Shown: piece by piece, positions 1 to 64,000 of the stretch
Position numbering within the stretch: position 1 is the first letter of the stretch
Layout: each line of letters opens with the position of its first letter
DNA from: an uncultured Candidatus Binatia bacterium
Lineage (GTDB): Bacteria; Desulfobacterota; Binatia; UBA9968; CAXXLF01
Assembly: GCA_965218425.1 (NCBI GenBank)
Contig: OZ244621.1
Span: 1,568,001 to 1,632,000 of the forward strand
Direction: 5' to 3'
DNA: 64,000 nucleotides
Position numbers and translations under genes: made by a program
Notes under the pieces: generated by a model
The model's input: the letters and a program-made list of their open reading frames with translations, nothing else
Told to the model about the DNA's origin: nothing
Databases searched by the model: none

Positions 1-279
1 GCGCTGAACAAGCACCGCGGCAAAGGCGGGCAGAAGGTGACGGTCGAGCATGTCCACGTCCATGCCGGCGGACAGGCGGTGGTCGGCGCCTTCAAGGGAG
101 CGGGGAATGGTAAGCGCGCGAATTCGGAGAAACAAACCAGTGCAGAGCAGAATGCCCATGCACCTCAGCCCGCGCTGCGGAGCCCGGACACGAAAAAGGA
201 GGCCATGCCGGTCGCCCGCGATGGCGAACGGCCGCTGCCGGATGCATGGGGGAACCTCGCCCGGCGCACCGATCGGTAA
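1..279 (+). CDS. C-terminal part of a conserved phage/ICE-associated hypothetical protein (5' end outside window)
   Basis: The frame is open from base 1 and reads ALNKHRGKGGQKVTVEHVHVHAGGQAVVG. This motif is typical of the small protein that overlaps HGGxSTG genes in proteobacterial mobile elements. Confidence 0.6.
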   Translation, partial: ALNKHRGKGGQKVTVEHVHVHAGGQAVVGAFKGAGNGKRANSEKQTSAEQNAHAPQPALRSPDTKKEAMPVARDGERPLPDAWGNLARRTDR

Positions 280-403
280 CACCAATGCGCTCAAGCATGG
301 GCGCTACACCGCCAAGGCGATCGCCGATCGCCGGGAGCTGGCGACGCTGCTGCGCACGATGCGCGTGCTTGTGAAAAAGGCGACGGGCAAGACCAGATTC
401 TAG
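152..403 (+). CDS. HGGxSTG-domain protein (small basic Cys/His protein, phage-associated)
   Basis: Sequence RCGARTRKRRPCRSPAMANGRCRMHGGTSPGAPIGNTNALKHGRYT. ATG at 152 or 158 is a more likely start than 50. Confidence 0.8.
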   Translation: MPMHLSPRCGARTRKRRPCRSPAMANGRCRMHGGTSPGAPIGNTNALKHGRYTAKAIADRRELATLLRTMRVLVKKATGKTRF

Positions 404-458
404 CGGCTTCGCCGCCGGTCGCCACGCTTTGCCAGAGGAACGATAGCGGCGCGCTCAG

Positions 459-671
459 CTATCCTACTCGCGAGCATGGGTAGGCGTTCTTTATGTAAAG
501 ATGCAGGAATCTTCCTTTAGACGCCGCCCTCATCAACTGATCGTATATATTTCCAGGGCAATTATAGTATCGATAGATCGATCCACTTCGAAACTCGACC
601 TCCAAAGTTTGTGTCGGCGCATCGTATCCGATCGACGCAACATTCGATGACGTTACCAAGTATCGTTTCAT
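459..671 (-). CDS. KTSC-domain protein
   Basis: 70 aa from ATG 671 (MKRYLVTSSNVASIGYD...TLEVEFRSGSIYRYYN...LMRAASKGRF), which matches the KTSC pattern. Confidence 0.85.
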   Translation of the reverse strand: MKRYLVTSSNVASIGYDAPTQTLEVEFRSGSIYRYYNCPGNIYDQLMRAASKGRFLHLYIKNAYPCSRVG

Positions 672-749
672 TCGAGTCACTCGTTCGTCCTTTGGCTCAT
701 CAGTCACCGCTTCGCGACTGATATTGACCTCTTTAGCCACGGCACGAAA

Positions 750-894
750 CCGGGGTCAGGCAACATGAAAAAGGGGGCAAGCTCCAGCAGGACGGCGGTT
801 GTAACGGCCATTAAACCTGAAAGGAGCAGATCCCATGCCTTACGTCGGGATAGACTATCACAAACGATACGCCCGGCTAAATGCCATCGACGAG
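750..894 (+). mobile_element. IS110/IS1111-family left-end remnant, copy 1 (leader hairpin plus first 20 transposase codons)
   Basis: ATG 835 gives MPYVGIDYHKRYARLNAIDE, which has the GID.HK start of IS110 DEDD recombinases. The upstream arm GGGG..GCTCC pairs with GGAGC..CCC over the RBS. 132/145 identical to 11741-11885. Confidence 0.75.
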
Positions 895-1071
895 AAAGAA
901 CCGCATCCATGCTTTAGAACACCGCGTCCAAATGGACAGGACATTCCAAGGGAGAATTGGCGCAATACAAGCCGGAATCCGAAAGGGAAGGAAACCCAAA
1001 ATAGCAAGAAGGCAAGCCTGATACCGGTTACTTGACAAAAACCATTGAGGTAGCCATCCGTGTTTTTTGCA

Positions 1072-4000
1072 TCACGTCTTCGATCGTGGAAAGAGGGGCA
1101 TCCACTGGGCACCTCCCTTGCCGGACCCGTGCAAGATGGGCAACGAGTTGTTTGGACAATTGCGTGAAAACGTGAGTAAAAGTCCTTGGTCCTTGAACCC
1201 TAAGGGGGTGCGCTTTTGCACTCGGACTCCGAGGTCTCTAAGCAGAGTCTTAGCAGCGCTCATCTCCTCTTTCGACTCCCAGAAGCCAATGGAGCTAGTG
1301 AACGCAAAATGCTTGCTCTCCAGTGTTTCGCAAATCTCCAGGTCGGCATTTGGCATGGATTTGTTCAAATGCGCTCTGACTCGATACTCGCCCTCCACGG
1401 TGCTACAAAGTACGATCACTGACAAAGGTACTTCCGTTCCAACCTTTACCTGTTGGAACAAGTCCGAAAGTTCCGTTAGCTTCTCCACAAGGTTGTGTCC
1501 CGTACCAATCATATCATCTACGATGACCAAGCCGATATGTTTCCCGTCGTACTTGTTACCGACGACGTCATCAAGTTGAAGAGGTGTGACCACGTTCTCT
1601 GAACGAATCTCATTCGTGCGCGCATAGAGTTCTGCATAGAGTGCGCCACTCTTTCCAGGTCCATCGACGTAGGAGACCAAGATATCGTCCCGATGTTGTG
1701 AACGACTCTTTTGCACAGGCACCGGCAGTTTGCCACGGATCCATCTATGCGCCTCCGAAAGTTTCTTTCTGGTCTCGAGGTCACTAACAAAACGAACATT
1801 TTGCAGCAACTTGAGCAACCACCTCCGTTCAATGTTTGACTCTACTTGTTCAATCCATGCTCTTATCTTGTCTTCTGTGATCTGGCGTCCCTGGTAAAGG
1901 TCCCATTTATTTGCAACATCGACGATTTCCGTTGCTCGGACGTACGCTATGTCTTCACGATGTTGTTTAGCCTCAGCTAGTTCGTCACCCAACTGGTCAC
2001 TAACAAGCATTGAAAACCCACTTTCCCTTAGCCAAACGGCGAACAAATCAACGGCAGGCAGATACGCGCCGTTCTTCTCTCTAAACACTCTACGTCGGCA
2101 TAAGTCTTCCAAGAGGGGCAAGACTTCAGTAGTATTGAATACGCCAGAAAGTACATTTGCGCCAATGGACTCGTGAGTCAACGGCTTCTTTGATCGTGCG
2201 GTGCGTGCCCAGGCCATAAACAAGCGACACCGCTTAATCGAAACAATCTCAATGTCATTAGAGTCACCGCGTATGCCGTCTCTCCAGTAGTGCGCGAATG
2301 CATTTGTGTCGAGAGTTGCAACGACTTGTTCCGCGGCCTTCTCGACTTCAGCACTTGATATTTCAGCGTCCTTGGTCTCAACTGCGCACTCATAGACTTT
2401 TGCACATAGCATCTTGGTAAAATACGGGTGCCCGTCCGTAAGTTCGAACAATTTGCGGAGGGCAGGTTCGTGCAATTTAATCACATTCTCCACAGGAGTC
2501 TGGATCAAGGCGCGATAATCTCCCCACTCAGTCTGTAGACTGAAGCTGTCAAGTGATTCGCGATTAAATTTATTTAGTTTCTCTCCTTGAGATGCCATCA
2601 CATAAGGCATCCGTTCAGCGCCTACCAGCACGAATGCGATGTTACTCTTGGACGAAAGCGTTCGCAGATTTAGGAAGAACGTGTTCGCTAACTCTCCGTA
2701 CCTGTACAGAGACTCGTTGATTTCGTCGAACTCATCTAAAATCACAACAAAACGCGATTCCGGCTTTTGAGTTCTTAGTTGGTCTAGAAGACTGTTTAGA
2801 GGTATTAGAGACGATGAAAAGTCCTCCGATAGCCAACCAGCGGACTGTGGCAAATTTTCCGCGAGAAATCTCTCCAATTGTGTTCCGAGCTCCTTCAACG
2901 TGTCCTCGCCCGACGAATGCCGGATTTCACCACACTCAAGATATAGAACGTTATAGTCACCTGGATGTATGTTATTTTTGATTTTAGTCTCGACGGCACG
3001 AGCAAGAGAGCTCTTTCCTACGCGCTTTTGACCGGTGATGTAACAGGACTGCATCGAGTCGGAAGCCAAGCGGCGTAGAATTCTTTGCACAGCGTCTTTA
3101 CGCCCGTAAAACTCCTGGTCATGAGCGACTTCGAGGCTATAAGGCTGTTGGCGCGAGAGGTCATCCCAATTGAGGTCGTTACGCTGGCCCTTAGCCGTCA
3201 CAGAGAATGTTCGGGTATGATTCGAGGGGTCACCGATCACGCCCCACTGGATTTCTACTTCTAGCTCCAGGCTTTCACGTGGCTCGGTCACGTTGACGAT
3301 CAGTGTCAGCACAAACGAGCCGGGTTCTACATCGCCTAAGCTCGTCTCCTCGCTTTGTATCTCGCAGTGGTCTGCAACACAGGTAGCCCGAACATTTTGT
3401 GCCACGCCTGGGCCTTCGTTGGTAAGTGGTATAAAAATCTGAATCTCAGAGTCGGTTACGTGAAGTGGATATTTCTTTTCGATTTCAAACGGACTGACAG
3501 GCACAGAAATTATGCAAGCAAACTTATCAGCCATGGTTTCTTGCTGCGCCCGTGCAGCAGTCTGGGCTTGTAGAAGGAAAGGAAGCATGTACTCTTGCAC
3601 AATGAAGGTCGGAGTATTCGCGTATTGATTTAGTTCGTCAGCGATGCTCTCTAGCAGACACTGCATGCTTGCCTGTAGCTTGTGTCCCTGAGACTGCGCA
3701 AGACCATCAACAAGTTTGAGTAGGCTACTAACAGATGACCGCACAGGGTCGAATCCAAAAGCGTTCAGATAGCTCTTCGTCGGTCCGTGATTAAGTTCCG
3801 TCAGAATTGTCTGACGGCGACCCCATAAATCCTGTACGCTAGTGAACGGTTGCTGTAGATAACTCAAATGTTTACAAGCTGTATGGTGTATCGTTTTAGC
3901 CCATTGGATCTTTTTGTGATTTGGAGCATTCTTGTCCGGGAAAACCTTCGAGATCAGGTCAGGGCAACCTTCTTCGATTAGCCGCACAATGTGGCGTCGA

Positions 4001-4281
4001 CCTTTATTGATGTCGTCCGTAGTCAGAACGTCCGTACAACTGACCAGTCGAATGGAGATTAAACCCATGTCTCTCTTCATGTTATCGTTGCAACCTTTCG
4101 CGATTGCTTCGAATGTGTCGGCCAGAGAAAGGGAAGAGTCTGGCGCGATCTGAGCTAGATTCTGGAGCGAATCGCTAATGATGCGACGTGCGTTGGAAAG
4201 GTTGGAAGGATCGGTATTCAATTCGTAGAGTACAGATTCGATTCGAAGAATATCGTCATGCAAGTCATTCATTTTGTACAC
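1072..4281 (-). CDS. STAND-like AAA+ ATPase with an Ig-like region and a C-terminal PRTase-fold (PRTase-CE-like) effector; candidate defence protein
   Basis: Motifs: PY...FYGR, Walker A GQKRVGKSS, Walker B VVILDEFD and GxP (ELTDGHPYF). The C-terminus has GKSG, IVDDMIGTG (PRPP-binding loop) and PLGF...NCPNNSLPIL...WMPLFPR. GC is lower than in the adjacent hsd genes. Confidence 0.75.
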   Translation of the reverse strand: MYKMNDLHDDILRIESVLYELNTDPSNLSNARRIISDSLQNLAQIAPDSSLSLADTFEAIAKGCNDNMKRDMGLISIRLVSCTDVLTTDDINKGRRHIVRLIEEGCPDLISKVFPDKNAPNHKKIQWAKTIHHTACKHLSYLQQPFTSVQDLWGRRQTILTELNHGPTKSYLNAFGFDPVRSSVSSLLKLVDGLAQSQGHKLQASMQCLLESIADELNQYANTPTFIVQEYMLPFLLQAQTAARAQQETMADKFACIISVPVSPFEIEKKYPLHVTDSEIQIFIPLTNEGPGVAQNVRATCVADHCEIQSEETSLGDVEPGSFVLTLIVNVTEPRESLELEVEIQWGVIGDPSNHTRTFSVTAKGQRNDLNWDDLSRQQPYSLEVAHDQEFYGRKDAVQRILRRLASDSMQSCYITGQKRVGKSSLARAVETKIKNNIHPGDYNVLYLECGEIRHSSGEDTLKELGTQLERFLAENLPQSAGWLSEDFSSSLIPLNSLLDQLRTQKPESRFVVILDEFDEINESLYRYGELANTFFLNLRTLSSKSNIAFVLVGAERMPYVMASQGEKLNKFNRESLDSFSLQTEWGDYRALIQTPVENVIKLHEPALRKLFELTDGHPYFTKMLCAKVYECAVETKDAEISSAEVEKAAEQVVATLDTNAFAHYWRDGIRGDSNDIEIVSIKRCRLFMAWARTARSKKPLTHESIGANVLSGVFNTTEVLPLLEDLCRRRVFREKNGAYLPAVDLFAVWLRESGFSMLVSDQLGDELAEAKQHREDIAYVRATEIVDVANKWDLYQGRQITEDKIRAWIEQVESNIERRWLLKLLQNVRFVSDLETRKKLSEAHRWIRGKLPVPVQKSRSQHRDDILVSYVDGPGKSGALYAELYARTNEIRSENVVTPLQLDDVVGNKYDGKHIGLVIVDDMIGTGHNLVEKLTELSDLFQQVKVGTEVPLSVIVLCSTVEGEYRVRAHLNKSMPNADLEICETLESKHFAFTSSIGFWESKEEMSAAKTLLRDLGVRVQKRTPLGFKDQGLLLTFSRNCPNNSLPILHGSGKGGAQWMPLFPRSKT

Positions 4282-4421
4282 ATCCTCATTCCTAATCTTC
4301 CCTCTTAGCCTTCTTGACTAACAAACGATTTGACGGGTTCAATTGGCCTATGAGCGGCTTGCACATTGGCTGCTTCCGATCCGTATCGTCCATCGGACTC
4401 TGGCGTTTTCAAGGTAAAACA

Positions 4422-6065
4422 TCAAGAGCCAGTATTACCAGACATTATGGGTCCAGCCCCGAGCGCAGCAGCGAGAGGTTCAATGCGTTTTCTGAGTTTC
4501 TTGGCCAGAGCCTCGTCACCCTGAACTCGGGAGATCAACGTTTGCTCATACGTCTTTCTACCTTTAAGTTCGAGGGCTTCAGTAATAGCTTTAAAAACGC
4601 TGCTCTCGCGGAGCGGATAGCGAGCAACGAGTTCGTCCAGTTTCTTCTCAGCAACAAGTTTCTTGAAGCGCACCAACTCATCTTGATAGGGAGAATCGGC
4701 AGACAGGTCGAATTTTGGCTTGGTTTTGATACATTTCCAATCGGGGACTTGCCGTAGTATCATATCACGTACTCGACCTTCGCAACGCCGCGCCGCCATC
4801 TTTTCGGCAAGGCTGTCCTGATTCAGGGCATCAAGTGCTTTCCGTGTCGCAGACTTTATCATATCGTTTGCGTCGCAACCCAGTGACTCTGCTTGTCGGT
4901 GGGCGACCGCGGCAATGGCATCTGAGCAATAGTAGAGTGCTTCGACCGAGTACACGTCCAAGGCAAACACGCCCTCCTTTGCAAGCTCCTGTATTTTGTC
5001 TTCCGCTTGATTGTCCCCATCGATAAGCCCAAACGCCTCGACGTGATGGAGATATCGGGATCCTCGCAGGCCGCTCACCGCTCTATGGACATCGATGCAA
5101 CTTCCCTTCGGCACCACCGAGATATCCGGAAATAGCGTGTGATAAAGTGGAAGGTCCAAACTTTGGGGCTCGCCTTCAACAAAGAGAATTCTTTTCCGGG
5201 AACCCAAGATAGCCCGTTTAAGATCCTCCGGCAGGTGTGCGTTCGCTTCAAGGAGTTTGACATCCCAAGCTTTTGCTGCGTCGCCGCTCCATTCGCATGA
5301 GCGAACCATCAGGACGCGTGCTTCCGGGTTGGCGACCGGCAGGTCGACCTCATGCGTTGAGACGACAAATGCGCAATCCGTGCGACGATCAAACAGTGCC
5401 GACAGAAATGGCTCGATGATGGACCGATGAAGATGCCGTTCCGGCTCATCAATCAACAACACGGTTCCCGGATCGACGGTTAGCATGGTGGCCGCTATTA
5501 TTGCGGCGTTCCGCTCCCCATCCGACATCTGAGCGATACTGTACGGCGCACTGCCGTCTCGATGCTGCGCGAGTATCTCTTCGTCATTGGAATTTTTGAG
5601 AGTGACCGCCAGCGTTCCGAGCGCGAGCAATTCGTTGAGTTGATCAAACGGAGAGGGCGATTTATCAAATTCCGCCTGTGCCTGTGATGGGTTTCGAGCA
5701 GCATGATGCTTGATGATGGACCGAGCCCGGGTGTTCTCCTTGGCAACCAAGTCAAATAGAACGGCCGATTGTCTTTCTTGTGCGTTATCATCTCGCCAAC
5801 GAGATTGGTTTTGTATTTCGCGCGGCGTGTTACTCTGATCAAACCATTTGCGCTGCTGCGGCGTGAGGTTGATGCTCCCGGACTGAAACCATGTCTGTCG
5901 ATGCGCCGAAATGCGCCTGATTTTCTTACCTGGATTCGATGAAACAAGGTGTTGAATCAATGCCGATTTTCCAGAGCCATTGGCGCCAACAATGAAGAGC
6001 CGGTCGTTGTCATCGAGAGATATTTGGAGCGGTTGGCCTGAAATTTGAGGAATATTCCAATTCAT
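4422..6065 (-). CDS. ABC-type ATPase fused to a TOPRIM/DUF4435-like nuclease (PARIS AriA-AriB fusion-like or OLD-like)
   Basis: Walker A GANGSGKS, signature MSDGER, Walker B LLIDEPERHLH and STH. The TOPRIM part has ILFVEG...D, GLIDGD and YSVEAL. Confidence 0.75.
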   Translation of the reverse strand: MNWNIPQISGQPLQISLDDNDRLFIVGANGSGKSALIQHLVSSNPGKKIRRISAHRQTWFQSGSINLTPQQRKWFDQSNTPREIQNQSRWRDDNAQERQSAVLFDLVAKENTRARSIIKHHAARNPSQAQAEFDKSPSPFDQLNELLALGTLAVTLKNSNDEEILAQHRDGSAPYSIAQMSDGERNAAIIAATMLTVDPGTVLLIDEPERHLHRSIIEPFLSALFDRRTDCAFVVSTHEVDLPVANPEARVLMVRSCEWSGDAAKAWDVKLLEANAHLPEDLKRAILGSRKRILFVEGEPQSLDLPLYHTLFPDISVVPKGSCIDVHRAVSGLRGSRYLHHVEAFGLIDGDNQAEDKIQELAKEGVFALDVYSVEALYYCSDAIAAVAHRQAESLGCDANDMIKSATRKALDALNQDSLAEKMAARRCEGRVRDMILRQVPDWKCIKTKPKFDLSADSPYQDELVRFKKLVAEKKLDELVARYPLRESSVFKAITEALELKGRKTYEQTLISRVQGDEALAKKLRKRIEPLAAALGAGPIMSGNTGS

Positions 6066-6084
6066 CAGATATTCTCCTAGTGGA

Positions 6085-8604
6085 TTAACCGCCCCACACT
6101 CGCCCGATGGCCGCGCTGATCTTCTTCTCGAAACGTTCGATCAACTCGCGGTTGGCGGCGACGAGGGCTTGCTCGGCTTCGATTTCGGCGACGATTGCTT
6201 GCTGCGTGTCAGGAGGCGGCAGAGGTATTTCTGTATGGAATAGTTGGGATCTGTTGATCTTTGGAATGCTCGCACGCTCGTAGTGGTGGCAAATACGCTG
6301 GTTAAATGATTCTGACAACATGTATACGGACAAATAGTGAATTTTAATCTTCGAACTGTTCGTTATCAGCGGATAGATGTCGGAACTGCAATAGCCATGA
6401 ATGTCAACAATTCCGAGTTTGTTCAGGTAAGGTCGGATTTTACTGTACAAAAGGCGCTCGCCGGAGAACTCGTAGACTGGTCCGCTGACTCCTTGATTCT
6501 GAGCTGTCTCCACTTTTAAAAATTTACCGGTATGTGATTCAATGCTGTCAGAGCCGAAGTAAGGTAGTGTAGGATTCACTGTCTTCGTAATTGATCCACC
6601 CATTGTGCAGATCTTTCCCAACTCCACCATCGGCCACTCGGGGTCAATTGCGATATGCGGCCGGTAGTTGTCTACCACCGCCCGCGCCCCGTCTATCACA
6701 CGCTGGTAGCCCTCTATCTCCGCCACGATCTCCCGCTGCACCTCCGGCGGGGGCAGGGGGATTTCCAGATTTGCGAACGACTGCCAGCCTATACGAGGAA
6801 GCTGTGCACCTTTGAGTTGGCTCAAGACTTCATCATTAAAGTGACCACTTCGAAAGACATAGGCGTACAAGGCTGGTAAGACGCGTCCATCCAAGGATCG
6901 GACAACGAATATATCAGTCGAGCAGATGCCCTTCCGATCCGAGAGCCACACCTTGTTGAGGTTCGGCCGTAACTTTCCATAGAGAATATCGCCGGGACAG
7001 AAGACATTCTTAAGACTCTTGATCCCTGCTGGATTATCGGTCGCGACATTCCCCGATAGTTGCCCGCTGGTCTGAGTGATGTTTTCCAGCCCTATGCAAT
7101 TCACGGGACCACGGAGCGACATCGGCAAGACAGTTTCCTCCGCCTTCTTGAATACATCTCTCACTCTCACGGAAGGCCACTCGGATAGGATGGAGTGTTC
7201 AGTCCGATACCTTTCCCCGCTCAGGTTGTAGTCCCCGCCCGCCGCTATCTTCTCCTTCTCGGCGATCAGACCGAATGCGGGTCGATAGTCGTCCGTTGTG
7301 TACCGCGCCCCAGGTTCCGCTACACGATCCGTCGGCGTCGGCTGAATTGCGTCCACGGATTCGCCCGCCCGCAACCGGCGCAGATATTCGCCAAGCTCGG
7401 CCCGCACGTGAGGCAGGTCGTTCCTGTCGATGGGCCGGCGCTGGGCGCCGAGGTCGTAGCCGTCGTTTGCCACCTTGAAGAAACCTATGCGGCCGGTCTT
7501 CTTCGCCAGCGACTTGTCGAGGATCAGGATCGAGGTCTTGACGCCGGAGTAGGGATTGAACACCCCGGCGGGCAGCGAGACGACGGCGACGAGGCACTCC
7601 TCCACCAGCATCCTGCGCAGTCCCTTGTGGGCGGTCTGGCTCTGGAAGACGATGCCTTCGGGCACGATGATGCCGGCGCGGCCGGAAGGCGTCAGGTGCT
7701 CGGCCATGTAGTCCACGAACAGCACCTCGCTCCGCTTGGACTGGACGGAGAAGCGGTTGTGCGGCCTGATGCCGCCCTTGGGCGACATGAACGGAGGGTT
7801 GGCGAGGATCACGTCGGCGTACTCGTTCCAGCGGTCCTGGCTGGTGAGGGTGTCGTATTCGGATATGTGCGGATCGGCGAAGCCGTGCAGGTACAGGTTC
7901 ACCAGCGACAGGCGCACCATGTCGGGCGAGATGTCGTAGCCGTTGAAGTCGGCGGCAAGCTTCCCTTTTTCGTCGGGTGTCAGCGTGCTGTGCCTCTCGT
8001 CGTCGGTGTTGGCTTCGAGGATGTGCTTGTAGGACGAGATCAGGAATCCGGCGGTGCCGCAGGCGGGGTCGAGTACGGCCTCGTCCTTCTTCGGGTCGAC
8101 GACGGCGACGATGAAGTCGATGATATGGCGCGGGGTGCGGAACTGTCCGGCGTCGCCCTGCGAGCCGAGGACGGACAGCAGGTACTCGAAGGCGTCGCCG
8201 AGCCGTTCGGAGTGGTCGTAGGCGAACTCGTCGATGACCTTGAGAAAGGCGCGCAGGGTCTCGGGGTCGCGGTAGGGCAGGAAGGCGTTCTTGAAGATCT
8301 CGCGGAACAGCGGCGGGATGCCGGGGTTCTCCGGCATCCTGGCGATAGCCTCGGCGTAGAGGTCGAGAACCTCGTGTCCCCCCAGCCCCGAGCGCATCAG
8401 CTTGGCCCAGCCGTAGCGGGCGAACCCGCCGGCGAAAAATCTCCGCGCGCCCCCGAGTTCCTCGCTCCCGGCGTCCATGTCGTCCATGAACTTGTAGATC
8501 AGCGCGATGGTGATCTGCTCGACCTGGCTCTTGGGGTCGGGCACCTTGCCCACGAGAACGTCGCGGGCGGTGTCGATGCGGCGCTTGGTGTCGGTGTCCA
8601 GCAT
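6085..8604 (-). CDS. hsdM-hsdS: Type I R-M N6-adenine methyltransferase fused to the specificity subunit (HsdM-HsdS)
   Basis: GQFRTP, DPACGTAGFL and NPPF motifs, then two TRDs, each ending in an EIPLPPP..Q..IVAEIE conserved helix. Confidence 0.9.
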   Translation of the reverse strand: MLDTDTKRRIDTARDVLVGKVPDPKSQVEQITIALIYKFMDDMDAGSEELGGARRFFAGGFARYGWAKLMRSGLGGHEVLDLYAEAIARMPENPGIPPLFREIFKNAFLPYRDPETLRAFLKVIDEFAYDHSERLGDAFEYLLSVLGSQGDAGQFRTPRHIIDFIVAVVDPKKDEAVLDPACGTAGFLISSYKHILEANTDDERHSTLTPDEKGKLAADFNGYDISPDMVRLSLVNLYLHGFADPHISEYDTLTSQDRWNEYADVILANPPFMSPKGGIRPHNRFSVQSKRSEVLFVDYMAEHLTPSGRAGIIVPEGIVFQSQTAHKGLRRMLVEECLVAVVSLPAGVFNPYSGVKTSILILDKSLAKKTGRIGFFKVANDGYDLGAQRRPIDRNDLPHVRAELGEYLRRLRAGESVDAIQPTPTDRVAEPGARYTTDDYRPAFGLIAEKEKIAAGGDYNLSGERYRTEHSILSEWPSVRVRDVFKKAEETVLPMSLRGPVNCIGLENITQTSGQLSGNVATDNPAGIKSLKNVFCPGDILYGKLRPNLNKVWLSDRKGICSTDIFVVRSLDGRVLPALYAYVFRSGHFNDEVLSQLKGAQLPRIGWQSFANLEIPLPPPEVQREIVAEIEGYQRVIDGARAVVDNYRPHIAIDPEWPMVELGKICTMGGSITKTVNPTLPYFGSDSIESHTGKFLKVETAQNQGVSGPVYEFSGERLLYSKIRPYLNKLGIVDIHGYCSSDIYPLITNSSKIKIHYLSVYMLSESFNQRICHHYERASIPKINRSQLFHTEIPLPPPDTQQAIVAEIEAEQALVAANRELIERFEKKISAAIGRVWGG

Positions 8605-8613
8605 GGAGAGACT

Positions 8614-11148
8614 CTATGGGGCGAACTGGTTCAGGGAGACGTAATCCTTGACGTATTCCGGAATGAGACTGCGGTATTTCTCCGGCACGGCGCGGAAGTC
8701 GCGGGTGGAGAAAACCGGGTTGGTTGCCAGGTCGGTGAAGCGCTTGCCGTCGATGATCTCGCGGATCCGGTTGCTGGCGGCATAAGCCTTGAAGTAGCTC
8801 TTGATGGCCGGGATGGACCTGAACTCTTCGGGCTTGTAGTCGGCGACGAACTTGGCGAACTCCTCTTCCAGCAGCTCGTCCTTGGACTTGAAGCGGGGGA
8901 TAAGGCCGAAGACCTTCTCCAGGATCTCGCGCAAGGTCAGGCGGCGGTCCACGGCCGCGGCCCGGCGCAGCTTGGCGAGGGTGTAGTACTCCTCGGGCTT
9001 GTCGAAGACCTCGCGGTTGACGTAGTCGATGACCCGGTCCCACTGGCCGGCTTCGATGGCCGTCGCGATGATTTCGTCCTTACGCACGGCGTCTTCGAAC
9101 TTCTCGAAGAACATGCGGTCGATCTTCATCCCTTCGAATCCGATTTCTTCCTCCTTGATGAGCGACAGGATGTCGGGTCCCAAGTGCTCGTATGCGCCGC
9201 CGACGACCACGGGGCCATCGCCCCCGTCGCCGTTGCCGTCCCCGGGCGGCGGCAGCGTCAGCACCTCGTCGTAGTTGAACTCGGTCTCGAAGTACTCGCA
9301 GTTGCCGAAGAAATCGAAGAGCTTGAAGGCCGTCTTGTCCGGCCTGGCGACGGCGGCCTTGAGGCTGTCGTCGAAAAGCTGTTCGAGGAAGTCGTGCCTG
9401 CGGGTGCCGCGTCCCTTGATCTGGATGAAGTCGGTGGGTGAGAAGATGGGCCGGAACATGCCGAGATTGAGGATATCGGTGCAGTCGTAGCCGGTGGTCA
9501 TCATGCCGACCGTCACGCAGATACGGGCCTTGCCGGTCCTGTAGCCGGGCAGGAAGTTGCCCGAGCCGAGCAGGTTGTTGTTGGCGAAGTTGATGGTGAG
9601 CCGTTGGGCGTCCGGTATCTCGGAGGTGACCTGCACGGCGAAGTCCGACTGGTACTTGCCGGGGAACATGCGGTCGGCCATCCGGTTGAGGATCTGCGCC
9701 AGCTTGGCCGCGTGGTTCTGGCTGACGGCGAAGACGATGGATTTGCCGATCTCGCCGCTGACGGGGTCGCGCAGCGCATTCTCGAGAAAGGTCTTGCAGA
9801 AGAGCCGGTTGGTGGCTTCGGAAAAGAAGCGCTTCTCGAACTCGCGCTGCCCGTACGCCTCCTGCTCATCCTCGCCGCCGTTATCGGTGAACGGGACGAT
9901 AAAGCCTTCTTGGGAGAGGAGTCGGGTGGTTACTTCCGTACGCGCGTCCACCACGGTCGGGTTGACCAGAAAACCGTCTTTCACGCCGTCGAGCAGTGAG
10001 TAGCGAAAGGTCGGCTCACCGCTCTCGCAGCCGAAGGTGCGGTAGGTGTCCATCAGCAGCCGGCGCTCGGCTTCGCGCGGGTCCGTCGCCGCGGGGACGG
10101 CATGGTCGAAGCCCTTCAGGTAGTCGCGGGGCGTCGCGGTGAGGCCGAGCTTGTAGCCGACGAAGTAATCGAACACCGCCCGGGCGTTGCCGCCGATGGA
10201 GCGGTGCGCTTCATCCGAGATGACGAGGTCGAAGTCGGTGGGCGAGAAGAGCTTTTGGTACTTGTTGTTGAACAGCAGGGACTGCACGGTGGCGACGACG
10301 ATCTCCGCGCGACGCCAGTCGTCCCGCTTCTCCTTGTAGATGACCGTCTGGAAGTCGGCGGAAAGCAGCGCGGTGAAGACCTTGCGGGCCTGGTCCTCCA
10401 GCTCCAGGCGGTCCACCAGGAAAAGCGCGCGGCGGGCGTTGCGGGAGCGCAGGAACAGCTTGACGACGGCGGCGGCCGTGAGCGTCTTGCCCGTGCCGGT
10501 GGCCATCTCGAACAGGAACCGGTCCCCGCCGTCCTTTACGCTGCGTTGAAGGGCATGGACGGCTTTAAGCTGATAAGGGCGCAGAAAGCGCAGCTTGTCG
10601 GCCTGGATAAAGCCGGGGCGCTCGGCTTCGTTCTTCCAGGCCGCCTCGGAGGCGTAGTTCGGACGCTGGGTCAGGACGATATAGTCACCGGCGACCGGCT
10701 CATCGATCAAGCGCTTCGGGTCGGGCGTGACCTTTCGGTAGCCGTCCGCCGAGTCGGGCGCAGGGAACGAGGTGATGACGTAGGGGTTGCCGCGTTCGAG
10801 ATCCCAAAAGTAGTGCAGGTTGCCGTTCGAGAGGATCACGAAGCGGCAGTTCTGCGACCGGGCGTACTTGCGGGCCTGCTCTTTACCCGCCAGCGGACTC
10901 TTGTCCTCGGCCTTGGCCTCAAGAACGATGAGCGGGAATCCCTTGCCGTCGAGCAGCAGGAAGTCGATGAAACCCTTGGAGGTCTTCTCGAAATCGTGAC
11001 CCAGCGCGTCGAGGTCGGATTGCTCGATCGTGACGCTTAGTTCGAGGCAGACGTTGGCGGGGCCGTCTCCCTCCGGGAAGAAACGCCAGCCGGCTGCTTC
11101 CAGCAGCTTGTTGATCTTGATACGCGCTGCGGCTTCGCTCATGGGCAC
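8614..11148 (-). CDS. hsdR: Type I restriction endonuclease subunit R (EcoAI/EcoEI-like)
   Basis: Nuclease motif FIDFLL...LEAK. Helicase motifs LRPYQ, MATGTGKT, DEAH, LTAT, TTGYD and QIKGRGTR. 9 bp from hsdMS. Confidence 0.9.
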   Translation of the reverse strand: MPMSEAAARIKINKLLEAAGWRFFPEGDGPANVCLELSVTIEQSDLDALGHDFEKTSKGFIDFLLLDGKGFPLIVLEAKAEDKSPLAGKEQARKYARSQNCRFVILSNGNLHYFWDLERGNPYVITSFPAPDSADGYRKVTPDPKRLIDEPVAGDYIVLTQRPNYASEAAWKNEAERPGFIQADKLRFLRPYQLKAVHALQRSVKDGGDRFLFEMATGTGKTLTAAAVVKLFLRSRNARRALFLVDRLELEDQARKVFTALLSADFQTVIYKEKRDDWRRAEIVVATVQSLLFNNKYQKLFSPTDFDLVISDEAHRSIGGNARAVFDYFVGYKLGLTATPRDYLKGFDHAVPAATDPREAERRLLMDTYRTFGCESGEPTFRYSLLDGVKDGFLVNPTVVDARTEVTTRLLSQEGFIVPFTDNGGEDEQEAYGQREFEKRFFSEATNRLFCKTFLENALRDPVSGEIGKSIVFAVSQNHAAKLAQILNRMADRMFPGKYQSDFAVQVTSEIPDAQRLTINFANNNLLGSGNFLPGYRTGKARICVTVGMMTTGYDCTDILNLGMFRPIFSPTDFIQIKGRGTRRHDFLEQLFDDSLKAAVARPDKTAFKLFDFFGNCEYFETEFNYDEVLTLPPPGDGNGDGGDGPVVVGGAYEHLGPDILSLIKEEEIGFEGMKIDRMFFEKFEDAVRKDEIIATAIEAGQWDRVIDYVNREVFDKPEEYYTLAKLRRAAAVDRRLTLREILEKVFGLIPRFKSKDELLEEEFAKFVADYKPEEFRSIPAIKSYFKAYAASNRIREIIDGKRFTDLATNPVFSTRDFRAVPEKYRSLIPEYVKDYVSLNQFAP

Positions 11149-11243
11149 GAAGCCTCTTTGCCGACGCCTCGGGTCGAGGCCGGCGCTTCTCGCAATACCC
11201 TTTTCCCCATGAACAAATCCCTCTGCTTACCGGAGCTTATCGC

Positions 11244-11561
11244 CTATCGAACGGTGTGGATCTTCAGGTGAAGCCCCTCGCGTTTCTGGAGGTAGCCGAT
11301 GATCTTAAACAGGTTGCGGGCCTGAGGATTGCCGTTGGGGCCGAACATGCGCATCAGGCTCTTGGGCGACTTCGCGATCAACCCGCCAAGCTCCTGGAAG
11401 CCGATGGTGGCGTTGATGTAGTCGTGCAGTACCGCCTTGCCGGTGTCCAGGTCGCCGGAGAGCAGGCACTCGACTCCTTCTTTGAGCAACTCCTCGCGGA
11501 AGGCAGGGTCGCGCTCAATACGCGCCAGAATCGTTTCCTTGAAGTTTCGTGTCAAAGACAT
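11244..11561 (-). CDS. Addiction-module antitoxin / HTH transcriptional regulator
   Basis: MSLTRNFKETILARIERDPAFREELLKEGVECLLSGDLDTGKAVLHDYINATIGF...KSLMRMFGPNGNPQARNLF is a widespread antidote family. The likely start is 11561, not 11654. Confidence 0.8.
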   Translation of the reverse strand: MSLTRNFKETILARIERDPAFREELLKEGVECLLSGDLDTGKAVLHDYINATIGFQELGGLIAKSPKSLMRMFGPNGNPQARNLFKIIGYLQKREGLHLKIHTVR

Positions 11562-11566
11562 GGTTC

Positions 11567-11654
11567 TCAAGTCTCCCGCCGCTTGCGCCGCCTGTATTCC
11601 CGCCAGAGGTCGTGGGCGGCCTTGGGTGTCAAAGTACTCCCTGATTTCAATCAT
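11567..11654 (-). pseudogene. Internally deleted RelE/HigB-type toxin
   Basis: The N-terminus MIEIREYFDTQGR is joined, in another frame, to the C-terminus KAAHDLWREYRRRKRRET*. Most of the toxin is missing. Confidence 0.75.
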
Positions 11655-11740
11655 TGCCGTCAGGTAACCGATACGTTACCATCCAGCGAGCCTCGGCTGC
11701 AAGTGTCTGTATTGGGCCTCCACATTTTGCACTTTCGTAT

Positions 11741-11885
11741 CCGGGGTCAGGCAACATGAAAAAGGGGTCAAGCTCCAGCAAGATGGCGGTTGTACCGGCC
11801 GTCAAACCTGAAAGGAGAAGACCCCATGCTTTACGTCGGGTTAGACTGTCACAAACGATGCGCCCGGGTAAATGCCATCGACGAG
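11741..11885 (+). mobile_element. IS110/IS1111-family left-end remnant, copy 2
   Basis: ATG 11826 gives MLYVGLDCHKRCARVNAIDE. Same leader hairpin and same truncation point as copy 1. Confidence 0.75.
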
Positions 11886-12403
11886 GCGCCCGTCGGCGCA
11901 GCGGTTCGGAAATAATTGAGAACGGCCGGGAAAATCGGAGAAATTCCCGGGCAAGATAACCCAAAAATCGCCCATGCAAAGCCCCTAAAAGGGGCGTGCA
12001 TCGACCGCGCTCGATGCCGCCGGAAACAGAAAAACGTCATGCATGCAGGAAGTCGATACGGACTGAAACGGTCACGGTGGCGTGGTCGTCGGCGGGCACC
12101 GATTCGGGATTGCTTGACAGCGATAGTGCAGAACATCGAGCTGTTGATTGATCATGCACGGCCAAAACCCGGAGCGGTTATGACTCGGTTGGATCTATTG
12201 CGCTATTTAACCGACGCTTGGGCAACAGCCCGACAAGACGTGACCCCGATGCGTAGAGCTTGCAGCCGAATCGGGTCGGCAGACCTTTAAGATAAGAATC
12301 GTAAGGTGATGTTCCCGGTCATCGTCATCGCGGAAGATGAGCCGGCGGCGGATACGAAGTTCCATTGTAGTTCCGAATGGGAGGGGGACGGTCGGATGAT
12401 TCG

Positions 12404-13189
12404 TCAGAGATGGCGGTTCAGGAAATCTATGGTCCGCTGGTGGGCGAGACGTGCCGCCGGCGCATCGAACGCCGCCCCGTCCTCGACGTCAAAACGGTCG
12501 CCGGCGCCTTTGTAGATGTGGACTTCCGTATTCTTATTCCGCGCCATAACTCGTTCGGCGAGCTCCTTCACGGCGTCCAGATCGCTGTCGGCCGCTTTTT
12601 CCGGATAGTGCGCGATAAGCGGCGCTTCCATTTTGTCCAGCCGGTAGGCGGCCGGGGCCGTGATGGCCCCGCTATCGCTATAGTAGACAACGGATGCGCC
12701 GATGTCGAACCCGGCCACCGCCATGTGAAATGACCAGGCGGCCCCGTATCCCCAGCCTGCTACCGCGACGCGCCCGCCATCGACCTGAGGCAGGGAGCGG
12801 AGGTAGGAGAGTCCGCTTCTCATGTTTCTAAACACCACACGGTGATTGCTTTTCTTTATCTGCTCGCCAATGACGGGTCGGACCTCTTCTGCCGAGGCAT
12901 AGGTCTTGCCGTCGAAAGCGTCCAGCGCCAAAGTGACGAACCCGGCGGCGGCAAAGGCCCTCGCCCTTTTCCGCATCTCGTTATTCAGCCCCCCGAAATC
13001 ATGCATGAGGATCAACGTCGGCGCTTTCCCGGCGTTGTCGGGCGTAGCGAGAAACCCCCTTACGTCCCCGTAATAGGCAACCGTTTTTTCCTGAACCGCA
13101 TGGGCACCGAACGGCGCAAGGAGCGTAGCCGCAACGGCCAGCGCCGCCTTGCAGATCAGCCTTCGTGCTCGATGTTTCATCGAATGCAT
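12404..13189 (-). CDS. Exported dienelactone hydrolase family protein, probably catalytically inactive
   Basis: Signal peptide ending AHA and DLH-fold motifs. The nucleophile motif reads GWGYG (canonical GWC.G) and the His motif reads GAGDRF (canonical GA.H.F). Confidence 0.75.
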   Translation of the reverse strand: MHSMKHRARRLICKAALAVAATLLAPFGAHAVQEKTVAYYGDVRGFLATPDNAGKAPTLILMHDFGGLNNEMRKRARAFAAAGFVTLALDAFDGKTYASAEEVRPVIGEQIKKSNHRVVFRNMRSGLSYLRSLPQVDGGRVAVAGWGYGAAWSFHMAVAGFDIGASVVYYSDSGAITAPAAYRLDKMEAPLIAHYPEKAADSDLDAVKELAERVMARNKNTEVHIYKGAGDRFDVEDGAAFDAPAARLAHQRTIDFLNRHL

Positions 13190-13349
13190 GCTCGTTCCCT
13201 CCAGTCGTCACATGTTCGCAGCACCCCGCCGTGCGTCTGGCCCGAACACCTCGGTTTCCCACCCATGCTACGATAATAGACTCTATCCGGTTCCATGCCG
13301 CCCGGTTCAGCAACCGGACCCGCGTCATCGGCGCCTCCCCAGGCGGTCC

Positions 13350-13558
13350 CGCCGCTACACCGAAGCGAGAGAGGTGGCGAACTATCTAACGGGGTGGTAC
13401 AGTTCAATGGGGCGAGTGGAGACGGGCGGGCCGGCCGGGCTGGATCATGGAACGGTAAGCAATGCGGTCGGCCGAGCCGCCGAGAGCAAGGACCGGGGCC
13501 TGGGCGCGGCTTTGAACGAAGCCGTGGCAGAAACCGAGAATCCATAGACACGGGCCCC
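13350..13558 (+). pseudogene. Possible C-terminal remnant of a REP-associated tyrosine transposase (DnaA-C-like HTH)
   Basis: AREVANYL...GLDHGTVSNAVGR...L* followed by AGACACGGGCCCC, similar to GAC.TGACCCC element ends. Confidence 0.4.
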
Positions 13559-13576
13559 GGGGCGGGAGACAACGAA

Positions 13577-14443
13577 ATGAGATCGTCATCGTGGAAACTA
13601 AGCGCCATCGGAGCCGCACTGGGAATATGCGCCGTGATCGGCGCGGCGGGACAGAGCGCGGCCGGAGAGGCGAAGCGTTCGGGGTGGTACATAGGCGCGG
13701 GCGTCGGGATGAACTGGACATCCGAGATGGAGCAGGCGGGCCGCAACCGGGACACCATCTGTTACCCGAACAACGATTGCACCGGCGCCGCGCCCGGGGG
13801 CTATCGATGGCACTACGACCTCTCTGCGGACGGCGGCGCCGCGTTCGAAATCTCAGCCGGCCGCATGTTCGACAGAGCGCGCCTGGAATTGTCTTTGACC
13901 GAGCGAAGAAACGACGTTGAACAAAAATTCACCGGCATCACCTACCTTGACGGATCCGCCATCGTACCCGACCCGGCGAGCAACTATACGGAGTCCGCCG
14001 CGACCGAGATCGATCGTCTGACGGTGCGCACCGTTTCGCTCAACGTCTACTACGACTTCCCCCTTGCGAAGAGCCGGCTCACGCCTTACCTGGGCGCCGG
14101 AGTGGGTGTCTCTTTCGTCAAATTGTCGGGGCTGTATTACCACAGCCGATACTCGTGCAAGGATCCCTCATCGAATTGCGAGAGACCCGAGCAGTACAAC
14201 GGCCGGCAGGATGTCGACCTGTCCGATACCGTCCTCTCCAAGAGCCTCTACGCCGGCGTCGACTACCGCCTGAATGACAGTTTTCTGCTGGGCCTGAAGC
14301 TATCTTACGGCCTGGTGGACGACATGGAGGACAAAAGCGGTTACTCCGAGCATGCGGTTCCCGGCCTCACCAGCCTCACCAAAATAAGCGACATGGACCA
14401 CCTGTCTCTGATGCTCGCCCTGAAGTACCGGTTCGGCGACTGA
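13577..14443 (+). CDS. Outer-membrane beta-barrel protein (Opa/P44-Msp2/OmpA-like)
   Basis: Signal peptide, SGWYIGAGVG, SLNVYYDF, PYLGAGVG, AGVDYRL and terminal LKYRF. Start at ATG 13577 after GGGAG. Confidence 0.8.
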   Translation: MRSSSWKLSAIGAALGICAVIGAAGQSAAGEAKRSGWYIGAGVGMNWTSEMEQAGRNRDTICYPNNDCTGAAPGGYRWHYDLSADGGAAFEISAGRMFDRARLELSLTERRNDVEQKFTGITYLDGSAIVPDPASNYTESAATEIDRLTVRTVSLNVYYDFPLAKSRLTPYLGAGVGVSFVKLSGLYYHSRYSCKDPSSNCERPEQYNGRQDVDLSDTVLSKSLYAGVDYRLNDSFLLGLKLSYGLVDDMEDKSGYSEHAVPGLTSLTKISDMDHLSLMLALKYRFGD

Positions 14444-14479
14444 CGCCGCTCAACGTTCCCCTCGCCTGCGGCCGAGCCG

Positions 14480-16876
14480 CTAGACAACGGGGGCGCCTTC
14501 CGTTGGCTTTGCCGTCTTCGGCCTCACCAGCCACGCGCCGAGCGCCGGCAGGAGCACGATGGCCGCGACCATGTTGACGAGAAACATGAACATCAGCACC
14601 GTGCCCATATCGGCCTGGAACTTGAGCGGCGCGAAGATCCACGTCGCGACCCCCGCCGCCAGAGTGAGGCCGGTGAGCACCACGCCGGCGCCGGTGGTGG
14701 AGAGCGTCCGCTCGTACGCCGCGGCGAAGTCGAGCCCCTGCGCGAGATGGACGCGAAGCCGCCCGTAGATGTAGATCCCATAGTCCACCCCGATGCCCAC
14801 CCCGAGGGCGACCACCGGCAGGGTGGAGATCTTGAGTCCGATCTCCAGCAGAGCCATGAGCGCGTAGGCGAGCAGGGAGACCATGGCGAGCGGCGCGGTG
14901 ATGCAGACCGTTGCCGCCACCGAGCGGAAGGATAGCAGGCACAGGACGATGACCGCGGCGAACACGTAGCCGAGGATCGGGAACTGCGACGCCTCGACCT
15001 CCTCGTTGGTCGCCGCCATCACCCCGACGTTGCCGGCGGCGAGCCGGAAGGCGATGCGGTCGTCGGCGCCGGGGTACGCGGCGCGGAAGCCCTTCACGGC
15101 GTTGACGATGCGCTCGATGGTCTCGGCCTTGTGGTCGGCTGTGAAGATCAACACCGGCATCACGCTGCAATCGGTGTTGAGCAGGCCGGTGCTCGTGGCC
15201 ACGGGGGACACTGCCTGCACGAGCGTATACCGATTGCGCGGCAGGGTCCGCCACTTGAGACTTCCCTCGTTCCAGTTCGCGTTGACGTTACGGGCGACGC
15301 CGGCGAGCCCGATCACCGACTGGACGCCGTCCACGTTGCGCATGTGCCATTCGAAGTCGTCGAGAGTGCTCATCACCTTGTAGTCGACGCAGCCCTCCTT
15401 CACGGCTTCCGCGATCACCGTCAGCACGTCCACGCCGACCTCGAAGCGCTCGGTGATGACGGCGCTGTCGCGGTTGTATTTGGAATCGGCGCGCAACTCC
15501 GGCACGCCGCGGCGCTCGTCGCCCACCCGGACCTCCGTCGCATGGCGCGCCCCCACCGCGAGCAGCAACACTGCCGCGCCGATCACCACCGCGGCAGGAC
15601 CCCGCAGCGCCACCCGCGCGACCCGCGACCACACCGGGCGCAGGAAGTCGTCGCGCGCGCGCGCGGCGCTGCGCTCGTCGTCGTCCACCTCGAAGTACGA
15701 GAGCCACACCGGCAGCAGCGCCAGATTGGTGAGGATGATCGCGGCGACCCCGAGGCTCGCGGTGACGGCGATCTCCTGGATGACCTGCACCTCGATGAGC
15801 GAGATGGTGATGAAGCCGACGGAGTCGGAAGCGAGCGCCACCGAACCCGGCAGCAGCAGGCGGCGGAAGCTCGCCCGCGCGGCATCGAGGCCGCCGGCAC
15901 CGGCGACCGCCTCCGCGCGAACCGCGCTCACCATCTGAACCCCGTGGCTGACTCCGATGGCGAACACCAGGAACGGCACCAGGATGGACATCGGATCAAC
16001 GCCGAAGCCCAGCGCCGTGAGCCCGCCGAGCTGCCACACCACCGCCACCAGGGAGCAGGCCAACGGAGGCACGGTCATACGGATCGACCGGGTGTAGACA
16101 TACACGAACAGGGCGGTGATGAGGAAGGTGAGCCCGAAGAACGCCATCACCCGGGTCGCACCCGCCGCGATGTCCCCCACCAGCTTGGCGAACCCGATGA
16201 CGTGCATGTCTATGTGCACGTCCACGTCGGCGCGGGCCTGCGCCTCGCTGCGTATGCGTTCCAGCTCGCTCGCCACCTCGATGTAGTCGAGCCGCTCGCC
16301 GGTGTTGGGATGAAACTCCTGGAGCTTGCCGCTCACAATGGCGCCGGTGAAATCGTTAGCCACCAGACGGCCGACGATGCCCGCCTTGATGATGTTCTCA
16401 CGCACCCGCGCGAAGCCGGCCTCGGTAGGCTGGAAGTCCGCCGGCAACACGTCGCCGGCAGTGATGCCGTCCTCCACCACCTCGATGAAGCGCACGTTCG
16501 GGGTGAGGACGGAGTAAACCTGAGTCCGGTCGATGCCGGGCAGGAAGAACATCGCATCGGTCACCTGGCGCAACGCGGCGAAGAATTCGGGGGTGAACAT
16601 GTCGCCCTTGCGCGCCACCAGCGCGACCAACACGCGGTCCGCGCCGCCGAACTCGTCCCGGTACTTGAGGAAGGTCCGCATGTACTCGTGCTCGAGGGGA
16701 ACCAGCTTGGTGAAGCCGGCGTCGATCCGGAGCCCCGTCGCGCTCCACGCCATCGCCAGGGTGATGAGCGCGAACGCCGCGAGCACGAGGCCGCGGCGGG
16801 CGAACAGCAGCTTCTCCGAGAGGGCCGTGAACGAAGCCCGCGAGGGAGGGGGAGAAGGGGGTATGGCGGCAGGCAC
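14480..16876 (-). CDS. RND/MMPL-family transporter
   Basis: Two sets of TM helices, FAIGVSHGVQ and LGVGIGVDYGIY; last gene of the DUF1302 cluster. Confidence 0.85.
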   Translation of the reverse strand: MPAAIPPSPPPSRASFTALSEKLLFARRGLVLAAFALITLAMAWSATGLRIDAGFTKLVPLEHEYMRTFLKYRDEFGGADRVLVALVARKGDMFTPEFFAALRQVTDAMFFLPGIDRTQVYSVLTPNVRFIEVVEDGITAGDVLPADFQPTEAGFARVRENIIKAGIVGRLVANDFTGAIVSGKLQEFHPNTGERLDYIEVASELERIRSEAQARADVDVHIDMHVIGFAKLVGDIAAGATRVMAFFGLTFLITALFVYVYTRSIRMTVPPLACSLVAVVWQLGGLTALGFGVDPMSILVPFLVFAIGVSHGVQMVSAVRAEAVAGAGGLDAARASFRRLLLPGSVALASDSVGFITISLIEVQVIQEIAVTASLGVAAIILTNLALLPVWLSYFEVDDDERSAARARDDFLRPVWSRVARVALRGPAAVVIGAAVLLLAVGARHATEVRVGDERRGVPELRADSKYNRDSAVITERFEVGVDVLTVIAEAVKEGCVDYKVMSTLDDFEWHMRNVDGVQSVIGLAGVARNVNANWNEGSLKWRTLPRNRYTLVQAVSPVATSTGLLNTDCSVMPVLIFTADHKAETIERIVNAVKGFRAAYPGADDRIAFRLAAGNVGVMAATNEEVEASQFPILGYVFAAVIVLCLLSFRSVAATVCITAPLAMVSLLAYALMALLEIGLKISTLPVVALGVGIGVDYGIYIYGRLRVHLAQGLDFAAAYERTLSTTGAGVVLTGLTLAAGVATWIFAPLKFQADMGTVLMFMFLVNMVAAIVLLPALGAWLVRPKTAKPTEGAPVV

Positions 16877-16883
16877 GGGCGGC

Positions 16884-17858
16884 CTACTCCGCCGGGGGCA
16901 CGGAAAGGCGCCGCACCCCGAACTCGCCGATCAGCAGCGCGCCGCCACCGGCGAGCGCTACCGCTGCCGAGATCCCTCGGCGCGACGGGAGCTGCACGGA
17001 CGACACGCTGCGCCCATCGTCCCGGCTGGTGAGCAGAGTCCCTTCGAGGCCGGTAATCAGGACCACGTCGCCCTTCAACCTAACGGCATCGGTCAGGGTC
17101 GCGGTGGTCGCGGTGGCCACCCGTGTCCAGCTATCGCCCGCGTCCTCGGAGCGGAATAGATGACCCCGGAGCCCGAGCAGCAGCACCCGATCCACGTCGA
17201 GCGCGAGGGCGCCGAACCACGAGCCGCGGTAAGGAGAGGACAGCGCGCGCCAGGTCTCGCCGCCGTCGTCGGAACGGTACGCGACCCCCGCCTCCGCCGC
17301 GATGAACAGCCGCCGGGCCCCGGCAGGCACGAGCTTGTTCAGGTGAAAATCGTCTTTGCTGATGGCGCGCGAGGTCCAGGTGCCGCCGCCGTCCCGTGTG
17401 ACCAGGAAATAGCCGTAGGCCCCAACCGCGAAGCCGTTGCGCTCGTCGCGGAACCAGACGTCGAGCAGGGGGCGCTCCTCTTCGGGGGCGCGGTGCATCA
17501 GCCGCCAAGTGTCGCCGCCGTCGTCGGTGCGCAGGATCACCGCGTCGTGGCCCACCGCCCAGCCAGTGCTTGGATCGTGCATGTGCACCGCGGTGAGCAG
17601 GGCCCTGGCGGGCACCCGCGCCTGCTTCCAGCTCGCGCCGCTGTCGGTGGAGATCAGGATATGGCCGCGCTCACCGACCACCACCAGCCGCGAACCGGCC
17701 AGCGCCCCGTCGAGCAGCAAGGACTTGATGGCGAGTGGGGCCTCGACGGCCCGTTCAGCGCTTGCGCCGTCCGGTATGAGGAGAATCGACCAGGCGATAA
17801 AAGCGAAAGTTAGTGGCCTGTGCCACGTATAGGCGCGCCAGAATGCGCAGGGCTTCAT
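16884..17858 (-). CDS. YCF48/BNR-repeat beta-propeller protein
   Basis: Repeated S/T-x-D-x-G-x-S/T-W Asp-boxes, VVGERGHIL and AVGHDAVIL. The start overlaps the DUF1329 stop (ATGA at 17855-17858). Confidence 0.85.
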   Translation of the reverse strand: MKPCAFWRAYTWHRPLTFAFIAWSILLIPDGASAERAVEAPLAIKSLLLDGALAGSRLVVVGERGHILISTDSGASWKQARVPARALLTAVHMHDPSTGWAVGHDAVILRTDDGGDTWRLMHRAPEEERPLLDVWFRDERNGFAVGAYGYFLVTRDGGGTWTSRAISKDDFHLNKLVPAGARRLFIAAEAGVAYRSDDGGETWRALSSPYRGSWFGALALDVDRVLLLGLRGHLFRSEDAGDSWTRVATATTATLTDAVRLKGDVVLITGLEGTLLTSRDDGRSVSSVQLPSRRGISAAVALAGGGALLIGEFGVRRLSVPPAE

Positions 17859-19222
17859 CGCCTGCCCGCGCGGCGCAGGGCCGCCGGCGTGAAGTCCCTG
17901 GAGGTGAACTTGACATCGTAGGAGCACATCGGGAACTCGTTGTCGAGTCCGAGGGCGAGATAGCGTCCCGCCTGCAAGTCGGTATGCACCTCGAGCGTCG
18001 GCCATAGCAGCGGCTTCTCGTAGTAGTTGATGACGTGACCTTCCGACACCCGCCAGAGCTGGTCGCGGTTGTCGTAGATGTCGACGAGAAGGATCTGCCA
18101 GGAGTCCTCGTCCACGTACAGGGTGCGCCGCTTGTAGATGTGGCGCGCGCCCTCCTTGAGCGTCGCCTCCACCACCCACAGCCGATGCAGCTCGTAGCGC
18201 AGATGCTTCGGGTTGACGTGCAACGGCGTAAGGATGTCGTCGAAGGCAAGCTCGCTGCTGTGCAGCTTGTAGGAGTTGTAGGGCACGACCATCTCGCGCT
18301 TGCCGACGAGCTTCCAGTCGTAGCGGTCGACGGCGCCGTTGAACATGTCGAACTGATCGGCGGTGCGCAGCCCGTCCGATGTGGTACCCGGGTTGTCATA
18401 GGCGACGTTCGGGGCGCGCCGCACCCGGCGCTGGCCGGGGTTGTAGGTCCATGCGTTGCGGGGCTGCCGGACCTGGTTCATGGTCTCGTGAACCAGCAGG
18501 AGATCGCCCGCGAGCCGCGCCGGCGCCAGCACCTTCTGCTTGAACAGCACCATCGTGTTGCCGAGCCGCTCCTCGGTCATGCCCGGGAGCGAGTAACGGA
18601 CCTCGATCTCGAGCCCGTACTTGACCATCGTGTAGGCGCCGCCGCGGGTGACCGCAGCCTGGCCCATGTTGCATTTCACCGATTCGCCCCGGTAGCGCAG
18701 CAGGTGGTTCCAGACCACCTCCAGAGCGTTCTTCGGGATCGGGAACGGGATGCCGACCACCGCGCCGCCTACGCCGTTACCGTTGTCAACCAGCTTCGCG
18801 GTGGCGGCCACTCTCCGGGTAGCGTCGTAGATCCGCTGCGGAGCAGAGGCGCTGCGCCGGGTCGCGTAGACCGAGATCTCGAACGTCGGGTAGGTCTCCA
18901 GCATGCGCTGGTGGCCGATGGAGAGCTTGTCGCGGTGCTTATCGAGGTTGGCGGCGTTGATGACGTAAAGCGGCCGATCACCCGCGTACGGATCGCGATG
19001 GTGCTCGCCTAGCCGGTAGCCCGCGGGCGGCTCGGTGATGCCGCCGGTCCACTCGGGGATAGTGCCTTCGGCGTTGCCGGCCCGTTCCCCTCCAAGGGGG
19101 GTGAGGTCGCGGCCGAGCCGCGCGATGTCGCCCGCGGAGGTCTCCGCGGCGGCAGGCCGGGTTAGAGCGCTCGCAAGAACGAGCGCCGTGGCGAGTCGAA
19201 TAGTGAGTGTTTTCATGTTCAT
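17855..19222 (-). CDS. DUF1329-domain exported protein (LolA-like fold)
   Basis: Signal peptide, LTPLGGERAGNAEGTIPEWTGG, PGQRRVRRAP, RYELHRLWVVEAT and KRRTLYVDEDSW. Confidence 0.88.
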   Translation of the reverse strand: MNMKTLTIRLATALVLASALTRPAAAETSAGDIARLGRDLTPLGGERAGNAEGTIPEWTGGITEPPAGYRLGEHHRDPYAGDRPLYVINAANLDKHRDKLSIGHQRMLETYPTFEISVYATRRSASAPQRIYDATRRVAATAKLVDNGNGVGGAVVGIPFPIPKNALEVVWNHLLRYRGESVKCNMGQAAVTRGGAYTMVKYGLEIEVRYSLPGMTEERLGNTMVLFKQKVLAPARLAGDLLLVHETMNQVRQPRNAWTYNPGQRRVRRAPNVAYDNPGTTSDGLRTADQFDMFNGAVDRYDWKLVGKREMVVPYNSYKLHSSELAFDDILTPLHVNPKHLRYELHRLWVVEATLKEGARHIYKRRTLYVDEDSWQILLVDIYDNRDQLWRVSEGHVINYYEKPLLWPTLEVHTDLQAGRYLALGLDNEFPMCSYDVKFTSRDFTPAALRRAGRR

Positions 19223-19227
19223 GGCTC

Positions 19228-21261
19228 TCAGAAGGAGTATTTGACCGTGGCGGTGATGAAGTCGCGGTCTCTCAATTTGTTTCTGCGGCCGGCGAACTGG
19301 GTGTAGCCGAGGTTGGCCTCCCAGCGGCTGAGATAGCCAGCGCGCAAGCCGAGAGTCAGCGCGGTCCGGCCCTCCACGAACGAACCGCTCGGTGAGGGGC
19401 TGTTGCCGCTGACGCCGTGTCCGAGCTGAAGATACGGGAACAGGTTCACCGCGCCGACCGCGTTGTTGTAGTCGAGCCGAGCCGCCAGCCGGTAGCCCCA
19501 GGAGGTGGCATCGGCGTCGTTGAAGTCGTCCCCTACGCCACCGGCGGGGCTTTCCAGGGGCAGGTCGCTCGGAGTCAGGGACGCGGAGGCTACGCCCTTG
19601 CCGTCCGGCATGCTGTGCACGTGCATCAGCGCCACTTCGGTCACGAACGCCCCGCTGTCCGATCCCAGGACGGGGCCGAACACCTTGGTGGCGGTGGCCT
19701 GGACCTGGCTCACGTCGCGCAGGACGTAGCCGACGGTGTCCGCGTCGTATAGACCGTCCGCGATGTTCCCGCCGATGCAGGCGGGGCCGTCCGCGGGGTT
19801 CGCGGCGCTGCGGCGGAGACAGCCGGTGAACGGCCCGAGGGCGTCAGCGAACACTTTGCGTTCCGCGAGCTGTAGCGGCGCATCGCGGCGATAGGAATAC
19901 TCGCCCTGCAGCGCCCAGCCCGTCGTTCCGATCACAGTGTTGAAGCTGACGCCGTAGAGCTGGATGTTCTCGGGATACTCGATGAAGTAGTGCCCGTTCT
20001 CGGCGTATCTGTCGATGCCGGCGGCTTGAGCGGCGGCTCCGGCGGCGGCTTTAGCCCGGGTTGCAGCCACGGTCTGAACGCTGCTTGCGATGGCGCCGCA
20101 CTGCGGGCTGTGAGCCGGGGAGGGACACTGCGCCGCAGTCAAGGCGGCGGTCACGGCGGCCTGCACGATCTCCGGGACGGCCGTGCCGGCAGCGGCGAAC
20201 ATATCCCCGGCGGCCCTCAAGCCGGCCACGGCGTCAGCCGCCGTCCCGGTATGCGCGCTGACGACCGGCAGGCGGCTGTGGTAGTTCATGTAGTAGAAGC
20301 CGAACTCGGTGTTGTTCAATCCCTCGGCGAGATAACGGAACGCGATGCCCCATTGGCCCGAGTCGCGGGGGTCGTGATCCGCTTCACGGCCTGCTATCAG
20401 GAAGTCGGGATCCTCCTCGGTGACGGCGCTGAAAGCGCCGGCGACAGAGGTCCGGGAGAAGATGGTGAAGGGATTGTTTTCCGTGGTCAGGCCCATGTCG
20501 CCGAGGTCCAGGCCGGGGAGGGCGATCACCGCTTGTTCCGCGCCCGGACCAACGTAGTCGACGGTCGAGAAGTAGCTGCCGACCGGGTCGATCTCGGTCT
20601 TCTCCCAGTCGAGCTGGTAGAAGCCCTCCACCGACAGGTTGGGGGTCGGCGCCACTGACGCCGAAACCATCGGGATCGCCAGCAACGCCTCTCGCAACTC
20701 TGCGCCCGGAACCCTGAGCTTGCTCACGTCGAACGGGTTGATGGCGTTGACGCCGTTCTGGATGAACGTGCTCTCTCCCCAGTTGAGCACGTGCTTACCG
20801 AGCCGCACATCGACCGCGGCGTCACCGACATCGAACGCTCCGGTAAGGTAGGCGTCGAGCACATCGATGTCTTTCCCCACCCCGGCCTTCGCCTGCGGGG
20901 ACAGGGGGGTGCGCTCCCGCGAGCCGTTTTCGTTTTCGAAGTCGAAGAATCCGCTGGCGCGAACGAACAACCCGAAGTTGCGGTAGTCGAGATCGAGGTC
21001 GCTGGTGAGCTTGAAGGCATTGCTGACGATGCCGCGCTTGTAGTTGAGATCGCCGTCGTTGTCGTTGACGTCGGCGGCCAATATTTTGTCGCGCTTGTCG
21101 ACACGGAAAGTCAGGCCGTACGAGATCGTGGTGTCGAGGCTCGCCTCGAGCTCACCGGAACCGAACTCCACCGCCTGCGCCTGCGTTCCGCACAGGAACC
21201 AGCCGAGCGCAAGTACGCAGGCCGACATGAAGACGAACTCACGGACGGATTCGAGCTTCAT
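19228..21261 (-). CDS. DUF1302-domain outer-membrane protein
   Basis: Signal peptide AQA, NDNDGDLNY, RLGKHVLNWGES, NYHSRLP, YPENIQLYG and terminal DRDFITATVKYSF. Confidence 0.88.
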   Translation of the reverse strand: MKLESVREFVFMSACVLALGWFLCGTQAQAVEFGSGELEASLDTTISYGLTFRVDKRDKILAADVNDNDGDLNYKRGIVSNAFKLTSDLDLDYRNFGLFVRASGFFDFENENGSRERTPLSPQAKAGVGKDIDVLDAYLTGAFDVGDAAVDVRLGKHVLNWGESTFIQNGVNAINPFDVSKLRVPGAELREALLAIPMVSASVAPTPNLSVEGFYQLDWEKTEIDPVGSYFSTVDYVGPGAEQAVIALPGLDLGDMGLTTENNPFTIFSRTSVAGAFSAVTEEDPDFLIAGREADHDPRDSGQWGIAFRYLAEGLNNTEFGFYYMNYHSRLPVVSAHTGTAADAVAGLRAAGDMFAAAGTAVPEIVQAAVTAALTAAQCPSPAHSPQCGAIASSVQTVAATRAKAAAGAAAQAAGIDRYAENGHYFIEYPENIQLYGVSFNTVIGTTGWALQGEYSYRRDAPLQLAERKVFADALGPFTGCLRRSAANPADGPACIGGNIADGLYDADTVGYVLRDVSQVQATATKVFGPVLGSDSGAFVTEVALMHVHSMPDGKGVASASLTPSDLPLESPAGGVGDDFNDADATSWGYRLAARLDYNNAVGAVNLFPYLQLGHGVSGNSPSPSGSFVEGRTALTLGLRAGYLSRWEANLGYTQFAGRRNKLRDRDFITATVKYSF

Positions 21262-21671
21262 GCGCCGACATTAACGCCCGACAGCTGAGGTTGTCAAGAT
21301 GTTTCTGGCCTTATGCGGATGTCTGTCAGCGTAAAGCGGCAATATCCCCTTTTGAGAATAAGGGGAGGGGAAATGATAGAGAGAGACCGCTGCATAACTG
21401 CCGTGAACATGTTAAGACAAGTCATGCAAAAGTCATTCACGACGCAACCCGAGATGTTTGTATCGAGCAGGGAAGTGGATCGGAGGTCTCATATTGTAGT
21501 TGTAGCCGGTCAAACTGCAGTTTTTGGGCGAAGGGGGCCTGCACCGAAGTGAGCGATGAGTTGCGAGGGCTGCGGACTGAGCAGGTTAGAGAAGAAATTG
21601 AGAACAGAAGATTGCGGGGAGCAGAGCGCAAAGCAACCGTGGAGTGCAGGTTTAACATCCATCTCTCACCG

Positions 21672-22427
21672 TCACAGAACTTGGATGAGAGGAACCTTCA
21701 CGTAGTCGGTACGGCAAGGCGCCCCAGCCGCATGGTAATAGTGGAATTGCCCCTCATCTTTTCCGTATAGGATTATGGTTGAGGAAACCGTGCCGTAACC
21801 TTCAGCGTGGACGCATATGGCGTCTCTCGAGCCTCTGTCACCATGAACCCTATGATTGCTCAAGATCCCCTTAAACGAACCTACAAAAGAAGATCGATCA
21901 CCCTGATTCATATGGTCTACGGCCTTTGAAAACAGACCATGGGCGCCACTCGCTTTACCCGTAGGGGGATCATAAACGGCGACGTTACCTAGGACATGGA
22001 GGCCTTTATCCAGGGTCACGCAGTCGATATCTCTCTCAGTGTTAAAAGCCACAACCGCCTTGGTGGTGTCGGCAAAGAGCAAATTGAACGGCCGATATGC
22101 GGCGGCCTTTTCCCGCCGCAAGATCGCAATCGCTTTATCCGGCGCACTGGCCTTCAGAACCTCCAGACAAAGCGTGCCTCTAGATTTGATCCCTGCCCCT
22201 TCTCGGTTCACCTCAGATCTGCGATTCAAAATTCCAACCAACAAACCGTGTCTATTGACCCCCAGCCAGGTCCCCCCGGCTAAAAGGTCTTTCCCTCCAA
22301 AAATCCTGGGCTCGTCCATCAACACTTGAGGCGGGCCGGAGGGACGACCGAACTGTTCATCCCTGTTGGCGGCAACCACGAGCGGATATTCCGAGAACTG
22401 CTGGAAGTATAGGGCCAGGGTACACAT
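21672..22427 (-). CDS. NRDE/TANGO2 family protein
   Basis: MCTL...AANRDE...RP, GGTWLGVN, SRG, FNL and YGTVSST. Confidence 0.9.
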   Translation of the reverse strand: MCTLALYFQQFSEYPLVVAANRDEQFGRPSGPPQVLMDEPRIFGGKDLLAGGTWLGVNRHGLLVGILNRRSEVNREGAGIKSRGTLCLEVLKASAPDKAIAILRREKAAAYRPFNLLFADTTKAVVAFNTERDIDCVTLDKGLHVLGNVAVYDPPTGKASGAHGLFSKAVDHMNQGDRSSFVGSFKGILSNHRVHGDRGSRDAICVHAEGYGTVSSTIILYGKDEGQFHYYHAAGAPCRTDYVKVPLIQVL

Positions 22428-22587
22428 GAAAGGGTCAGGGCAATGATAGCCTGAAAAAGGTCGGAGCCAAACCGTCGATCCCGGATTCGGTTGTCACATC
22501 CTGGTCCAGAAGCTTCCCAAGCCTTGCAAATTTATTCGATTTATGGTTTAATTTCAATAGCTTACGCCTTTAAAGAAACGCCTGTAA

Positions 22588-22896
22588 TGGACCAAAAGCC
22601 CCCGCTCCAGCGGCTACGCCATGATCGAGCTGCCGGTCAATCTCGCGATCATGGGGATCTTAACGGCTATATCCGTGTCCACCTCCATGAGCCACAAGAA
22701 GCAGGCGCACGTCACCAGCGCCAAGGCCGATTTTAAAAATGTTCACCTGGCCGTAGAGGCACTTGCAGCCGACACGGAGAAACGGCCCGGACCCAATGGG
22801 CAAGGTCAAAACGATTATGATCCCGATGACGTCTACCGGATCCTTCCCTTTCCAGTTCAAGCCGCCGTTTTACGCATCGGCCCGAAGCACCTCTAG
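22588..22896 (+). pseudogene. Decayed type IV pilin/pseudopilin
   Basis: SG|YAMIELPVNLAIMGILTAIS resembles G|FTLIEL..V.AI.GIL.AI. An in-frame TAA at 22585-22587 cuts the leader, and the C-terminus runs into ybbP. Confidence 0.55.
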
Positions 22897-25419
22897 GGGC
22901 GGACGGTCACAGATTCCACGGCTATTGAGCAAGCCCACCAGGACGGTCAGACCCGTGACAATGAACAGCGCAATGAAAATGGGCTCCCGGCCGGGTTGAT
23001 AAAAGACGTCAAAAACAAAATAGGCCAGCGCCCAACTGGCAGCCAACGCCAGAAGGATCCCGCTCAATGCCGCCATTCCTCCCAAACATAAGTACTCGAC
23101 GAGCATAATTTTTCTAACCTGTGCATGAGAGGCGCCCAGGGTGCGCAATAGAACGCTCTCCCTGAGCCGTTGGTATCGACTGGTCATAACCGCCCCGGCC
23201 AAAACCATGAGACCCGTCAGGATACTGAAAAGCGCAATGAAGCGGATGGCAAAAGATACTTTTCCAAGAACCGAGTCTACCGTATCTAAAATCAGGGTCA
23301 GGTCGATAGTGGACACATTGGGAAATTTTTGCACCACGGCCCGCTGCAACTGAGCGGAGACGGCGTTGGAAGGAACTCTAATGACTTGAACGTAGTACTG
23401 TGGCGTCCCCTCCAGGACTCCCTTCGGAAACACCATGAAGAAATTCGGCCGGAAGCGCTGCCAGTCCACCTCACGGATGCTTCCCACGGTGGCGGCGAGC
23501 GGCACTCCATGGATATCAAATACCAGCTCATCGCCAAGGGTAACCTGGAGATCCTCTGCAATTCCCTTTTCCACGGAAATGGAAATCGTGCCGGATACCT
23601 GCTTGCGACCTCCGTGCCAAGATCCAGCCACGAGGGTCTCGGTATCGACCAAGTCATTTCGGTAGGTGGATCGGTACTGTCGACCTATGGCCCAGTTGGG
23701 GCTGCCCGAGTTTGGATCCTCGCGTATATCGTCCACATGTTTTCCCTTAATGGAGAGAAGGCGCATGGTGACAACCGGCGTTTCTTGAATGACGTTGAGT
23801 TGGAAGGTCTTCAATAAATCTACCAACCCCTTCCTTTGGTCCGCTTGAATCTCAAATAGGACCATGTTGGGTCGATCATCGCCGCCGGCCAGTGAAACCT
23901 TCTCCAACAGCATGCCCTGGGATTGATGGAGGGTCATGATCAGAAATGTCCCCAGTCCCAGAGACAACAGAAGAACCCGGGTTTGATTGTTCGGACGGTA
24001 GAGATTGGCTAACCCTTGGCGCCAGACATAGTTCCACGAGCCGGGAGTATACCTCTTCACCAGGGTGATCATCAGATTGGCAACCCCCACCAGGAGACCA
24101 AAGGCGAGACCCAGTCCCGCAGCAAATCCCAATCCATGAAGCCAATTTTCGGTTTGCAACAAAGCAAACAGGATGATCCCCAGGGCGATTAACCCGATTA
24201 ACACGCTACGCAAGGGGTCCTTTGAGACTGCGTGAGTTTCCGGCAACGAGGCTCGAAGGGTGAGCAGCGGCGACGTATGCCGTAAGGAAACCAAAGGGAG
24301 TAGCGCAAAGAGCAGTGCTACGCCGAGTCCAATCACGAGGCCGAGAATAAGCGCCGGCCAATAAATGGATTGTTCGATCCTGACGGGTAAAAAATCGCCG
24401 AGAACGGCGGGCAATAGACGCTGGATCAAGACGCCCGCCCCCACACCAAAGATTGCACCCGGAATGCCCATGAGCAGGGCTTGGATTGCATACAGGTTCA
24501 GAGATTGGCTCGCCTTGGCGCCTAAACACCGGAGGATTGCCACAGTAGGGACTTTCTGTTTCACGTAAATATGAATACCGCTGGCTACACCCACCCCCCC
24601 GAGCACCAAGGCAATAAACCCAACCAGGTTGAGAAAGCGCGTGAGGTTGCCCATGATCCCACCGAGGCGTTCTTTCCGTTCTTCCACCGTGTCCATCCGG
24701 AGCCCGTGATTTCGAAGATGAGGTTCAAGGGTCTCGATCAATCGCTCCATATCCCGCTCGGGCTCAAACTTGAAGAAGACTCGATATCGAACGATGCTCC
24801 CCTTCTTGATGAGTTTGGTTTCAGCCAATGTGCCCATGGGGATATAGACCCGAGGATGAATCATACCAATGGCAAGGGCCTCACCCGGTATTTTTTTGAG
24901 CCTTCCAACGACTTCATAGATCCGGGCACCGATCTTGATGGGATCCCCCACATGGGCGTCAAATTGAAGCAAAAGACTGTCGTCCACCAATGCAACGGGA
25001 CGCTTTTTTAATAGGTTTGCAGCGCCCGGGGGCTCGGTTGCCAATTTACCGTAGTATGGAAAATCTCCTTCCAGCGCCCTGATCCGCGCCAACCTTGTAG
25101 ATCGACTCTTGGGAAAATATACCATGGAGGAAAAGCTGACTTGCCGGGACTGTTCCCCTCCCAGGGATTTCATCAGCTGCACCGTGTCCTGGGCAAAGGG
25201 CCGCCGGCTCTTGATGACCAAGTCCGCACCCAGCAATGCCTTGGACTGGCGATCAATGGTCCGTTCGAGATTGTTCTGAAAGGAGGTGATGGCTACCAAT
25301 ACGGCCACCCCCAGGGTCGCTGACCCCATGGCCAAAAGTAGTCTTCGCCGGCTCCTACGGCTGTCCCGCCAGGCCATTTTCCATACCCAAGGGTCAAAGA
25401 AAAAGAGCTTCGATCTCAT
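22870..25419 (-). CDS. ybbP: ABC transporter permease, YbbP/FtsX-like
   Basis: MAWRDSRR, LLGADLVI, FPYYG, AILRCLGA, PNFFMVF and LRTLGAS; synteny with ybbA and tesA. Confidence 0.85.
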   Translation of the reverse strand: MRSKLFFFDPWVWKMAWRDSRRSRRRLLLAMGSATLGVAVLVAITSFQNNLERTIDRQSKALLGADLVIKSRRPFAQDTVQLMKSLGGEQSRQVSFSSMVYFPKSRSTRLARIRALEGDFPYYGKLATEPPGAANLLKKRPVALVDDSLLLQFDAHVGDPIKIGARIYEVVGRLKKIPGEALAIGMIHPRVYIPMGTLAETKLIKKGSIVRYRVFFKFEPERDMERLIETLEPHLRNHGLRMDTVEERKERLGGIMGNLTRFLNLVGFIALVLGGVGVASGIHIYVKQKVPTVAILRCLGAKASQSLNLYAIQALLMGIPGAIFGVGAGVLIQRLLPAVLGDFLPVRIEQSIYWPALILGLVIGLGVALLFALLPLVSLRHTSPLLTLRASLPETHAVSKDPLRSVLIGLIALGIILFALLQTENWLHGLGFAAGLGLAFGLLVGVANLMITLVKRYTPGSWNYVWRQGLANLYRPNNQTRVLLLSLGLGTFLIMTLHQSQGMLLEKVSLAGGDDRPNMVLFEIQADQRKGLVDLLKTFQLNVIQETPVVTMRLLSIKGKHVDDIREDPNSGSPNWAIGRQYRSTYRNDLVDTETLVAGSWHGGRKQVSGTISISVEKGIAEDLQVTLGDELVFDIHGVPLAATVGSIREVDWQRFRPNFFMVFPKGVLEGTPQYYVQVIRVPSNAVSAQLQRAVVQKFPNVSTIDLTLILDTVDSVLGKVSFAIRFIALFSILTGLMVLAGAVMTSRYQRLRESVLLRTLGASHAQVRKIMLVEYLCLGGMAALSGILLALAASWALAYFVFDVFYQPGREPIFIALFIVTGLTVLVGLLNSRGICDRPPLEVLRADA

Positions 25420-25790
25420 GATGACAGTGGACTAACCCTACCTATTTGAAGATTCGCTATTTCCTAATCGGGGGAAAAATGGCTCGCGTCCCTAGAAAGC
25501 CTCAGGACCCCGGAGGGGAATCGAGGGGCAAAGACGTAAAGTACGCCAAGCAAAACAAATTAAAAATCCGAAATTCGAAACAAATCCAATTGGCCAAAAA
25601 ACGTAAAATTCCAAATAAGCTCGTTTTGGATTCCGATTTTTTGATTTGAACATTTCGGTTGGTTTGAGATTCCGAGCTTCGGAATCAGGATTTTAATTCG
25701 TGGGGGTCCTGGCATGAAAAACTCTATTGAAGCCGCTCCGTTGAACATTTTATCGGTAAGAATCCGAACCTGGGGTTGGCACAAACCGAC
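25420..25790. repeat. Intergenic mosaic of degenerate 7-9 bp periodic repeats with inverted arms, inside the ybbA-ybbP operon
   Basis: GCAAAGACGTAAAGTACGCCAAG, AAATCCGAAATTCGAAACAAATCC and a loosely complementary arm GGTTTGAGATTCCGAGCTTCGGAATCAGGATTTT. Confidence 0.6.
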
Positions 25791-26522
25791 TCACAGGGGC
25801 AAAGATTTCTGACGCTCGGGTTCAAACACCCCATCGTCGTTCAGAGTATCAGAGCAAATGCTCCCATCCTTCAATTGGATTACACGGACGGTATGTTGGG
25901 TGAGCTCAGGATCATGGGTTGCCAGGATCAACGTTGTACCCGCAACCGTGTTCAACTCAAAAAGCAGAGTAATGATCCGCTTGCCGGTTTCCCCGTCAAG
26001 ATTGCCGGTGGGCTCGTCGGCAAACAGGATGCGGGGTCGGTTAATGAAGCTCCGCGCTATGGCCACCCGCTGCTGCTCGCCGCCTGAAAGCTGTGAGGGG
26101 TAATGATTCACCCGATCCCTTAAACCCACGCAGTCCAAAAGTTCCATGGCATGACTTTTGGCCTTCGTCTCGCCACAGAGTTCAGCAGGAACCATCACGT
26201 TCTCCAGCGCAGTGAGGGTAGGGATCAATTGGAAAGTCTGAAAAACGAATCCCGTGTATTTGTTTCGCACCTCGGCAAGCTCGTCTTCATTTAATTGATT
26301 CAGCTCGATATGATTCAAGGTCACCACCCCGGTGGTGGGCCGGTCTAGACCTGCGCAAAGACCAAGGAGGGTCGTTTTGCCACTACCCGAGGGGCCCACG
26401 ATGGCACAGGTGGTTCCTTTTTCCACGCTGAAGGCGAGATTTTTCAAGACCCTAATGGTACGATCAACGCTTTGGTAGGATTGACTGAGGCCGTTGACAT
26501 TCAAGATAGTGGAATTCGTCAT
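25791..26522 (-). CDS. ybbA: ABC transporter ATP-binding protein (YbbA/LolD-like)
   Basis: GPSGSGKTT, LSGGEQQRV, ADEPTGNLD and ATHD. Confidence 0.88.
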   Translation of the reverse strand: MTNSTILNVNGLSQSYQSVDRTIRVLKNLAFSVEKGTTCAIVGPSGSGKTTLLGLCAGLDRPTTGVVTLNHIELNQLNEDELAEVRNKYTGFVFQTFQLIPTLTALENVMVPAELCGETKAKSHAMELLDCVGLRDRVNHYPSQLSGGEQQRVAIARSFINRPRILFADEPTGNLDGETGKRIITLLFELNTVAGTTLILATHDPELTQHTVRVIQLKDGSICSDTLNDDGVFEPERQKSLPL

Positions 26523-26637
26523 AGTCTCAAATCGTTCTTAAACTGACGTTGCACGCTTGAAAAAAAGAATTCTTGAGCACTCGGGTTTGCTTGACAGAAA
26601 CTAATTAAACCATAATAGATACACGATTCAGCGCAAG

Positions 26638-27300
26638 ATGAAAGATGTTTTTCTTCTTCTTTTCTGGTTTTTTTTGTGTTCGCTAATGGGGGGGCTGAAA
26701 GTACCCGACGCGGCTTATGAATCTAAGGCCATTCTATTCCTGGGCAACAGCCTGACGGCGGGATACGGCCTGGATGCCACACAGGCGTTTCCCGCCCTGA
26801 TCCAGAATCGGATCGATTCCATGGGGTGGAAATTTGAGGTTATCAATGCGGGGCAGAGCGGCGACACTTCGTCGGGCGGGCTTAGCCGGATCCAATGGTT
26901 GCTACGACGCGAGATCCATGTTTTGGTCTTAGAGCTGGGGATTAATGATGGGTTTCGCGGTATCCACGTGGAGGTCATTCGAAAAAACCTTCAAGCCATC
27001 ATCAATAGGACTAAGAGCAAATATCCGGAGGTCGAGGTGGTCCTTGCCGGAATGCAGGTGCCCCCGAATATGGGAAGTAGCTACGCTTCTAGCTTTAAGG
27101 CTATCTTTCCTCAATTGGCGAAGAAAAATGGAGCCCATCTCATACCATTTCTGCTGGAAGGGGTGGGCGGGAATCCCAACCTCAACCTCCCCGACGGCAT
27201 CCATCCTTCGGCCGAAGGTCACAAAATCGTTGCGGAAAACGTGTGGAAGGTGATGGAACCGCTGTTGAGATCCATGAAGGCTAACTCATTGCCTCAATGA
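26638..27300 (+). CDS. tesA: SGNH arylesterase / acyl-CoA thioesterase I
   Basis: GNSLTAG, NAGQSGDT, ELGINDG and DGIHP; divergent from ybbA as in the conserved locus. Confidence 0.88.
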   Translation: MKDVFLLLFWFFLCSLMGGLKVPDAAYESKAILFLGNSLTAGYGLDATQAFPALIQNRIDSMGWKFEVINAGQSGDTSSGGLSRIQWLLRREIHVLVLELGINDGFRGIHVEVIRKNLQAIINRTKSKYPEVEVVLAGMQVPPNMGSSYASSFKAIFPQLAKKNGAHLIPFLLEGVGGNPNLNLPDGIHPSAEGHKIVAENVWKVMEPLLRSMKANSLPQ

Positions 27301-27599
27301 ATGAATCATATATAGGATCACCTCGGTTGCAAATCGAGTTGGAGGCCTGTCGGCCTTCCCGGGAAGGGCAAATGGCATGGATGAAGGCGGCCATGGAAAA
27401 CGGTTACGACTATGCCACCTTGAGAGAGGACCTACCTGCGGAAAGGATACCTGCCGGTCGGCGGAAGATAAGGAGTCCAGCATATCTATACGGCAAATCC
27501 TGACTTGGGCAACATGACGCCCATAAAGGATCTCCTGAAAAAGGCCCGCCCCAAAGCCAAACGCAGGTAAGGCTTCTACCGAAAGTAAGGAGGCGAAGG

Positions 27600-28796
27600 A
27601 TGCTTTCCCGAGAGGAAAACGAACTGCTCACAAAAACAGGACCGGGCACCTCCATGGGCGAGATGATGAGACGGTATTGGATACCCGCCCTGCTGTCCGA
27701 AGAAATCCTCGAACCGGACTGCGAACCCAAGCATGTAAGATTGCTCGGTGAGGACCTGGTGGCCTTTCGGGATACCCATGGAAAAATTGGACTACTGGAA
27801 GAGTACTGTCCACACCGAGGGGTTTCCCTCGCCTATGGCCGTAACGAAGAGGGTGGACTACGCTGCATCTACCATGGCTGGAAAATGGACGTGGAGGGCA
27901 ATGTGCTGGAGACCCCCGCAGAGCCCTCCGGCAGTAGCTTCAAAGAGCGCATCAAACACAGGGCCTACGCCACTCGAGAAGTGGCCGATGTCGTGTGGGC
28001 CTACATGGGCCCCCCGGACAAGATGCCAGCCTTTCCGGAGTTCCAGTGGACCCAGGCACCAAAACCCCAGCGTAGCGTTTGTAAAGTATTCTCTGATTGT
28101 AATTATCTGCAAGGGGTGGAGGGAAGCATCGATTCCTCCCATTTGAATTATCTCCATTCCTCTGAATTCAGCTCCCGATCCAGGGACCGCGCGCCACAAT
28201 TAACAGACCCGGAGGATACTCCCTACGGTTTTCGGTATGCAGCCATCAGGAAGGCCGATAAGGAGTCCTACGTCCGCGTTACCCATTTCGTCGCCCCTTT
28301 TCACGTTATTATCCCGCCCGCCAGGGCGGGCGGCGAAGACGTGAGGGCACACCAGACCTGGGTACCCGCCGACGATGACCACCACTACTTTTTCAACTTC
28401 CAGTTTAACAACAACGGACCCTTCACAAGGGATTACGCCGCCCAGTTTGAACTTGATGCCGATTATCACCCGGCTCGTAACCGTCAAAACAAGCACCGGC
28501 AGGACCGGGCCGCCATGAGGGCTGGAAATTTTACCGGCATTGAGGGAATACGGTCCCAGGACATCGCCATTGTGGAGAGCATGCTTCCCGTAGTGGACCG
28601 GACCAAGGAGCACCTGGGGACTGCGGACGTTGCCATCATTCGGGCGCGCCGCCGCTTGATTAACGCAGTGCGCAGCTTTATGGCTGGAGGCGAGCCCTTA
28701 GGCCTCCACCCATCGATTGAGTACCATCGAATAAGGAGTGAGGAAAAGATCGTTCCTCCCAACACCCCCTGGCAGGAGGTGTTAGACCAGACGTAG
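27600..28796 (+). CDS. Rieske non-heme iron oxygenase alpha subunit (phthalate dioxygenase/LigXa-like)
   Basis: Rieske ligands CPHRG...CIYHG, mononuclear Fe ligands DSSH..YLH, QD, and EHLGTAD. Confidence 0.9.
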   Translation: MLSREENELLTKTGPGTSMGEMMRRYWIPALLSEEILEPDCEPKHVRLLGEDLVAFRDTHGKIGLLEEYCPHRGVSLAYGRNEEGGLRCIYHGWKMDVEGNVLETPAEPSGSSFKERIKHRAYATREVADVVWAYMGPPDKMPAFPEFQWTQAPKPQRSVCKVFSDCNYLQGVEGSIDSSHLNYLHSSEFSSRSRDRAPQLTDPEDTPYGFRYAAIRKADKESYVRVTHFVAPFHVIIPPARAGGEDVRAHQTWVPADDDHHYFFNFQFNNNGPFTRDYAAQFELDADYHPARNRQNKHRQDRAAMRAGNFTGIEGIRSQDIAIVESMLPVVDRTKEHLGTADVAIIRARRRLINAVRSFMAGGEPLGLHPSIEYHRIRSEEKIVPPNTPWQEVLDQT

Positions 28797-29125
28797 GGCG
28801 CGGGTTAGTCGAACGCAGCAAGGCGCCAGGCAATCACTGAGTGACGAGGACTGAGTGGAGAGGGATAAGAGCCGAGGATAGAGAATCAAAGACAGCAACA
28901 TGAAAGAAGAAAATTAACCGCAGACTCACGCAGATCATGGTCTGGCCATACCGGCTAGAAACTCGTTTTCCCTGCGCTTTGTTTTTTCCAATCCCTTTCC
29001 GAGGCTGATAGCTGACGGTTGACAGCCTATTTCCCCTAACACTGAACCCTGGCTTCGCCGATTCCTGCTAGCTGCTTACTGCTATCCGCCTACTTTTTTC
29101 CCTTGGCGTCCTTTGCCCGACGGGC
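28797..29125. repeat. Intergenic modular short-repeat mosaic between convergent genes
   Basis: TAACCGCAGACTCACGCAGAT (28915), GGCTGATAGCTGA (29003), CTGCTTACTGC (29072) and CCTTGGCGTCCTTTGC (~29101). Confidence 0.6.
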
Positions 29126-29791
29126 CTAACCGGCCACGGCCTTTTTCTTTTGAGTCTGTTGCCAGGTTTGAACAATCTCCTCAGAAGATGCCACCAGTCC
29201 AAAGTGTTGCCGGATATTTTCGAGGGTCGACTGATGAAGCGCCTGATTGTAGGCCGCCGAGCAGTCACTCACCATAGTAACGTAGTAGTCATACATGAAG
29301 GCGTCTCTAGCGGTGGTCTCCACACAGACATTAGTGGCGACACCCATGGCCAAGACACTCTCTACCCCCCTGGCCTTGAGAACAGTATTGAGGTCCGTAT
29401 TGATAAAGGAACTGTAGCGGTGCTTGACCACCACCCGCTCATGGGGAAGGGGTGCAATTCCTTCGTAGAACTCTGCCCCCCAAGTCCCTTCGCGACAGGT
29501 CTGAACATCCTTACCTTCCGGCTTGCGATAGAGCCAGGCAGGGGTGTCGGTCCATTCACTGTGGGTGGTCTTGATGTAAACAACCGGCAGGAACACCTTG
29601 CGTGCCTCTTCAATGAGATGCACCAACCTGGGAACCATCTCCATGGCCGCAGTGACATCGCTGCCCCTGCGGGCGGCAGCCCCCTTGGGGCTACAGAAGT
29701 CATTCTGGACATCCACCACGATCAGGCACCCCACCTCAGGGCTGCATCTCTCTTGCAGGCTTCTTAGAATCTTCATCTTATCCTCCGACAT
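29126..29791 (-). CDS. Cysteine hydrolase, isochorismatase/RutB family
   Basis: VVDVQNDF, KHRYSSF and ATNVCVETTARDA (D-K-C triad). Confidence 0.9.
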   Translation of the reverse strand: MSEDKMKILRSLQERCSPEVGCLIVVDVQNDFCSPKGAAARRGSDVTAAMEMVPRLVHLIEEARKVFLPVVYIKTTHSEWTDTPAWLYRKPEGKDVQTCREGTWGAEFYEGIAPLPHERVVVKHRYSSFINTDLNTVLKARGVESVLAMGVATNVCVETTARDAFMYDYYVTMVSDCSAAYNQALHQSTLENIRQHFGLVASSEEIVQTWQQTQKKKAVAG

Positions 29792-29838
29792 CCGTTGTGA
29801 GCTATATTGTATCTGGAGGAGAAATGGACCAAGGCAAT

Positions 29839-30249
29839 CTAACTCTCGATTAGGGCCCTTAGGATATCTCTTCCGGTCACCAGGCCCTGCAATTTATCTC
29901 CCTCCACCACCGGCAAAAAGCCGATTCGTTCATCTAATAATAGGCGGCCAGCCTCTTGGACGGAGGCATCCGGTGAAATGGTGATGGCGGGTTGATTGAT
30001 CACCCCCTTGATCGAAACCGTATCGAGGAATGCCTTCTCTTGCCTCTCTCCGTAATTGACGAGAGACGAGAAAGAAGCCCGTAACAGGTCACGTTCACTG
30101 ACTACTCCAACTACCTTTTCGCCTTCCAGAACTGGAAAATGGCGGATATGACCCTGTTTCATAATGTCCTTAGCAAGTTGTAAGCTGTCGCTCCGACGCA
30201 GAGTCCGTACTTTAAGAACCATAATATCCCGTACCTTTTTTGTAGCCAT
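29839..30249 (-). CDS. CBS-pair protein (AcuB-like)
   Basis: IRHFPVLEG..VVGVVSERD and IGFLPVVEG..LQGLVTGRD. Confidence 0.85.
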   Translation of the reverse strand: MATKKVRDIMVLKVRTLRRSDSLQLAKDIMKQGHIRHFPVLEGEKVVGVVSERDLLRASFSSLVNYGERQEKAFLDTVSIKGVINQPAITISPDASVQEAGRLLLDERIGFLPVVEGDKLQGLVTGRDILRALIES

Positions 30250-30398
30250 GATCGTGCCTCCTCTTATGATAACAGAAGTTGGGTCCTGATTTCGGCCTTC
30301 GCAAGGAATCCAATAGCTCCCTTATCAAGCGGGTAAGTCGTCGTCAATAGGCCCCTTCAAGAAACTGCTGGCTCCCAAGGCAATGTTCAGCACGGATC

Positions 30399-31248
30399 TC
30401 AGACGTCCAAGTAAGCAGATTTTATGTTTTCATTGTTGAGAAGGTCTCGGGCGTCCCCGTGAAAGGCCCGGTGCCCATGTTCCAACACATAGCCACGATG
30501 GGAACACTACTCTTCTCGAACTGCACGTCCTCGGAGGCAAACGCGGCAACGTCTTCGATAATCAGTGCCGCCCCAGGGCTGACCAGCACTGCCGAGGCTA
30601 GCCGGACATGCTCTTTGTGATAGCCCAAGGGTTTGATGAACCCCTTCTCGAAGAAATATCCTACGAGAAAAAAAAGCGACGCCACAAGGCCTACCAGAAC
30701 AAACGGATTCCACCCCCAGTAGTCCAATAAAAGGTAAACTATGAAACCTGAAACCATCAGGAACTCGCCGTGGGCGAGGCTCAACGCACCGCTCACGCCG
30801 AAGATGAGCGAGAGACCAAAGGCCGCCAGGGCGCAGACACCACCCAGCAAAATCCCGTCGATGATCAACTGCGCAAGGACAGCGGGTTCCATTACCACTT
30901 GCCGCTCTTGAATCGTCGGACCTTGAGCCCTTTGTCCAAAGGCCAGAGTGACACCTGCTTTCCTCCCTGGATCTGTGTGGGCTAGGGGTGAAGCGTGCCA
31001 TAGCCTCGCGAATCATGTTGCTCAACCATCTTCCCGCCAAACAGAGGAAGGTTTGTCTCCCACATGGCCCGGCGGATCGCCTCCTTATCCAGACTGCCCG
31101 CCCGTTTCAGAGCATCTTCTATGCGCCTGTAAGAATTGTATCGAATCCCGGACTCCGAAAACTGCCATGGCTCGAACCCCGCTGCGCGGCAGATGGCCAG
31201 GTATTCCCTGTGATCGGGTGTCTCACCCGTAGATGTTTTGTTTACCAT
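30399..31248 (-). pseudogene. Collapsed branched-chain amino-acid ABC operon (LivK C-terminus, LivH N-terminus and LivF C-terminus fragments)
   Basis: DALKRAGSLDKEAIRRAM (LivK), GLSLIFGV...AHGEF (LivH), then in another frame HRGYVLEHG...DLLNNENI/SAYLDV* (LivF). Confidence 0.7.
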
Positions 31249-31371
31249 GGCTTGCGCTCACTGCCCATTTGCCGTGGGGAGAGACTATCTGATATGAAGC
31301 TGGCATATCAACTTGAGGCGGGTTTCGTAGCGTTCATGAACTAATGAACACGGCCAGAGGAGGAAATCCCC

Positions 31372-32187
31372 ATGTTAAAGACTGATAAGGGAGAAACCAT
31401 AGACGTAGATGGTATTAAGACCTATTACATTAAGGTAGGCACTGGTGAACCACTGTTGCTGATCCACGGTGCATCCCCTGGCGCCTGTGCCCTGGTGAAC
31501 TGGGGACTGAATATCGAACCCCTCGCCGCCTCGGGTTTCACCGTAATCGCCTTTGATCAGCCTGGATTTGGTTACAGCGATCAACCAAAGGACTATTCCT
31601 TAGAGTATCGGGTGGCCCACGCGAAAGCCTTCATTGATCGGATGAATCTTCAAAGCTTTTATGTAATGGGCAATTCTCAGGGAGCTTACATCGCAGCGCG
31701 AATCGCGTTGGAGGACCCAAGAACAAAAAAGTTAGTATTGGTGTCCAGCGGCACTTTGGCGCCTCCAGGCTCCCCACAATCTCAGGCCTTGTCCAAGGAA
31801 CACTCGGAAAGACTGAGACAGTACTCACCCAGTCTGGACAACTCTCGGCTGCTCACCCGCGGCACCCTGTACCATGAAGAATTAGTGACGGACGAGCTGG
31901 TTCAGCTCCGCTATGAGATGGGCCTTGGAAAGAATCTCGCGGCTCAAGCGGAACGACGTAAAGCCTCTTCCCCCAGGCCTCTTCGTAACGAGATGCCCAA
32001 CTTGAAGGTCAAGACACTGATCCTTTGGGGGAAAAATGATGGTGGGGCTTCAGTGGAGCGAGGCCTCGCCCTATTTCAATCCATTCCCGGGGCAGAACTT
32101 CACATCTTTGATGAGTGCGCTCATTGGGTACAGTGGGATCAGGCCCCAAGGTTTCATAAACTCGTCGCGGATTTCCTTGCTAATTAG
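31372..32187 (+). CDS. Alpha/beta hydrolase, meta-cleavage product hydrolase-like (BphD/MhpC family)
   Basis: LIHGASPGA, DQPGFGYS, GNSQG, WGKND and HIFDECAHWVQWD. Confidence 0.8.
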   Translation: MLKTDKGETIDVDGIKTYYIKVGTGEPLLLIHGASPGACALVNWGLNIEPLAASGFTVIAFDQPGFGYSDQPKDYSLEYRVAHAKAFIDRMNLQSFYVMGNSQGAYIAARIALEDPRTKKLVLVSSGTLAPPGSPQSQALSKEHSERLRQYSPSLDNSRLLTRGTLYHEELVTDELVQLRYEMGLGKNLAAQAERRKASSPRPLRNEMPNLKVKTLILWGKNDGGASVERGLALFQSIPGAELHIFDECAHWVQWDQAPRFHKLVADFLAN

Positions 32188-32370
32188 GCTTTATGCGTCA
32201 TGAGCCGGCCTCGTTGACATAAAAACCTACCTATAGAATACTCATAAGAAGGCACGTGGATCTTCGAAGAACGAGGAGGTCCTCATCGGCGCTCTTCCAG
32301 CAGGACCCATTCAAATCGAAATGTTCCCGCCGGGCCGGGACTAAGAATTCTACAACCAGAGGATCCATCC

Positions 32371-33405
32371 ATGAAAACGATGAAAGCCATCGTCAAAAAG
32401 TCCCCCGGCCCGGGTCTCGAATTACAATCTGCCGAGGTTCCCGTATGCGGCACCAATGACGTCTTGATCAAGGTCCAGAAAACCGCCGTCTGCGGCACCG
32501 ACCTTCACATTTATAACTGGGACGAATGGGCCCAACGCGCCATTCGCACCCCTCTCATCATCGGTCACGAGTTCGTCGGTGAGATTGTCAACATGGGACA
32601 GGGGGTCAAGGGTTTTTCCGTTGGCCATCGGGTCACGGGAGAGGGTCACCTGACCTGTGGTACTTGCAGAAACTGCCGTGCGGGGAAGCGTCACCTCTGT
32701 CACCGAACGGCGGCTCTGGGCATTCACAGGAACGGGTCCTTCGCCGAGTACCTGGTCCTGCCCGAGTTCAACGTCTGGCCGGTTCATCCCAATATCCCTT
32801 CCGAAATTGCCACTATCTTTGATCCCCTGGGAAATGCCGCCCACTGTGCTCTTTCCTACGACATGGTGGGAGAGGACGTCCTCATCACCGGCGCGGGTCC
32901 GGTGGGGCTGATGGCCGTTGCCATTTGCCGTTTTGTGGGAGCGCGGCACATCGCAATAACCGATATCAACGACTACCGCTTGAACCTGGCAAGACTCATG
33001 GGTGCATCACGAGCCATCAACGTAAGCAAAACCACTTTAGAGCAAGGGATTGAAGACCTTCAGATGTCCAACGGCTTTGATATCGGGTTGGAGATGTCTG
33101 GAAACCCCCAGGCTTTCAATGACATGATAAGAAACATGTATCATGGGGGACGCATCGCCCTTTTGGGGTTCTTACCGAAATCCACCCGAATCAATTGGGA
33201 TGAAGTCATATACAAAGGGCTGTTGATCAAAGGGATATTCGGCAGGGAGCTGTTTGAAACCTGGTACAAGATGGCTCAGATGCTCAGAAGCGGTCTCAAT
33301 ATTTCTAACGTCCTCACCCACAGGTACTATGTGGACGATTTTCAGATGGCTTTCGAGGCCATGCAATCCGGCAACTGCGGGAAAGTCATCCTGGGTTGGG
33401 AATAG
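32371..33405 (+). CDS. tdh: L-threonine 3-dehydrogenase
   Basis: [33 protein letters not shown] and FETWYKM; adjacent to kbl. Confidence 0.95.
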
Positions 33406-33450
33406 GCCCATGCCCTGCTCAAACATTGTTAGCCGTCGGGCAAGTTGAAA

Positions 33451-34635
33451 ATGCAGACCAAAGAACACTTTTTCTCCCAACTGGACCAGATCCGGTCCGA
33501 GGGCCTGTATAAGGAAGAGCGGCTCATCACCACCCCACAGAGTGTCGAGATTGGAGTGAACCCCGGGGGAGAGGTACTCAACTTCTGCGCCAATAACTAT
33601 CTCGGCTTGGCGAACCATCCCGATATCATCACTGCCGCAACCAAGGCCCTCAAGCAATTCGGCTTCGGCATGGCCTCCGTCAGGTTTATCTGTGGCACCC
33701 AGAGCCAGCACCGGGATCTGGAAAAGTCCATTGCAGAATTCCTCGGCACGGACGATGCCATTCTGTACACCTCTTGCTTTGACGCTAACGGCGGACTGTT
33801 TGAAACACTCCTGGGAGAGAAAGATACCGTCTTGAGCGATGCCCTCAACCATGCCTCCATCATCGATGGAATCCGTCTATCAAAGGCCGCTCGTTCTCGT
33901 TATGCCCACGGTGATATGTCAGATCTCAAAAAACATCTTGAAGCGGCCAAGGACCATGAAATTAAACTCGTTGCCACAGACGGCGTCTTTAGCATGGACG
34001 GAGATATCGCCAAGCTCAATGAAATCGTCCCCCTGGCAAAAAGATTCAATGCCATGATTGTTGTGGACGACTCCCACGCCACCGGTGTCATCGGGAAGAC
34101 CGGCCGCGGTTCGGCGGAGTATCATAAAGTGCTGGGAGATATCGATCTTTTTACTTCAACTCTGGGTAAGGCGCTAGGAGGGGCTTGCGGAGGATTCACC
34201 GCGGGTAGACAGGAACTCATCGACATGCTCCGTCAACGGTCCCGGCCCTATCTATTTTCCAACTCTCTCCCACCTCCCTTGGTGGCGTCGGGTATCAAGG
34301 TCCTGGAACTTTTATCCAGCACCACGGAGTTACGCGACAAACTCGAGGAAAACACCCGCTATTTTCGGGGGAGGATCACGGCTGCCGGTTTTGAAATCAA
34401 ACCCGGGATTCACCCGATCGTCCCTATTATGCTCTACGATGCCAAGCTGGCTAAGACCATGGCCGATGAACTCTTGAAAGAGGGGGTTTATGTGGTGGGC
34501 TTTTCCTACCCCGTGGTCCCCGAGGGGGAGGCCCGCATTCGGATCCAGTTGTCCGCCGCCCACGAGAGGAAACACTTGGACCTTGCAGTGGCAGCCTTCT
34601 CCAAGGTGGGAAAGAAACTAGGAGTCATTAATTGA
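33451..34635 (+). CDS. kbl: Glycine C-acetyltransferase (2-amino-3-ketobutyrate CoA ligase)
   Basis: [43 protein letters not shown] and [11 protein letters not shown]. Confidence 0.95.
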
Positions 34636-34650
34636 AAGGAAATCCAAATT

Positions 34651-35193
34651 ATGGGCGGAATCACGGCGGGAGAACTGTTTCCCAGCGCAAGTCTTAGAGA
34701 CATCGATGGCCAATTAGTGGCGTTTCCTTTCGTTTTCGCCAGCGTTACCTCTTTCTATCGAGGTCGTTTCTGACCCTGGTGTCGGGCCCAGGTGACGGCT
34801 TTTGTCTACGACATCGAAAAGTTCACCCGTAACGGAGTTCAGATCCTCGGTATCAGCGCGCAGCCCGCGGAAGAAGGAAAAAAGTTCAGCGACCGCGTCA
34901 TTGAGGATTCAAGTGAGGACCGCCCAGGTATGCCTTGAGTCCTTTTCCGGTAGGCCTCATCTGCGATCCTTATAATAGAGAACTCATTCAAAGGGCTGGC
35001 GCAGGAGGCCAGGAAAGCGAGGATTGATTTCCGGCCCATGAGCACGGTGGTTGACCGCTCCGGTACAGTTCGGTGGCTTTACACGGGAGACGGGAGCCCC
35101 TCGGATAGGCTGGGACCGAGCAAGCACGCAACGGTGGCAGCCGCGGTTAGCCACGGGAGAGAAATCCCGCTAAACATCCCGGGCAACCGGTAG
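34651..35193 (+). pseudogene. Peroxiredoxin-like (AhpC/TSA) selenoprotein gene, Sec at codon 41, frameshifted downstream
   Basis: RBS AAAGGA and ATG 34651. Reads FYRGRF-TGA(34771)-PWC...VQILGISAQ. The FP..LICDP segment is in the -1 frame; RPMSTVVDRSGTVRWLY...DR is back in frame 0, ending at TAG 35193. Confidence 0.75.
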
Positions 35194-35256
35194 CGGTTGT
35201 TTCCGCAACAGCGAGTTACGCTGACGTTTCTATCGACGTCACCTGGTCACCAGGAG

Positions 35257-36327
35257 TCAGCCCCACACGCTCTTCCCGCCAAAGCGGCTTTCCCACTGCT
35301 GAATCACTTCCTTATTAAAAACGTTGTCCGGCACCTTGCCCTCCAGGGCTGCCAGTACCGAATCGGTAGCCCAATGGATTCCCGGACCGATACCACTTCC
35401 CAGATTGGCAGAGACCATATGGGGAGAGAGAAGGACCTTGTCTCCCATTTTACGCAGCGGGCTGTTCAACCCCAGTGGTTCCTCCTCGAATACATCCAGC
35501 GCCGCCCCCGCAATCTGACTCTTTTCCAGAGCACTCACCATGTCGTTTTCATTTACACAGTATCCCCGCGAGGTGTTGATGAGGATCGCGTTTGGTTTCA
35601 TCTGGGCCAGCTGACCGGCGCCTATCATATGTCGCGTCTCCCGGTTGAGAACCACGTGAAGACTCACCACATCAGATTCCTTGAGGAGGGTGGGTAGATC
35701 CACGCGCTTCACGCCATGCTCCGAAAACTTGGTCTCAGGAACATAAGGATCGCAGGCCAGTATGTTAGCGTTCCAGGGCCGCATGAGGTCCGCCACCCGG
35801 CTTCCAATTCTACCGAGACCGATGAGCCCAATGGTAATCCCCCGGTAGCCGTCTGCACGGGTTCCAATGTAAGTCCCTTCGAACTCCTTCCGTCTCCATG
35901 GCCCCCCGTCCTTGAGGTGCCGGTCCCGCTCGCGAACTTTCTTGAGCAGGGTCAGCAACGCGGTGATGGTGCCCTCGGCAACGCCACCCCAGTTCGATTC
36001 CGTAGGGCAGTGGGTCACCAGAATCCCCAATTCCGTGGCCGCCTCCACGTCCACGTCGTCCACTCCGATGGTGTATTTGGCAACGATGCGTATCTTATTC
36101 GAACTCTGCATGATCTTCTTTGTGATAGGGGAGCTACGTATGGAGGTCCCTGTCAGGGCATCACACCCCGTGGCCATCTTGGCCATCTCCTCCTCGTTGT
36201 TCCCCTGGGGGGTTTCCCAGGAGGCCTTTCCCAAAACCAGTTCGCATCCTTTCCCCTCAAGCTTTCGATGTGTCTCTTCCGTTGGGTCCGCCGGGGCAAA
36301 AATGAATACCTTTGATGATGCTGCCAT
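35257..36327 (-). CDS. D-isomer-specific 2-hydroxyacid dehydrogenase (SerA-like)
   Basis: GLGRIG, INTSRG, DVFEEEP and SPH. Start MAASSK follows an AGGGAG RBS. Confidence 0.88.
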   Translation of the reverse strand: MAASSKVFIFAPADPTEETHRKLEGKGCELVLGKASWETPQGNNEEEMAKMATGCDALTGTSIRSSPITKKIMQSSNKIRIVAKYTIGVDDVDVEAATELGILVTHCPTESNWGGVAEGTITALLTLLKKVRERDRHLKDGGPWRRKEFEGTYIGTRADGYRGITIGLIGLGRIGSRVADLMRPWNANILACDPYVPETKFSEHGVKRVDLPTLLKESDVVSLHVVLNRETRHMIGAGQLAQMKPNAILINTSRGYCVNENDMVSALEKSQIAGAALDVFEEEPLGLNSPLRKMGDKVLLSPHMVSANLGSGIGPGIHWATDSVLAALEGKVPDNVFNKEVIQQWESRFGGKSVWG

Positions 36328-36329
36328 GA

Positions 36330-36620
36330 ACTTATTCTCCCTTTTTATAATGTAAATTTGCCGGGCAAAGAAATTGCCTTTCGCGCCCAAACGCCAAGCC
36401 CGCCAAGAGTTATTAACCGCAGATTAACGCCGACGGGCACCGATAAGGATTATTTTAAGAATCGCACCGCAGAGACGCAAAGTTCGCTGAGGAAAGACCT
36501 TTGCCCCCTTCTGCGCTAATCTGCGGTTAGTTGCTGGTGATTCACTTGCGCCCTGTGCTTTTCTATTCCCTTTACGCGGCTGATAGCTGATTTTCCGAGG
36601 TCGTTCTGTCAAATATTCTA
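36330..36620. repeat. Intergenic modular short-repeat mosaic with a 20-bp inverted repeat
   Basis: TAACCGCAGATTAACGCCGA (36414-36433) matches the reverse complement of 36510-36529 at 18/20. Also CACCGCAGAGACGCAAAG (36465) and GGCTGATAGCTGA (36578). Confidence 0.65.
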
Positions 36621-36680
36621 TAGAACTGAGCGCTTATATCATCCGATCAAAGAGGGGTCAAATTTAGCGCCCATTGCAGC

Positions 36681-36709
36681 TTGACAGTTATAAGGGCGAT
36701 GTCTAGCAT
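36681..36709 (+). promoter_or_regulatory. Sigma70-type promoter for the hydrolase at 36785
   Basis: TTGACA, 17-bp spacer, TAGCAT. Confidence 0.6.
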
Positions 36710-36784
36710 AGGCACGCCCAGCGATTAAGCGCTTGAGACTCAAAGCGAGAACTCAACCTTAATGAGAAGCGGAGGTTTAATTTC

Positions 36785-37594
36785 ATGGCTGACAACCTAT
36801 CTTCCATCACAGAGAAGTACATAGAACTGAGTCATGGTAGAACACGCTACCTGGAGGCAGGGACTGGTTATCCTACCATCCTTATCCACGGCGTGGGCTT
36901 CGGTGGTGGCGCGGACAACTGGCGCCTGAATATTGAACCCCTTTCCAAAAAGCTCCGGGTCTTGGCTATCGACTGCCTCGGTTGGGGCAAGGGAGACCCG
37001 TTCGATCGCGAATATTCATTCGCCTACCTGGTGGATCATGTGCGCGAATTCCAAGATGCCCTAAATCTAGAAAGGACTAACATTGTGGGCCATTCCATGG
37101 GGGGATGGATCGCCTCGGTCTTTGCCTACGAGAGTCCGAACCGGGTGAACAAACTGGTGCTCGTGGCCAGTGGCGGTGCGAGGCCCCGAACCCTTGCCAG
37201 TATGACCGAGTTCAAACCACCCACTAAAGAGACCATACAAAAGCAAATGACAGAGCGTACGGATCCGGCATACCACGGAGAACTGGACAAGTGGGTCGAG
37301 GAGGACTACGCCAAGACACAGATCCCCGGGGCCCTTGATGCCTACCGGAAGATCCTTGCGCACATGAACGATAACCCGAACCGCGTCCGTTACAACACGG
37401 TCCGCCGTTTGCCCCATATCACCGCCCCAACCCTGGTGCTCTGGGGTAGAAACGATCAGACCAACGCTCTCGAGATGGGAGAGGAGACCCACAGACTCGT
37501 CAAAGGTTCGAAAATGGTGGTTTTCGATGCCGGTCACTTCCTACCCTCCCAGGTCCCCGGGCCACTTAACCAAGCCTTGCTGGATTTTCTATAA
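36785..37594 (+). CDS. Alpha/beta-fold hydrolase
   Basis: LIHG, GHSMGG, WGRND and AGHF; GGAGG RBS. Confidence 0.88.
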   Translation: MADNLSSITEKYIELSHGRTRYLEAGTGYPTILIHGVGFGGGADNWRLNIEPLSKKLRVLAIDCLGWGKGDPFDREYSFAYLVDHVREFQDALNLERTNIVGHSMGGWIASVFAYESPNRVNKLVLVASGGARPRTLASMTEFKPPTKETIQKQMTERTDPAYHGELDKWVEEDYAKTQIPGALDAYRKILAHMNDNPNRVRYNTVRRLPHITAPTLVLWGRNDQTNALEMGEETHRLVKGSKMVVFDAGHFLPSQVPGPLNQALLDFL

Positions 37595-37664
37595 CACCGG
37601 ACCTAGGACACGCGTGTTCTGGAATGGAAGGCAGGGAGCTGTTCAAGCAAAACGACGGATGGAA

Positions 37665-38369
37665 TCAAGAAACGGCCAGGTCGTGCGTTCTCTTACCCAG
37701 CCGCCGTGCTCCGTGGGCCGTTGCAACCACCGTATCGCCCCAAGTGCACTTGTAATTTCCCTCTGACAATACAACCGACGGCTTGCAAATGAAAGCTATA
37801 TTTTCCAGGAGCTCGACACTGAACTGTCGCGCGCTGCTGGCGTTGTGAATGATAATGGGTCCATCGTCTCCAGCCCCACGATCGTGCATGGTAAGCGCCG
37901 CTTCTTTGCCCGCCCTCTCCGTGATTTCCGCAAGCTCCTTGCTAGAAACACCAGGTTTCATGCTTGAGCAGACCCGATTAAAAACCTCCTCACCCAGACC
38001 GGTAATTCCAATACGTCCTCGCTCCACATTCAGTTCCTTTAGCCGCTCCACGACGACCTGCCCGTAACGTCGATTGGCCTCGCGCACATCCTTGGTCCAG
38101 TCTTGCACTGGGGGCCAGCGGAGCTTCGCGGAGGTGGCGATGGCAGTCACCTCGCCCTCCAAGGGCAAAACCGCGGCGATGCCAGAGTCCCCTCCACCTC
38201 CGCAGTGGGTCAGGTAGCGTGTGTCCGCCTGAAAATCCGTAGAATTCCCTGTGTTGTTGAGTGTAACAATCACATCGATACCCTGTTGAGCCATGAGCTC
38301 GCGCACGGCCTTCCACCGGCGGTCGCTTTCGGCAAAGGAAAATCCGGGATAAGGATATAAGTCGGACAT
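37665..38369 (-). pseudogene. M24 peptidase/creatinase family gene with internal deletion(s)
   Basis: A creatinase N-domain (ESDRRWKAVRELM...RYLT) is joined at GITGLG|EEVF to late pita-bread elements (MKPG, MH.RG.GDDGP, WGDTVV). Only 234 aa. Confidence 0.7.
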
Positions 38370-38539
38370 CTTCTCTATCGCCCGCTTATTTCTTTCTCGC
38401 TCCGGCTAAAGCATTAGCGGCGAGTTTATTGATGTTGCTCATGTCCATCCACTCCGGACGGGCGGTAAAAAGATACTTGAGGTAGCCCGGGTTTGACGGA
38501 CACCTAAAAAGGGGACAAGATCCCCGAAGGAGGTGTTCG

Positions 38540-38830
38540 ATGGTCAAGCGAAGGCGATTCACCCAAGAGTTTAAGTTGGAAGCTGTTCGACTACTGGAGG
38601 CGGGTGCGCGGCCGGCAGCGGGGATTGCACGGGAACTGGGAGTCCCTCGCAATCGGCTGTACAAGTGGCAGGAACAGGTGAAAAACAAAGGGTCCGTAGC
38701 GTTTCCAGGAACAGGCCGAGGAAGGGACAACGATGAGGTATCGCGGTTAAAGCGAGAGCTGGAACGGGTAACGCAAGAACGAGATATATTAAAAAAGGCC
38801 GCAGCGTACTTTGCCAAGGAGCTCAACTAA
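38540..38830 (+). CDS. IS3 transposase OrfA (HTH)
   Basis: RRFTQEFKLEAV...ARELGV...LYKW...ERDILKKAAAYFA. Confidence 0.92.
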   Translation: MVKRRRFTQEFKLEAVRLLEAGARPAAGIARELGVPRNRLYKWQEQVKNKGSVAFPGTGRGRDNDEVSRLKRELERVTQERDILKKAAAYFAKELN

Positions 38831-39690
38831 AGTACGCGTTTATACGAGCTCACAGCAAAGAGTTTAGGGTGGTGAGGATGTGCGGGGTGTTAGAGGTTAG
38901 TCGAAGTGGGCACTATGACTGGAGCGGTCGAGGGGTGTCTCAGCGTAGCATACAGAATAAGGTTTTGATCACAAAGATCCGTAAAGTGCACGAAACACAC
39001 AAGGAGGGGTACGGAGCAGTCAAGACATGGCTGACGCTGAAAGAGGCGGGAGTGGCTTGTGGAAAGCATGGGGTGGCGAGGCTGAGGAGTTTAGTGGGGA
39101 TAGAGACGCGTCGGGTGCAAAGGTTTCGATTGGCCTACAAGGCTCGTCACAGTGCGCCACCGGCACCGAACTTGTTGCGTCAACGCTTCGAAGCGTCAGG
39201 CCCCGACCAGGTATGGATGGCCGATATTACCTTCATTGGTACCCGATCTGGGTGGTTATACCTGGCGGTAGTGGTGGACCTTTACTCTCGGCTGGTGGTG
39301 GGATGGTCAATGAAGCAACGTCGCACACAGGAGTTGGTCAGTGAAGCTTTACTGATGGCTATCGAACAGCGCCAGCCTATGGCGGGGCTGATTCACCATA
39401 GCGACCAAGGAATCCAATACGCTAGCAATCACTACGTTGAGTTGCTCAAACGCCATGGGGTGGTGCGCAGCATGAGCCGCAAAGGGAATTGCTACGACAA
39501 TGCAGTGGTCGAGAGTTTGTTCAGCTCACTAAAGAATGAACTTGTACACCATCAGGATTATAAGACGAGGCAGGACGCTAGGTCGGATATCTTCGACTAC
39601 ATTGAACTGTTTTATAACCGACGGCGCAAGCACGAGTCGCTGGGATACCACACCCCAACGGCATACGACTCGATCAAACGTGTGGCTTAA
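38791..39690 (+). CDS. IS3 transposase OrfB (DDE), reached by a -1 frameshift
   Basis: A_AAA_AAG slippery site at 38791-38797; the -1 frame is open into OrfB. WMADIT, HSDQG and DNAVVES..SSLKNE. Confidence 0.92.
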   Translation, partial: KKGRSVLCQGAQLKYAFIRAHSKEFRVVRMCGVLEVSRSGHYDWSGRGVSQRSIQNKVLITKIRKVHETHKEGYGAVKTWLTLKEAGVACGKHGVARLRSLVGIETRRVQRFRLAYKARHSAPPAPNLLRQRFEASGPDQVWMADITFIGTRSGWLYLAVVVDLYSRLVVGWSMKQRRTQELVSEALLMAIEQRQPMAGLIHHSDQGIQYASNHYVELLKRHGVVRSMSRKGNCYDNAVVESLFSSLKNELVHHQDYKTRQDARSDIFDYIELFYNRRRKHESLGYHTPTAYDSIKRVA

Positions 39691-40323
39691 TTAACTGTCC
39701 GTGAAACCCGGGTCGGTTCAACTCGACCCCTTTGACCCGTCTCAGAGAGAAATGAACATCGTCCTTGGAAATATCCTCCCGCATGGAGTTTGACCCCCTG
39801 CCGCCAACAAAGGTGACTTTGATCTCCGGGTATTCCTTGTTAAACAAGCGAAATAGTCTCTCATGCGCGCTGCTGCCGTAAACCGTCAACCGCCCTTCCT
39901 CCTCAGCAGCCCGAACCGTTCTGTCCCATGCGTCTTTTCGGTTGGACTGGGCTTCGGCCTTCCCAAGCAGCACCAGAACGATGATGATGCCGAAACTGAT
40001 TCCGATAGAGTCGAGGCTTGTTCTCCAAAGAACCATATGACACCTCCTCGGTACGATGGATAGCGGTTCAGACCACCTTCCATATTACGGCGCCATGGTG
40101 CTGTCAATCGCGTATTTGTTCGGAACCTTGACACCAAACCGATGCGCATGCTATTGCCAAGCCAATTCCCCGAGTTTTTAATCACAACCCGCAAGCACAC
40201 CATCGCATTATCATAAGGAGAGAAGGTGTCCCCGGCTTTCGTTCTATCTCCAACTTCCGTTACCGCAGGCCAACAACAGAGTTGAGGTACCGCTGACACA
40301 AACGCACCTCAAAGGAGAGCCCA

Positions 40324-41586
40324 ATGCTGACTGCAGAAGAGAACGAGCAATTAACCCGAGTCGGCCCCGGCACGCCCATGGGCGAACTCATGCGCCGCTA
40401 TTGGCACCCCGTGGCCACATGTCACGAGCTTGAAGAAAATCCCGTCAAGGCCATCCGTATCCTCGGTGAATCCCTCACCCTCTTCAGGGATCGCCAGGGC
40501 AAGTTGGGCCTCATCGCACAGAAGTGCGCCCACCGAAGCGTTGATCTGAAGTACGGTATCCCCGAGCAAGAAGGGCTTCGCTGTCCCTATCACGGTTGGA
40601 TGTACGACACCACCGGCCAGTGCATCGATCAACCGGCGGAGACCGCTGAGACCACCTTCAAACAGAGGGTGAGGCTCAAGTCCTATCCGGTGCAGGAGCT
40701 TGGCGGGTTGATCTGGACCTACCTGGGGCCGAAGCCTGAACCGTTGCTGCCGCGCTGGGACCTGTTCGTGATGGACAATGCGTTTCGTCAGATTGGCACC
40801 ACGGTGATTCCGTGCAACTGGCTTCAGTGTCAAGAGAACTCCGTAGACTCGGTGCACACCACTTACTGTCATGGCCGACTTGGCCAATACGTATTGGAAC
40901 GCACGGGTTCTAAGGACCCCAAAAAGATCAACACCTATCAACGAATGAGCGCGCCCCATACGATCATTGCCTTCGAGCGGGTTGAGGTGGGGATCCAGAA
41001 GTACCGTCGCCGGGAAGGGCAACCTGAGGACGTGGAGAGTTGGCGCACCGGGCACCCGCTGGTGTTCCCAAATTACGTGCACATTGGGGGTCAGGCTCGG
41101 CGAGAGTTCCAGATCCGGGTTCCCATGGATGACACTCACACCTGGCACTTGGGTTACCATGTCTATTTCCCAGGCAGCGGGGTAAAAGTGCCGAAACAAA
41201 ATCCCGTGCCGTCATTCGAAGTGCCCATAGACGAGCTTCCCGATTTTGTGCTGGGTCAGGACATGCTCTGTTGGGTTGCGCAAGGGGAGATTACCGACCG
41301 GACGGTGGAGAGGTTAGCCGAGACAGACAAAGGGCTCGTTATGTTCCGTAAGATGCTCCAGGAGCAGATCCAAGCGGTTCAAGACGGCGGCGACCCCATC
41401 AACACCTTCCGTGACCCCGCCAAGAACCAGCGTATTAACTTGGAAATGGAGGACTACGGCGGCGTCCGTAACTACCAAAAGGATGGTGTCCGTCACAGCA
41501 ACCTGGGAACTTTTAGCCCGGTACTCGACGAATTGGACCAGCTGATGCTCAAGGGGGCGGAGGCGGCAAAGCGCGCCGGACAATGA
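40324..41586 (+). CDS. Second Rieske oxygenase alpha subunit (same family as 27600)
   Basis: CAHRS...CPYHG, DSVHTTYCH, QD and ERLAETD. Confidence 0.9.
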   Translation: MLTAEENEQLTRVGPGTPMGELMRRYWHPVATCHELEENPVKAIRILGESLTLFRDRQGKLGLIAQKCAHRSVDLKYGIPEQEGLRCPYHGWMYDTTGQCIDQPAETAETTFKQRVRLKSYPVQELGGLIWTYLGPKPEPLLPRWDLFVMDNAFRQIGTTVIPCNWLQCQENSVDSVHTTYCHGRLGQYVLERTGSKDPKKINTYQRMSAPHTIIAFERVEVGIQKYRRREGQPEDVESWRTGHPLVFPNYVHIGGQARREFQIRVPMDDTHTWHLGYHVYFPGSGVKVPKQNPVPSFEVPIDELPDFVLGQDMLCWVAQGEITDRTVERLAETDKGLVMFRKMLQEQIQAVQDGGDPINTFRDPAKNQRINLEMEDYGGVRNYQKDGVRHSNLGTFSPVLDELDQLMLKGAEAAKRAGQ

Positions 41587-41589
41587 CGC

Positions 41590-41613
41590 CACCACGGGCG
41601 TGAGCCCGTGGTG
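41590..41613. terminator. GC-rich hairpin between convergent genes
   Basis: CACCACGGGC-GTGA-GCCCGTGGTG, a perfect 10-bp stem. Confidence 0.55.
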
Positions 41614-41649
41614 CAATGCGAGAACAGATAACTCAAAATTCTTTTGCTT

Positions 41650-42528
41650 CTAACTGGCCGCTAGTGCGTCATAGGAAAAAGATTTGTCTTCCCATATTTC
41701 AGGCCCGCCCAGACCGTGCTCGATGTTCCACTGCATGGTGTCAAACATCTTACCGGTGATTCCACCGCCATCCTGCGAAGCGAGGTATTGCACCAGGGGC
41801 GCTACATGCTCGGGTACCATGGGCTGAGGGCCCCTTCTCGTAGATCCTGCTGCCATGCGCGCACGGTTTTGTTCATCAAATCCAGTGGTTCGAGTGTGGC
41901 CGGGAATAATGATATTGACGGCCACATTGTGTTCTTTCACTTCATCCGCCAGATAGAAGCTTAGGGTTGCCAGGGCTGCCTTGGATGACATATATGGCAT
42001 CTCCCGGCTGTTGGGGCGCAGCGCCATGTAGCCTCCACCGTGGGAATGATGAAGGACACCACTGCTGACGACACTAATAATGCTTCCCTTTCGCTTTTCG
42101 ATCATGGGCTGAATAAAACGTCTGATAACCTTCAAAACACCAAACACGTTTACTCCAAACAGTCTTTCCCAGTCAGAGTCCTTCGTCTGCAGGGTCGTGG
42201 TGCGACCCGCAGGCGGAAAAAGGTCTCGCTGGCGCATGGCCGCGTTGTTGATTAGAATATCCACGGTTCCGAACTTATCCAGAGTGGCCTTATAGGTCTG
42301 GTCGATCTGGGCGTCGTTGGTCACATCCATATCCGCCATCAACACGTTTTTTTCTTGCGCTTGCAATTCTGCCTGAAAATCTTCCGCACCGGCCCATGAT
42401 CTATCCGTGGCCACCACTTTGGCGCCGTCGGACAGAAAGGCTCGCACATAGGCACGTCCCATTCCCCTCGCTCCACCTGTGACCACCACCACTCGATCTC
42501 GAAAGTCGGCTGTAACCTTTAGTTCCAT
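41650..42528 (-). CDS. Short-chain dehydrogenase/reductase
   Basis: TGGARGMG, NNAA, YMSSK and PG. Confidence 0.9.
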   Translation of the reverse strand: MELKVTADFRDRVVVVTGGARGMGRAYVRAFLSDGAKVVATDRSWAGAEDFQAELQAQEKNVLMADMDVTNDAQIDQTYKATLDKFGTVDILINNAAMRQRDLFPPAGRTTTLQTKDSDWERLFGVNVFGVLKVIRRFIQPMIEKRKGSIISVVSSGVLHHSHGGGYMALRPNSREMPYMSSKAALATLSFYLADEVKEHNVAVNIIIPGHTRTTGFDEQNRARMAAGSTRRGPQPMVPEHVAPLVQYLASQDGGGITGKMFDTMQWNIEHGLGGPEIWEDKSFSYDALAAS

Positions 42529-42529
42529 C

Positions 42530-42867
42530 TCAATTTCTCCTTTTGGTTTAAATTTGCTTGCTCCTTTTCTCCTAGTCTCCCTGTCTCTATCTATGTCCTA
42601 ATTCCTCTTTGTGTACTCACTGCTTACTGCCTCTAATCAGTACTGAGGGCTGAGTACTTAGAACTGGAAATTGCTCAGACGCTTTGCGCTTAGCGCCATG
42701 CGCTTTGCTGCTTCCTGGCCGGCGATAATCCGCGGTTAATTTGCCCCGTTCAGATTTCTACCTATCTTCTGTTCTCGTTTCCGTCGCAATCTCGATGCTT
42801 TTATCCCCAATCTAAAATCCAAAATCACAAATCTAAAATGACTTTGTCCCCGTCCCTGTCTGTTTCT
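42530..42867 (-). repeat. Intergenic modular short-repeat mosaic inside an operon
   Basis: On the minus strand: TTTTAGATTTGTGATTTTGGATTTTAGATT, AATTAACCGCGGATTATCGC, GCAAAGCGCATGGCGCTAAGCGCAAAGC, TACTCAGCCCTCAGTACT and GCAGTAAGCAGTGAG. Confidence 0.65.
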
Positions 42868-44601
42868 TTACCTGAGACCCATGCGGAGACCCAAGAATCG
42901 AGCCGTTAAAGCCACACCGGTGCTGATGATAATCATAACCACCGCTACTACTGTGGCACTCTCCCAGTCCGGTGCCACCATATAGTCTAGCTGGAGCAAG
43001 GCCAAAGTCCGCGTCTCCCCCGCGGTCAGCAGGATTATGTTGCTAACGTCCCGCGATGCACCTACGAAGTTCATCGTTGCAATCAACGCAAGAACGGGTG
43101 CTAACAAAGGTATCATCACTCTCCGCATGGTATAGAACCACGACGCCCCTGACAGCCAGGAGGCTTCCTCCAGTTCGGCTCCTAGCTGTAGCATATTGCT
43201 CTTGATAATCTGCACGCCAACGGTCATACCGCTGGTCACGGTAACGAGGATTAGCAGGGAGATGGTCCCGTACAAGGGTTTGAACAGGGTGAGAACGACC
43301 CAGAGAACGCCGAGGCCCATGAGCATCCCGGGGAGGGACTGCGGTAGCCAGGTCATGACATCGAGGATTGCCCTGACACGAAACTGGGTGCGAACTAGAA
43401 TATAGGCTATCAAGGACTTGATAATAACACCCACCACCGCCGCCCCCCCTGCTATAAGAAAAGTATTCTTTACGGAAAGCAAAAAGACGGGGTCGTGGAG
43501 GATACGCTTCCAGTGGGCGAGGGTCCAGGGGTGTTCCATATTGACGTAACCAAAGACCTTCATAAAGGTGCCCACGGTCACGGAGATTATCGGCAGTATC
43601 GCCACAAACAACGCAATCCCCATCACTATTGCAAATACCGGCCACTTTGCGCGGCCGAGAGGCGTCGGTTGGGCTTTGTAGCGTCCCGTGACCGTCTCAT
43701 AACTCCTACGAACCGAGAACTGTCGCTGCAGGATCATGAAGGGGAGCGTGATAAAGAGAACCGATGACGCCAACACTGTGGCCGCACCGTATTCAGGAAT
43801 CTCCGCGTTGACGAGGTCGTAGATCTTGGTCCCATAGACATAAAACCCTTGGGGAATACCCAGGACCAACTCGGTCTCAAAGCTCTGCCACAGCCGGACG
43901 AACCCCAGGAGCGCCGTGATGATAATGGACGGAACCATCAGAGGGACCACCACGTGGCGCAGCGTACCCTTGACTCCTGCGCCGGAAAGACGAGACGCTT
44001 CTTCCATGGTGGCGTCCAGGTTACGAAACGCAGGGATCAAGAGAATGGTTTTGATAGCGATAGCGTTCTGCCCCAGGTGAACCCAGACCAGACCCCAGAA
44101 CGTGTAGATATTGAGAGGCCCTGTGGCCGTGTTGATGAAGGGAAGCTTCCTAAGCGCTTGATTGAGCAGGCCAAAGGACGGGTCTATAAGAACGATCCAG
44201 CCCATAACAACCGATAGGCTTGGCAGGAAGAAAGAGAGCCAAAATTGAAACTCGATCCAGTTCTTCTTAGGGATATCCGTTCGCCCGAGTATCCACGCTA
44301 AAAGGATAGCGGTGGGCCAGCTGATCATGCTAGTGGCGAAGTACAGACGGATGGAATTCCACATGGATAGCCAAACTTCAGAATTATTGAGAGTCGTTCG
44401 CCAAGCGTCCAGCCCCCAGACCGGTGCCTGCCCCGGTCCAGCCAGCTGGAAACTGCTAACGATAAGGAACAGGATGGGCGCCACAACCAGGGCCGCCACC
44501 AGAACAAACGCCACACTGTACAGGGTGGACAGCCCGGGCGTCTCCAGACGCAGGCGCCATGGGAAGAAGTGTTGAACTGCCGTCGCGTTAGGCATGGTCA
44601 C
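42868..44601 (-). CDS. ABC transporter permease, FbpB-like double module
   Basis: Two EAA loops (MEEASRLSGA and LEEASWLSGA) and about 12 TM helices. Confidence 0.9.
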   Translation of the reverse strand: MTMPNATAVQHFFPWRLRLETPGLSTLYSVAFVLVAALVVAPILFLIVSSFQLAGPGQAPVWGLDAWRTTLNNSEVWLSMWNSIRLYFATSMISWPTAILLAWILGRTDIPKKNWIEFQFWLSFFLPSLSVVMGWIVLIDPSFGLLNQALRKLPFINTATGPLNIYTFWGLVWVHLGQNAIAIKTILLIPAFRNLDATMEEASRLSGAGVKGTLRHVVVPLMVPSIIITALLGFVRLWQSFETELVLGIPQGFYVYGTKIYDLVNAEIPEYGAATVLASSVLFITLPFMILQRQFSVRRSYETVTGRYKAQPTPLGRAKWPVFAIVMGIALFVAILPIISVTVGTFMKVFGYVNMEHPWTLAHWKRILHDPVFLLSVKNTFLIAGGAAVVGVIIKSLIAYILVRTQFRVRAILDVMTWLPQSLPGMLMGLGVLWVVLTLFKPLYGTISLLILVTVTSGMTVGVQIIKSNMLQLGAELEEASWLSGASWFYTMRRVMIPLLAPVLALIATMNFVGASRDVSNIILLTAGETRTLALLQLDYMVAPDWESATVVAVVMIIISTGVALTARFLGLRMGLR

Positions 44602-44651
44602 CGATATGAGTTGAACCGTTAACGGTCGCCCTTAACTCTATCGCTAAGATT

Positions 44652-45770
44652 CTATACCAGGACCTGCACGTCGTAAGCCGAGAACTCAATTCTCACTGTA
44701 TTGCCACGCCTAGCCGTAACCGAATTCGGGGCCGACACCTTAAGGGAATAATCCTCGGTCACAACGTTCAGCTCACGGTGGTCGCCTAAGTAGGTGTTCA
44801 TCTCCACCTGAGCCTCAACCCTATTCACAACACATGGCTCTCGGTCCTGCGGTTGACTGTCCGTGGAGTTTACCGTGATCTTTTCGGGGCGAATGACAAG
44901 CAGCGCCTTATCACCGGCCACAAGGGACCGATTCCCGTCTACCGTGCACGCAACTTTCTCGCTTCCAGTCGAAACATAAACCAAATTTTGGGACGGCTTA
45001 GCATCGACAATTTCTCCCCGGATAAAGTTAATGGCGCCTACGAAATCAGCAACAAACTCGCTTTGAGGCCGCTCATACACCTCCCCGGGCGAACCCACTT
45101 GCTCGATCACCCCTGAATTCATAACGATAATACGGTCAGACAGTGCCATGGCCTCAGCCTGATCGTGGGTTACGTAGACTGTCGTTAGACCCGTCCGTTC
45201 CTGTAGCTGTTTGATCTCTGTTCGCATCTGCCCCCGGAGCTTGGCATCCAGGTTGCTCAGTGGCTCATCCAACAGCAGCACTGACGGTTCCATGACTATG
45301 GCTCGGGCCAAGGCCACCCGCTGCTGCTGCCCGCCGCTGAGACGCGTTGCCAATCGGTCCTCGAAACCGTTCATCTCCACCAGTTCCAGCACATCGCGAA
45401 CACGGCGGCGCATTTCGGACTTCCCAACCTTACGGTAACGGAGAGGGTAAGCGACGTTTTCGAACACCGTCATATGGGGCCAGATCGCATAGGACTGGAA
45501 GACCATACCCACGTCGCGCTTTTCCGGGGCCACATGCAATTCGCTCGGCACCGAACTCACCAAGCGCCCGCCTAGATAAATCTCCCCGCCCTGAATTTTC
45601 TCCAGGCCGGCAATGGAGCGCATGGTGGTGGTCTTACCGCAGCCGCTGGGACCCAGCAGAGTAAGCAACTCACCCTGCTCCACGTCAAAGGTGACGTTGT
45701 TAACTGCCGCGACGTTGTCGTAGCGCTTCGTGATGCCCTGCACCCTCACCGCTGGCGTACCGGTGTCCAC
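44652..45770 (-). CDS. ABC transporter ATP-binding protein (FbpC/PotA-like)
   Basis: GPSGCGKTT, LSGGQQQRV, LDEPLSNLDAKLR, VTHDQ and a TOBE tail. Confidence 0.9.
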   Translation of the reverse strand: MDTGTPAVRVQGITKRYDNVAAVNNVTFDVEQGELLTLLGPSGCGKTTTMRSIAGLEKIQGGEIYLGGRLVSSVPSELHVAPEKRDVGMVFQSYAIWPHMTVFENVAYPLRYRKVGKSEMRRRVRDVLELVEMNGFEDRLATRLSGGQQQRVALARAIVMEPSVLLLDEPLSNLDAKLRGQMRTEIKQLQERTGLTTVYVTHDQAEAMALSDRIIVMNSGVIEQVGSPGEVYERPQSEFVADFVGAINFIRGEIVDAKPSQNLVYVSTGSEKVACTVDGNRSLVAGDKALLVIRPEKITVNSTDSQPQDREPCVVNRVEAQVEMNTYLGDHRELNVVTEDYSLKVSAPNSVTARRGNTVRIEFSAYDVQVLV

Positions 45771-45788
45771 TGGTCTTCCCCCCTGAAG

Positions 45789-46919
45789 CTATCTCCTTCG
45801 CAATACTCCCCACTTTTTTATCTTCGCCTGTAGCGCCTTTACTCCTAAGGTGGACGATTCTGTGCTCTGATTGAAATACTTGCCGTCGCGCTTCAGGAGC
45901 CTGGTGGGGTCAGGATCACGGGGCTTGGTATCGAGCCGCCGACTGTTGGTTTCAACGATATCCGCGTACATCTGCTGAAAATCCTTGGACAGGTACCAAT
46001 TGACGAAGACCTTGGCAGCGTTGGGGTGCGGGGCCTTCCTGTACCATCCAATACTGGCGTTGCCACTGCCCCCGCCAGGGTTAATCTTACCGAAGAAGGC
46101 AGGACCGCCAATGACCTTCACATTGGTACCCATCCCCTCTTTCTGCATCAGCTGCAGGGTATTATTGCTCATCCCTATGGAAATGGGTTTCGTGCACGAG
46201 ACCACCCAGTCGGTCATCTGCCGGTAATCCCGCGAAAAGGTAACGGCCTGCTTTGTGAACACGTTCTTCAGCCACTCCTCCCCTTGGGCCAAACTTAAGA
46301 CCCAGGTGCTTCGACTGCTGCTCCCGGGCCTGGTGGGGTCGTACCACACGATTTTTCCCTTGAACTCGGGATTTATGAAATCTTTGGCGCTGTTGAACTT
46401 CCTTTTCGGCACGCATTCCCGGTTCGCATAACCCAGGGTGGCTCCGGCAGTCCCAATGGCGGCATAGAAGATACTCTTTGCGTCATCCATGAAGCCGGCA
46501 TCAAAGCCATGGATCCAATACTTATCCTCGAAACTTTCTGGAATGATCAGCGCATCGCGCAGCGGCGCCAGAGCATTGATGGCCTTGAATACGAAGACGG
46601 TGGGATTGGTGGAGGCCAAAATGATATCCCAGTTGAATATGCCCACGCGCCGCTCCCTTGCTACCTTGGAAACGATCGTGCTTCCCCGGGCACCGGTGTA
46701 CCTCAACTTGATGTCCGGGAAGGCCTTCGCCCAACCCTCAGTGATGGCCCTTCTTTGATAGGCCCCTGGAGGGCCGGAAACGAAGACCGTACCTTCCTTA
46801 CGGGCTCCAGCAAGAACCTTGTCCCATTCCTCCTGCCACCCCGACTTGGCGGGTGAAGCCGTGAACAGGATCAGGGCCATTAGAATCATTAGGTTCAACC
46901 ACCGTGTGTCATTCTTCAT
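45789..46919 (-). CDS. ABC substrate-binding protein (iron/polyamine cluster)
   Basis: Signal peptide from MKNDTRW after GAGGGGG, WDKVLAGARKEG and APHPNAAKVFVNW. Confidence 0.85.
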   Translation of the reverse strand: MKNDTRWLNLMILMALILFTASPAKSGWQEEWDKVLAGARKEGTVFVSGPPGAYQRRAITEGWAKAFPDIKLRYTGARGSTIVSKVARERRVGIFNWDIILASTNPTVFVFKAINALAPLRDALIIPESFEDKYWIHGFDAGFMDDAKSIFYAAIGTAGATLGYANRECVPKRKFNSAKDFINPEFKGKIVWYDPTRPGSSSRSTWVLSLAQGEEWLKNVFTKQAVTFSRDYRQMTDWVVSCTKPISIGMSNNTLQLMQKEGMGTNVKVIGGPAFFGKINPGGGSGNASIGWYRKAPHPNAAKVFVNWYLSKDFQQMYADIVETNSRRLDTKPRDPDPTRLLKRDGKYFNQSTESSTLGVKALQAKIKKWGVLRRR

Positions 46920-46950
46920 TTTAACCCCCTCTTGTTTCTTCTGATCATCC

Positions 46951-48402
46951 TTACGGCAAGCCGAACTCCTTCCAGCGACTGGCGGCTTTGTCCGTAAGCT
47001 CCTTGCGGACCTTATTGACCGGTGGAAACTTGGCTTCCTTGAAACGCATGGTTGCGTCGATACCCATCCCGCGGCTTGGCAGGTCAAAGTCCACCTCACC
47101 CCTGGAATGCTCGGCCCGGGGAAAGACCTTACCCATGAAGACGTCCTTCTCAGGCTCTGCAGCGGAAACAACTCTCCACATGACCTCTCCCCAGTCCCGG
47201 ACGTTACATTCCTCATCCACAACGATTATCCATCGCCATGCTTCCGTGTTCCAAATGGCATCCATAATGCGCTTTGGGTCGTCTTTATCGCGTATCTCGG
47301 CCGAGACGATCAACATCCCATGACGCCCAACCTCAGGGAAATAGACCTCCTTGATGTTGGTCATCCCGCTCTTTTGTATGACTCGAGCCTGGATGGAACC
47401 CGATCTGAGTAACTGGCGCGGATAGTCTTCCACGCGCTGACAGATCAACCCGTAGTTGATGGGATTCTTGCGGTGGGTTATGCATTTGATCTTGATAACA
47501 AAGGCCGTTTTGTTCTCCCCGTAAAACCCCGTGGATTCTCCATGAGGCCCTTCTTCGGTCCTCACGTTTGGGAGCACCTCCCCTTCGATGATCATTTCAG
47601 CGTGGGCTGGGACCAGCAGGTCGCTGGTCTCACACCGCACGAGCTCCGTAGGAGTACCCCTCCATCCAGCCGCCGCTTCATATTCCATGGACCCCTCCAC
47701 GCCGTCAGCACCGGGACGCACCGGACTCCCCGAGGCCAAGGTGAGCAGTGGGTCCATTCCCATAACAATGGCAACGGGGGTTGCTCGCCCCTCCTTCTCA
47801 TTGTCCAAGATATGGTCGCCGCCACCCGGGCCCGTTGATGAATTGCGACCGCGGGTCCCACCCGACAAGGAGAGGGTCTGCTTGTCCTTGAGCATGGCCC
47901 GGTACGAGCCCATGTTCAAAAATCCGGTGATGGGGTCCCGCGTGATAATGCCGGCGGTAGTGCCGAGGTATTGGCCACCGTCCAACTCATGCCAGTGGGG
48001 CGTGGGAATAAAATAGATGTCAATCTCGTCGCCCTTGATGACCACCTCTTTACACGGCCCCGTGGACCCAACCACCGAGGCGATGCGTTGGTTCATTCCT
48101 TCCACCACCCGCTCATGGATCCTCTCTTCATCCGGCTCAGTGTTAAAGGTGATGCCAAGCTGTTTGGTGGAGGAGATGATGTTGGACACCAGCGGCTTAC
48201 CGGGGTAGCCCTTGATGTTTTCAAAGAACAAAGCAGGACCGCCCCTTTCTAGGGACCTAGCAGTAATGGCCCCAATCTCGTCGTTGAGATCCACCTCAGC
48301 CTTAATTCGATGGAGCAGACCGGCTGACTCCAGTAGTTTTAGGTAGTCACGCAAATCCTTATACTGTACCCGCGGTTTATTAGAAGCCATGGCCTTGGAC
48401 AT
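46951..48402 (-). CDS. UbiD-family prFMN-dependent (de)carboxylase
   Basis: DLRDYL...LLHRIKAEVD, DGGQY, NMGSYR, EGPHGESTGFY and MGIDAT. Confidence 0.9.
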   Translation of the reverse strand: MSKAMASNKPRVQYKDLRDYLKLLESAGLLHRIKAEVDLNDEIGAITARSLERGGPALFFENIKGYPGKPLVSNIISSTKQLGITFNTEPDEERIHERVVEGMNQRIASVVGSTGPCKEVVIKGDEIDIYFIPTPHWHELDGGQYLGTTAGIITRDPITGFLNMGSYRAMLKDKQTLSLSGGTRGRNSSTGPGGGDHILDNEKEGRATPVAIVMGMDPLLTLASGSPVRPGADGVEGSMEYEAAAGWRGTPTELVRCETSDLLVPAHAEMIIEGEVLPNVRTEEGPHGESTGFYGENKTAFVIKIKCITHRKNPINYGLICQRVEDYPRQLLRSGSIQARVIQKSGMTNIKEVYFPEVGRHGMLIVSAEIRDKDDPKRIMDAIWNTEAWRWIIVVDEECNVRDWGEVMWRVVSAAEPEKDVFMGKVFPRAEHSRGEVDFDLPSRGMGIDATMRFKEAKFPPVNKVRKELTDKAASRWKEFGLP

Positions 48403-48547
48403 GTTTCACTCTCCCTCTGGATTAATCACCGGCACGCTATCTCCCCCGACCTTGGCTGTCAAGCTCTTTGAGACTGGGGTTTTTTCAAACCGACCCCTCC
48501 GAACGAGCGAGTACGGTCTCAAAACAATTTAGGGTCAGGCCTGGATA

Positions 48548-49190
48548 TCATGAGGGGCACGATGCGGCTCGCGACTTTTCCAATGCGTTGAATCCCGCAA
48601 TAATTACCCCGCCAACGGTTAGCATACAGATCACTGCGGTCCAGCCCTGGCCCAATCCGTAGGAGCTCTCCAGAACTTCCGCTAATTGATTAGCCTGAAA
48701 CAGAGACAGGCAACCCACGAGTCCGCAAACGAAAAACAAAATCGAGAGGATCCGAAAGGGTCGGCCGAGACCCGCCTCGATAAATACATGGGTCCCCCTT
48801 GAACCACGCCGTTTTCGTCCCTTATGCGGTACACACACGCAAGGGTGCAGGTGAAAAATCTGGTGGCCATGCCGACCGATGCCGAGACCCACATCCAGAA
48901 TACGGCTCCCGGTCCACCTTGGGTGATGACCACCGCCACACCGGCAATGTTGCCCATACCGACGGTGGAGGAAAGGGCTGAAAGTGAGTGACCTCTCCCG
49001 GATCGTCTGGATCGTCCCATTTACCAGGCAGGATTTGCCAGGAATGACGAGCAAAACGAAATGGGGTCGATCGGGAGTACAAGGTGAGGAATAGACCGCC
49101 GCCAATCACGAGCAGGATTAGCGGCCAACCCCAGGCGTAGCCCACTGTTACGGACAAGAGGTGATCAAGGCTGATAAGCCAGGTGGTCAA
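48548..49190 (-). pseudogene. Truncated, frameshifted alanine/glycine:cation symporter (AGCS)
   Basis: AWGWPL...GEVTHFQ / ALSSTVGMGNIAGVA...GGPGAVFWMW...GGPMY / LFQANQ, spread over three frames. Confidence 0.8.
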
Positions 49191-49560
49191 AATTCAACCG
49201 ACATGATTTGAAATTTTCCGTCTAATTTCGGATTACCAATCGGAAAAACAACGACTCGTACAAAGGCGCAAAACACGCCAAATTCGGAAAAATTATACTA
49301 ACCGCAGATTTCCGCAGATAAGAGTTCGGACATTTCACCGCAGCGGCGCAGAGAGTTAATTTTTTGTTTGTCGGGAGACGACGACAAACAAAAACATGTC
49401 TCCTTTGAAGCCCTTAGGATCTGACCAACAGCCGTCTCCCGATTGGGCAAAAATTCTCCTCTTAGCGTACTTGGCGCCTTGGCATTTCGGTCCGTAGGGC
49501 CCCCAGCCCGGCGAACACGAAAAACCTCATTGAAGTAGTTCTGTTCGACATTCTATCGGC
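49191..49560. repeat. Intergenic modular short-repeat mosaic with a perfect hairpin
   Basis: CAAAGGCGCAAAACACGCCAAA, TAACCGCAGATTTCCGCAGAT (49299), CACCGCAGCGGCGCAGAG (49336), TTTTTGTTTGTCG...CGACAAACAAAAA and CTTAGCGTACTTGGCGCCTTGGC. Confidence 0.65.
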
Positions 49561-49686
49561 GAGAACCTGAGATTATACACCCCCATAATGGAGGGGTTAT
49601 TGAATTGCATTCTGGACTGATTTAGGCTCTGCATGCAAGCGACGCTGCTGACGCATTCCATGTTCGAGAGATAAGTCGTAGGAAAC

Positions 49687-51078
49687 ATGCGATTCAATAT
49701 TCAGGCCCTTTTGCTGCTTCTTCTCGCCCCCTGCATGCCGGCATGCCAAACTCTGCGTCTAAACCAGGAACGCGCAAATATTCCGACCAGCCAACTTCCC
49801 CGAATCGTGATACCCAAACACTACGACCTGGCACTTACCGTATTACCCGACCAGGAGCGTTTTCAGGGCAGGGTTGCCATCCATGTGGAGACCCAAAAAC
49901 CGACGAGTATTATCTGGCTGCACGGTTGGGAATTAAATGTCACCCGGGCCTCACTATCACTGGCCGACGGTTGCACCGTCAAGGTGAGGTACAAACAACT
50001 CAATGACGACGGGGTTGCCAAGGTAGAGCTACCTGAAGAGGTCAAATCGCAGAGGGCGCGCCTAAAATTTGATTACGACGCTTGGTTCATGGCCACCGAC
50101 CTCGAGGGTCTTTACCGCGTTCAACAAGATGACCATTGGTACGCCTTCACACAGTTCCAGGCCATCGCGGCCCGTCACTGCTTCGTCTCCTTTGATGAAC
50201 CCGTGTGCAAGGCAACCTTTGCCGTTTCCCTTACAGTGCAAAGGGAGCACACCGCGCTGGCAAACACGCCGCAGATTGGCGAGGTAGAACTTCCTAACGG
50301 AACCAAGCGGGTACAATTTGCCACCACGAAGAAAATTCTTAACTACCTGGTGGCAATGGCGGTGGGTCCCCTCGACGTAGTTGAGGCGGAACCCATTCCT
50401 CCAAACTCCGTTCGGAAAGTCCCGCTACAATTACGAGGCATTGCCGCTCGTGGCCAGGGGCATCGTTTGACCTACGCTCTCAAGCACACGGGGCGGGTAC
50501 TGCAGATTCTAGAGGAGTACGTTGGCGTCCCCTATCCTTTTCGCAAACTCGACATTGTGGCGGTGCCAAGATTCGGCGGTGGCGCGATGGAGAACGTGGG
50601 TCTCATAACCTTCAGAGATCTGGTGCTCATGGTGGAGCAAGAAACCATCATGGAAGTTTCGACTCGCGGTTGTCCGGACTGGATTCTCCCAAACGCAGAC
50701 GGTGCAGGTTACTATCGCTGGAGCTTACCCCCCAAGTATCTCCGCCGTTTGAAGAAGACTTCCAATGACAGACTACCAACCCGCGAGCTTTTGTCAGTAG
50801 GTGACAGCTCGTGGGCTGGCTTTGCTAGGGGTACGGTTTCCGCTGCTGCCGCTCTGGAGCTGGCACCGTGGTTCACGCGACACCCAGAGCGTGAGGTGGC
50901 AACCATACCTATGCGATTTGTCCGTTTTACCCGAGACCGCCTGGTGGAGGAGGGGCAGCGTAAGAGGGTCGAGAGGTTTGCCCGGGACCTTTTTCGCGGG
51001 CCTCCCTGCGGCAAATGCGAAGTAGCAGGTGGCATCGTTTTGTCGGGCCCTAGGAAGGAATCTAGAAATGGACTTTGA
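49687..51078 (+). pseudogene. M1 aminopeptidase (PepN-like) with an in-frame deletion of the zinc-binding region
   Basis: TQFQ..ARHCF..FDEP and GGAMENVGLITFR are present. HEXXH is absent, and the sequence jumps to the ERAP1-C-like PNADGAGYYRW. Confidence 0.8.
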
Positions 51079-52207
51079 ACTGACCCCAGAGCAGAGACGA
51101 TTAGTCCAACAGGTGAAGCGACTCGTAAAGGAGCGAATTTCTCCCCGTGCCGCGCAGTATGACCAGCCCATTGAATTGCCCGTGGAAGATATTGAGGATC
51201 TTCATCGCCAGGGGTGGCTGTTGGCAAATCTAGCACGGGAGCATGGTGGTTTGGGCTATGGCTTGGATGGAGACGATCCGTTGGCCTTCTTCCTTTTGAT
51301 TGAGCACCTGGCCCATGGCAATCCTTCCACGGCCCACTGCTTTCAAGTACACAACAACACCTTGATGATGATCAACGCCATGGCAACTGAGCAACAAAGA
51401 AAACGATGGCTTGAGCCCACCATCGAGCACGGCGCATTGTTGGTGGGCTCCGGTGCCGAGCCCCAGGGTGCTCCCACCACCACCGCTCGACGGGTGGACG
51501 GTGGATTTGTCGTCAACGGCCAGAAACATTACGCCACCAATGCCACACAGGCGGAGTGGCTTTGGATCGGAAGAATCGCCTTTGAAGGCAAGCCTGGAGT
51601 CCTCGGGTTAATGGTCCGTCGAGACACCCCAGGTTTGATCATAGACGCTTCCGCGTGGCGTCCCATGGGAATGAAGGCTTGTGTGAGCCCATGGCTCCAG
51701 CTCAAGGATTGCTTTGTCCCTGAGGAGGACATGATCGGCGCGCTGGGCCAGTTTCGAGTTGAGAACTGGTTGGGAAAGATCAATTTCGCCTTCTCGGCCA
51801 ACTATCTTGGCTCAGCTCAGGCCATGTACGAATGGGCACTGGCCTATGTCCGGGAACGCGGCGGTGGGAAGGATCCTTATCGGCAGCTCCGTGCCGGGGA
51901 ACTCAAAAGCCTATTAGACGCTTCCAGGTTGCTACTCTACCAGGCAGTTAACATGTACAAGCGCGACGCTAAAATGGCCATGGTGCGCGCCCATGCGGCG
52001 AAATGGATGGTTAAAGAAACTCTCTATAAGGTCACAGCGGGGGTTGGAGAACTGGCAGGCTCCACCTCTCTGTTTGAAAAGCATCCCCTGGAACGATTTT
52101 GCCGTGACATGCATGTCCATATGCTCCATGGTCGTCATGACATCGCGGCGCAAATTGTGGGGGCCTCGGAGTTTGGGGAGCCCTACGATGTCAATCGCAC
52201 CCACTGA
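51068..52207 (+). CDS. Acyl-CoA dehydrogenase-family flavoprotein (possibly a DszC/SfnB-like monooxygenase)
   Basis: MDFELTPEQ, EHGGLG, VNGQKHYAT, WRPMGM and PLERFCRD. Confidence 0.82.
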   Translation: MDFELTPEQRRLVQQVKRLVKERISPRAAQYDQPIELPVEDIEDLHRQGWLLANLAREHGGLGYGLDGDDPLAFFLLIEHLAHGNPSTAHCFQVHNNTLMMINAMATEQQRKRWLEPTIEHGALLVGSGAEPQGAPTTTARRVDGGFVVNGQKHYATNATQAEWLWIGRIAFEGKPGVLGLMVRRDTPGLIIDASAWRPMGMKACVSPWLQLKDCFVPEEDMIGALGQFRVENWLGKINFAFSANYLGSAQAMYEWALAYVRERGGGKDPYRQLRAGELKSLLDASRLLLYQAVNMYKRDAKMAMVRAHAAKWMVKETLYKVTAGVGELAGSTSLFEKHPLERFCRDMHVHMLHGRHDIAAQIVGASEFGEPYDVNRTH

Positions 52208-52603
52208 GGCATAACAAACTCTTTGTGAATCAAAGTTCAAGCCTCAATGCGTTTAAGATAAAACACCATCGATCCGTAAATTAACACCATTCTCGCTGGC
52301 AATCATTTCTCTCCTCCTTTTAGAATCGAGCGCGCAGCCGGCTGCCTAGCCGTCTAGACGGCTAGTTTATAGAACTGCCTAAAAGCTTAGGCACTGCTTG
52401 CCTTTGCATCCCCGACTCTTTATCATACAGGACCCATTTTTTTGCTCAATGGAAACCATGGCACCCGGCGCCAAACGAATTCTTCCATAAGATTTGACGC
52501 CGATCAGAATTTCGACGTCGGTAATCGACGATCGGATTTTGACTCAGAGGAAACCTGCGTGACGGACCAAGACACGTAACTTCCAGTCCTTCACACGAGA
52601 CAC

Positions 52604-52630
52604 AGCGGCGGTCCGTTTTGGGCCGCCGCT
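52604..52630 (-). terminator. Hairpin downstream of gltB
   Basis: AGCGGCGGTCC-GTTTT-GGGCCGCCGCT. Confidence 0.5.
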
Positions 52631-52668
52631 TGATAAGTAATCAACAAACTATTGATTGAATAGGCGAG

Positions 52669-55600
52669 TTAGGAAATGGCGCTGACCTCTTGGAATGGCT
52701 GTTCCATAAGGCGGCTGATACTTGCCACCGATACGCGACCGGCTTCCGAAAGAGGTTCAACTTTCCAAAAAAGTGAAAGAAAATGTTCCCAGCGGTCTAA
52801 GATATCCTGTGCCCTTTTGCTCTTGGTAAATTCCAAATGATTGAGAATGAGGTGGCGCAGTAACTCCGTGTCTTCTTCCTCCTCTATTTCGGCCAGGCCC
52901 ACCAGCTGCGGGTTGTACTTCAACTTAAATTCCCGGCTTTCGTCCAGGATGTATGCCAATCCGCCAGTCATTCCAGCTCCAAAGTTCCGTCCGGTCTCAC
53001 CCAACACCACCACAACTCCGCTGGTCATGTACTCGGAGCCATGGTCTCCTACACCTTCAACGACTCCGACACCGCCGCTGTTGCGCACACAAAAGCGTTC
53101 GCCGGCCCTGCCCGCAGCGTATAGAAATCCGCCGGTGGAACCATACATCACTGTGTTACCCACAATGGCATTCTCCTGGGTCTGGTACCGCGCGCCTTTA
53201 CCCGGACGAATGATGATCTCACCTCCACCCATCCCTTTGGCCACATAATCGTTGGCCTCACCATTGAGGTAGAGACGCAAACCACGAATCAGGAATGCTC
53301 CGAAGCTTTGCCCTGCGGTGCCCTCAAAGTGGCACTGGATGGTCCTTGGAGGAAGGCCTGTATCCCCGTAACGGCGCGCTATCTCTCCCGCAACACGGGT
53401 TCCAACGGCCCGGTGAATATTGCGGATCTTATAATAGAGTTCGATTGGACCGTCTCCCTCTAAAGCGCCTTTGGCGTCCTTGATAATCTTCTCGTCGAGA
53501 GGTTTATCCTTGCGATCGTTTCTCGCCCAGGTGTGGTATCTAGGCCGATCCCAGGTTGGATCCACTGGAGTCAGGACACGGCTTAAATCAAGGTTAATGG
53601 CTTTAGGGTTATCTATGGTTTTTTGTTCTAAGAGATCCACTCGACCGACGATGTCGTCAATCTTTCGAAAACCGATCTCAGCAAGTATACGTCGAACGTC
53701 GTGCGCAAGGAGGCTAAAATAATTTACCACCATGTCGGGTGTCCCGATAAATTTTTCCCTGAGCTCAGGCTTCTGCGTAGCGACACCCACGGGACAAGTG
53801 TTGAGATGGCACTGACGCGCCATCACACAGCCCACCGCAACCATGGCTGCGGTACCAAAACCATACTGCTCAGCGCCCAGCATGGCCCCGATGATCACGT
53901 CTCGAGCGGTTCTAAAACCGCCGTCGGTCCGGAGAATTACGCGTTCGCGCAGGTTGTTCAGCACCAAGGTCTGTTGTGTTTCGGCCAGTCCCAGTTCCCA
54001 AGAGACGCCCGCGTTTTTCACCGAACTCACCGGAGAAGCGCCCGTCCCGCCATCATGACCGGAGATCTGGATCACATCAGCGTAGGCCTTAGCCACCCCG
54101 GCGGCGATGGTACCGACGCCCGCCTCGGCCACGAGTTTCACCGCTACTTTGGCCCTGGGGTTGGACTGTTTCAGGTCATAAATAAGCTGGGCGAGATCCT
54201 CAATGCTGTAAATATCATGGTGAGGTGGTGGCGAGATGAGGGTAACCCCGGGAACGGAGTGACGAATGGTGGCAATTTCAACGGAGACCTTGTGTCCCGG
54301 GAGCTGGCCCCCTTCGCCCGGCTTCGATCCCTGAGCCATTTTGATTTCCAGTTCCATGGCGGCGGACAGGTACTCGGGTGTGACTCCGAAACGTGCCGAG
54401 GCCACTTGCTTGAGGGCGCTGTTCGCCCAGTCGTCGTTAGGTCGGCGATGGAAGCGTGATGAATCCTCTCCCCCTTCACCGCTACCGCTCTTGGCCCCCA
54501 ATCGGTTCATACCGATGGCTATGGTCTCATGCGCCTCGCGGCTAAGGGCCCCGTAGGACATGGACCCGGTTGTGAAACGTTTGGTTATCTCTTCAACCGC
54601 CTCCACCTCCTCGATGGATACGGGTCTCGTTGGCTTGAAGCTTAAAAGATCACGAACAGCCGTGGGGGGACGCTCATCCACAGCTTTGGCAAAGGTCTGA
54701 TAATCTTTCTCCGCTCCACTGTTGATCAACTTGTGCATTCCCTTGAAGACGTCAGGGTTAAACGCGTGATACTCACCCGTCTTACGGTACCGGTAGATGC
54801 CCTCCTGGTGGAGCCTCGGTTTTTCCTCGTTAAAGGCGGCTTGATGAAAACTCAGAACATCTTTGGCAATATCCTCCAATCCAACTCCGTCCAGCCGCGA
54901 CGTGGTGCCGGTGAAATACTTGTCGATGACTGACCGGTTGATTCCCACTGCTTCGAACACCTGGGCTCCCCGGTAGCTGGAAAGTGTGGAGATCCCCATC
55001 TTGGACATGATTTTCAAGATCCCGTGCTCCACCGCCTTTTTGTAATTTTGCAGCGCTTTGTGCTCGGTCATTCCATCGAGTCCATGTTTAGCGCCGTTAC
55101 TCAGCAGACGGAGGATGGTCTCAAAAGTGATGTAAGGATGGATCATGCTGGCACCGTAGCCCAGTAGAGCGGCAAAGTGGTGTTCCTCTCTAGGCTCCCC
55201 ACTCTCAGCCACGAGGCTTGCTCTCATCCTCTTTCCCTGCTGTATCAAATAGTGGTGGACGGCGCTGACGGCGAGCAGCATTGGGATGGGGGCGTGAGTC
55301 GGACTCACTCCTCGGTCACTGATAATAAGGACGTTTTCTCCCTTGTCCACAGCACAGGTGGCTTTCTGACAGAGTTTTTCCAGGGCGCTCTCCAGGCCAG
55401 AGGCACCATCGGAAACGGGAAACAGGGCGGACAGAACGATTGAACTGAAACCGGAGCGGACCTCGCCGCCGTCGGTCATGGTCTGCGGTAAACCTTTCAA
55501 CCATTCCATCTCTTCCTGGCTCAGAATCGGACTCGAAAACTTGATCAGCTTTGCATGCTCCGGGGTCTCTTCCAACAGGCTCCGTCTGTAGCCGAGGGCC

Positions 55601-57225
55601 GTATTTAGGGACATGACCAGTTCCTCCCGCAACGAATCGATGGGAGGATTGGTAACCTGGGCAAACATCTGCTTGAAGTAGGTATAAAGCAGGTGCGAAT
55701 TTTTCGATAAGACAGAAAGCGGCGTATCATCGCCCATGGAGCCAACGGCCTCCTTGGCCTCGATCAACATGGGAGCGATAAAGACGTCAAGCTCTTCTTC
55801 CGAATAACCAAAGGTCCTTTGCAAGCGAATCAGCTCCACTGGGTCTATGGAACTCGAAAACTTATCCCATTTGAGTCCCAGGGAATCCACGCGGAACAGA
55901 TTTTCCTTCAACCACCGGCCATAGGGTTTTTGCCGTGCGATCTCTTTCTTGAATTCATCATTCCTCAACAACTTCCCTTTAGCAGTATCCACCGCAATCA
56001 TCTGTCCTGGACCAAGCCTCCCCTTCTCTATGATTTCCGAATCAGGGATTTCTAGGACTCCCACCTCGGACGCCATAATGAGGACACCGTCCCGGGTGAT
56101 TTTATACCGGGCGGGTCTCAGACCATTGCGGTCTAGAACCGCGCCCACCGTCACCCCGTCTGAAAAGGCCACTGCTGCGGGTCCATCCCATGGCTCACCG
56201 ATGCAGGCGAGGTATTCGTAGAGACCGTGCAGTTCCGGGTCCATGTGAGGCATCCTTTGGTAAGCCTCGGGGATAAGCATGACCATGGATTCCAGGACGC
56301 TTTTCTTGGACAGGGTGAGCAACTCGAGAGCGTTGTCGAGGCTTGCGGAATCGCTTCCCCCGTCGGTAATAATAGGCTTTAGTTTTTCAATCTCCTTGCC
56401 CCAGACTTCGGATCGCATCTCCGCCTCTCGGGCCCGCATCCAGTTGCGGTTCCCGTTAAGCGTATTGATCTCACCGTTGTGCCCCAGCATCCGAAACGGT
56501 TGCGCCAGCGGCCAGGTGGGAAAGGTATTGGTGCTGTAACGCTGGTGGAACACGCATAGAGACGTGTCATAGTCAGGATTTTTAAGATCAAGATAAAAAC
56601 GCTCCAGCTGGGGAGCCACCACCAAGGCCTTATAGACCAAGGTCCGATGTGAAAAAGACGGGATGTACAGATCGTTCAACCCCTTGTCTTTGGCTTCCTT
56701 CTCAATGACTTTTCGCGTGAGATAGAGAGCCCTTTCGAATTGGTCGCCGTCCAGCCCGCTGGTTTTCCCAATGAGCACCTGTTCAATCTCAGGTCTCGTC
56801 TCCTTCGCCGTATCACCCAGTGCGTCAGGGTCAAGGGGGACTTTTCGCCACCCCAGAAAGGCCATCCCCCGCCCCTGAATGGCCTGTTCGATTATTTTCC
56901 GAGCCAATTTACGCCCCGCCGGATCCTTGCCGGGGAAAAAGATCATTCCCACTCCAAGGTCGTCGAGGCCATTGAGATGAGCCCCTAGCTTTGTCACCTC
57001 TTTGGCAAATAGGCTTGCTGGGACCTGGGTGAGGATACCCGCTCCGTCACCGGTTTTTGCGTCTGCATCCACTGCACCCCGATGGGTCAGGTTGATGACC
57101 GCACGTAGTCCGTGAACGAGAATACTATGACTTTTATTCCCGCCAACGTCGGCCACAAAACCGGTTCCGCAACCGTCGTGTTCAAAGTTAGCCTGATAGA
57201 GAGTGTTTCCTGCAGCAGACAGCAT
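52669..57225 (-). CDS. gltB: Glutamate synthase large subunit
   Basis: EHDGCG (catalytic N-terminal Cys after processing), HQRYSTNT, HNGEIN, KQVASARFGV, AQGSKPGEGGQLPG and C..ARQCHLNTCPVG. Confidence 0.97.
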   Translation of the reverse strand: MLSAAGNTLYQANFEHDGCGTGFVADVGGNKSHSILVHGLRAVINLTHRGAVDADAKTGDGAGILTQVPASLFAKEVTKLGAHLNGLDDLGVGMIFFPGKDPAGRKLARKIIEQAIQGRGMAFLGWRKVPLDPDALGDTAKETRPEIEQVLIGKTSGLDGDQFERALYLTRKVIEKEAKDKGLNDLYIPSFSHRTLVYKALVVAPQLERFYLDLKNPDYDTSLCVFHQRYSTNTFPTWPLAQPFRMLGHNGEINTLNGNRNWMRAREAEMRSEVWGKEIEKLKPIITDGGSDSASLDNALELLTLSKKSVLESMVMLIPEAYQRMPHMDPELHGLYEYLACIGEPWDGPAAVAFSDGVTVGAVLDRNGLRPARYKITRDGVLIMASEVGVLEIPDSEIIEKGRLGPGQMIAVDTAKGKLLRNDEFKKEIARQKPYGRWLKENLFRVDSLGLKWDKFSSSIDPVELIRLQRTFGYSEEELDVFIAPMLIEAKEAVGSMGDDTPLSVLSKNSHLLYTYFKQMFAQVTNPPIDSLREELVMSLNTALGYRRSLLEETPEHAKLIKFSSPILSQEEMEWLKGLPQTMTDGGEVRSGFSSIVLSALFPVSDGASGLESALEKLCQKATCAVDKGENVLIISDRGVSPTHAPIPMLLAVSAVHHYLIQQGKRMRASLVAESGEPREEHHFAALLGYGASMIHPYITFETILRLLSNGAKHGLDGMTEHKALQNYKKAVEHGILKIMSKMGISTLSSYRGAQVFEAVGINRSVIDKYFTGTTSRLDGVGLEDIAKDVLSFHQAAFNEEKPRLHQEGIYRYRKTGEYHAFNPDVFKGMHKLINSGAEKDYQTFAKAVDERPPTAVRDLLSFKPTRPVSIEEVEAVEEITKRFTTGSMSYGALSREAHETIAIGMNRLGAKSGSGEGGEDSSRFHRRPNDDWANSALKQVASARFGVTPEYLSAAMELEIKMAQGSKPGEGGQLPGHKVSVEIATIRHSVPGVTLISPPPHHDIYSIEDLAQLIYDLKQSNPRAKVAVKLVAEAGVGTIAAGVAKAYADVIQISGHDGGTGASPVSSVKNAGVSWELGLAETQQTLVLNNLRERVILRTDGGFRTARDVIIGAMLGAEQYGFGTAAMVAVGCVMARQCHLNTCPVGVATQKPELREKFIGTPDMVVNYFSLLAHDVRRILAEIGFRKIDDIVGRVDLLEQKTIDNPKAINLDLSRVLTPVDPTWDRPRYHTWARNDRKDKPLDEKIIKDAKGALEGDGPIELYYKIRNIHRAVGTRVAGEIARRYGDTGLPPRTIQCHFEGTAGQSFGAFLIRGLRLYLNGEANDYVAKGMGGGEIIIRPGKGARYQTQENAIVGNTVMYGSTGGFLYAAGRAGERFCVRNSGGVGVVEGVGDHGSEYMTSGVVVVLGETGRNFGAGMTGGLAYILDESREFKLKYNPQLVGLAEIEEEEDTELLRHLILNHLEFTKSKRAQDILDRWEHFLSLFWKVEPLSEAGRVSVASISRLMEQPFQEVSAIS

Positions 57226-57227
57226 GG

Positions 57228-57770
57228 TTACTTATTTTTCCTCGAACCTACTGCCCATTTCTTTTTTTCCGAGTGCCCAATCATTTCCTTACCCAAATCT
57301 GTTGACTCCGGGGTGCTGGCTTGTTCAAGTTCCAGGACCTGACTCTCCTTGGGAGTCGACAGCACAACCTTTGTCACCGTCCGGGTGACTCCCTCCATGG
57401 AGCGAATCTCTCCCAGAAGTCGCTCCAGGGAATCCGTGTTCGCCGTTTTAACTTTAAGTATAAAGCTCTCGTCTCCCGTGACATGGTGGCACTCAAGCAC
57501 GTCGTGCTGCCGAACCATGTGAGAGGCAAAGGGGATAATGTGGCGCTGATGGCCAACTGAAACCCCTATGAACGCCACAATGTCCTTGCCCAGCGTCTTG
57601 GCGTCCAAAAGGGCATGGTAACCCTTGATAATTCCATGTGATTCTAACTTTTTGACCCTTTCCATTACCGCGGGCGGGGAGAGATCCACCTCCTTCGCTA
57701 TCTCAGCGAGGTGGCGCCGGCCATGATGCTGGAGAATGGAGAGGATATTTTTGTCTATTTCATCCAACAT
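57228..57770 (-). CDS. Lrp/AsnC family transcriptional regulator
   Basis: LDEIDKNILSILQ..GR, ERVKKLE..GIIKGY and ECHHVTGD; 2 bp from the gltB start. Confidence 0.92.
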   Translation of the reverse strand: MLDEIDKNILSILQHHGRRHLAEIAKEVDLSPPAVMERVKKLESHGIIKGYHALLDAKTLGKDIVAFIGVSVGHQRHIIPFASHMVRQHDVLECHHVTGDESFILKVKTANTDSLERLLGEIRSMEGVTRTVTKVVLSTPKESQVLELEQASTPESTDLGKEMIGHSEKKKWAVGSRKNK

Positions 57771-58038
57771 ATGCTTAAGTTCCTTAGGGAGAGGCGACCA
57801 AAGGCTTGAGATTTTTATGTGATTTCACGAAAAATGTCAAGGTCCGTACTGGAAATAAAATTTTAACCTAATTTTATAAGGTATGGCAAGATTAAACGAC
57901 CTATCAAGAGATAGGGATGGGCCTTAAGGACGTTTCCTTTTTAATTTCAGCTAGATGACTTTGATTACCGCTCTTCCAAGCAGTTTCAAGGCTTCTTTAT
58001 ACGGTCAGGTATCCTGAATGCGGTGTTCGGGCGGGAGG

Positions 58039-58980
58039 CTACTTGAGCGGAACCGGGATAAGGGCACCCTCCTGAGCGTCACGCAACATTTCTCTCATGC
58101 GGCGCAGGTCCACCGATAATCCCAGCTTTCGCACCGCCTGAATGAGCTCAACAAGTAAAATTCCATCCTCTGCGTCTTGGTAGCGATAAATTTGAAAATA
58201 AGGCTTGCCCTCTCTGAACCCCACCTTCGCGCGCTTGTACATGATCTCCACAGGTGTTTTAGAGGAAACCTTAGGAAATAGATAGACAATGTCCTCGGGA
58301 TAGAGTCGCAGGCAGCCGTGAGTCACCTTGCGGCCCACCGCCCACGGATTATTTGTTCCGTGAATTCCGTAGGAAGTTTCCGACAGTCGCATCCAGTGGC
58401 TACCGAGGGGGTTCCCTGGACCTGGAGGAATCACCTTACGTGGTTGTTCCATCTCCTCTTGAATGGACTTGGGGACATACCAGAACGGATTTTTCCTCTT
58501 TTCCCCAATCCTATACTTTCCCGCAGGGGTATCCCAACCCTCCATCCCGATTCCGAGAGGAAACGTCATTACCTCGGTGGAAGACATATAGTAGTAGAGT
58601 CTCATCTCTGGAATATTCAGGACAAAGCCCCGAGCCTTCTGTTGGGGTAGGATCCAGGTGGAAGGAATGTTGATTGCCAGACCTACCGGCGGAACCCAGG
58701 GATCAACCCCTGGATTGGCTTGAATCAATTCGAGATATCCGAGGTGATGGAGACGAGCGATGTCCAGAAGGGTTTCACCTTGCTGGACCTTGTGGGTCAC
58801 GGCCTCTCCGATGACGGTCTCAGCTTGAGGGGAATCTACCCCATCCTGCGGGGCGCCATAGTTATAAACCTTCGTACTGGCTTGCCATATCCCTGGCTTT
58901 TCTTGCAGGGCTTCGGTGTGGTGGGCACTTAACACCAACAGGACAAAGAGAGAAGGAACTATTTTTACCGTCAATTTCAT
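58039..58980 (-). CDS. L,D-transpeptidase (ErfK/YbiS family) with LysM
   Basis: Signal peptide, ANPGVDPW, PPGPGNPLG and YGIHGT...THGCLRL. Confidence 0.92.
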   Translation of the reverse strand: MKLTVKIVPSLFVLLVLSAHHTEALQEKPGIWQASTKVYNYGAPQDGVDSPQAETVIGEAVTHKVQQGETLLDIARLHHLGYLELIQANPGVDPWVPPVGLAINIPSTWILPQQKARGFVLNIPEMRLYYYMSSTEVMTFPLGIGMEGWDTPAGKYRIGEKRKNPFWYVPKSIQEEMEQPRKVIPPGPGNPLGSHWMRLSETSYGIHGTNNPWAVGRKVTHGCLRLYPEDIVYLFPKVSSKTPVEIMYKRAKVGFREGKPYFQIYRYQDAEDGILLVELIQAVRKLGLSVDLRRMREMLRDAQEGALIPVPLK

Positions 58981-59090
58981 CGGCCCGCTTTCTCTCCTAT
59001 ATAGATCCTCCTCGGCCCGAGTCAAGTAGTTGATTTTTATTCAGGTGGGTTATAGGATTCGAACCCTAGAAGAAGGAGGGTTTTGAACCC

Positions 59091-59954
59091 ATGCCCCTGG
59101 TAAATGCACTGGCCGCCAGCCACGCACCCAATATCCTAATGGAACCTGGTGTTGAGTGGGACGATTTCATGAAACTCCACTACCGTATGGCTCCCCATAC
59201 GACAGGCTCCGGGCCCTCCCTAGAAATCCAGAAACAACTTCGCGCAGATGCAGAAAGGGCCTTCAGCGAACTCCAGGCAGAGTTGATGGCTTCCCGTCCC
59301 GATGTCCTGATCGTCGTGGCCAATGATCAGTTTGTCAATTTCTTCTACAACAACATTCCAACTTTTTATGTGACCTTAGCGGACGAAGTGCAAGGACAGT
59401 TCACCCGGCATCATTTTCATTACCAGAACCACAAGGAGCTTGGACAAGCCATCCTCAGGTCTGGGCTCGATAAAGGAATTGACCTGTCCTTTGGTCGCTT
59501 CGTGGAGTTGCAACACACCCAGGTTGTCCCGCTCTATTTTCTCCTTCCCGAACCCGCGATACCAATCCTCCCTATTTATGTGAATACTTGGGTAAGCCCT
59601 TTGCCGACACCTCAACGATGTCACCGCTTGGGAGAAGTCATCCGAGAGGTTGCCGTGGAGCGCACGGAACGAGTGGCGGTATTGGCCACAGGCGGCCTAT
59701 CTCACTTTCCAGGTTCGCCAAAGATCGGAGAAATCGACACGGAATTCGACCACAGGCTATTGCAGATCATGCGCGAGGGTAAGGGTAGAGCCCTAACGAA
59801 ACACTCGGCAGATTATTTCTTTCAGGCTGGGAATTCGGAGTTTCTGAACTGGATGGTTGTTTTAGGAGCGGTGGGGGAAACTAAGGCCACGACCACCCAT
59901 TACATGCCTGACCATGTGGCCACGGGTTGGGGGTTCGCAAGCTGGAAACTCTAA
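59091..59954 (+). CDS. Class III extradiol dioxygenase catalytic subunit (LigB-like)
   Basis: ASHAP, RPDVLIVVAND, QH...VP, ATGGLSH, EFD and EFLNW. Confidence 0.85.
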   Translation: MPLVNALAASHAPNILMEPGVEWDDFMKLHYRMAPHTTGSGPSLEIQKQLRADAERAFSELQAELMASRPDVLIVVANDQFVNFFYNNIPTFYVTLADEVQGQFTRHHFHYQNHKELGQAILRSGLDKGIDLSFGRFVELQHTQVVPLYFLLPEPAIPILPIYVNTWVSPLPTPQRCHRLGEVIREVAVERTERVAVLATGGLSHFPGSPKIGEIDTEFDHRLLQIMREGKGRALTKHSADYFFQAGNSEFLNWMVVLGAVGETKATTTHYMPDHVATGWGFASWKL

Positions 59955-60057
59955 AGACGTGAATCGTTACTCGTCAACAGTCAATCGTGGCTTTGGAGGG
60001 TTAAGCTCTAGGACTAAACCATTAACTAATGACTAAATAACTTTGTCAGGGCCGCTT

Positions 60058-60303
60058 ATGAGTAGTTACCATCTGAATCGATTTCTATTTGACTTAAAAA
60101 TGAACGAAGCCACGTTGAAGCAGGCAAAGGCCGATCTCAGCGCGGCCATGAGCCCGTACGATCTCAGCGGCGAAGAAAAAGACGCACTGACCGCTGGAGA
60201 CCCTAAGCGGTTGAGCCAACTTGGGGCTCACGGCATGCTTGCCATTTGGATTATGCGGCTGGATCCTGACTTTCAAACCAATACTTATTGGACGCAAAAG
60301 TAG
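60058..60303 (+). CDS. LigA-like small subunit
   Basis: MSSYHLNRFLFDL...YDLSGEEKDAL...LSQLGAHGML. Confidence 0.75.
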   Translation: MSSYHLNRFLFDLKMNEATLKQAKADLSAAMSPYDLSGEEKDALTAGDPKRLSQLGAHGMLAIWIMRLDPDFQTNTYWTQK

Positions 60304-60479
60304 AACAATGACAGAGATCGAAACAGGGACAGACGAAGAAAGACGGTAAACAGCGCGCAGTAAGCAGTAAAAACAGTGTAAAGTGTTAAGGGGACACGCA
60401 AGGCGCAAAGGGATAACAGACCGAATTCACGTAACACTCGACCCAATTCTGCTGAAGGCATCGAGGAGGAACTAAGAAC
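60304..60479 (+). repeat. Intergenic modular short-repeat tract (similar tract at 59955-60057)
   Basis: GCAGTAAGCAGTAA (60357) and ACACGCAAGGCGCAAAGG. Upstream: GTGAATCGTTACTCGTCAACAGTCAATCGT and ACTAAACCATTAACTAATGACTAAATAACT. Confidence 0.55.
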
Positions 60480-61271
60480 ATGGATCTTGGACTGAAGGGG
60501 AAGGTGGCGTTAGTAGCCGGATCAAGTAAAGGTATAGGGCGGGCGATTGCCCTGGGGTTTGCCCGTGAGGGGGTCAAAGTAGGAATCTGTGCAAGGGGTG
60601 AGGAGGGGGTCCGGGAGGCGGCTGAATCGATCCGCCGCGAGACCGCTACGGAGGTTCTTGCTGTGGTCGCCGACATGACTCGCTCTGATGATATTAAAAA
60701 CTTTGTCGCCAAGACGGCGGAGAAATTCGGCCGGATCGATGTCGTGTTGACCAATGCCGGTGGACCACCGCCGGGGGAGTTCATGAAGTTTACGGACACC
60801 GACTGGGAAAAAGCCTTTGAGCTAAGCTTTCTCAGTACGCTCCGGCTCACCCGCGAGGCGGTGCCACACTTACGCAAGGTCGGGGGTGGCCGCATCATTA
60901 ATATCAGCTCTTATGCAATCAAAGAGCCTATCGCCGGTCTGGTTCTGTCAAACGCAATTCGCAATGGGGTCATCGGTCTGGCCAAGACACTCTCCCGCGA
61001 GTTGTCGAAGGACAAAATTCTCATCAACAATGTTTGCCCGGGCAGAATCGATACCGAACGTCACCGCAAGCTCAATGAGGATCGCGCCAAACGCTGGAAT
61101 CGACCATTGGAAGAAGTCAATAAAGAAATGAAGGGAGAAGTCCCCTTGGGTCGCTATGGGGAACCTGCAGAGGTGGCGGATCTGGTGGTCTTTCTCGCCT
61201 CCGAAAGGGCAAGCTACATGACTGGCAACACCATCCAGATCGACGGAGGTTTGGTCAAGTCCACTTACTAA
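60480..61271 (+). CDS. Short-chain dehydrogenase/reductase (FabG-like, atypical active site)
   Basis: AGSSKGIG, TNAGGPPPG, LSNAIR in place of YxxxK, and CPGRIDT. Confidence 0.88.
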   Translation: MDLGLKGKVALVAGSSKGIGRAIALGFAREGVKVGICARGEEGVREAAESIRRETATEVLAVVADMTRSDDIKNFVAKTAEKFGRIDVVLTNAGGPPPGEFMKFTDTDWEKAFELSFLSTLRLTREAVPHLRKVGGGRIINISSYAIKEPIAGLVLSNAIRNGVIGLAKTLSRELSKDKILINNVCPGRIDTERHRKLNEDRAKRWNRPLEEVNKEMKGEVPLGRYGEPAEVADLVVFLASERASYMTGNTIQIDGGLVKSTY

Positions 61272-61291
61272 ACGGTGGGGTTAGGAGAGTT

Positions 61292-61624
61292 ATGGTGCTC
61301 TATTTTATCCAGTGGGACCTTCCGGATCAAAAAGCAAATCTCACCATCTACGAAAACAAGGCAAAAAACGATTGGTTGCCCTTGACTCTGAGCCATGAGG
61401 GTGTGCGAGAGGTTCGCAACTACCGCAATCCTCTGGAAGTAACACCCCAGGTCGCCATCAGCATCGAATTCGAATCCATCGATACCTGGCGGAGCTTTAT
61501 TAATTCTCAGGACTATATTCGCATCATGCGCGAGCTCCGGATCCTTGGCTGCCACAATTTCACCGCTCGTCTGTGGGCTCCCTCGAAATACTTTCCCGAA
61601 TCACTTACCCCTAAAGACAAGTAG
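61292..61624 (+). CDS. Hypothetical protein, possibly a dimeric alpha/beta barrel
   Basis: GGAG RBS, co-oriented 20 bp after the SDR, and GVREVRNYRNP...IEFESIDTW. Confidence 0.65.
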   Translation: MVLYFIQWDLPDQKANLTIYENKAKNDWLPLTLSHEGVREVRNYRNPLEVTPQVAISIEFESIDTWRSFINSQDYIRIMRELRILGCHNFTARLWAPSKYFPESLTPKDK

Positions 61625-61639
61625 GGGATAGGCCGCGAC

Positions 61640-61973
61640 TGTCATAATTCCATCGTCGTGATTGGCGGTGCCTCTCTCGCCGCAATCGCTATGGAACAAG
61701 CCAGCTTGATGACCATCGGCATCAGGTCGGCACTGGAGATTGCCGTTAGCACCCACGGGGCACTGCACTACACCTTTGTGCGCATATGCCCTTGCCGCCC
61801 GTATCGGGATGCGAGGAATGCTTATCACTGCACCTTTTCCCGCGGTGGGCGCTGGAATCGTCGCAGTCCTACTCACGGGGGCCGACATCAACTACTATCT
61901 CTCCCAGCGTCCGCCCGTCTTCTGGGTTGCCGTCTTCCTGCTCGGCATCGTAGCCGCCGCACTCTCGATATAA
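61640..61973 (+). pseudogene. Fragment of a membrane-anchored glycerophosphodiester phosphodiesterase-like gene
   Basis: EQASLMTIG and LLTGADINYYLSQRPPVFW lie in different frames. Confidence 0.5.
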
Positions 61974-62180
61974 GCCGTTGCAGTGGAAGTGCCAAGCATG
62001 GCGCCCACCATGGTCGAGCCGCTGTCAGCGATGAGCGTCTTCTTGAGTCGGGGAAAGTGTCCCTCGGCATCGAGGAAGCCGGCTCTCTGGGCAATCCCAA
62101 TCAGAGTTCCTGTGGAGTCGAAGACGTCAAGCGGCAGAAAGGTGAAGACGATGGTCACCAGACATGCAATGCCGTTAACC
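61950..62180 (-). pseudogene. Internal fragment of an NCS2/AzgA purine permease
   Basis: DVFDSTGTLIGIAQRAG...LIADS...GAMLGTSTATAYIESAA. Confidence 0.75.
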
Positions 62181-62274
62181 CGGGGTATCAATTGTAGTAA
62201 TGCTCGATCCCGCCGATTGTTCGTGGTCGGCCTGCAATTGAACGGACACGATCTCCCCCCTAACGAGGTGGCGT

Positions 62275-63342
62275 ATGAGAATTTATCATGCACACAGGAA
62301 TTCAATGGTGACGTTCTGTGGTGCCCTTCTCTTTTTTCTTTTCGTCTTGACCCTTCACGAAGTAGCGGCGGCCCCTTATTATGAGGGCAAAACCATCACC
62401 ATTGTCCGAGGGGGAACACCGGGAGGAACCGGTGAAAGGCAGGCCAGGACCGTCGTCCCGTTTCTTAAGAAATATATTCCGGGTAGCCCCTCCATCGTTG
62501 TGCTACACATGCCGGGTGCTGCCGGGAGGAAGGCCGCCAACTATGTCTACAATATACGGCGTAAAGACGTTACCCTCGCGGCTATTGGAGGCGGGCTCGC
62601 CATCGGCCCCATCCTGGAACTCCCAGGGGTCAAATACGATCTAAACAATCTCAATTATCTGGGCTCCACGGAAAGCGGAACTCCCTACCTCTTTTACACA
62701 AGAAAGGAGGCAGGTTTAGATTCGCTGGATAAACTTCGCGCGGCCCCCGTGGTCAAGGTGGGCGGCCAGACGGCAGGTCATCCCATCTATTACAGTGCCA
62801 GAATGATCGCCTATATTCTTAATTTGAAAAACCAGAAATACGTTACCGGGTACTCGGGGAGAGAGATGGATCTCGCTGTGCTCCGGGGGGAGATCGACGG
62901 CAGAACGAACAATGCCACCACTTTACTCAGGAGAAACCCGGAGTGGGTGCAAAGAGGGATGATCAACCTGCACGTGACCATCACTGTCCCCAAAGGGAAG
63001 TTTCACCCGCGCTTCAAGAATGTTCCCGCCTTGGACTCCTTTGCCAAGACGGACATGGATCGCAAGCTGCTCGGTATGTTCCGCGCGCTCCTGTATCCGC
63101 GGTGGCCATTCTTCCTGGCGCCGGGGGCTCCCAAGGAGAGCGTTAAAACACTCAAAGAGGCCTTCCGCAAAACCTTTCAGGACCCTGAATTTAAGAAGCA
63201 TTTCAAGAAACTGATGGGAACCGATGCTTCGCCCCTCAATGCAGAAGATGTGAAACGGGCCATTGCAGCCATTCCCCGCGATCCTGAGGTGCTGACTCTT
63301 TTCAAGGCCCTCGCGGGACCAGGGCCACTACCGTCACGCTGA
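62275..63342 (+). CDS. Bug/TctC tripartite tricarboxylate transporter receptor
   Basis: Signal peptide, YYEGKTITI, PGG, MPGAAG and GYSG..MDLAVLRGEIDG. The start may be 62305. Confidence 0.85.
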   Translation: MRIYHAHRNSMVTFCGALLFFLFVLTLHEVAAAPYYEGKTITIVRGGTPGGTGERQARTVVPFLKKYIPGSPSIVVLHMPGAAGRKAANYVYNIRRKDVTLAAIGGGLAIGPILELPGVKYDLNNLNYLGSTESGTPYLFYTRKEAGLDSLDKLRAAPVVKVGGQTAGHPIYYSARMIAYILNLKNQKYVTGYSGREMDLAVLRGEIDGRTNNATTLLRRNPEWVQRGMINLHVTITVPKGKFHPRFKNVPALDSFAKTDMDRKLLGMFRALLYPRWPFFLAPGAPKESVKTLKEAFRKTFQDPEFKKHFKKLMGTDASPLNAEDVKRAIAAIPRDPEVLTLFKALAGPGPLPSR

Positions 63343-63408
63343 GGGGCGCTGGTGATTCAATTGGAATTCTATTCCTAGGATAGTTGGGGGAGAGTTCGAT
63401 ATACAGGC

Positions 63409-64000
63409 CTAGCGGTGAGCCTTGACCCCCACCCTGTCGCAATACTTTTCCACCGGGCATTGAGTGCAAACCGGCGAGATGGGTCGACAGAGATGCTGGC
63501 CAAAAGTAACCAGCAGGTCATTGTACTCAATCCAATATTTGGGGGGCAGTTTCTCCCTCAAGGCGAATTCGGTCTTCTCAGGAGTCGTCGTTTTCACATA
63601 TCCCCAGCGGTTGGAGATGCGATGCACGTGGGTATCCACACAAATCCCAGGTTTACGAAACCCCAAGGTAACCACAAGATTAGCAGTCTTCCGACCTACA
63701 CCCTTGAGTTTGAGTAACTCATCGATGTCAGCGGGGACCTTCCCGGAATAATCTTCCTTAATGACCTTGCATATCTCGCGAATGTTTTGTGCCTTGACTC
63801 GGTAAAAGCCAACCGGGAAAATCGCTTTTTCGATGGTTTTTACGGGCAGCTCCAACATCTTTTCAGGTGTTTGGGCGAGGGCAAACAACCGGCGACAGGC
63901 TTGGGAGGTGGTGTTATCCTGGGTCCGCAGGCTCAAGACACAGGAAATAAGAATATGAAAGGGGCTATGTCGTGACTCGGCCATGAGTGTAACAATGGGC
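63409..64000 (-). CDS. nth: Endonuclease III (5' end probably outside window)
   Basis: LKGVGRKTA (HhH), VDTHV and the C-x6-C-x2-C-x5-C [4Fe-4S] motif. Confidence 0.92.
   Translation of the reverse strand, partial: PIVTLMAESRHSPFHILISCVLSLRTQDNTTSQACRRLFALAQTPEKMLELPVKTIEKAIFPVGFYRVKAQNIREICKVIKEDYSGKVPADIDELLKLKGVGRKTANLVVTLGFRKPGICVDTHVHRISNRWGYVKTTTPEKTEFALREKLPPKYWIEYNDLLVTFGQHLCRPISPVCTQCPVEKYCDRVGVKAHR

What the first reader, a model, noticed from the sequence alone, without database searches (positions are those of the whole stretch)
750..11885. Defence island bracketed by two IS110/IS1111 left-end stubs cut at the same nucleotide
Seen: 750-894 and 11741-11885 are ungapped direct repeats with 13 mismatches in 145 bp. 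Each has a GGGGTCAGG motif, a structured leader (outer stem over the RBS and an inner GA(C/T)GGC...GCC(A/G)T stem) and exactly 20 transposase codons ending ...AATGCCATCGACGAG. Each lies just upstream of, and divergent from, a minus-strand cargo block: KTSC for copy 1 and TA-hsdR-hsdMS-ATPase/TOPRIM-STAND/PRTase for copy 2. Known: IS110-family recombinases use non-coding-end RNAs to direct recombination. Inference: two diverged copies with one shared breakpoint are hard to explain by independent decay. The stub may be a dispersed non-autonomous unit or a recombination site that delimits and mobilises an ~11 kb defence cassette, or it may serve as an outward promoter for cargo. This is the best candidate for an undescribed system in the window.
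Basis: partly seen in the sequence, partly recalled or inferred. Interest (0 to 1): 0.8.

Follow-up and report, generated by a model that had tools for sequence, protein, structure and literature searches.

The report
Hybrid mini-transposon, not a defence bracket
The two look-alike stretches are copies of a small hybrid jumping element, formed when an RNA-guided insertion sequence landed in the end of a different, poorly understood transposon; dozens of copies litter this genome's variable regions, and they do not frame the defence genes as a unit.

Summary
The 145-bp repeat is real, but it is not a pair of IS110 ends around a defence cassette. It belongs to a genome-wide family: 39 left and 46 right ends, 21 of them complete 200-277-bp elements.

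Copy 1 (752-1025) is a chimera: outer half of a TIRtron inverted repeat, IS1111-like left end, transposase remnants, then the 3' end and right repeat of a TIRYT (Y1) gene. In full-length relatives the guide RNA lies in the right end, which this genome lacks. Its guide matches GGGTCAGG, so that motif is the IS target.

The cut points differ (nt 149 and 145; family 26-270). Copy 2 travels with the DNA on its right, 98% identical in two relatives that lack the defence block. Neighbouring genes show no orientation bias.

Most likely this is a non-autonomous TIRtron derivative spread by TIRYT and mixed by recombination. No two-sided empty site was found. The scan already noted TIRtron debris in this genome. 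New here are the RNA-guided targeting of TIRtron ends and a junction 5 nt outside the repeat.

The parts
747..751 (+). 5-nt extension outside the left inverted repeat of copy 1 (family consensus RRYYN read outward)
   Evidence: sequence; junction mapping in other copies; that it applies to this copy is inferred
752..760 (+). Outer part of a TIRtron left inverted repeat (GGGGTCAG plus core G); the left half of the IS target
   Evidence: matches left TIR of the intact TIRYT gene at G000 ~2584296; matches the left-target guide of full-length IS relatives
761..834 (+). Left end of an IS1111-like element: -10 half of the junction promoter, imperfect subterminal repeat from 766, leader and RBS
   Evidence: 83-87% identical to left ends of L081, L055, L064
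835..897 (+). Transposase codons 1-21 (IS110 DEDD N-terminus)
896..913 (+). Internal transposase remnant, codons 140-145 (KNRIHA), joined by deletion
   Evidence: P0001-P0004 residues 140-145; nucleotide match to L084 is strong only in a longer family copy (E 5e-6) and weak here (E 0.41)
914..1025 (+). 3' end of a TIRYT (Y1 HUH transposase) gene with its stop codon and the right inverted repeat (~1003-1025)
   Evidence: 81% nt to G000:2583258-2583370; 24 of 38 aligned residues identical to the C-terminus of the intact 325-aa TIRYT
1026..1030 (+). 5-nt extension outside the right inverted repeat of copy 1
   Evidence: sequence; inferred for this copy
11708..11737 (+). 30-bp stub of the end of a multi-copy IS481-like element, cut where copy 2's extension begins
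   Evidence: transposase best hit NF033577 IS481, E 1e-22, below cut-off
11738..11885 (+). Copy 2: 5-nt extension, outer TIR (11743-11751), IS left end (11752-11825), 20 transposase codons; no right end downstream in the window
11886..12050 (+). Module C, a second repeat of unknown origin, joined to the left part at nt 145 in 4 of 39 left ends
12251..12346 (-). Fragment of the 5' part of the TIRYT gene, after an IS1182-like end remnant (~12054-12250)
   Evidence: 84% to G000:2584084-2584174; IS1182 label, below cut-off
11741..23308 (+). Block that travels with copy 2 (dienelactone hydrolase, beta-barrel, MMPL, YCF48, DUF1329, DUF1302, plus 1.7 kb of core-like DNA): 98% to G001; 11741-14573 98% to G002
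459..740 (-). KTSC-domain gene, outer neighbour of copy 1
   Evidence: PF13619 E 2e-23
1072..11654 (-). Defence block (STAND/PRTase-CE, AriAB-like ATPase-TOPRIM, fused hsdMS, hsdR, small ORF); neighbour of the elements, not shown to be their cargo
   Evidence: not found in G001-G004

Best explanation
A non-autonomous chimeric mini-element (MITE-like) of the TIRtron/TIRYT class.

Step 1 (shown in relatives, inferred for this ancestor): an IS1111-like element whose right-end guide RNA reads GGGTCAGG inserted into the left inverted repeat of a TIRtron, between GGGGTCAG and the rest of the repeat, pointing inward.

Step 2 (shown by anatomy): deletions removed most of the IS, including its right end and guide RNA, and most of the TIRYT gene. 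This left 200-277-bp units bounded by the TIRtron's outer left repeat and full right repeat.

Step 3 (inferred): the TIRYT still intact in this genome joined these ends to new DNA, usually one end at a time, about 5 nt outside the repeat. Ends and half-elements piled up in variable islands.

Step 4 (pattern shown, cause inferred): copies exchange sequence by gene conversion or recombination, which can also swap the DNA on either side. The defence block is a neighbour in a 46-kb island, not a cassette framed by IS110 sites.
For: Chimeric anatomy. Guide-target agreement in parents: left 7.67 of 8 versus 5.31 permuted, 9 pairs; right 4.75 of 6 versus 3.21, 8 pairs; 0 of 10000 permutations each. 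Donor guides in 9 of 9 parents checked, and a -35 box 17-18 nt from the left end in 7 of 9. L080 has the inferred ancestral layout: a match to window 752-783, full transposase, then a TIRYT start. 21 complete minis among 39 left ends. Intact 325-aa TIRYT with a matching repeat pair. Junction 5 nt outside the repeat in 4 of 11 flank families, compatible in 2 more, and at copy 2 itself. Mosaic copies: 965 of 1531 site pairs show all four gametes; 14 of 16 orthologue differences go to an allele held by 3 or more other copies.
Against: No two-sided empty site was found in G000 plus 19 loci of G001/G002, nor seen in whole-genome searches with 5 further island regions, so movement of a whole mini-element is not shown. 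Three of 11 flank families match only from +7 or +8, and 2 are uninformative. The left end keeps only 9 of about 26 bp of the repeat, so TIRYT may not recognise it. TIRYT activity has not been demonstrated in the papers read (PMC3733652, PMC6006769). The RRYY pattern is not general: 7 of 42 TIRtron ends.
Confidence: 0.68

Rival explanations
1. Spread by the IS110 recombinase itself: left-end fragments ('partial circles') were re-inserted again and again into TIR targets, so each copy is a separate IS event.
For: Partial IS110 circles that reuse a terminus and recurrent internal endpoints, and that reintegrate, are reported (bioRxiv 10.64898/2026.08.14.744561, passages). Endpoints here do recur: nt 92 in 6, 145 in 4, 149-152 in 14 of 39. 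The outer repeat varies between copies.
Against: Such an insertion should be followed by the right half of the target in direct orientation. The minis instead end in TIRYT coding sequence and an inverted repeat. Junctions with foreign DNA lie outside the TIR, not at the IS core. No parent, right end or guide RNA was found in G000; G001's best match is 27% and G002 has none at E 1e-25.
Confidence: 0.1
2. Passive debris: after an old burst the copies are inert, and islands are reshuffled only by homologous recombination between them and by other IS (IS1182-like, IS481-like). The 91% direct repeats could then delete or circularise the 10,991-bp block without any transposase.
For: Repeats diverge faster than adjacent cargo between orthologous loci (14 of 270 versus 53 of 2529, p 0.005; 16 of 279 versus 19 of 980, p 0.002). 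There is no linkage between or within the halves. 37 of 40 ends of low-copy island duplications are not at a TIR end. The far end of copy 2's block in G001 abuts an IS1182-like end.
Against: Recombination inside a repeat cannot join a TIR end to TIR-free DNA at a fixed distance. 3 of 40 duplication ends lie within 12 bp of an end against about 0.2 expected. This rival is compatible with the best explanation as a later stage.
Confidence: 0.17
3. One reading: two IS110 left ends are recombination sites or outward promoters that delimit, mobilise or express the defence cassette.
For: The copies are direct repeats on either side of a defence block, and that block is missing from four relatives. 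IS110 loci carrying cargo, with a modest defence enrichment, are reported.
Against: Different breakpoints. Copy 1 is a closed element with its own right end. Copy 2 pairs with right-hand DNA and has a different left neighbour in G001 and G002. The island runs about 25 kb left of the window and to window ~21620. No orientation bias and no outward promoter match.
Confidence: 0.05

Closest known systems
TIRtron / TIRYT (Di Nocera 2013, PMC3733652; subclass 2.1 of Quentin 2018, PMC6006769; passages read)
   Same: GGGGWSAS-type inverted repeats; a Y1 HUH protein with a Bac_DnaA_C-like tail; dispersed repeat families derived from the ends.
   Different: The dispersed unit is a two-ended mini-element whose left part is an IS remnant. 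A fixed junction outside the repeat and blocks shared between genomes are not described in the passages read.
IS1111-group elements that target other mobile DNA: IS4321/IS5075 (Tn21 TIRs; title seen in reference lists), ISKpn4/ISPst6 (attC), ISPa11 (REP) (PMC11187229, passages)
   Same: Short left end, guide RNA downstream of the transposase, right-target guide before left-target guide, junction promoter, target inside another element's end.
   Different: The target is a TIRtron repeat. The subterminal repeats are imperfect and the right terminal extension is 6 nt rather than 3. In this genome only a guide-less remnant survives.
IS621/REP and ISPpu9/ssr9 (PMC11208160 passages; PMC12288879 abstract)
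   Same: IS110-family element aimed at repeats tied to Y1 transposases; non-autonomous pieces spread in a genome.
   Different: ssr9 is moved by the IS110 transposase through IS ends. Here the moving ends appear to be those of the target element.
Large and partial IS110 elements (bioRxiv 10.64898/2026.08.14.744561; abstract and passages)
   Same: Recurrent internal endpoints with a conserved left terminus; cargo next to IS110 sequence.
   Different: No recombinase or guide of this family in the genome; junctions are not at IS donor boundaries.

Membership tests
IS110 family (origin of the stub) | DEDD (PF01548) plus PF02371 transposase | tested here: met
   60-codon copy 72-78% identical to P0001-P0004, which carry both domains; P0001 passes NF033542. 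Met for the parent, not for the stub as a gene.
IS1111 group (parent) | Guide RNA downstream of the transposase, right-target guide before left-target guide | tested here: met
   order as in PMC11187229. Computational only.
IS1111 group (parent) | Near-perfect 11-13-bp subterminal repeats, 7 nt in on the left and 3 on the right | tested here: inconclusive
   L081 has an 8-bp perfect core within a longer imperfect repeat, 6 nt in on each side; hence 'IS1111-like'.
Functional IS110 mini-element or recombination site (window copies) | Both IS ends, or a donor joint, with a cognate guide RNA and recombinase available | tested here: not met
   No right end, guide or parent transposase in G000; the two intact IS110 genes are 22% identical to P0001.
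TIRtron/TIRYT (helper gene) | Y1 HUH protein with C-terminal HTH between GGGGWSAS inverted repeats | tested here: met
   PF01797 E 3e-17, Bac_DnaA_C E 1e-5 below cut-off; repeats match at 21 of 26 nt; HVH and YIHLNP in the sequence.
TIRtron-derived MITE (copy 1) | Short, non-coding, multi-copy, bounded by inverted repeats of an autonomous partner | tested here: met
   21 complete copies of 200-277 bp; left repeat truncated to 9 bp.
TIRtron-derived MITE (copy 1) | Moves as a unit (two-sided empty site) | tested here: inconclusive
   None found; relatives are other species and mostly lack the islands.
TIRtron-derived MITE (copy 1) | Cleavage and transfer by TIRYT | not testable with these tools
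   needs biochemistry
Composite transposon around the defence block | Same cargo with both ends at a second site, or precise excision | tested here: not met
   Block absent from G001-G004, and copy 2 has another left neighbour there; the PRTase part was found in 0 of 400 other genomes of the phylum.

The most novel reading that the evidence does not exclude
TIRYT ends are active one-ended joining sites with a 5-nt exchangeable extension. They nucleate and grow accessory islands and pass multi-kilobase blocks between genera, as a transposase-driven cassette platform. An RNA-guided IS lineage has evolved to target those ends. Hints: a TIR end lies within about 40 bp of the same core-gene edge in three genomes whose inserts there are 52 kb, 2.7 kb and about 0.1-0.2 kb, and copy 2 heads a block 98% identical across two genera.
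Probability: 0.2. Interest if true: 0.75.

Novelty: new variant of a known kind. Interest (0 to 1): 0.45.

Why it matters
What TIRYT proteins do is open. [quoted passage not shown] This genome supplies an intact enzyme, 85 natural end substrates and a predicted junction position, which makes the question testable. It also adds TIRtron repeats to the list of mobile-element ends that IS1111-like guides aim at; searches listed no paper on that, though most subscription journals are not covered. It does not reveal a new defence-mobilising system.

Tried and rejected
1. A cut 2 nt outside the repeat (RR^YY). Suggested by flank bias (RR in 32 of 38 left flanks, YY in 32 of 36 right flanks). Dropped when allele pairs put the junction 5 nt out; the bias is also not general.

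2. Inversion of a 36-kb segment at copy 2. Considered. The matching flank is itself repeated and only 86-93% alike, so it is not claimed.

3. Circle or empty-site joint between the copies in sequencing data. Four runs from three studies, contigs only. The one joint linking the copies (11823 to 907) has offset 10917, not 10991, and fits the shorter family variant present in 6 genome copies. Contigs cannot show absence, and 49 further joints were not displayed. No RNA holder was listed.

4. Copy 1 as an insertion inside a KTSC-PRTase operon. No close relative with context was found, so it is untested.

5. The leader as guide RNA. No Rfam hit, weak fold, and the guides lie in the other end.

6. 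The donor-loop pattern failed to parse and was redone.

7. A sequence look-up among earlier findings returned nothing.

Of 112 transposase loci examined (L045-L156), only 12 had a parsable guide. Three loci from unpublished genomes were left out. Supplements of the papers were not opened; they may list further IS1111 targets or TIRYT ends.
Full report
Observation. The two stretches are direct repeats with 13 mismatches in 145 bp, 10,991 bp apart. The genes between them are a STAND/PRTase-CE protein, an AriAB-like ATPase-TOPRIM, a type I restriction-modification pair and a small ORF without a relevant family hit; KTSC lies left of copy 1. BLASTN against the genome gave 46 hits to the repeat, 53 to window 906-1035 and 18 to the DNA after copy 2, mostly in clusters. 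Motif searches gave 39 left ends and 46 right ends, and 21 of the 39 left ends close with a right end within 200-277 bp. Copy 1 is one of these; copy 2 is a left half only.

Breakpoints. Measured against the longest native transposase copy (reference capped at 270 nt; alignments can overshoot by a few bases), the 39 left ends stop at nt 26 to 270. Clusters lie at 92 (6), 145 (4) and 149-152 (14). Copy 1 stops at 149 and copy 2 at 145. The shared end at 894 is where two sub-families part, not a common cut.

The IS part. The longest copy encodes 60 residues 72-78% identical to four full-length IS110 proteins. DNA loci of relatives show the same left end beginning at the base after GGGGTCAGG, with different flanks in different elements. 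Twelve of 112 loci had a parsable structured region after the stop codon. Its second guide matches the left flank (7.67 of 8 versus 5.31 permuted, 9 distinct pairs). Its first guide is complementary to the right flank (4.75 of 6 versus 3.21, 8 pairs). Neither was reached in 10000 permutations. Donor guides were present in 9 of 9 parents checked, and a -35 box sat 17-18 nt from the left end in 7 of 9. Position and order agree with IS1111 elements (PMC11187229 passages; PMC11208160 passages). Four of the 12 guides read TGGGTCAGG. No right end, guide or parent gene was found in this genome; its two intact IS110 genes are distant.

The TIRtron part. Window 914-1025 is 81% identical to the 3' end and right repeat of an intact 325-aa Y1 gene at G000 2583264-2584241. 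That gene's left repeat starts with the same motif. In 27 related loci, 15 had both repeats and 14 of these matched at 21-25 of 26 nt, fitting the GGGGWSAS TIRtrons (PMC3733652 passages; PMC6006769 passages). In copy 1 the frame runs from transposase residues 140-145 straight into the TIRYT tail. L080 shows the inferred ancestral order, with a TIRYT start after the IS (profile E 1e-9); L045 has nine TIRYT-like start codons at its contig end, judged by eye. The left-end motif was found in G000 (37), G001 (7), G002 (3), G196 (5), G205 (1) and the unpublished G206 (1), 6 of 121 genomes of the order.

Does it frame the defence block? In G001-G004 only the repeats and a 117-bp hsdM piece match window 1-11740. 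Window 11741-23308 is 98-99% identical to G001, where core orthologues are 80-89%, and 11741-14573 is 98% identical to G002. In both, the match starts at copy 2's first base and the left neighbour is other DNA. Synteny with G001 puts the island at about G000 1543127-1589620, from 25 kb left of the window to window ~21620. Copy 2's left flank is a 30-bp stub of an IS481-like end. Outer genes point away from 21 of 39 left ends and 23 of 46 right ends, by my own simple gene caller, which missed KTSC. No promoter-like site was found at either copy.

How the ends join. Among 11 flank families with a TIR-free allele, the match starts 6 nt outside the repeat in 4, at +3 or +4 in 2 (compatible through chance identity), and at +7 or +8 in 3; 2 are uninformative, and one member of a +6 family is offset. 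Copy 2 against the IS481-like end also fits +6, with a 1-nt indel nearby. All are one-sided; no two-sided empty site was found. Three of 40 ends of low-copy island duplications lie within 12 bp of an end, about 0.2 expected, and 37 do not. At another island a TIR end lies at the same core-gene edge in G000, G001 and G002, with inserts of very different size.

Mosaicism. Among the 21 minis, distances in the left and right halves are uncorrelated (Mantel r -0.08), as are halves within each part. 965 of 1531 site pairs show four gametes, and r2 is about 0.08 beyond 3 nt. Orthologous copies diverge 2.5-3 times faster than adjacent cargo, and 14 of 16 differences go to common family alleles. Gene conversion is the simplest reading; recurrent mutation at hot spots is not excluded. 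This means that shared DNA starting at a repeat could also come from recombination between copies.

Verdict. A chimeric, non-autonomous TIRtron derivative carrying a dead IS1111-like left end. The anatomy and the guide-target match are shown. TIRYT-driven spread is inferred (0.68). Earlier scan notes called related repeats in this genome TIRtron debris, and one note in another genome describes a TIRtron beside a broken IS110; my tests agree with the first and offer targeting as a reason for the second. The names MITE, composite transposon and the IS481 terminal motif are from my own knowledge. New variant of a known kind, interest 0.45.

Noticed in passing
G000:185333; G001:C7 ~1364800 (L272); G002:C2 ~1522450 (L273): A TIR end sits within about 40 bp of the same core-gene edge in three genomes whose inserts there are about 52 kb, 2.7 kb and 0.1-0.2 kb: a possible island nucleation site.
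   Followed up: partly
L184, L186, L193, L196, L197, L203, L209: Seven intact TIRtrons of the order have a second GGGGTCA-like motif 12-14 nt outside the left repeat, some on both sides, as if they insert into short repeat dimers.
   Followed up: no
L157:13030, L159, L160, L161, L163, L176 (G001): A multi-copy element with one fixed end is inserted just after TTGAC/CTGAC-like motifs, in one case inside a TIRtron right repeat: perhaps a second element that favours these ends.
   Followed up: no
window 11886-12050 and 17 further hits in the genome: Module C, with phased A-tracts and GC-rich blocks, recurs next to the TIR ends in either orientation; its source was not found.
   Followed up: partly
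window 1-418: An HGGxSTG-domain gene region is duplicated at G000 2584341-2585570 (90%), where it lies 45 bp from the intact TIRYT's left repeat.
   Followed up: partly
window 1072-4281: STAND-PRTase-CE fusion of 1069 aa; its PRTase part was found in 0 of 400 other genomes of the phylum and only weakly in 5 plasmids.
   Followed up: partly
window 11244-11654: The ORF looks like an antitoxin-type HTH gene fused to a deleted toxin start (recalled resemblance; no profile hit).
   Followed up: no
G000:1527442-1543007: Core segment 1528761-1543007 is inverted relative to G001, with the window's island at one breakpoint.
   Followed up: no
L238 (G196:C14): A 92-codon IS remnant lies between direct copies of the target motif, the second forming a short palindrome of two TIR halves.
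   Followed up: no

Follow-up and report, generated by a model that had tools for sequence, protein, structure and literature searches.

The minus-strand gene at positions 1072..4281 of the window, the whole 64,000-nucleotide stretch of DNA that was analysed, encodes a 1069-residue protein composed of a helical region, an Ig-like sandwich, a STAND-type NTPase, a winged helix, and a retron-III-type PRTase, in this order. We consider it probable that this is a defence gene with the PRTase as its effector, and we infer that the defence is directed against phages. With less certainty, we lean towards a stand-alone abortive-defence protein of reversed polarity, in which an N-terminal sensor controls a C-terminal PRTase effector. 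The gene and its neighbours carry the following features.

1072..4281, minus strand: whole gene, 1069 aa from GTG
3523..4281, minus strand: all-helical N-terminal region (aa 1-253), putative sensor or regulatory module, helical in both AlphaFold2 models
3178..3522, minus strand: Ig-like beta-sandwich (aa 254-368), DUF11/CARDB-like by fold matches and a sub-threshold DUF11 match
2473..3177, minus strand: P-loop NTPase domain with hhGR motif (aa 369-603; Pfam ATPase_2, nSTAND1, AAA_22)
3010-3033, minus strand: Walker A within the NTPase (GQKRVGKS, ORF residues 417-424)
2722-2748, minus strand: Walker B within the NTPase (VVILDEFDE, ORF residues 512-520)
1987..2472, minus strand: helical domain and winged helix, from fold alignment and invariant residues
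2425-2433, minus strand: GxP of the helical domain (GHP, ORF residues 617-619)
2284-2298, minus strand: FAHYW with the invariant His of the winged helix (H661 in P0002 numbering, 100%)
1075..1929, minus strand: PRTase-CE domain (aa ~785-1069), putative effector, from Pfam and PADLOC
1645-1656, minus strand: KSG loop of the PRTase (GKSG, ORF residues 876-879)
1498-1521, minus strand: predicted PRPP-binding loop (VDDMIGTG, ORF residues 921-928)
1138-1200, minus strand: Gx14PNN motif (PNNSLP within ORF residues 1028-1048)
4422..6065, minus strand: context, fused ABC ATPase-DUF4435 gene, PARIS AriAB-like (PADLOC AriAB, E 2e-63; Pfam AAA_21, DUF4435)
6085..8604, minus strand: context, type I RM HsdM-HsdS fusion (Pfam and PADLOC)
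8614..11148, minus strand: context, type I restriction enzyme HsdR (Pfam, PADLOC, NCBIfam)

The open reading frame 1072-4281 described in the earlier note is present in the sequence, and all the motifs quoted there were located in it. The public record of the protein starts at Met4 and has 1066 residues. The GC content of the gene is 0.49, compared with 0.56 for the window. Contigs from four public runs cover the gene, and neither an indel nor a joint is listed for them; this coverage is not fully independent because some of the runs may be the source sample. No RNA holder was listed, a promoter and terminator scan remained at the chance level, and the window with the adjoining 19.5 kb contains no tRNA genes. 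AlphaFold2 modelled the whole protein with a mean pLDDT of 87.4 as an all-helical part (1-250), a beta-sandwich (~253-365), the NTPase, a part with helices and a winged helix, and a C-domain of the alpha/beta type, reproducing both the helical N-region of about 250 residues and the helical/wHTH linker read earlier from the sequence. With a pTM of 0.59, the relative placement of the domains is tentative.

The C-terminal domain, proposed earlier to be a PRTase, is one of the retron-effector type with intact catalytic motifs. Pfam PRTase-CE matches residues 806-1066 (E 1.6e-43, 149.9 bits against a cut-off of 27), and the PADLOC retron model PRTase_III-A matches with an E-value of 2e-31. Its fold is assigned from profile matches and the predicted secondary structure, because the NTPase dominated the whole-model fold searches. 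Among 203 aligned full-length family proteins, the DD of the PRPP loop occurs in 202 and Gx14P[ND][ND] in 195; the last proline of the window protein lies one residue later than in the published Gx14PNNxP pattern, and WMPLFPR follows at ORF residues 1060-1066. Complex prediction for two PRTase domains (770-1066), run without folded controls, scored 0.00 twice and is uninformative either way. The PADLOC match places the domain in the same PRTase clade as the effectors of Retron-Eco11 and other type III-A retrons (PF24390), and the PRPP loop and the Gx14PNN motif are present. In Retron-Eco11, the PRPP motif is required for defence and activation cuts PRPP by ~50% (PMC12746101). Unlike in type III-A retrons, however, the PRTase of the window protein is fused behind an NTPase. 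We found no retron RT match or RT motif pair in the window neighbours or in the neighbour ORFs of 49 loci, and rejected retron membership for the lack of an RT. Control of the PRTase must lie within the protein.

The central part contains the STAND features hhGR, Walker A and B, and a GxP-bearing helical domain followed by a winged helix. AAA_22, ATPase_2, and nSTAND1 all score above their Pfam cut-offs (~385-620), in agreement with the STAND-like NTPase with Walker motifs and GHP claimed before. Across the 203 proteins (P0002 numbering), G390, R391, G414, G419, and E514 are 99-100% conserved, including the hhGR glycine (G390, 99%) and arginine (R391, 100%); Walker A is intact in 200/203, D513/E514 are conserved at 99-100%, and G614, P616, and H661 at 100%. 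The best structure matches over the NTPase and winged helix are 2qen, 2qby, and 2fna (Z 19.8-19.9, rmsd 4.9-6.0 over 321-331 residues), with the alignment running through 750-765. Of these, 2qen (PAB2304) and 2fna (SSO1545) are MNS-clade STANDs. Cdc6/Orc1 (2qby, Z 19.9) scores as high as these archaeal STAND-type ATPases, whereas Avs5 reaches only Z 13.6; the TIGR02928 orc1/cdc6 profile match is far below its cut-off. The designation "NLR-like" is thus only loosely apt: the hhGR, GxP, and winged helix are of the STAND type, but in structure the NTPase comes closest to Cdc6/Orc1 and the archaeal Walker-type ATPases rather than to Avs/NACHT proteins.

The same fold comparison opens the alternative of a DNA sensor: the NTPase, similar to Cdc6/Orc1 or TnsC, and its winged helix would recognise phage replication intermediates or ends and oligomerise on them, with the N-terminal module as a scaffold or an autoinhibitory cap and the same defence output. 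TnsC, MuB, and BrxC also align with the model (Z 13-15). Winged-helix domains are found paired with the PRTases of III-A retrons (PMC7736814), and C-terminal REase effectors occur on CDC6/ORC1-clade NTPases (PMC10853773). Nevertheless, we regard DNA reading as rather unlikely, given the invariant STAND-type hhGR, GxP, and winged-helix histidine, the presence of the helical plus Ig module in all three clades of the family, and the emergence of binding-type add-ons at the N-terminus.

Modelled alone, the N-terminal 367 residues reached a pLDDT of 95.6. No other part of the protein is as poorly conserved as the helical region, whose median identity is 0.37 with near homologs and 0.15 with far ones and in which a single position is conserved at ≥85% in the 203-protein alignment; residues 144-252 form a four-helix bundle in the model. 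Such high variability also fits a loosely constrained scaffold. Residues 1-253 have no Pfam match, fold comparison of the helical region returned only generic helical bundles, Foldseek searches of PDB and of viral models with the N-terminal model gave only generic Ig or helical matches, and an Atlas search with residues 1-370 found no usable match. The Ig/CARDB-like segment noticed previously, with IPLTNEGPGVAQNV at 284-297 and LGDVEPG at 315-321 (ORF numbering), is indeed a beta-sandwich in the model, resembling many Ig-like domains (Z ~10, rmsd 2.7-2.9 over ~100 residues) as a generic fold, while DUF11 remains sub-threshold (E 0.003 on the isolated segment).

The family comprises the main clade, to which the window protein belongs, its sister clade B, and clade C. 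In clade B, the catalytic PRPP-loop motif is lost in 13/13 proteins, and a C-terminal domain is added, of the Swt1-type HEPN (Rx4H) in 12/13 and Schlafen AlbA_2 (E 9e-13) in 1/13. All 12 non-AlbA tails carry Rx4H; HEPN profiles match 4/11 tails, all below the cut-off, and the top Atlas clusters for the single tail queried are Swt1-HEPN (score 0.93). Clade B still has its Walker A motif and its N-terminal module, the latter with a profile match of 99.3%, and all three clades keep the Ig-like domain. In a quick, midpoint-rooted tree of 63 sampled rows, from which two rows that did not match the Walker A pattern were dropped, clade B forms a single branch with a support of 99 amid groups with an intact PRTase. 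Searches of solved structures gave none at E 0.01 with the family profile and two chance-level matches with the clade B tails. This natural exchange of effectors, with an RNase-type tail added to a dead PRTase and the N-terminal module conserved, supports a C-terminal effector slot and is the strongest new evidence for reversed polarity.

PRTase folds also serve as ligand sensors, as in PurR and PyrR. The protein could accordingly have normal polarity, its C-terminal PRTase fold sensing PRPP or nucleotides and its N-terminal helical bundle killing the cell, e.g., by membrane damage. The four-helix bundle at residues 144-252 would suit this arrangement, and the usual STAND layout places the effector at the N-terminus and the sensor at the C-terminus (PMC13581612). 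We consider it improbable, since clade B lost the PRPP-binding loop and gained the RNase-type domain while keeping the N-terminal module, and the PRTase bears the effector-clade motif. Residues 1-250 drew neither Pfam nor Atlas matches nor any specific match by fold and hold no conserved catalytic set, leaving room for a non-enzymatic effector; nor does the N-region hold a hydrophobic segment, with a best 19-residue Kyte-Doolittle mean of 0.88 for the query and values above 1.8 in 5/203 proteins.

No named defence system matches the protein over its full length, and our literature search found no description of the family. Avs1-24 and bNACHT proteins likewise combine a central P-loop NTPase, a helical domain, a winged helix, and an enzyme in a single protein, share the defence-island context, and exchange effectors between clades. 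The window protein differs in having no TPR, WD40, LRR, or FGS sensor, the PRTase directly following the winged helix, and neither an Avs nor a NACHT profile appears among its 9 PADLOC and 3 NCBIfam matches. C-terminal effectors of bNACHT proteins follow a repeat sensor. The inverted architecture put forward in the earlier note is supported as a C-terminal effector slot but is not unprecedented on related NTPases; what is unusual is the combination without any repeat sensor. PAB2304, SSO1545, and Cdc6/Orc1, the best fold matches, share ATPase_2 but have ~350 residues, neither the helical/Ig head nor the PRTase tail, and 13-17% identity. PRTases also act in phage defence in DS-32, Ophion OpnC, and ShosT. 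As described, however, Ophion is a three-gene system, ShosTA a toxin-antitoxin pair, and the DS32_1 model 322 residues long, none of them an NTPase fusion. The DS32_1 model matches weakly, over the final 60 residues and with a score far below the cut-off (E 8.7e-7).

By analogy with STAND proteins, the nucleotide-bound NTPase and winged helix would hold the C-terminal PRTase off at rest. In an infected cell, a trigger would be bound by the variable N-terminal module of helical region and Ig domain, and nucleotide exchange and oligomerisation would follow. As the retron Eco11 PRTase suggests, the freed PRTase might consume PRPP or move its ribose-phosphate onto an unusual acceptor, and the loss of PRPP would starve nucleotide and NAD synthesis, leading to cell arrest. 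S4-like add-ons in 8/14 clade B N-termini (one above cut-off) and OST-HTH/LOTUS-like add-ons in 5/13 clade C sequences (all sub-threshold) may hint at RNA or ribonucleoprotein as the trigger class; no RNA-binding add-on was detected in the window's own protein. We tentatively raise the doubtful idea of a family of STAND-type receptors with reversed polarity which monitor RNA or the ribosome instead of phage structural proteins. With help from S4 and LOTUS RNA-binding domains, acquired separately in two clades, their N-terminal module would detect RNA of the phage or translation complexes that are damaged, and would unleash a tail PRTase draining PRPP, or a swapped RNase on a dead PRTase. If confirmed, the reversed-polarity protein would represent a second wiring for an NLR-like switch and a retron PRTase in a single-protein, switchable form. 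A STAND survey took the C-terminal region as the sensor and clustered only those of at least 400 residues, so that a family with a front sensor and a rear enzyme could be missed or misread. The three clades offer natural material for chimeras addressing which end senses and which kills.

The window gene closes a run of type I RM and PARIS-like genes, and a KTSC gene is also among its neighbours. An operon with AriAB or RM as one system was rejected because the partners are not conserved: no AriAB-like neighbour family recurs at other loci, and the largest neighbour family in common occurs at 4/49 loci, in accordance with the single-gene system proposed earlier. The family was found in 3/41 related genomes and 1/301 phylum-wide, and the GC content is below that of the flanks in 46/49 loci. 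Clear defence genes lie within 5 kb at 20/49 loci versus 2/18 control stretches from one genome (one-sided Fisher p 0.019), an enrichment for all loci together; for the main clade alone, 11/37 falls short of significance (p 0.12), and the overall result depends largely on clade B (9/12). These neighbours include type I and II RM, Wadjet, CBASS, short pAgo, DISARM-like, BREX PglZ, and Avs4. At the 11 closest genome loci, a PADLOC match within 5 kb occurs in only four, one being a generic UvrD. A role other than antiphage defence, as a toxin, selfish or triggered by stress, or as a nucleotide-metabolism regulator, in each case gathering in variable islands, would agree with the 26/37 main-clade loci without a clear PADLOC defence neighbour (E 1e-30) and with 5/11 interrupted genome loci, but it seems a poor prospect, the family being rare and scattered instead of core, inserted beside many unrelated defence systems, and without an antitoxin-like partner. 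Neither annotated plasmids and phages nor a DNA search of E. coli genomes with L082 yielded a match. Taken from sequence comparisons, the distribution supports a rare, patchy, mobile, low-GC family leaning to defence contexts. Interrupted loci as such fit any costly gene, and two loci lie in viral contigs.

An intact ORF encoding 1069 residues lies on the minus strand at 1072-4281, the position given in the earlier note, and each motif quoted there was found at its expected position. Pfam models matched the window protein above cut-off at approximately residues 385-620 (ATPase_2, nSTAND1, and AAA_22) and at residues 806-1066 (PRTase-CE, E 1.6e-43). The top PADLOC matches were five retron PRTase_III-A models, confined to the C-terminus (best E 2e-31), and the PRTase motifs intact in the family are like those of retron PRTases. 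No PADLOC model spanning the full length was found, and the three NCBIfam matches all fell far below cut-off. We modeled the protein with AlphaFold2 on a 68-sequence alignment; the model is locally confident (pLDDT 87.4), while its domain packing is not (pTM 0.59). In the predicted structure, residues 1-250 are helical and residues 253-365 form a β-sandwich matched by many Ig-like domains (Z ~10), in line with the helical N-region and the Ig-like segment proposed earlier. The helical part matched only generic four-helix bundles, and a repeat sensor was found nowhere along the window protein.

A word search returned 399 proteins at E ≤0.001 (120 among the matches listed), and a profile search 802 clusters at E ≤1e-30 (150 among the matches listed), many of the lower ones possibly having a single domain in common. 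From 264 collected proteins, an alignment was built of the 203 with 1000-1250 residues. In it, conservation reaches 85-100% at Walker A, Walker B, GxP, the winged-helix His, and the PRTase motifs, and the helical head has one position at that level. The median identity of 115 distant members to the window protein is 0.15 in the head, 0.25 in the Ig-like domain, 0.36 in the NTPase, 0.28 in the winged helix, and 0.33 in the PRTase. All 41 longer proteins matching the N-terminal 367 residues carry an NTPase annotation (41/41). Among named genome loci, the 11 closest come from MAGs of several classes, with 50-66% identity. The gene is rare, being present in 3/41 related genomes and 1/301 across the phylum (own genome included). 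Among those 11 genome copies, five are interrupted: those at loci L001 and L006 by inserts with transposase-like ORFs, as judged by eye, and those at L003, L008, and L010 by frame breaks, which could be assembly errors.

Metagenome loci revealed a low-GC sister clade of 1170-1327 residues, clade B, which forms one branch (support 99) in a quick tree built from 63 sampled rows and rooted at its midpoint. Its N-module, the helical head plus the Ig-like sandwich, is homologous to that of the window protein (profile match, 99.3% over residues 65-368). In each of the 13 complete members examined, Walker A is retained and the PRPP-loop motif is lost; the KSG and PNN motifs are likewise absent from the clade in the alignment, and PRTase-CE still matches 7/13 members. 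The dead PRTase is most simply the derived form because the intact motifs resemble those of retron PRTases. Every one of the 13 carries approximately 150-190 extra C-terminal residues, with an Rx4H motif in 12 of these tails. HEPN profiles matched 4/11 tails below cut-off, Atlas placed the single tail submitted among Swt1-HEPN clusters (score 0.93), and the tail at locus L050 is a Schlafen AlbA_2 domain (E 9e-13). HEPN and Schlafen are among the RNase effectors listed for bacterial NACHT proteins in passages of 10.1101/2022.07.19.500537. That one and the same end lost an enzyme and gained a nuclease argues that the C-terminus is probably the effector slot, and this swap is the strongest evidence in our analysis.

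The N-terminus also varies. Clade C, comprising L111 and most of a 92-protein set of ~1250-1450 residues, has ~200 additional N-terminal residues, and DD is kept in 91/92 of the set, which includes P0367, a protein grouping with clade B. OST-HTH/LOTUS matched 5/13 clade C sequences tested, none above cut-off, and S4 models matched 8/14 clade B N-termini, one above cut-off (E 4.6e-7), both short members being among the non-matching ones. A third kind of head add-on, a UPF0158 domain, precedes the main-clade protein P0250 (E 9e-6, above cut-off). S4 and LOTUS domains bind RNA. The head thus appears to gain S4, LOTUS, or UPF0158 and the tail HEPN or AlbA_2, with binding-type add-ons gathering N-terminally and enzymes C-terminally. 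Domain scans found no such N-terminal add-on in the window protein.

Effectors at the C-terminus have precedents in some bNACHTs, behind a repeat sensor (10.1101/2022.07.19.500537), in STAND-GT4 fusions (PMC8195603), and in CDC6/ORC1-type NTPases with a C-terminal REase (PMC10853773), as described in passages of these papers. Full-text searches of the literature showed no paper describing a PRTase fusion of this architecture, although the paper possibly defining PRTase-CE might already list it, nor was one found in the passages of PMC7736814, 10.1101/2025.09.30.679545, PMC13092281, PMC11961720, PMC12839542, and PMC13712802. The PRTase term is absent from the text sections and seven supplements of the STAND survey PMC13581612, whose three large supplements may contain clade tables; the family's NTPase may sit unnamed among the 589 clades of the survey. 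We conclude that this is an apparently undescribed single-gene family joining known parts in an unusual order, with a putative function.

In passages of PMC12746101, the PRPP motif of the Retron-Eco11 PRTase is required for defence, and activation cuts PRPP by about half. Our analysis establishes the architecture, the intact motifs, the mobility, and the swap. In the mechanism we propose, the resting protein would be autoinhibited, triggering through the N-module would lead to oligomerisation, and PRPP depletion and then arrest would follow. The main rival explanation has the same output, with a Cdc6-like NTPase reading DNA. In fold comparison, the NTPase, helical, and winged-helix parts match 2qby (Cdc6/Orc1) in a tie with 2qen and 2fna, archaeal Walker-type ATPases that we take to be members of the MNS clade of STANDs (Z 19.8-19.9); these parts together scored Z 12-15 with plant NLRs and Z 13.6 with Avs5. 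The clade B swap and a head without a hydrophobic or conserved catalytic segment argue against the weaker rival, in which the PRTase would sense and the helical head would kill.

For the genomic context, 49 of 87 collected loci were used after excluding duplicates and short contigs. Neighbouring ORFs of ≥110 residues within 5 kb were composition-filtered and scanned with PADLOC at E 1e-30 (241/242, omitting one 1068-residue ORF). By hand count, 24/49 loci had a match, and 20/49 without four generic ones (two UvrD helicases, an ABC transporter, and a phage-type methylase), against 2/18 control stretches (18 of 20 stretches of 10 kb, taken at even intervals from the own genome). The expected defence association of homologs held overall (one-sided Fisher p 0.019) and in clade B (9/12, p 0.0006) but not in the main clade alone (11/37, p 0.12), all figures depending on a small one-genome control, non-independent loci, and a mean flank of 8.1 kb. 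The largest recurring neighbour family occurs in ≤4 of 49 loci, which bears out the single-gene status claimed before: the gene travels alone. Its GC lies below that of the flanks in 46/49 loci, and in the window is 0.49 versus 0.56.

Among the genes in the control stretches L093 (G000:C1:1200001-1210000) and L098 (2300001-2310000) are Dnd/Ssp-like ones and a type I RM accompanied by IetAS, the latter apparently in pieces. Radical-SAM clusters resembling His-Xaa-Ser systems by eye lie near the gene at L004:122-2737, more than 5 kb away, and at L059:4569-7700, where no PADLOC match was found. Two large ORFs directly downstream of the gene (908 and 1391 residues; L034:11079-18046, minus strand) had no PADLOC match at E 1e-30. 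A short pAgo and TIR-APAZ pair lies directly upstream of the clade B gene in L050 (AlbA_2 tail) and L084 (HEPN tail). Immediately next to the clade B gene, 4/12 loci have a PDC-M16A-like helicase gene (upstream in two, downstream in two), which may be an optional partner:

L039:5467-6921, PDC-M16A-like helicase gene
L052:11077-12495, PDC-M16A-like helicase gene
L066:5488-6945, PDC-M16A-like helicase gene
L070:10930-12330, PDC-M16A-like helicase gene

The window gene is the last large gene of a same-strand run of HsdR, an HsdM-S fusion, and a PARIS-like AriAB, and the surrounding features are:

50-403, short ORF with an HGGxS motif
459-740, KTSC-domain gene (Pfam, E 1.9e-23)
741-1030, ~280-bp repeat between the KTSC gene and the window gene; 76 blastn matches in G000, the window's own genome, with 75-95% identity among the matches listed
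4422-6065, minus strand, PARIS-like AriAB as a single gene (ABC ATPase and DUF4435; PADLOC E 2e-63), one copy in the genome
6085-11148, minus strand, type I RM in which a single 839-residue ORF encodes a fusion of HsdM and HsdS
11244-11654, minus strand, 136-residue ORF in which no Pfam match was found; by eye, it looks like an addiction-module antitoxin joined to the truncated start of a toxin

The HGGxS motif is of the kind found in phage small proteins, and the region 50-740 may be a prophage remnant. The contig depth of the repeat at 741-1030 is very high in public runs; by eye, an IS110-like transposase frame begins within the repeat, which is possibly a MITE or an IS remnant.
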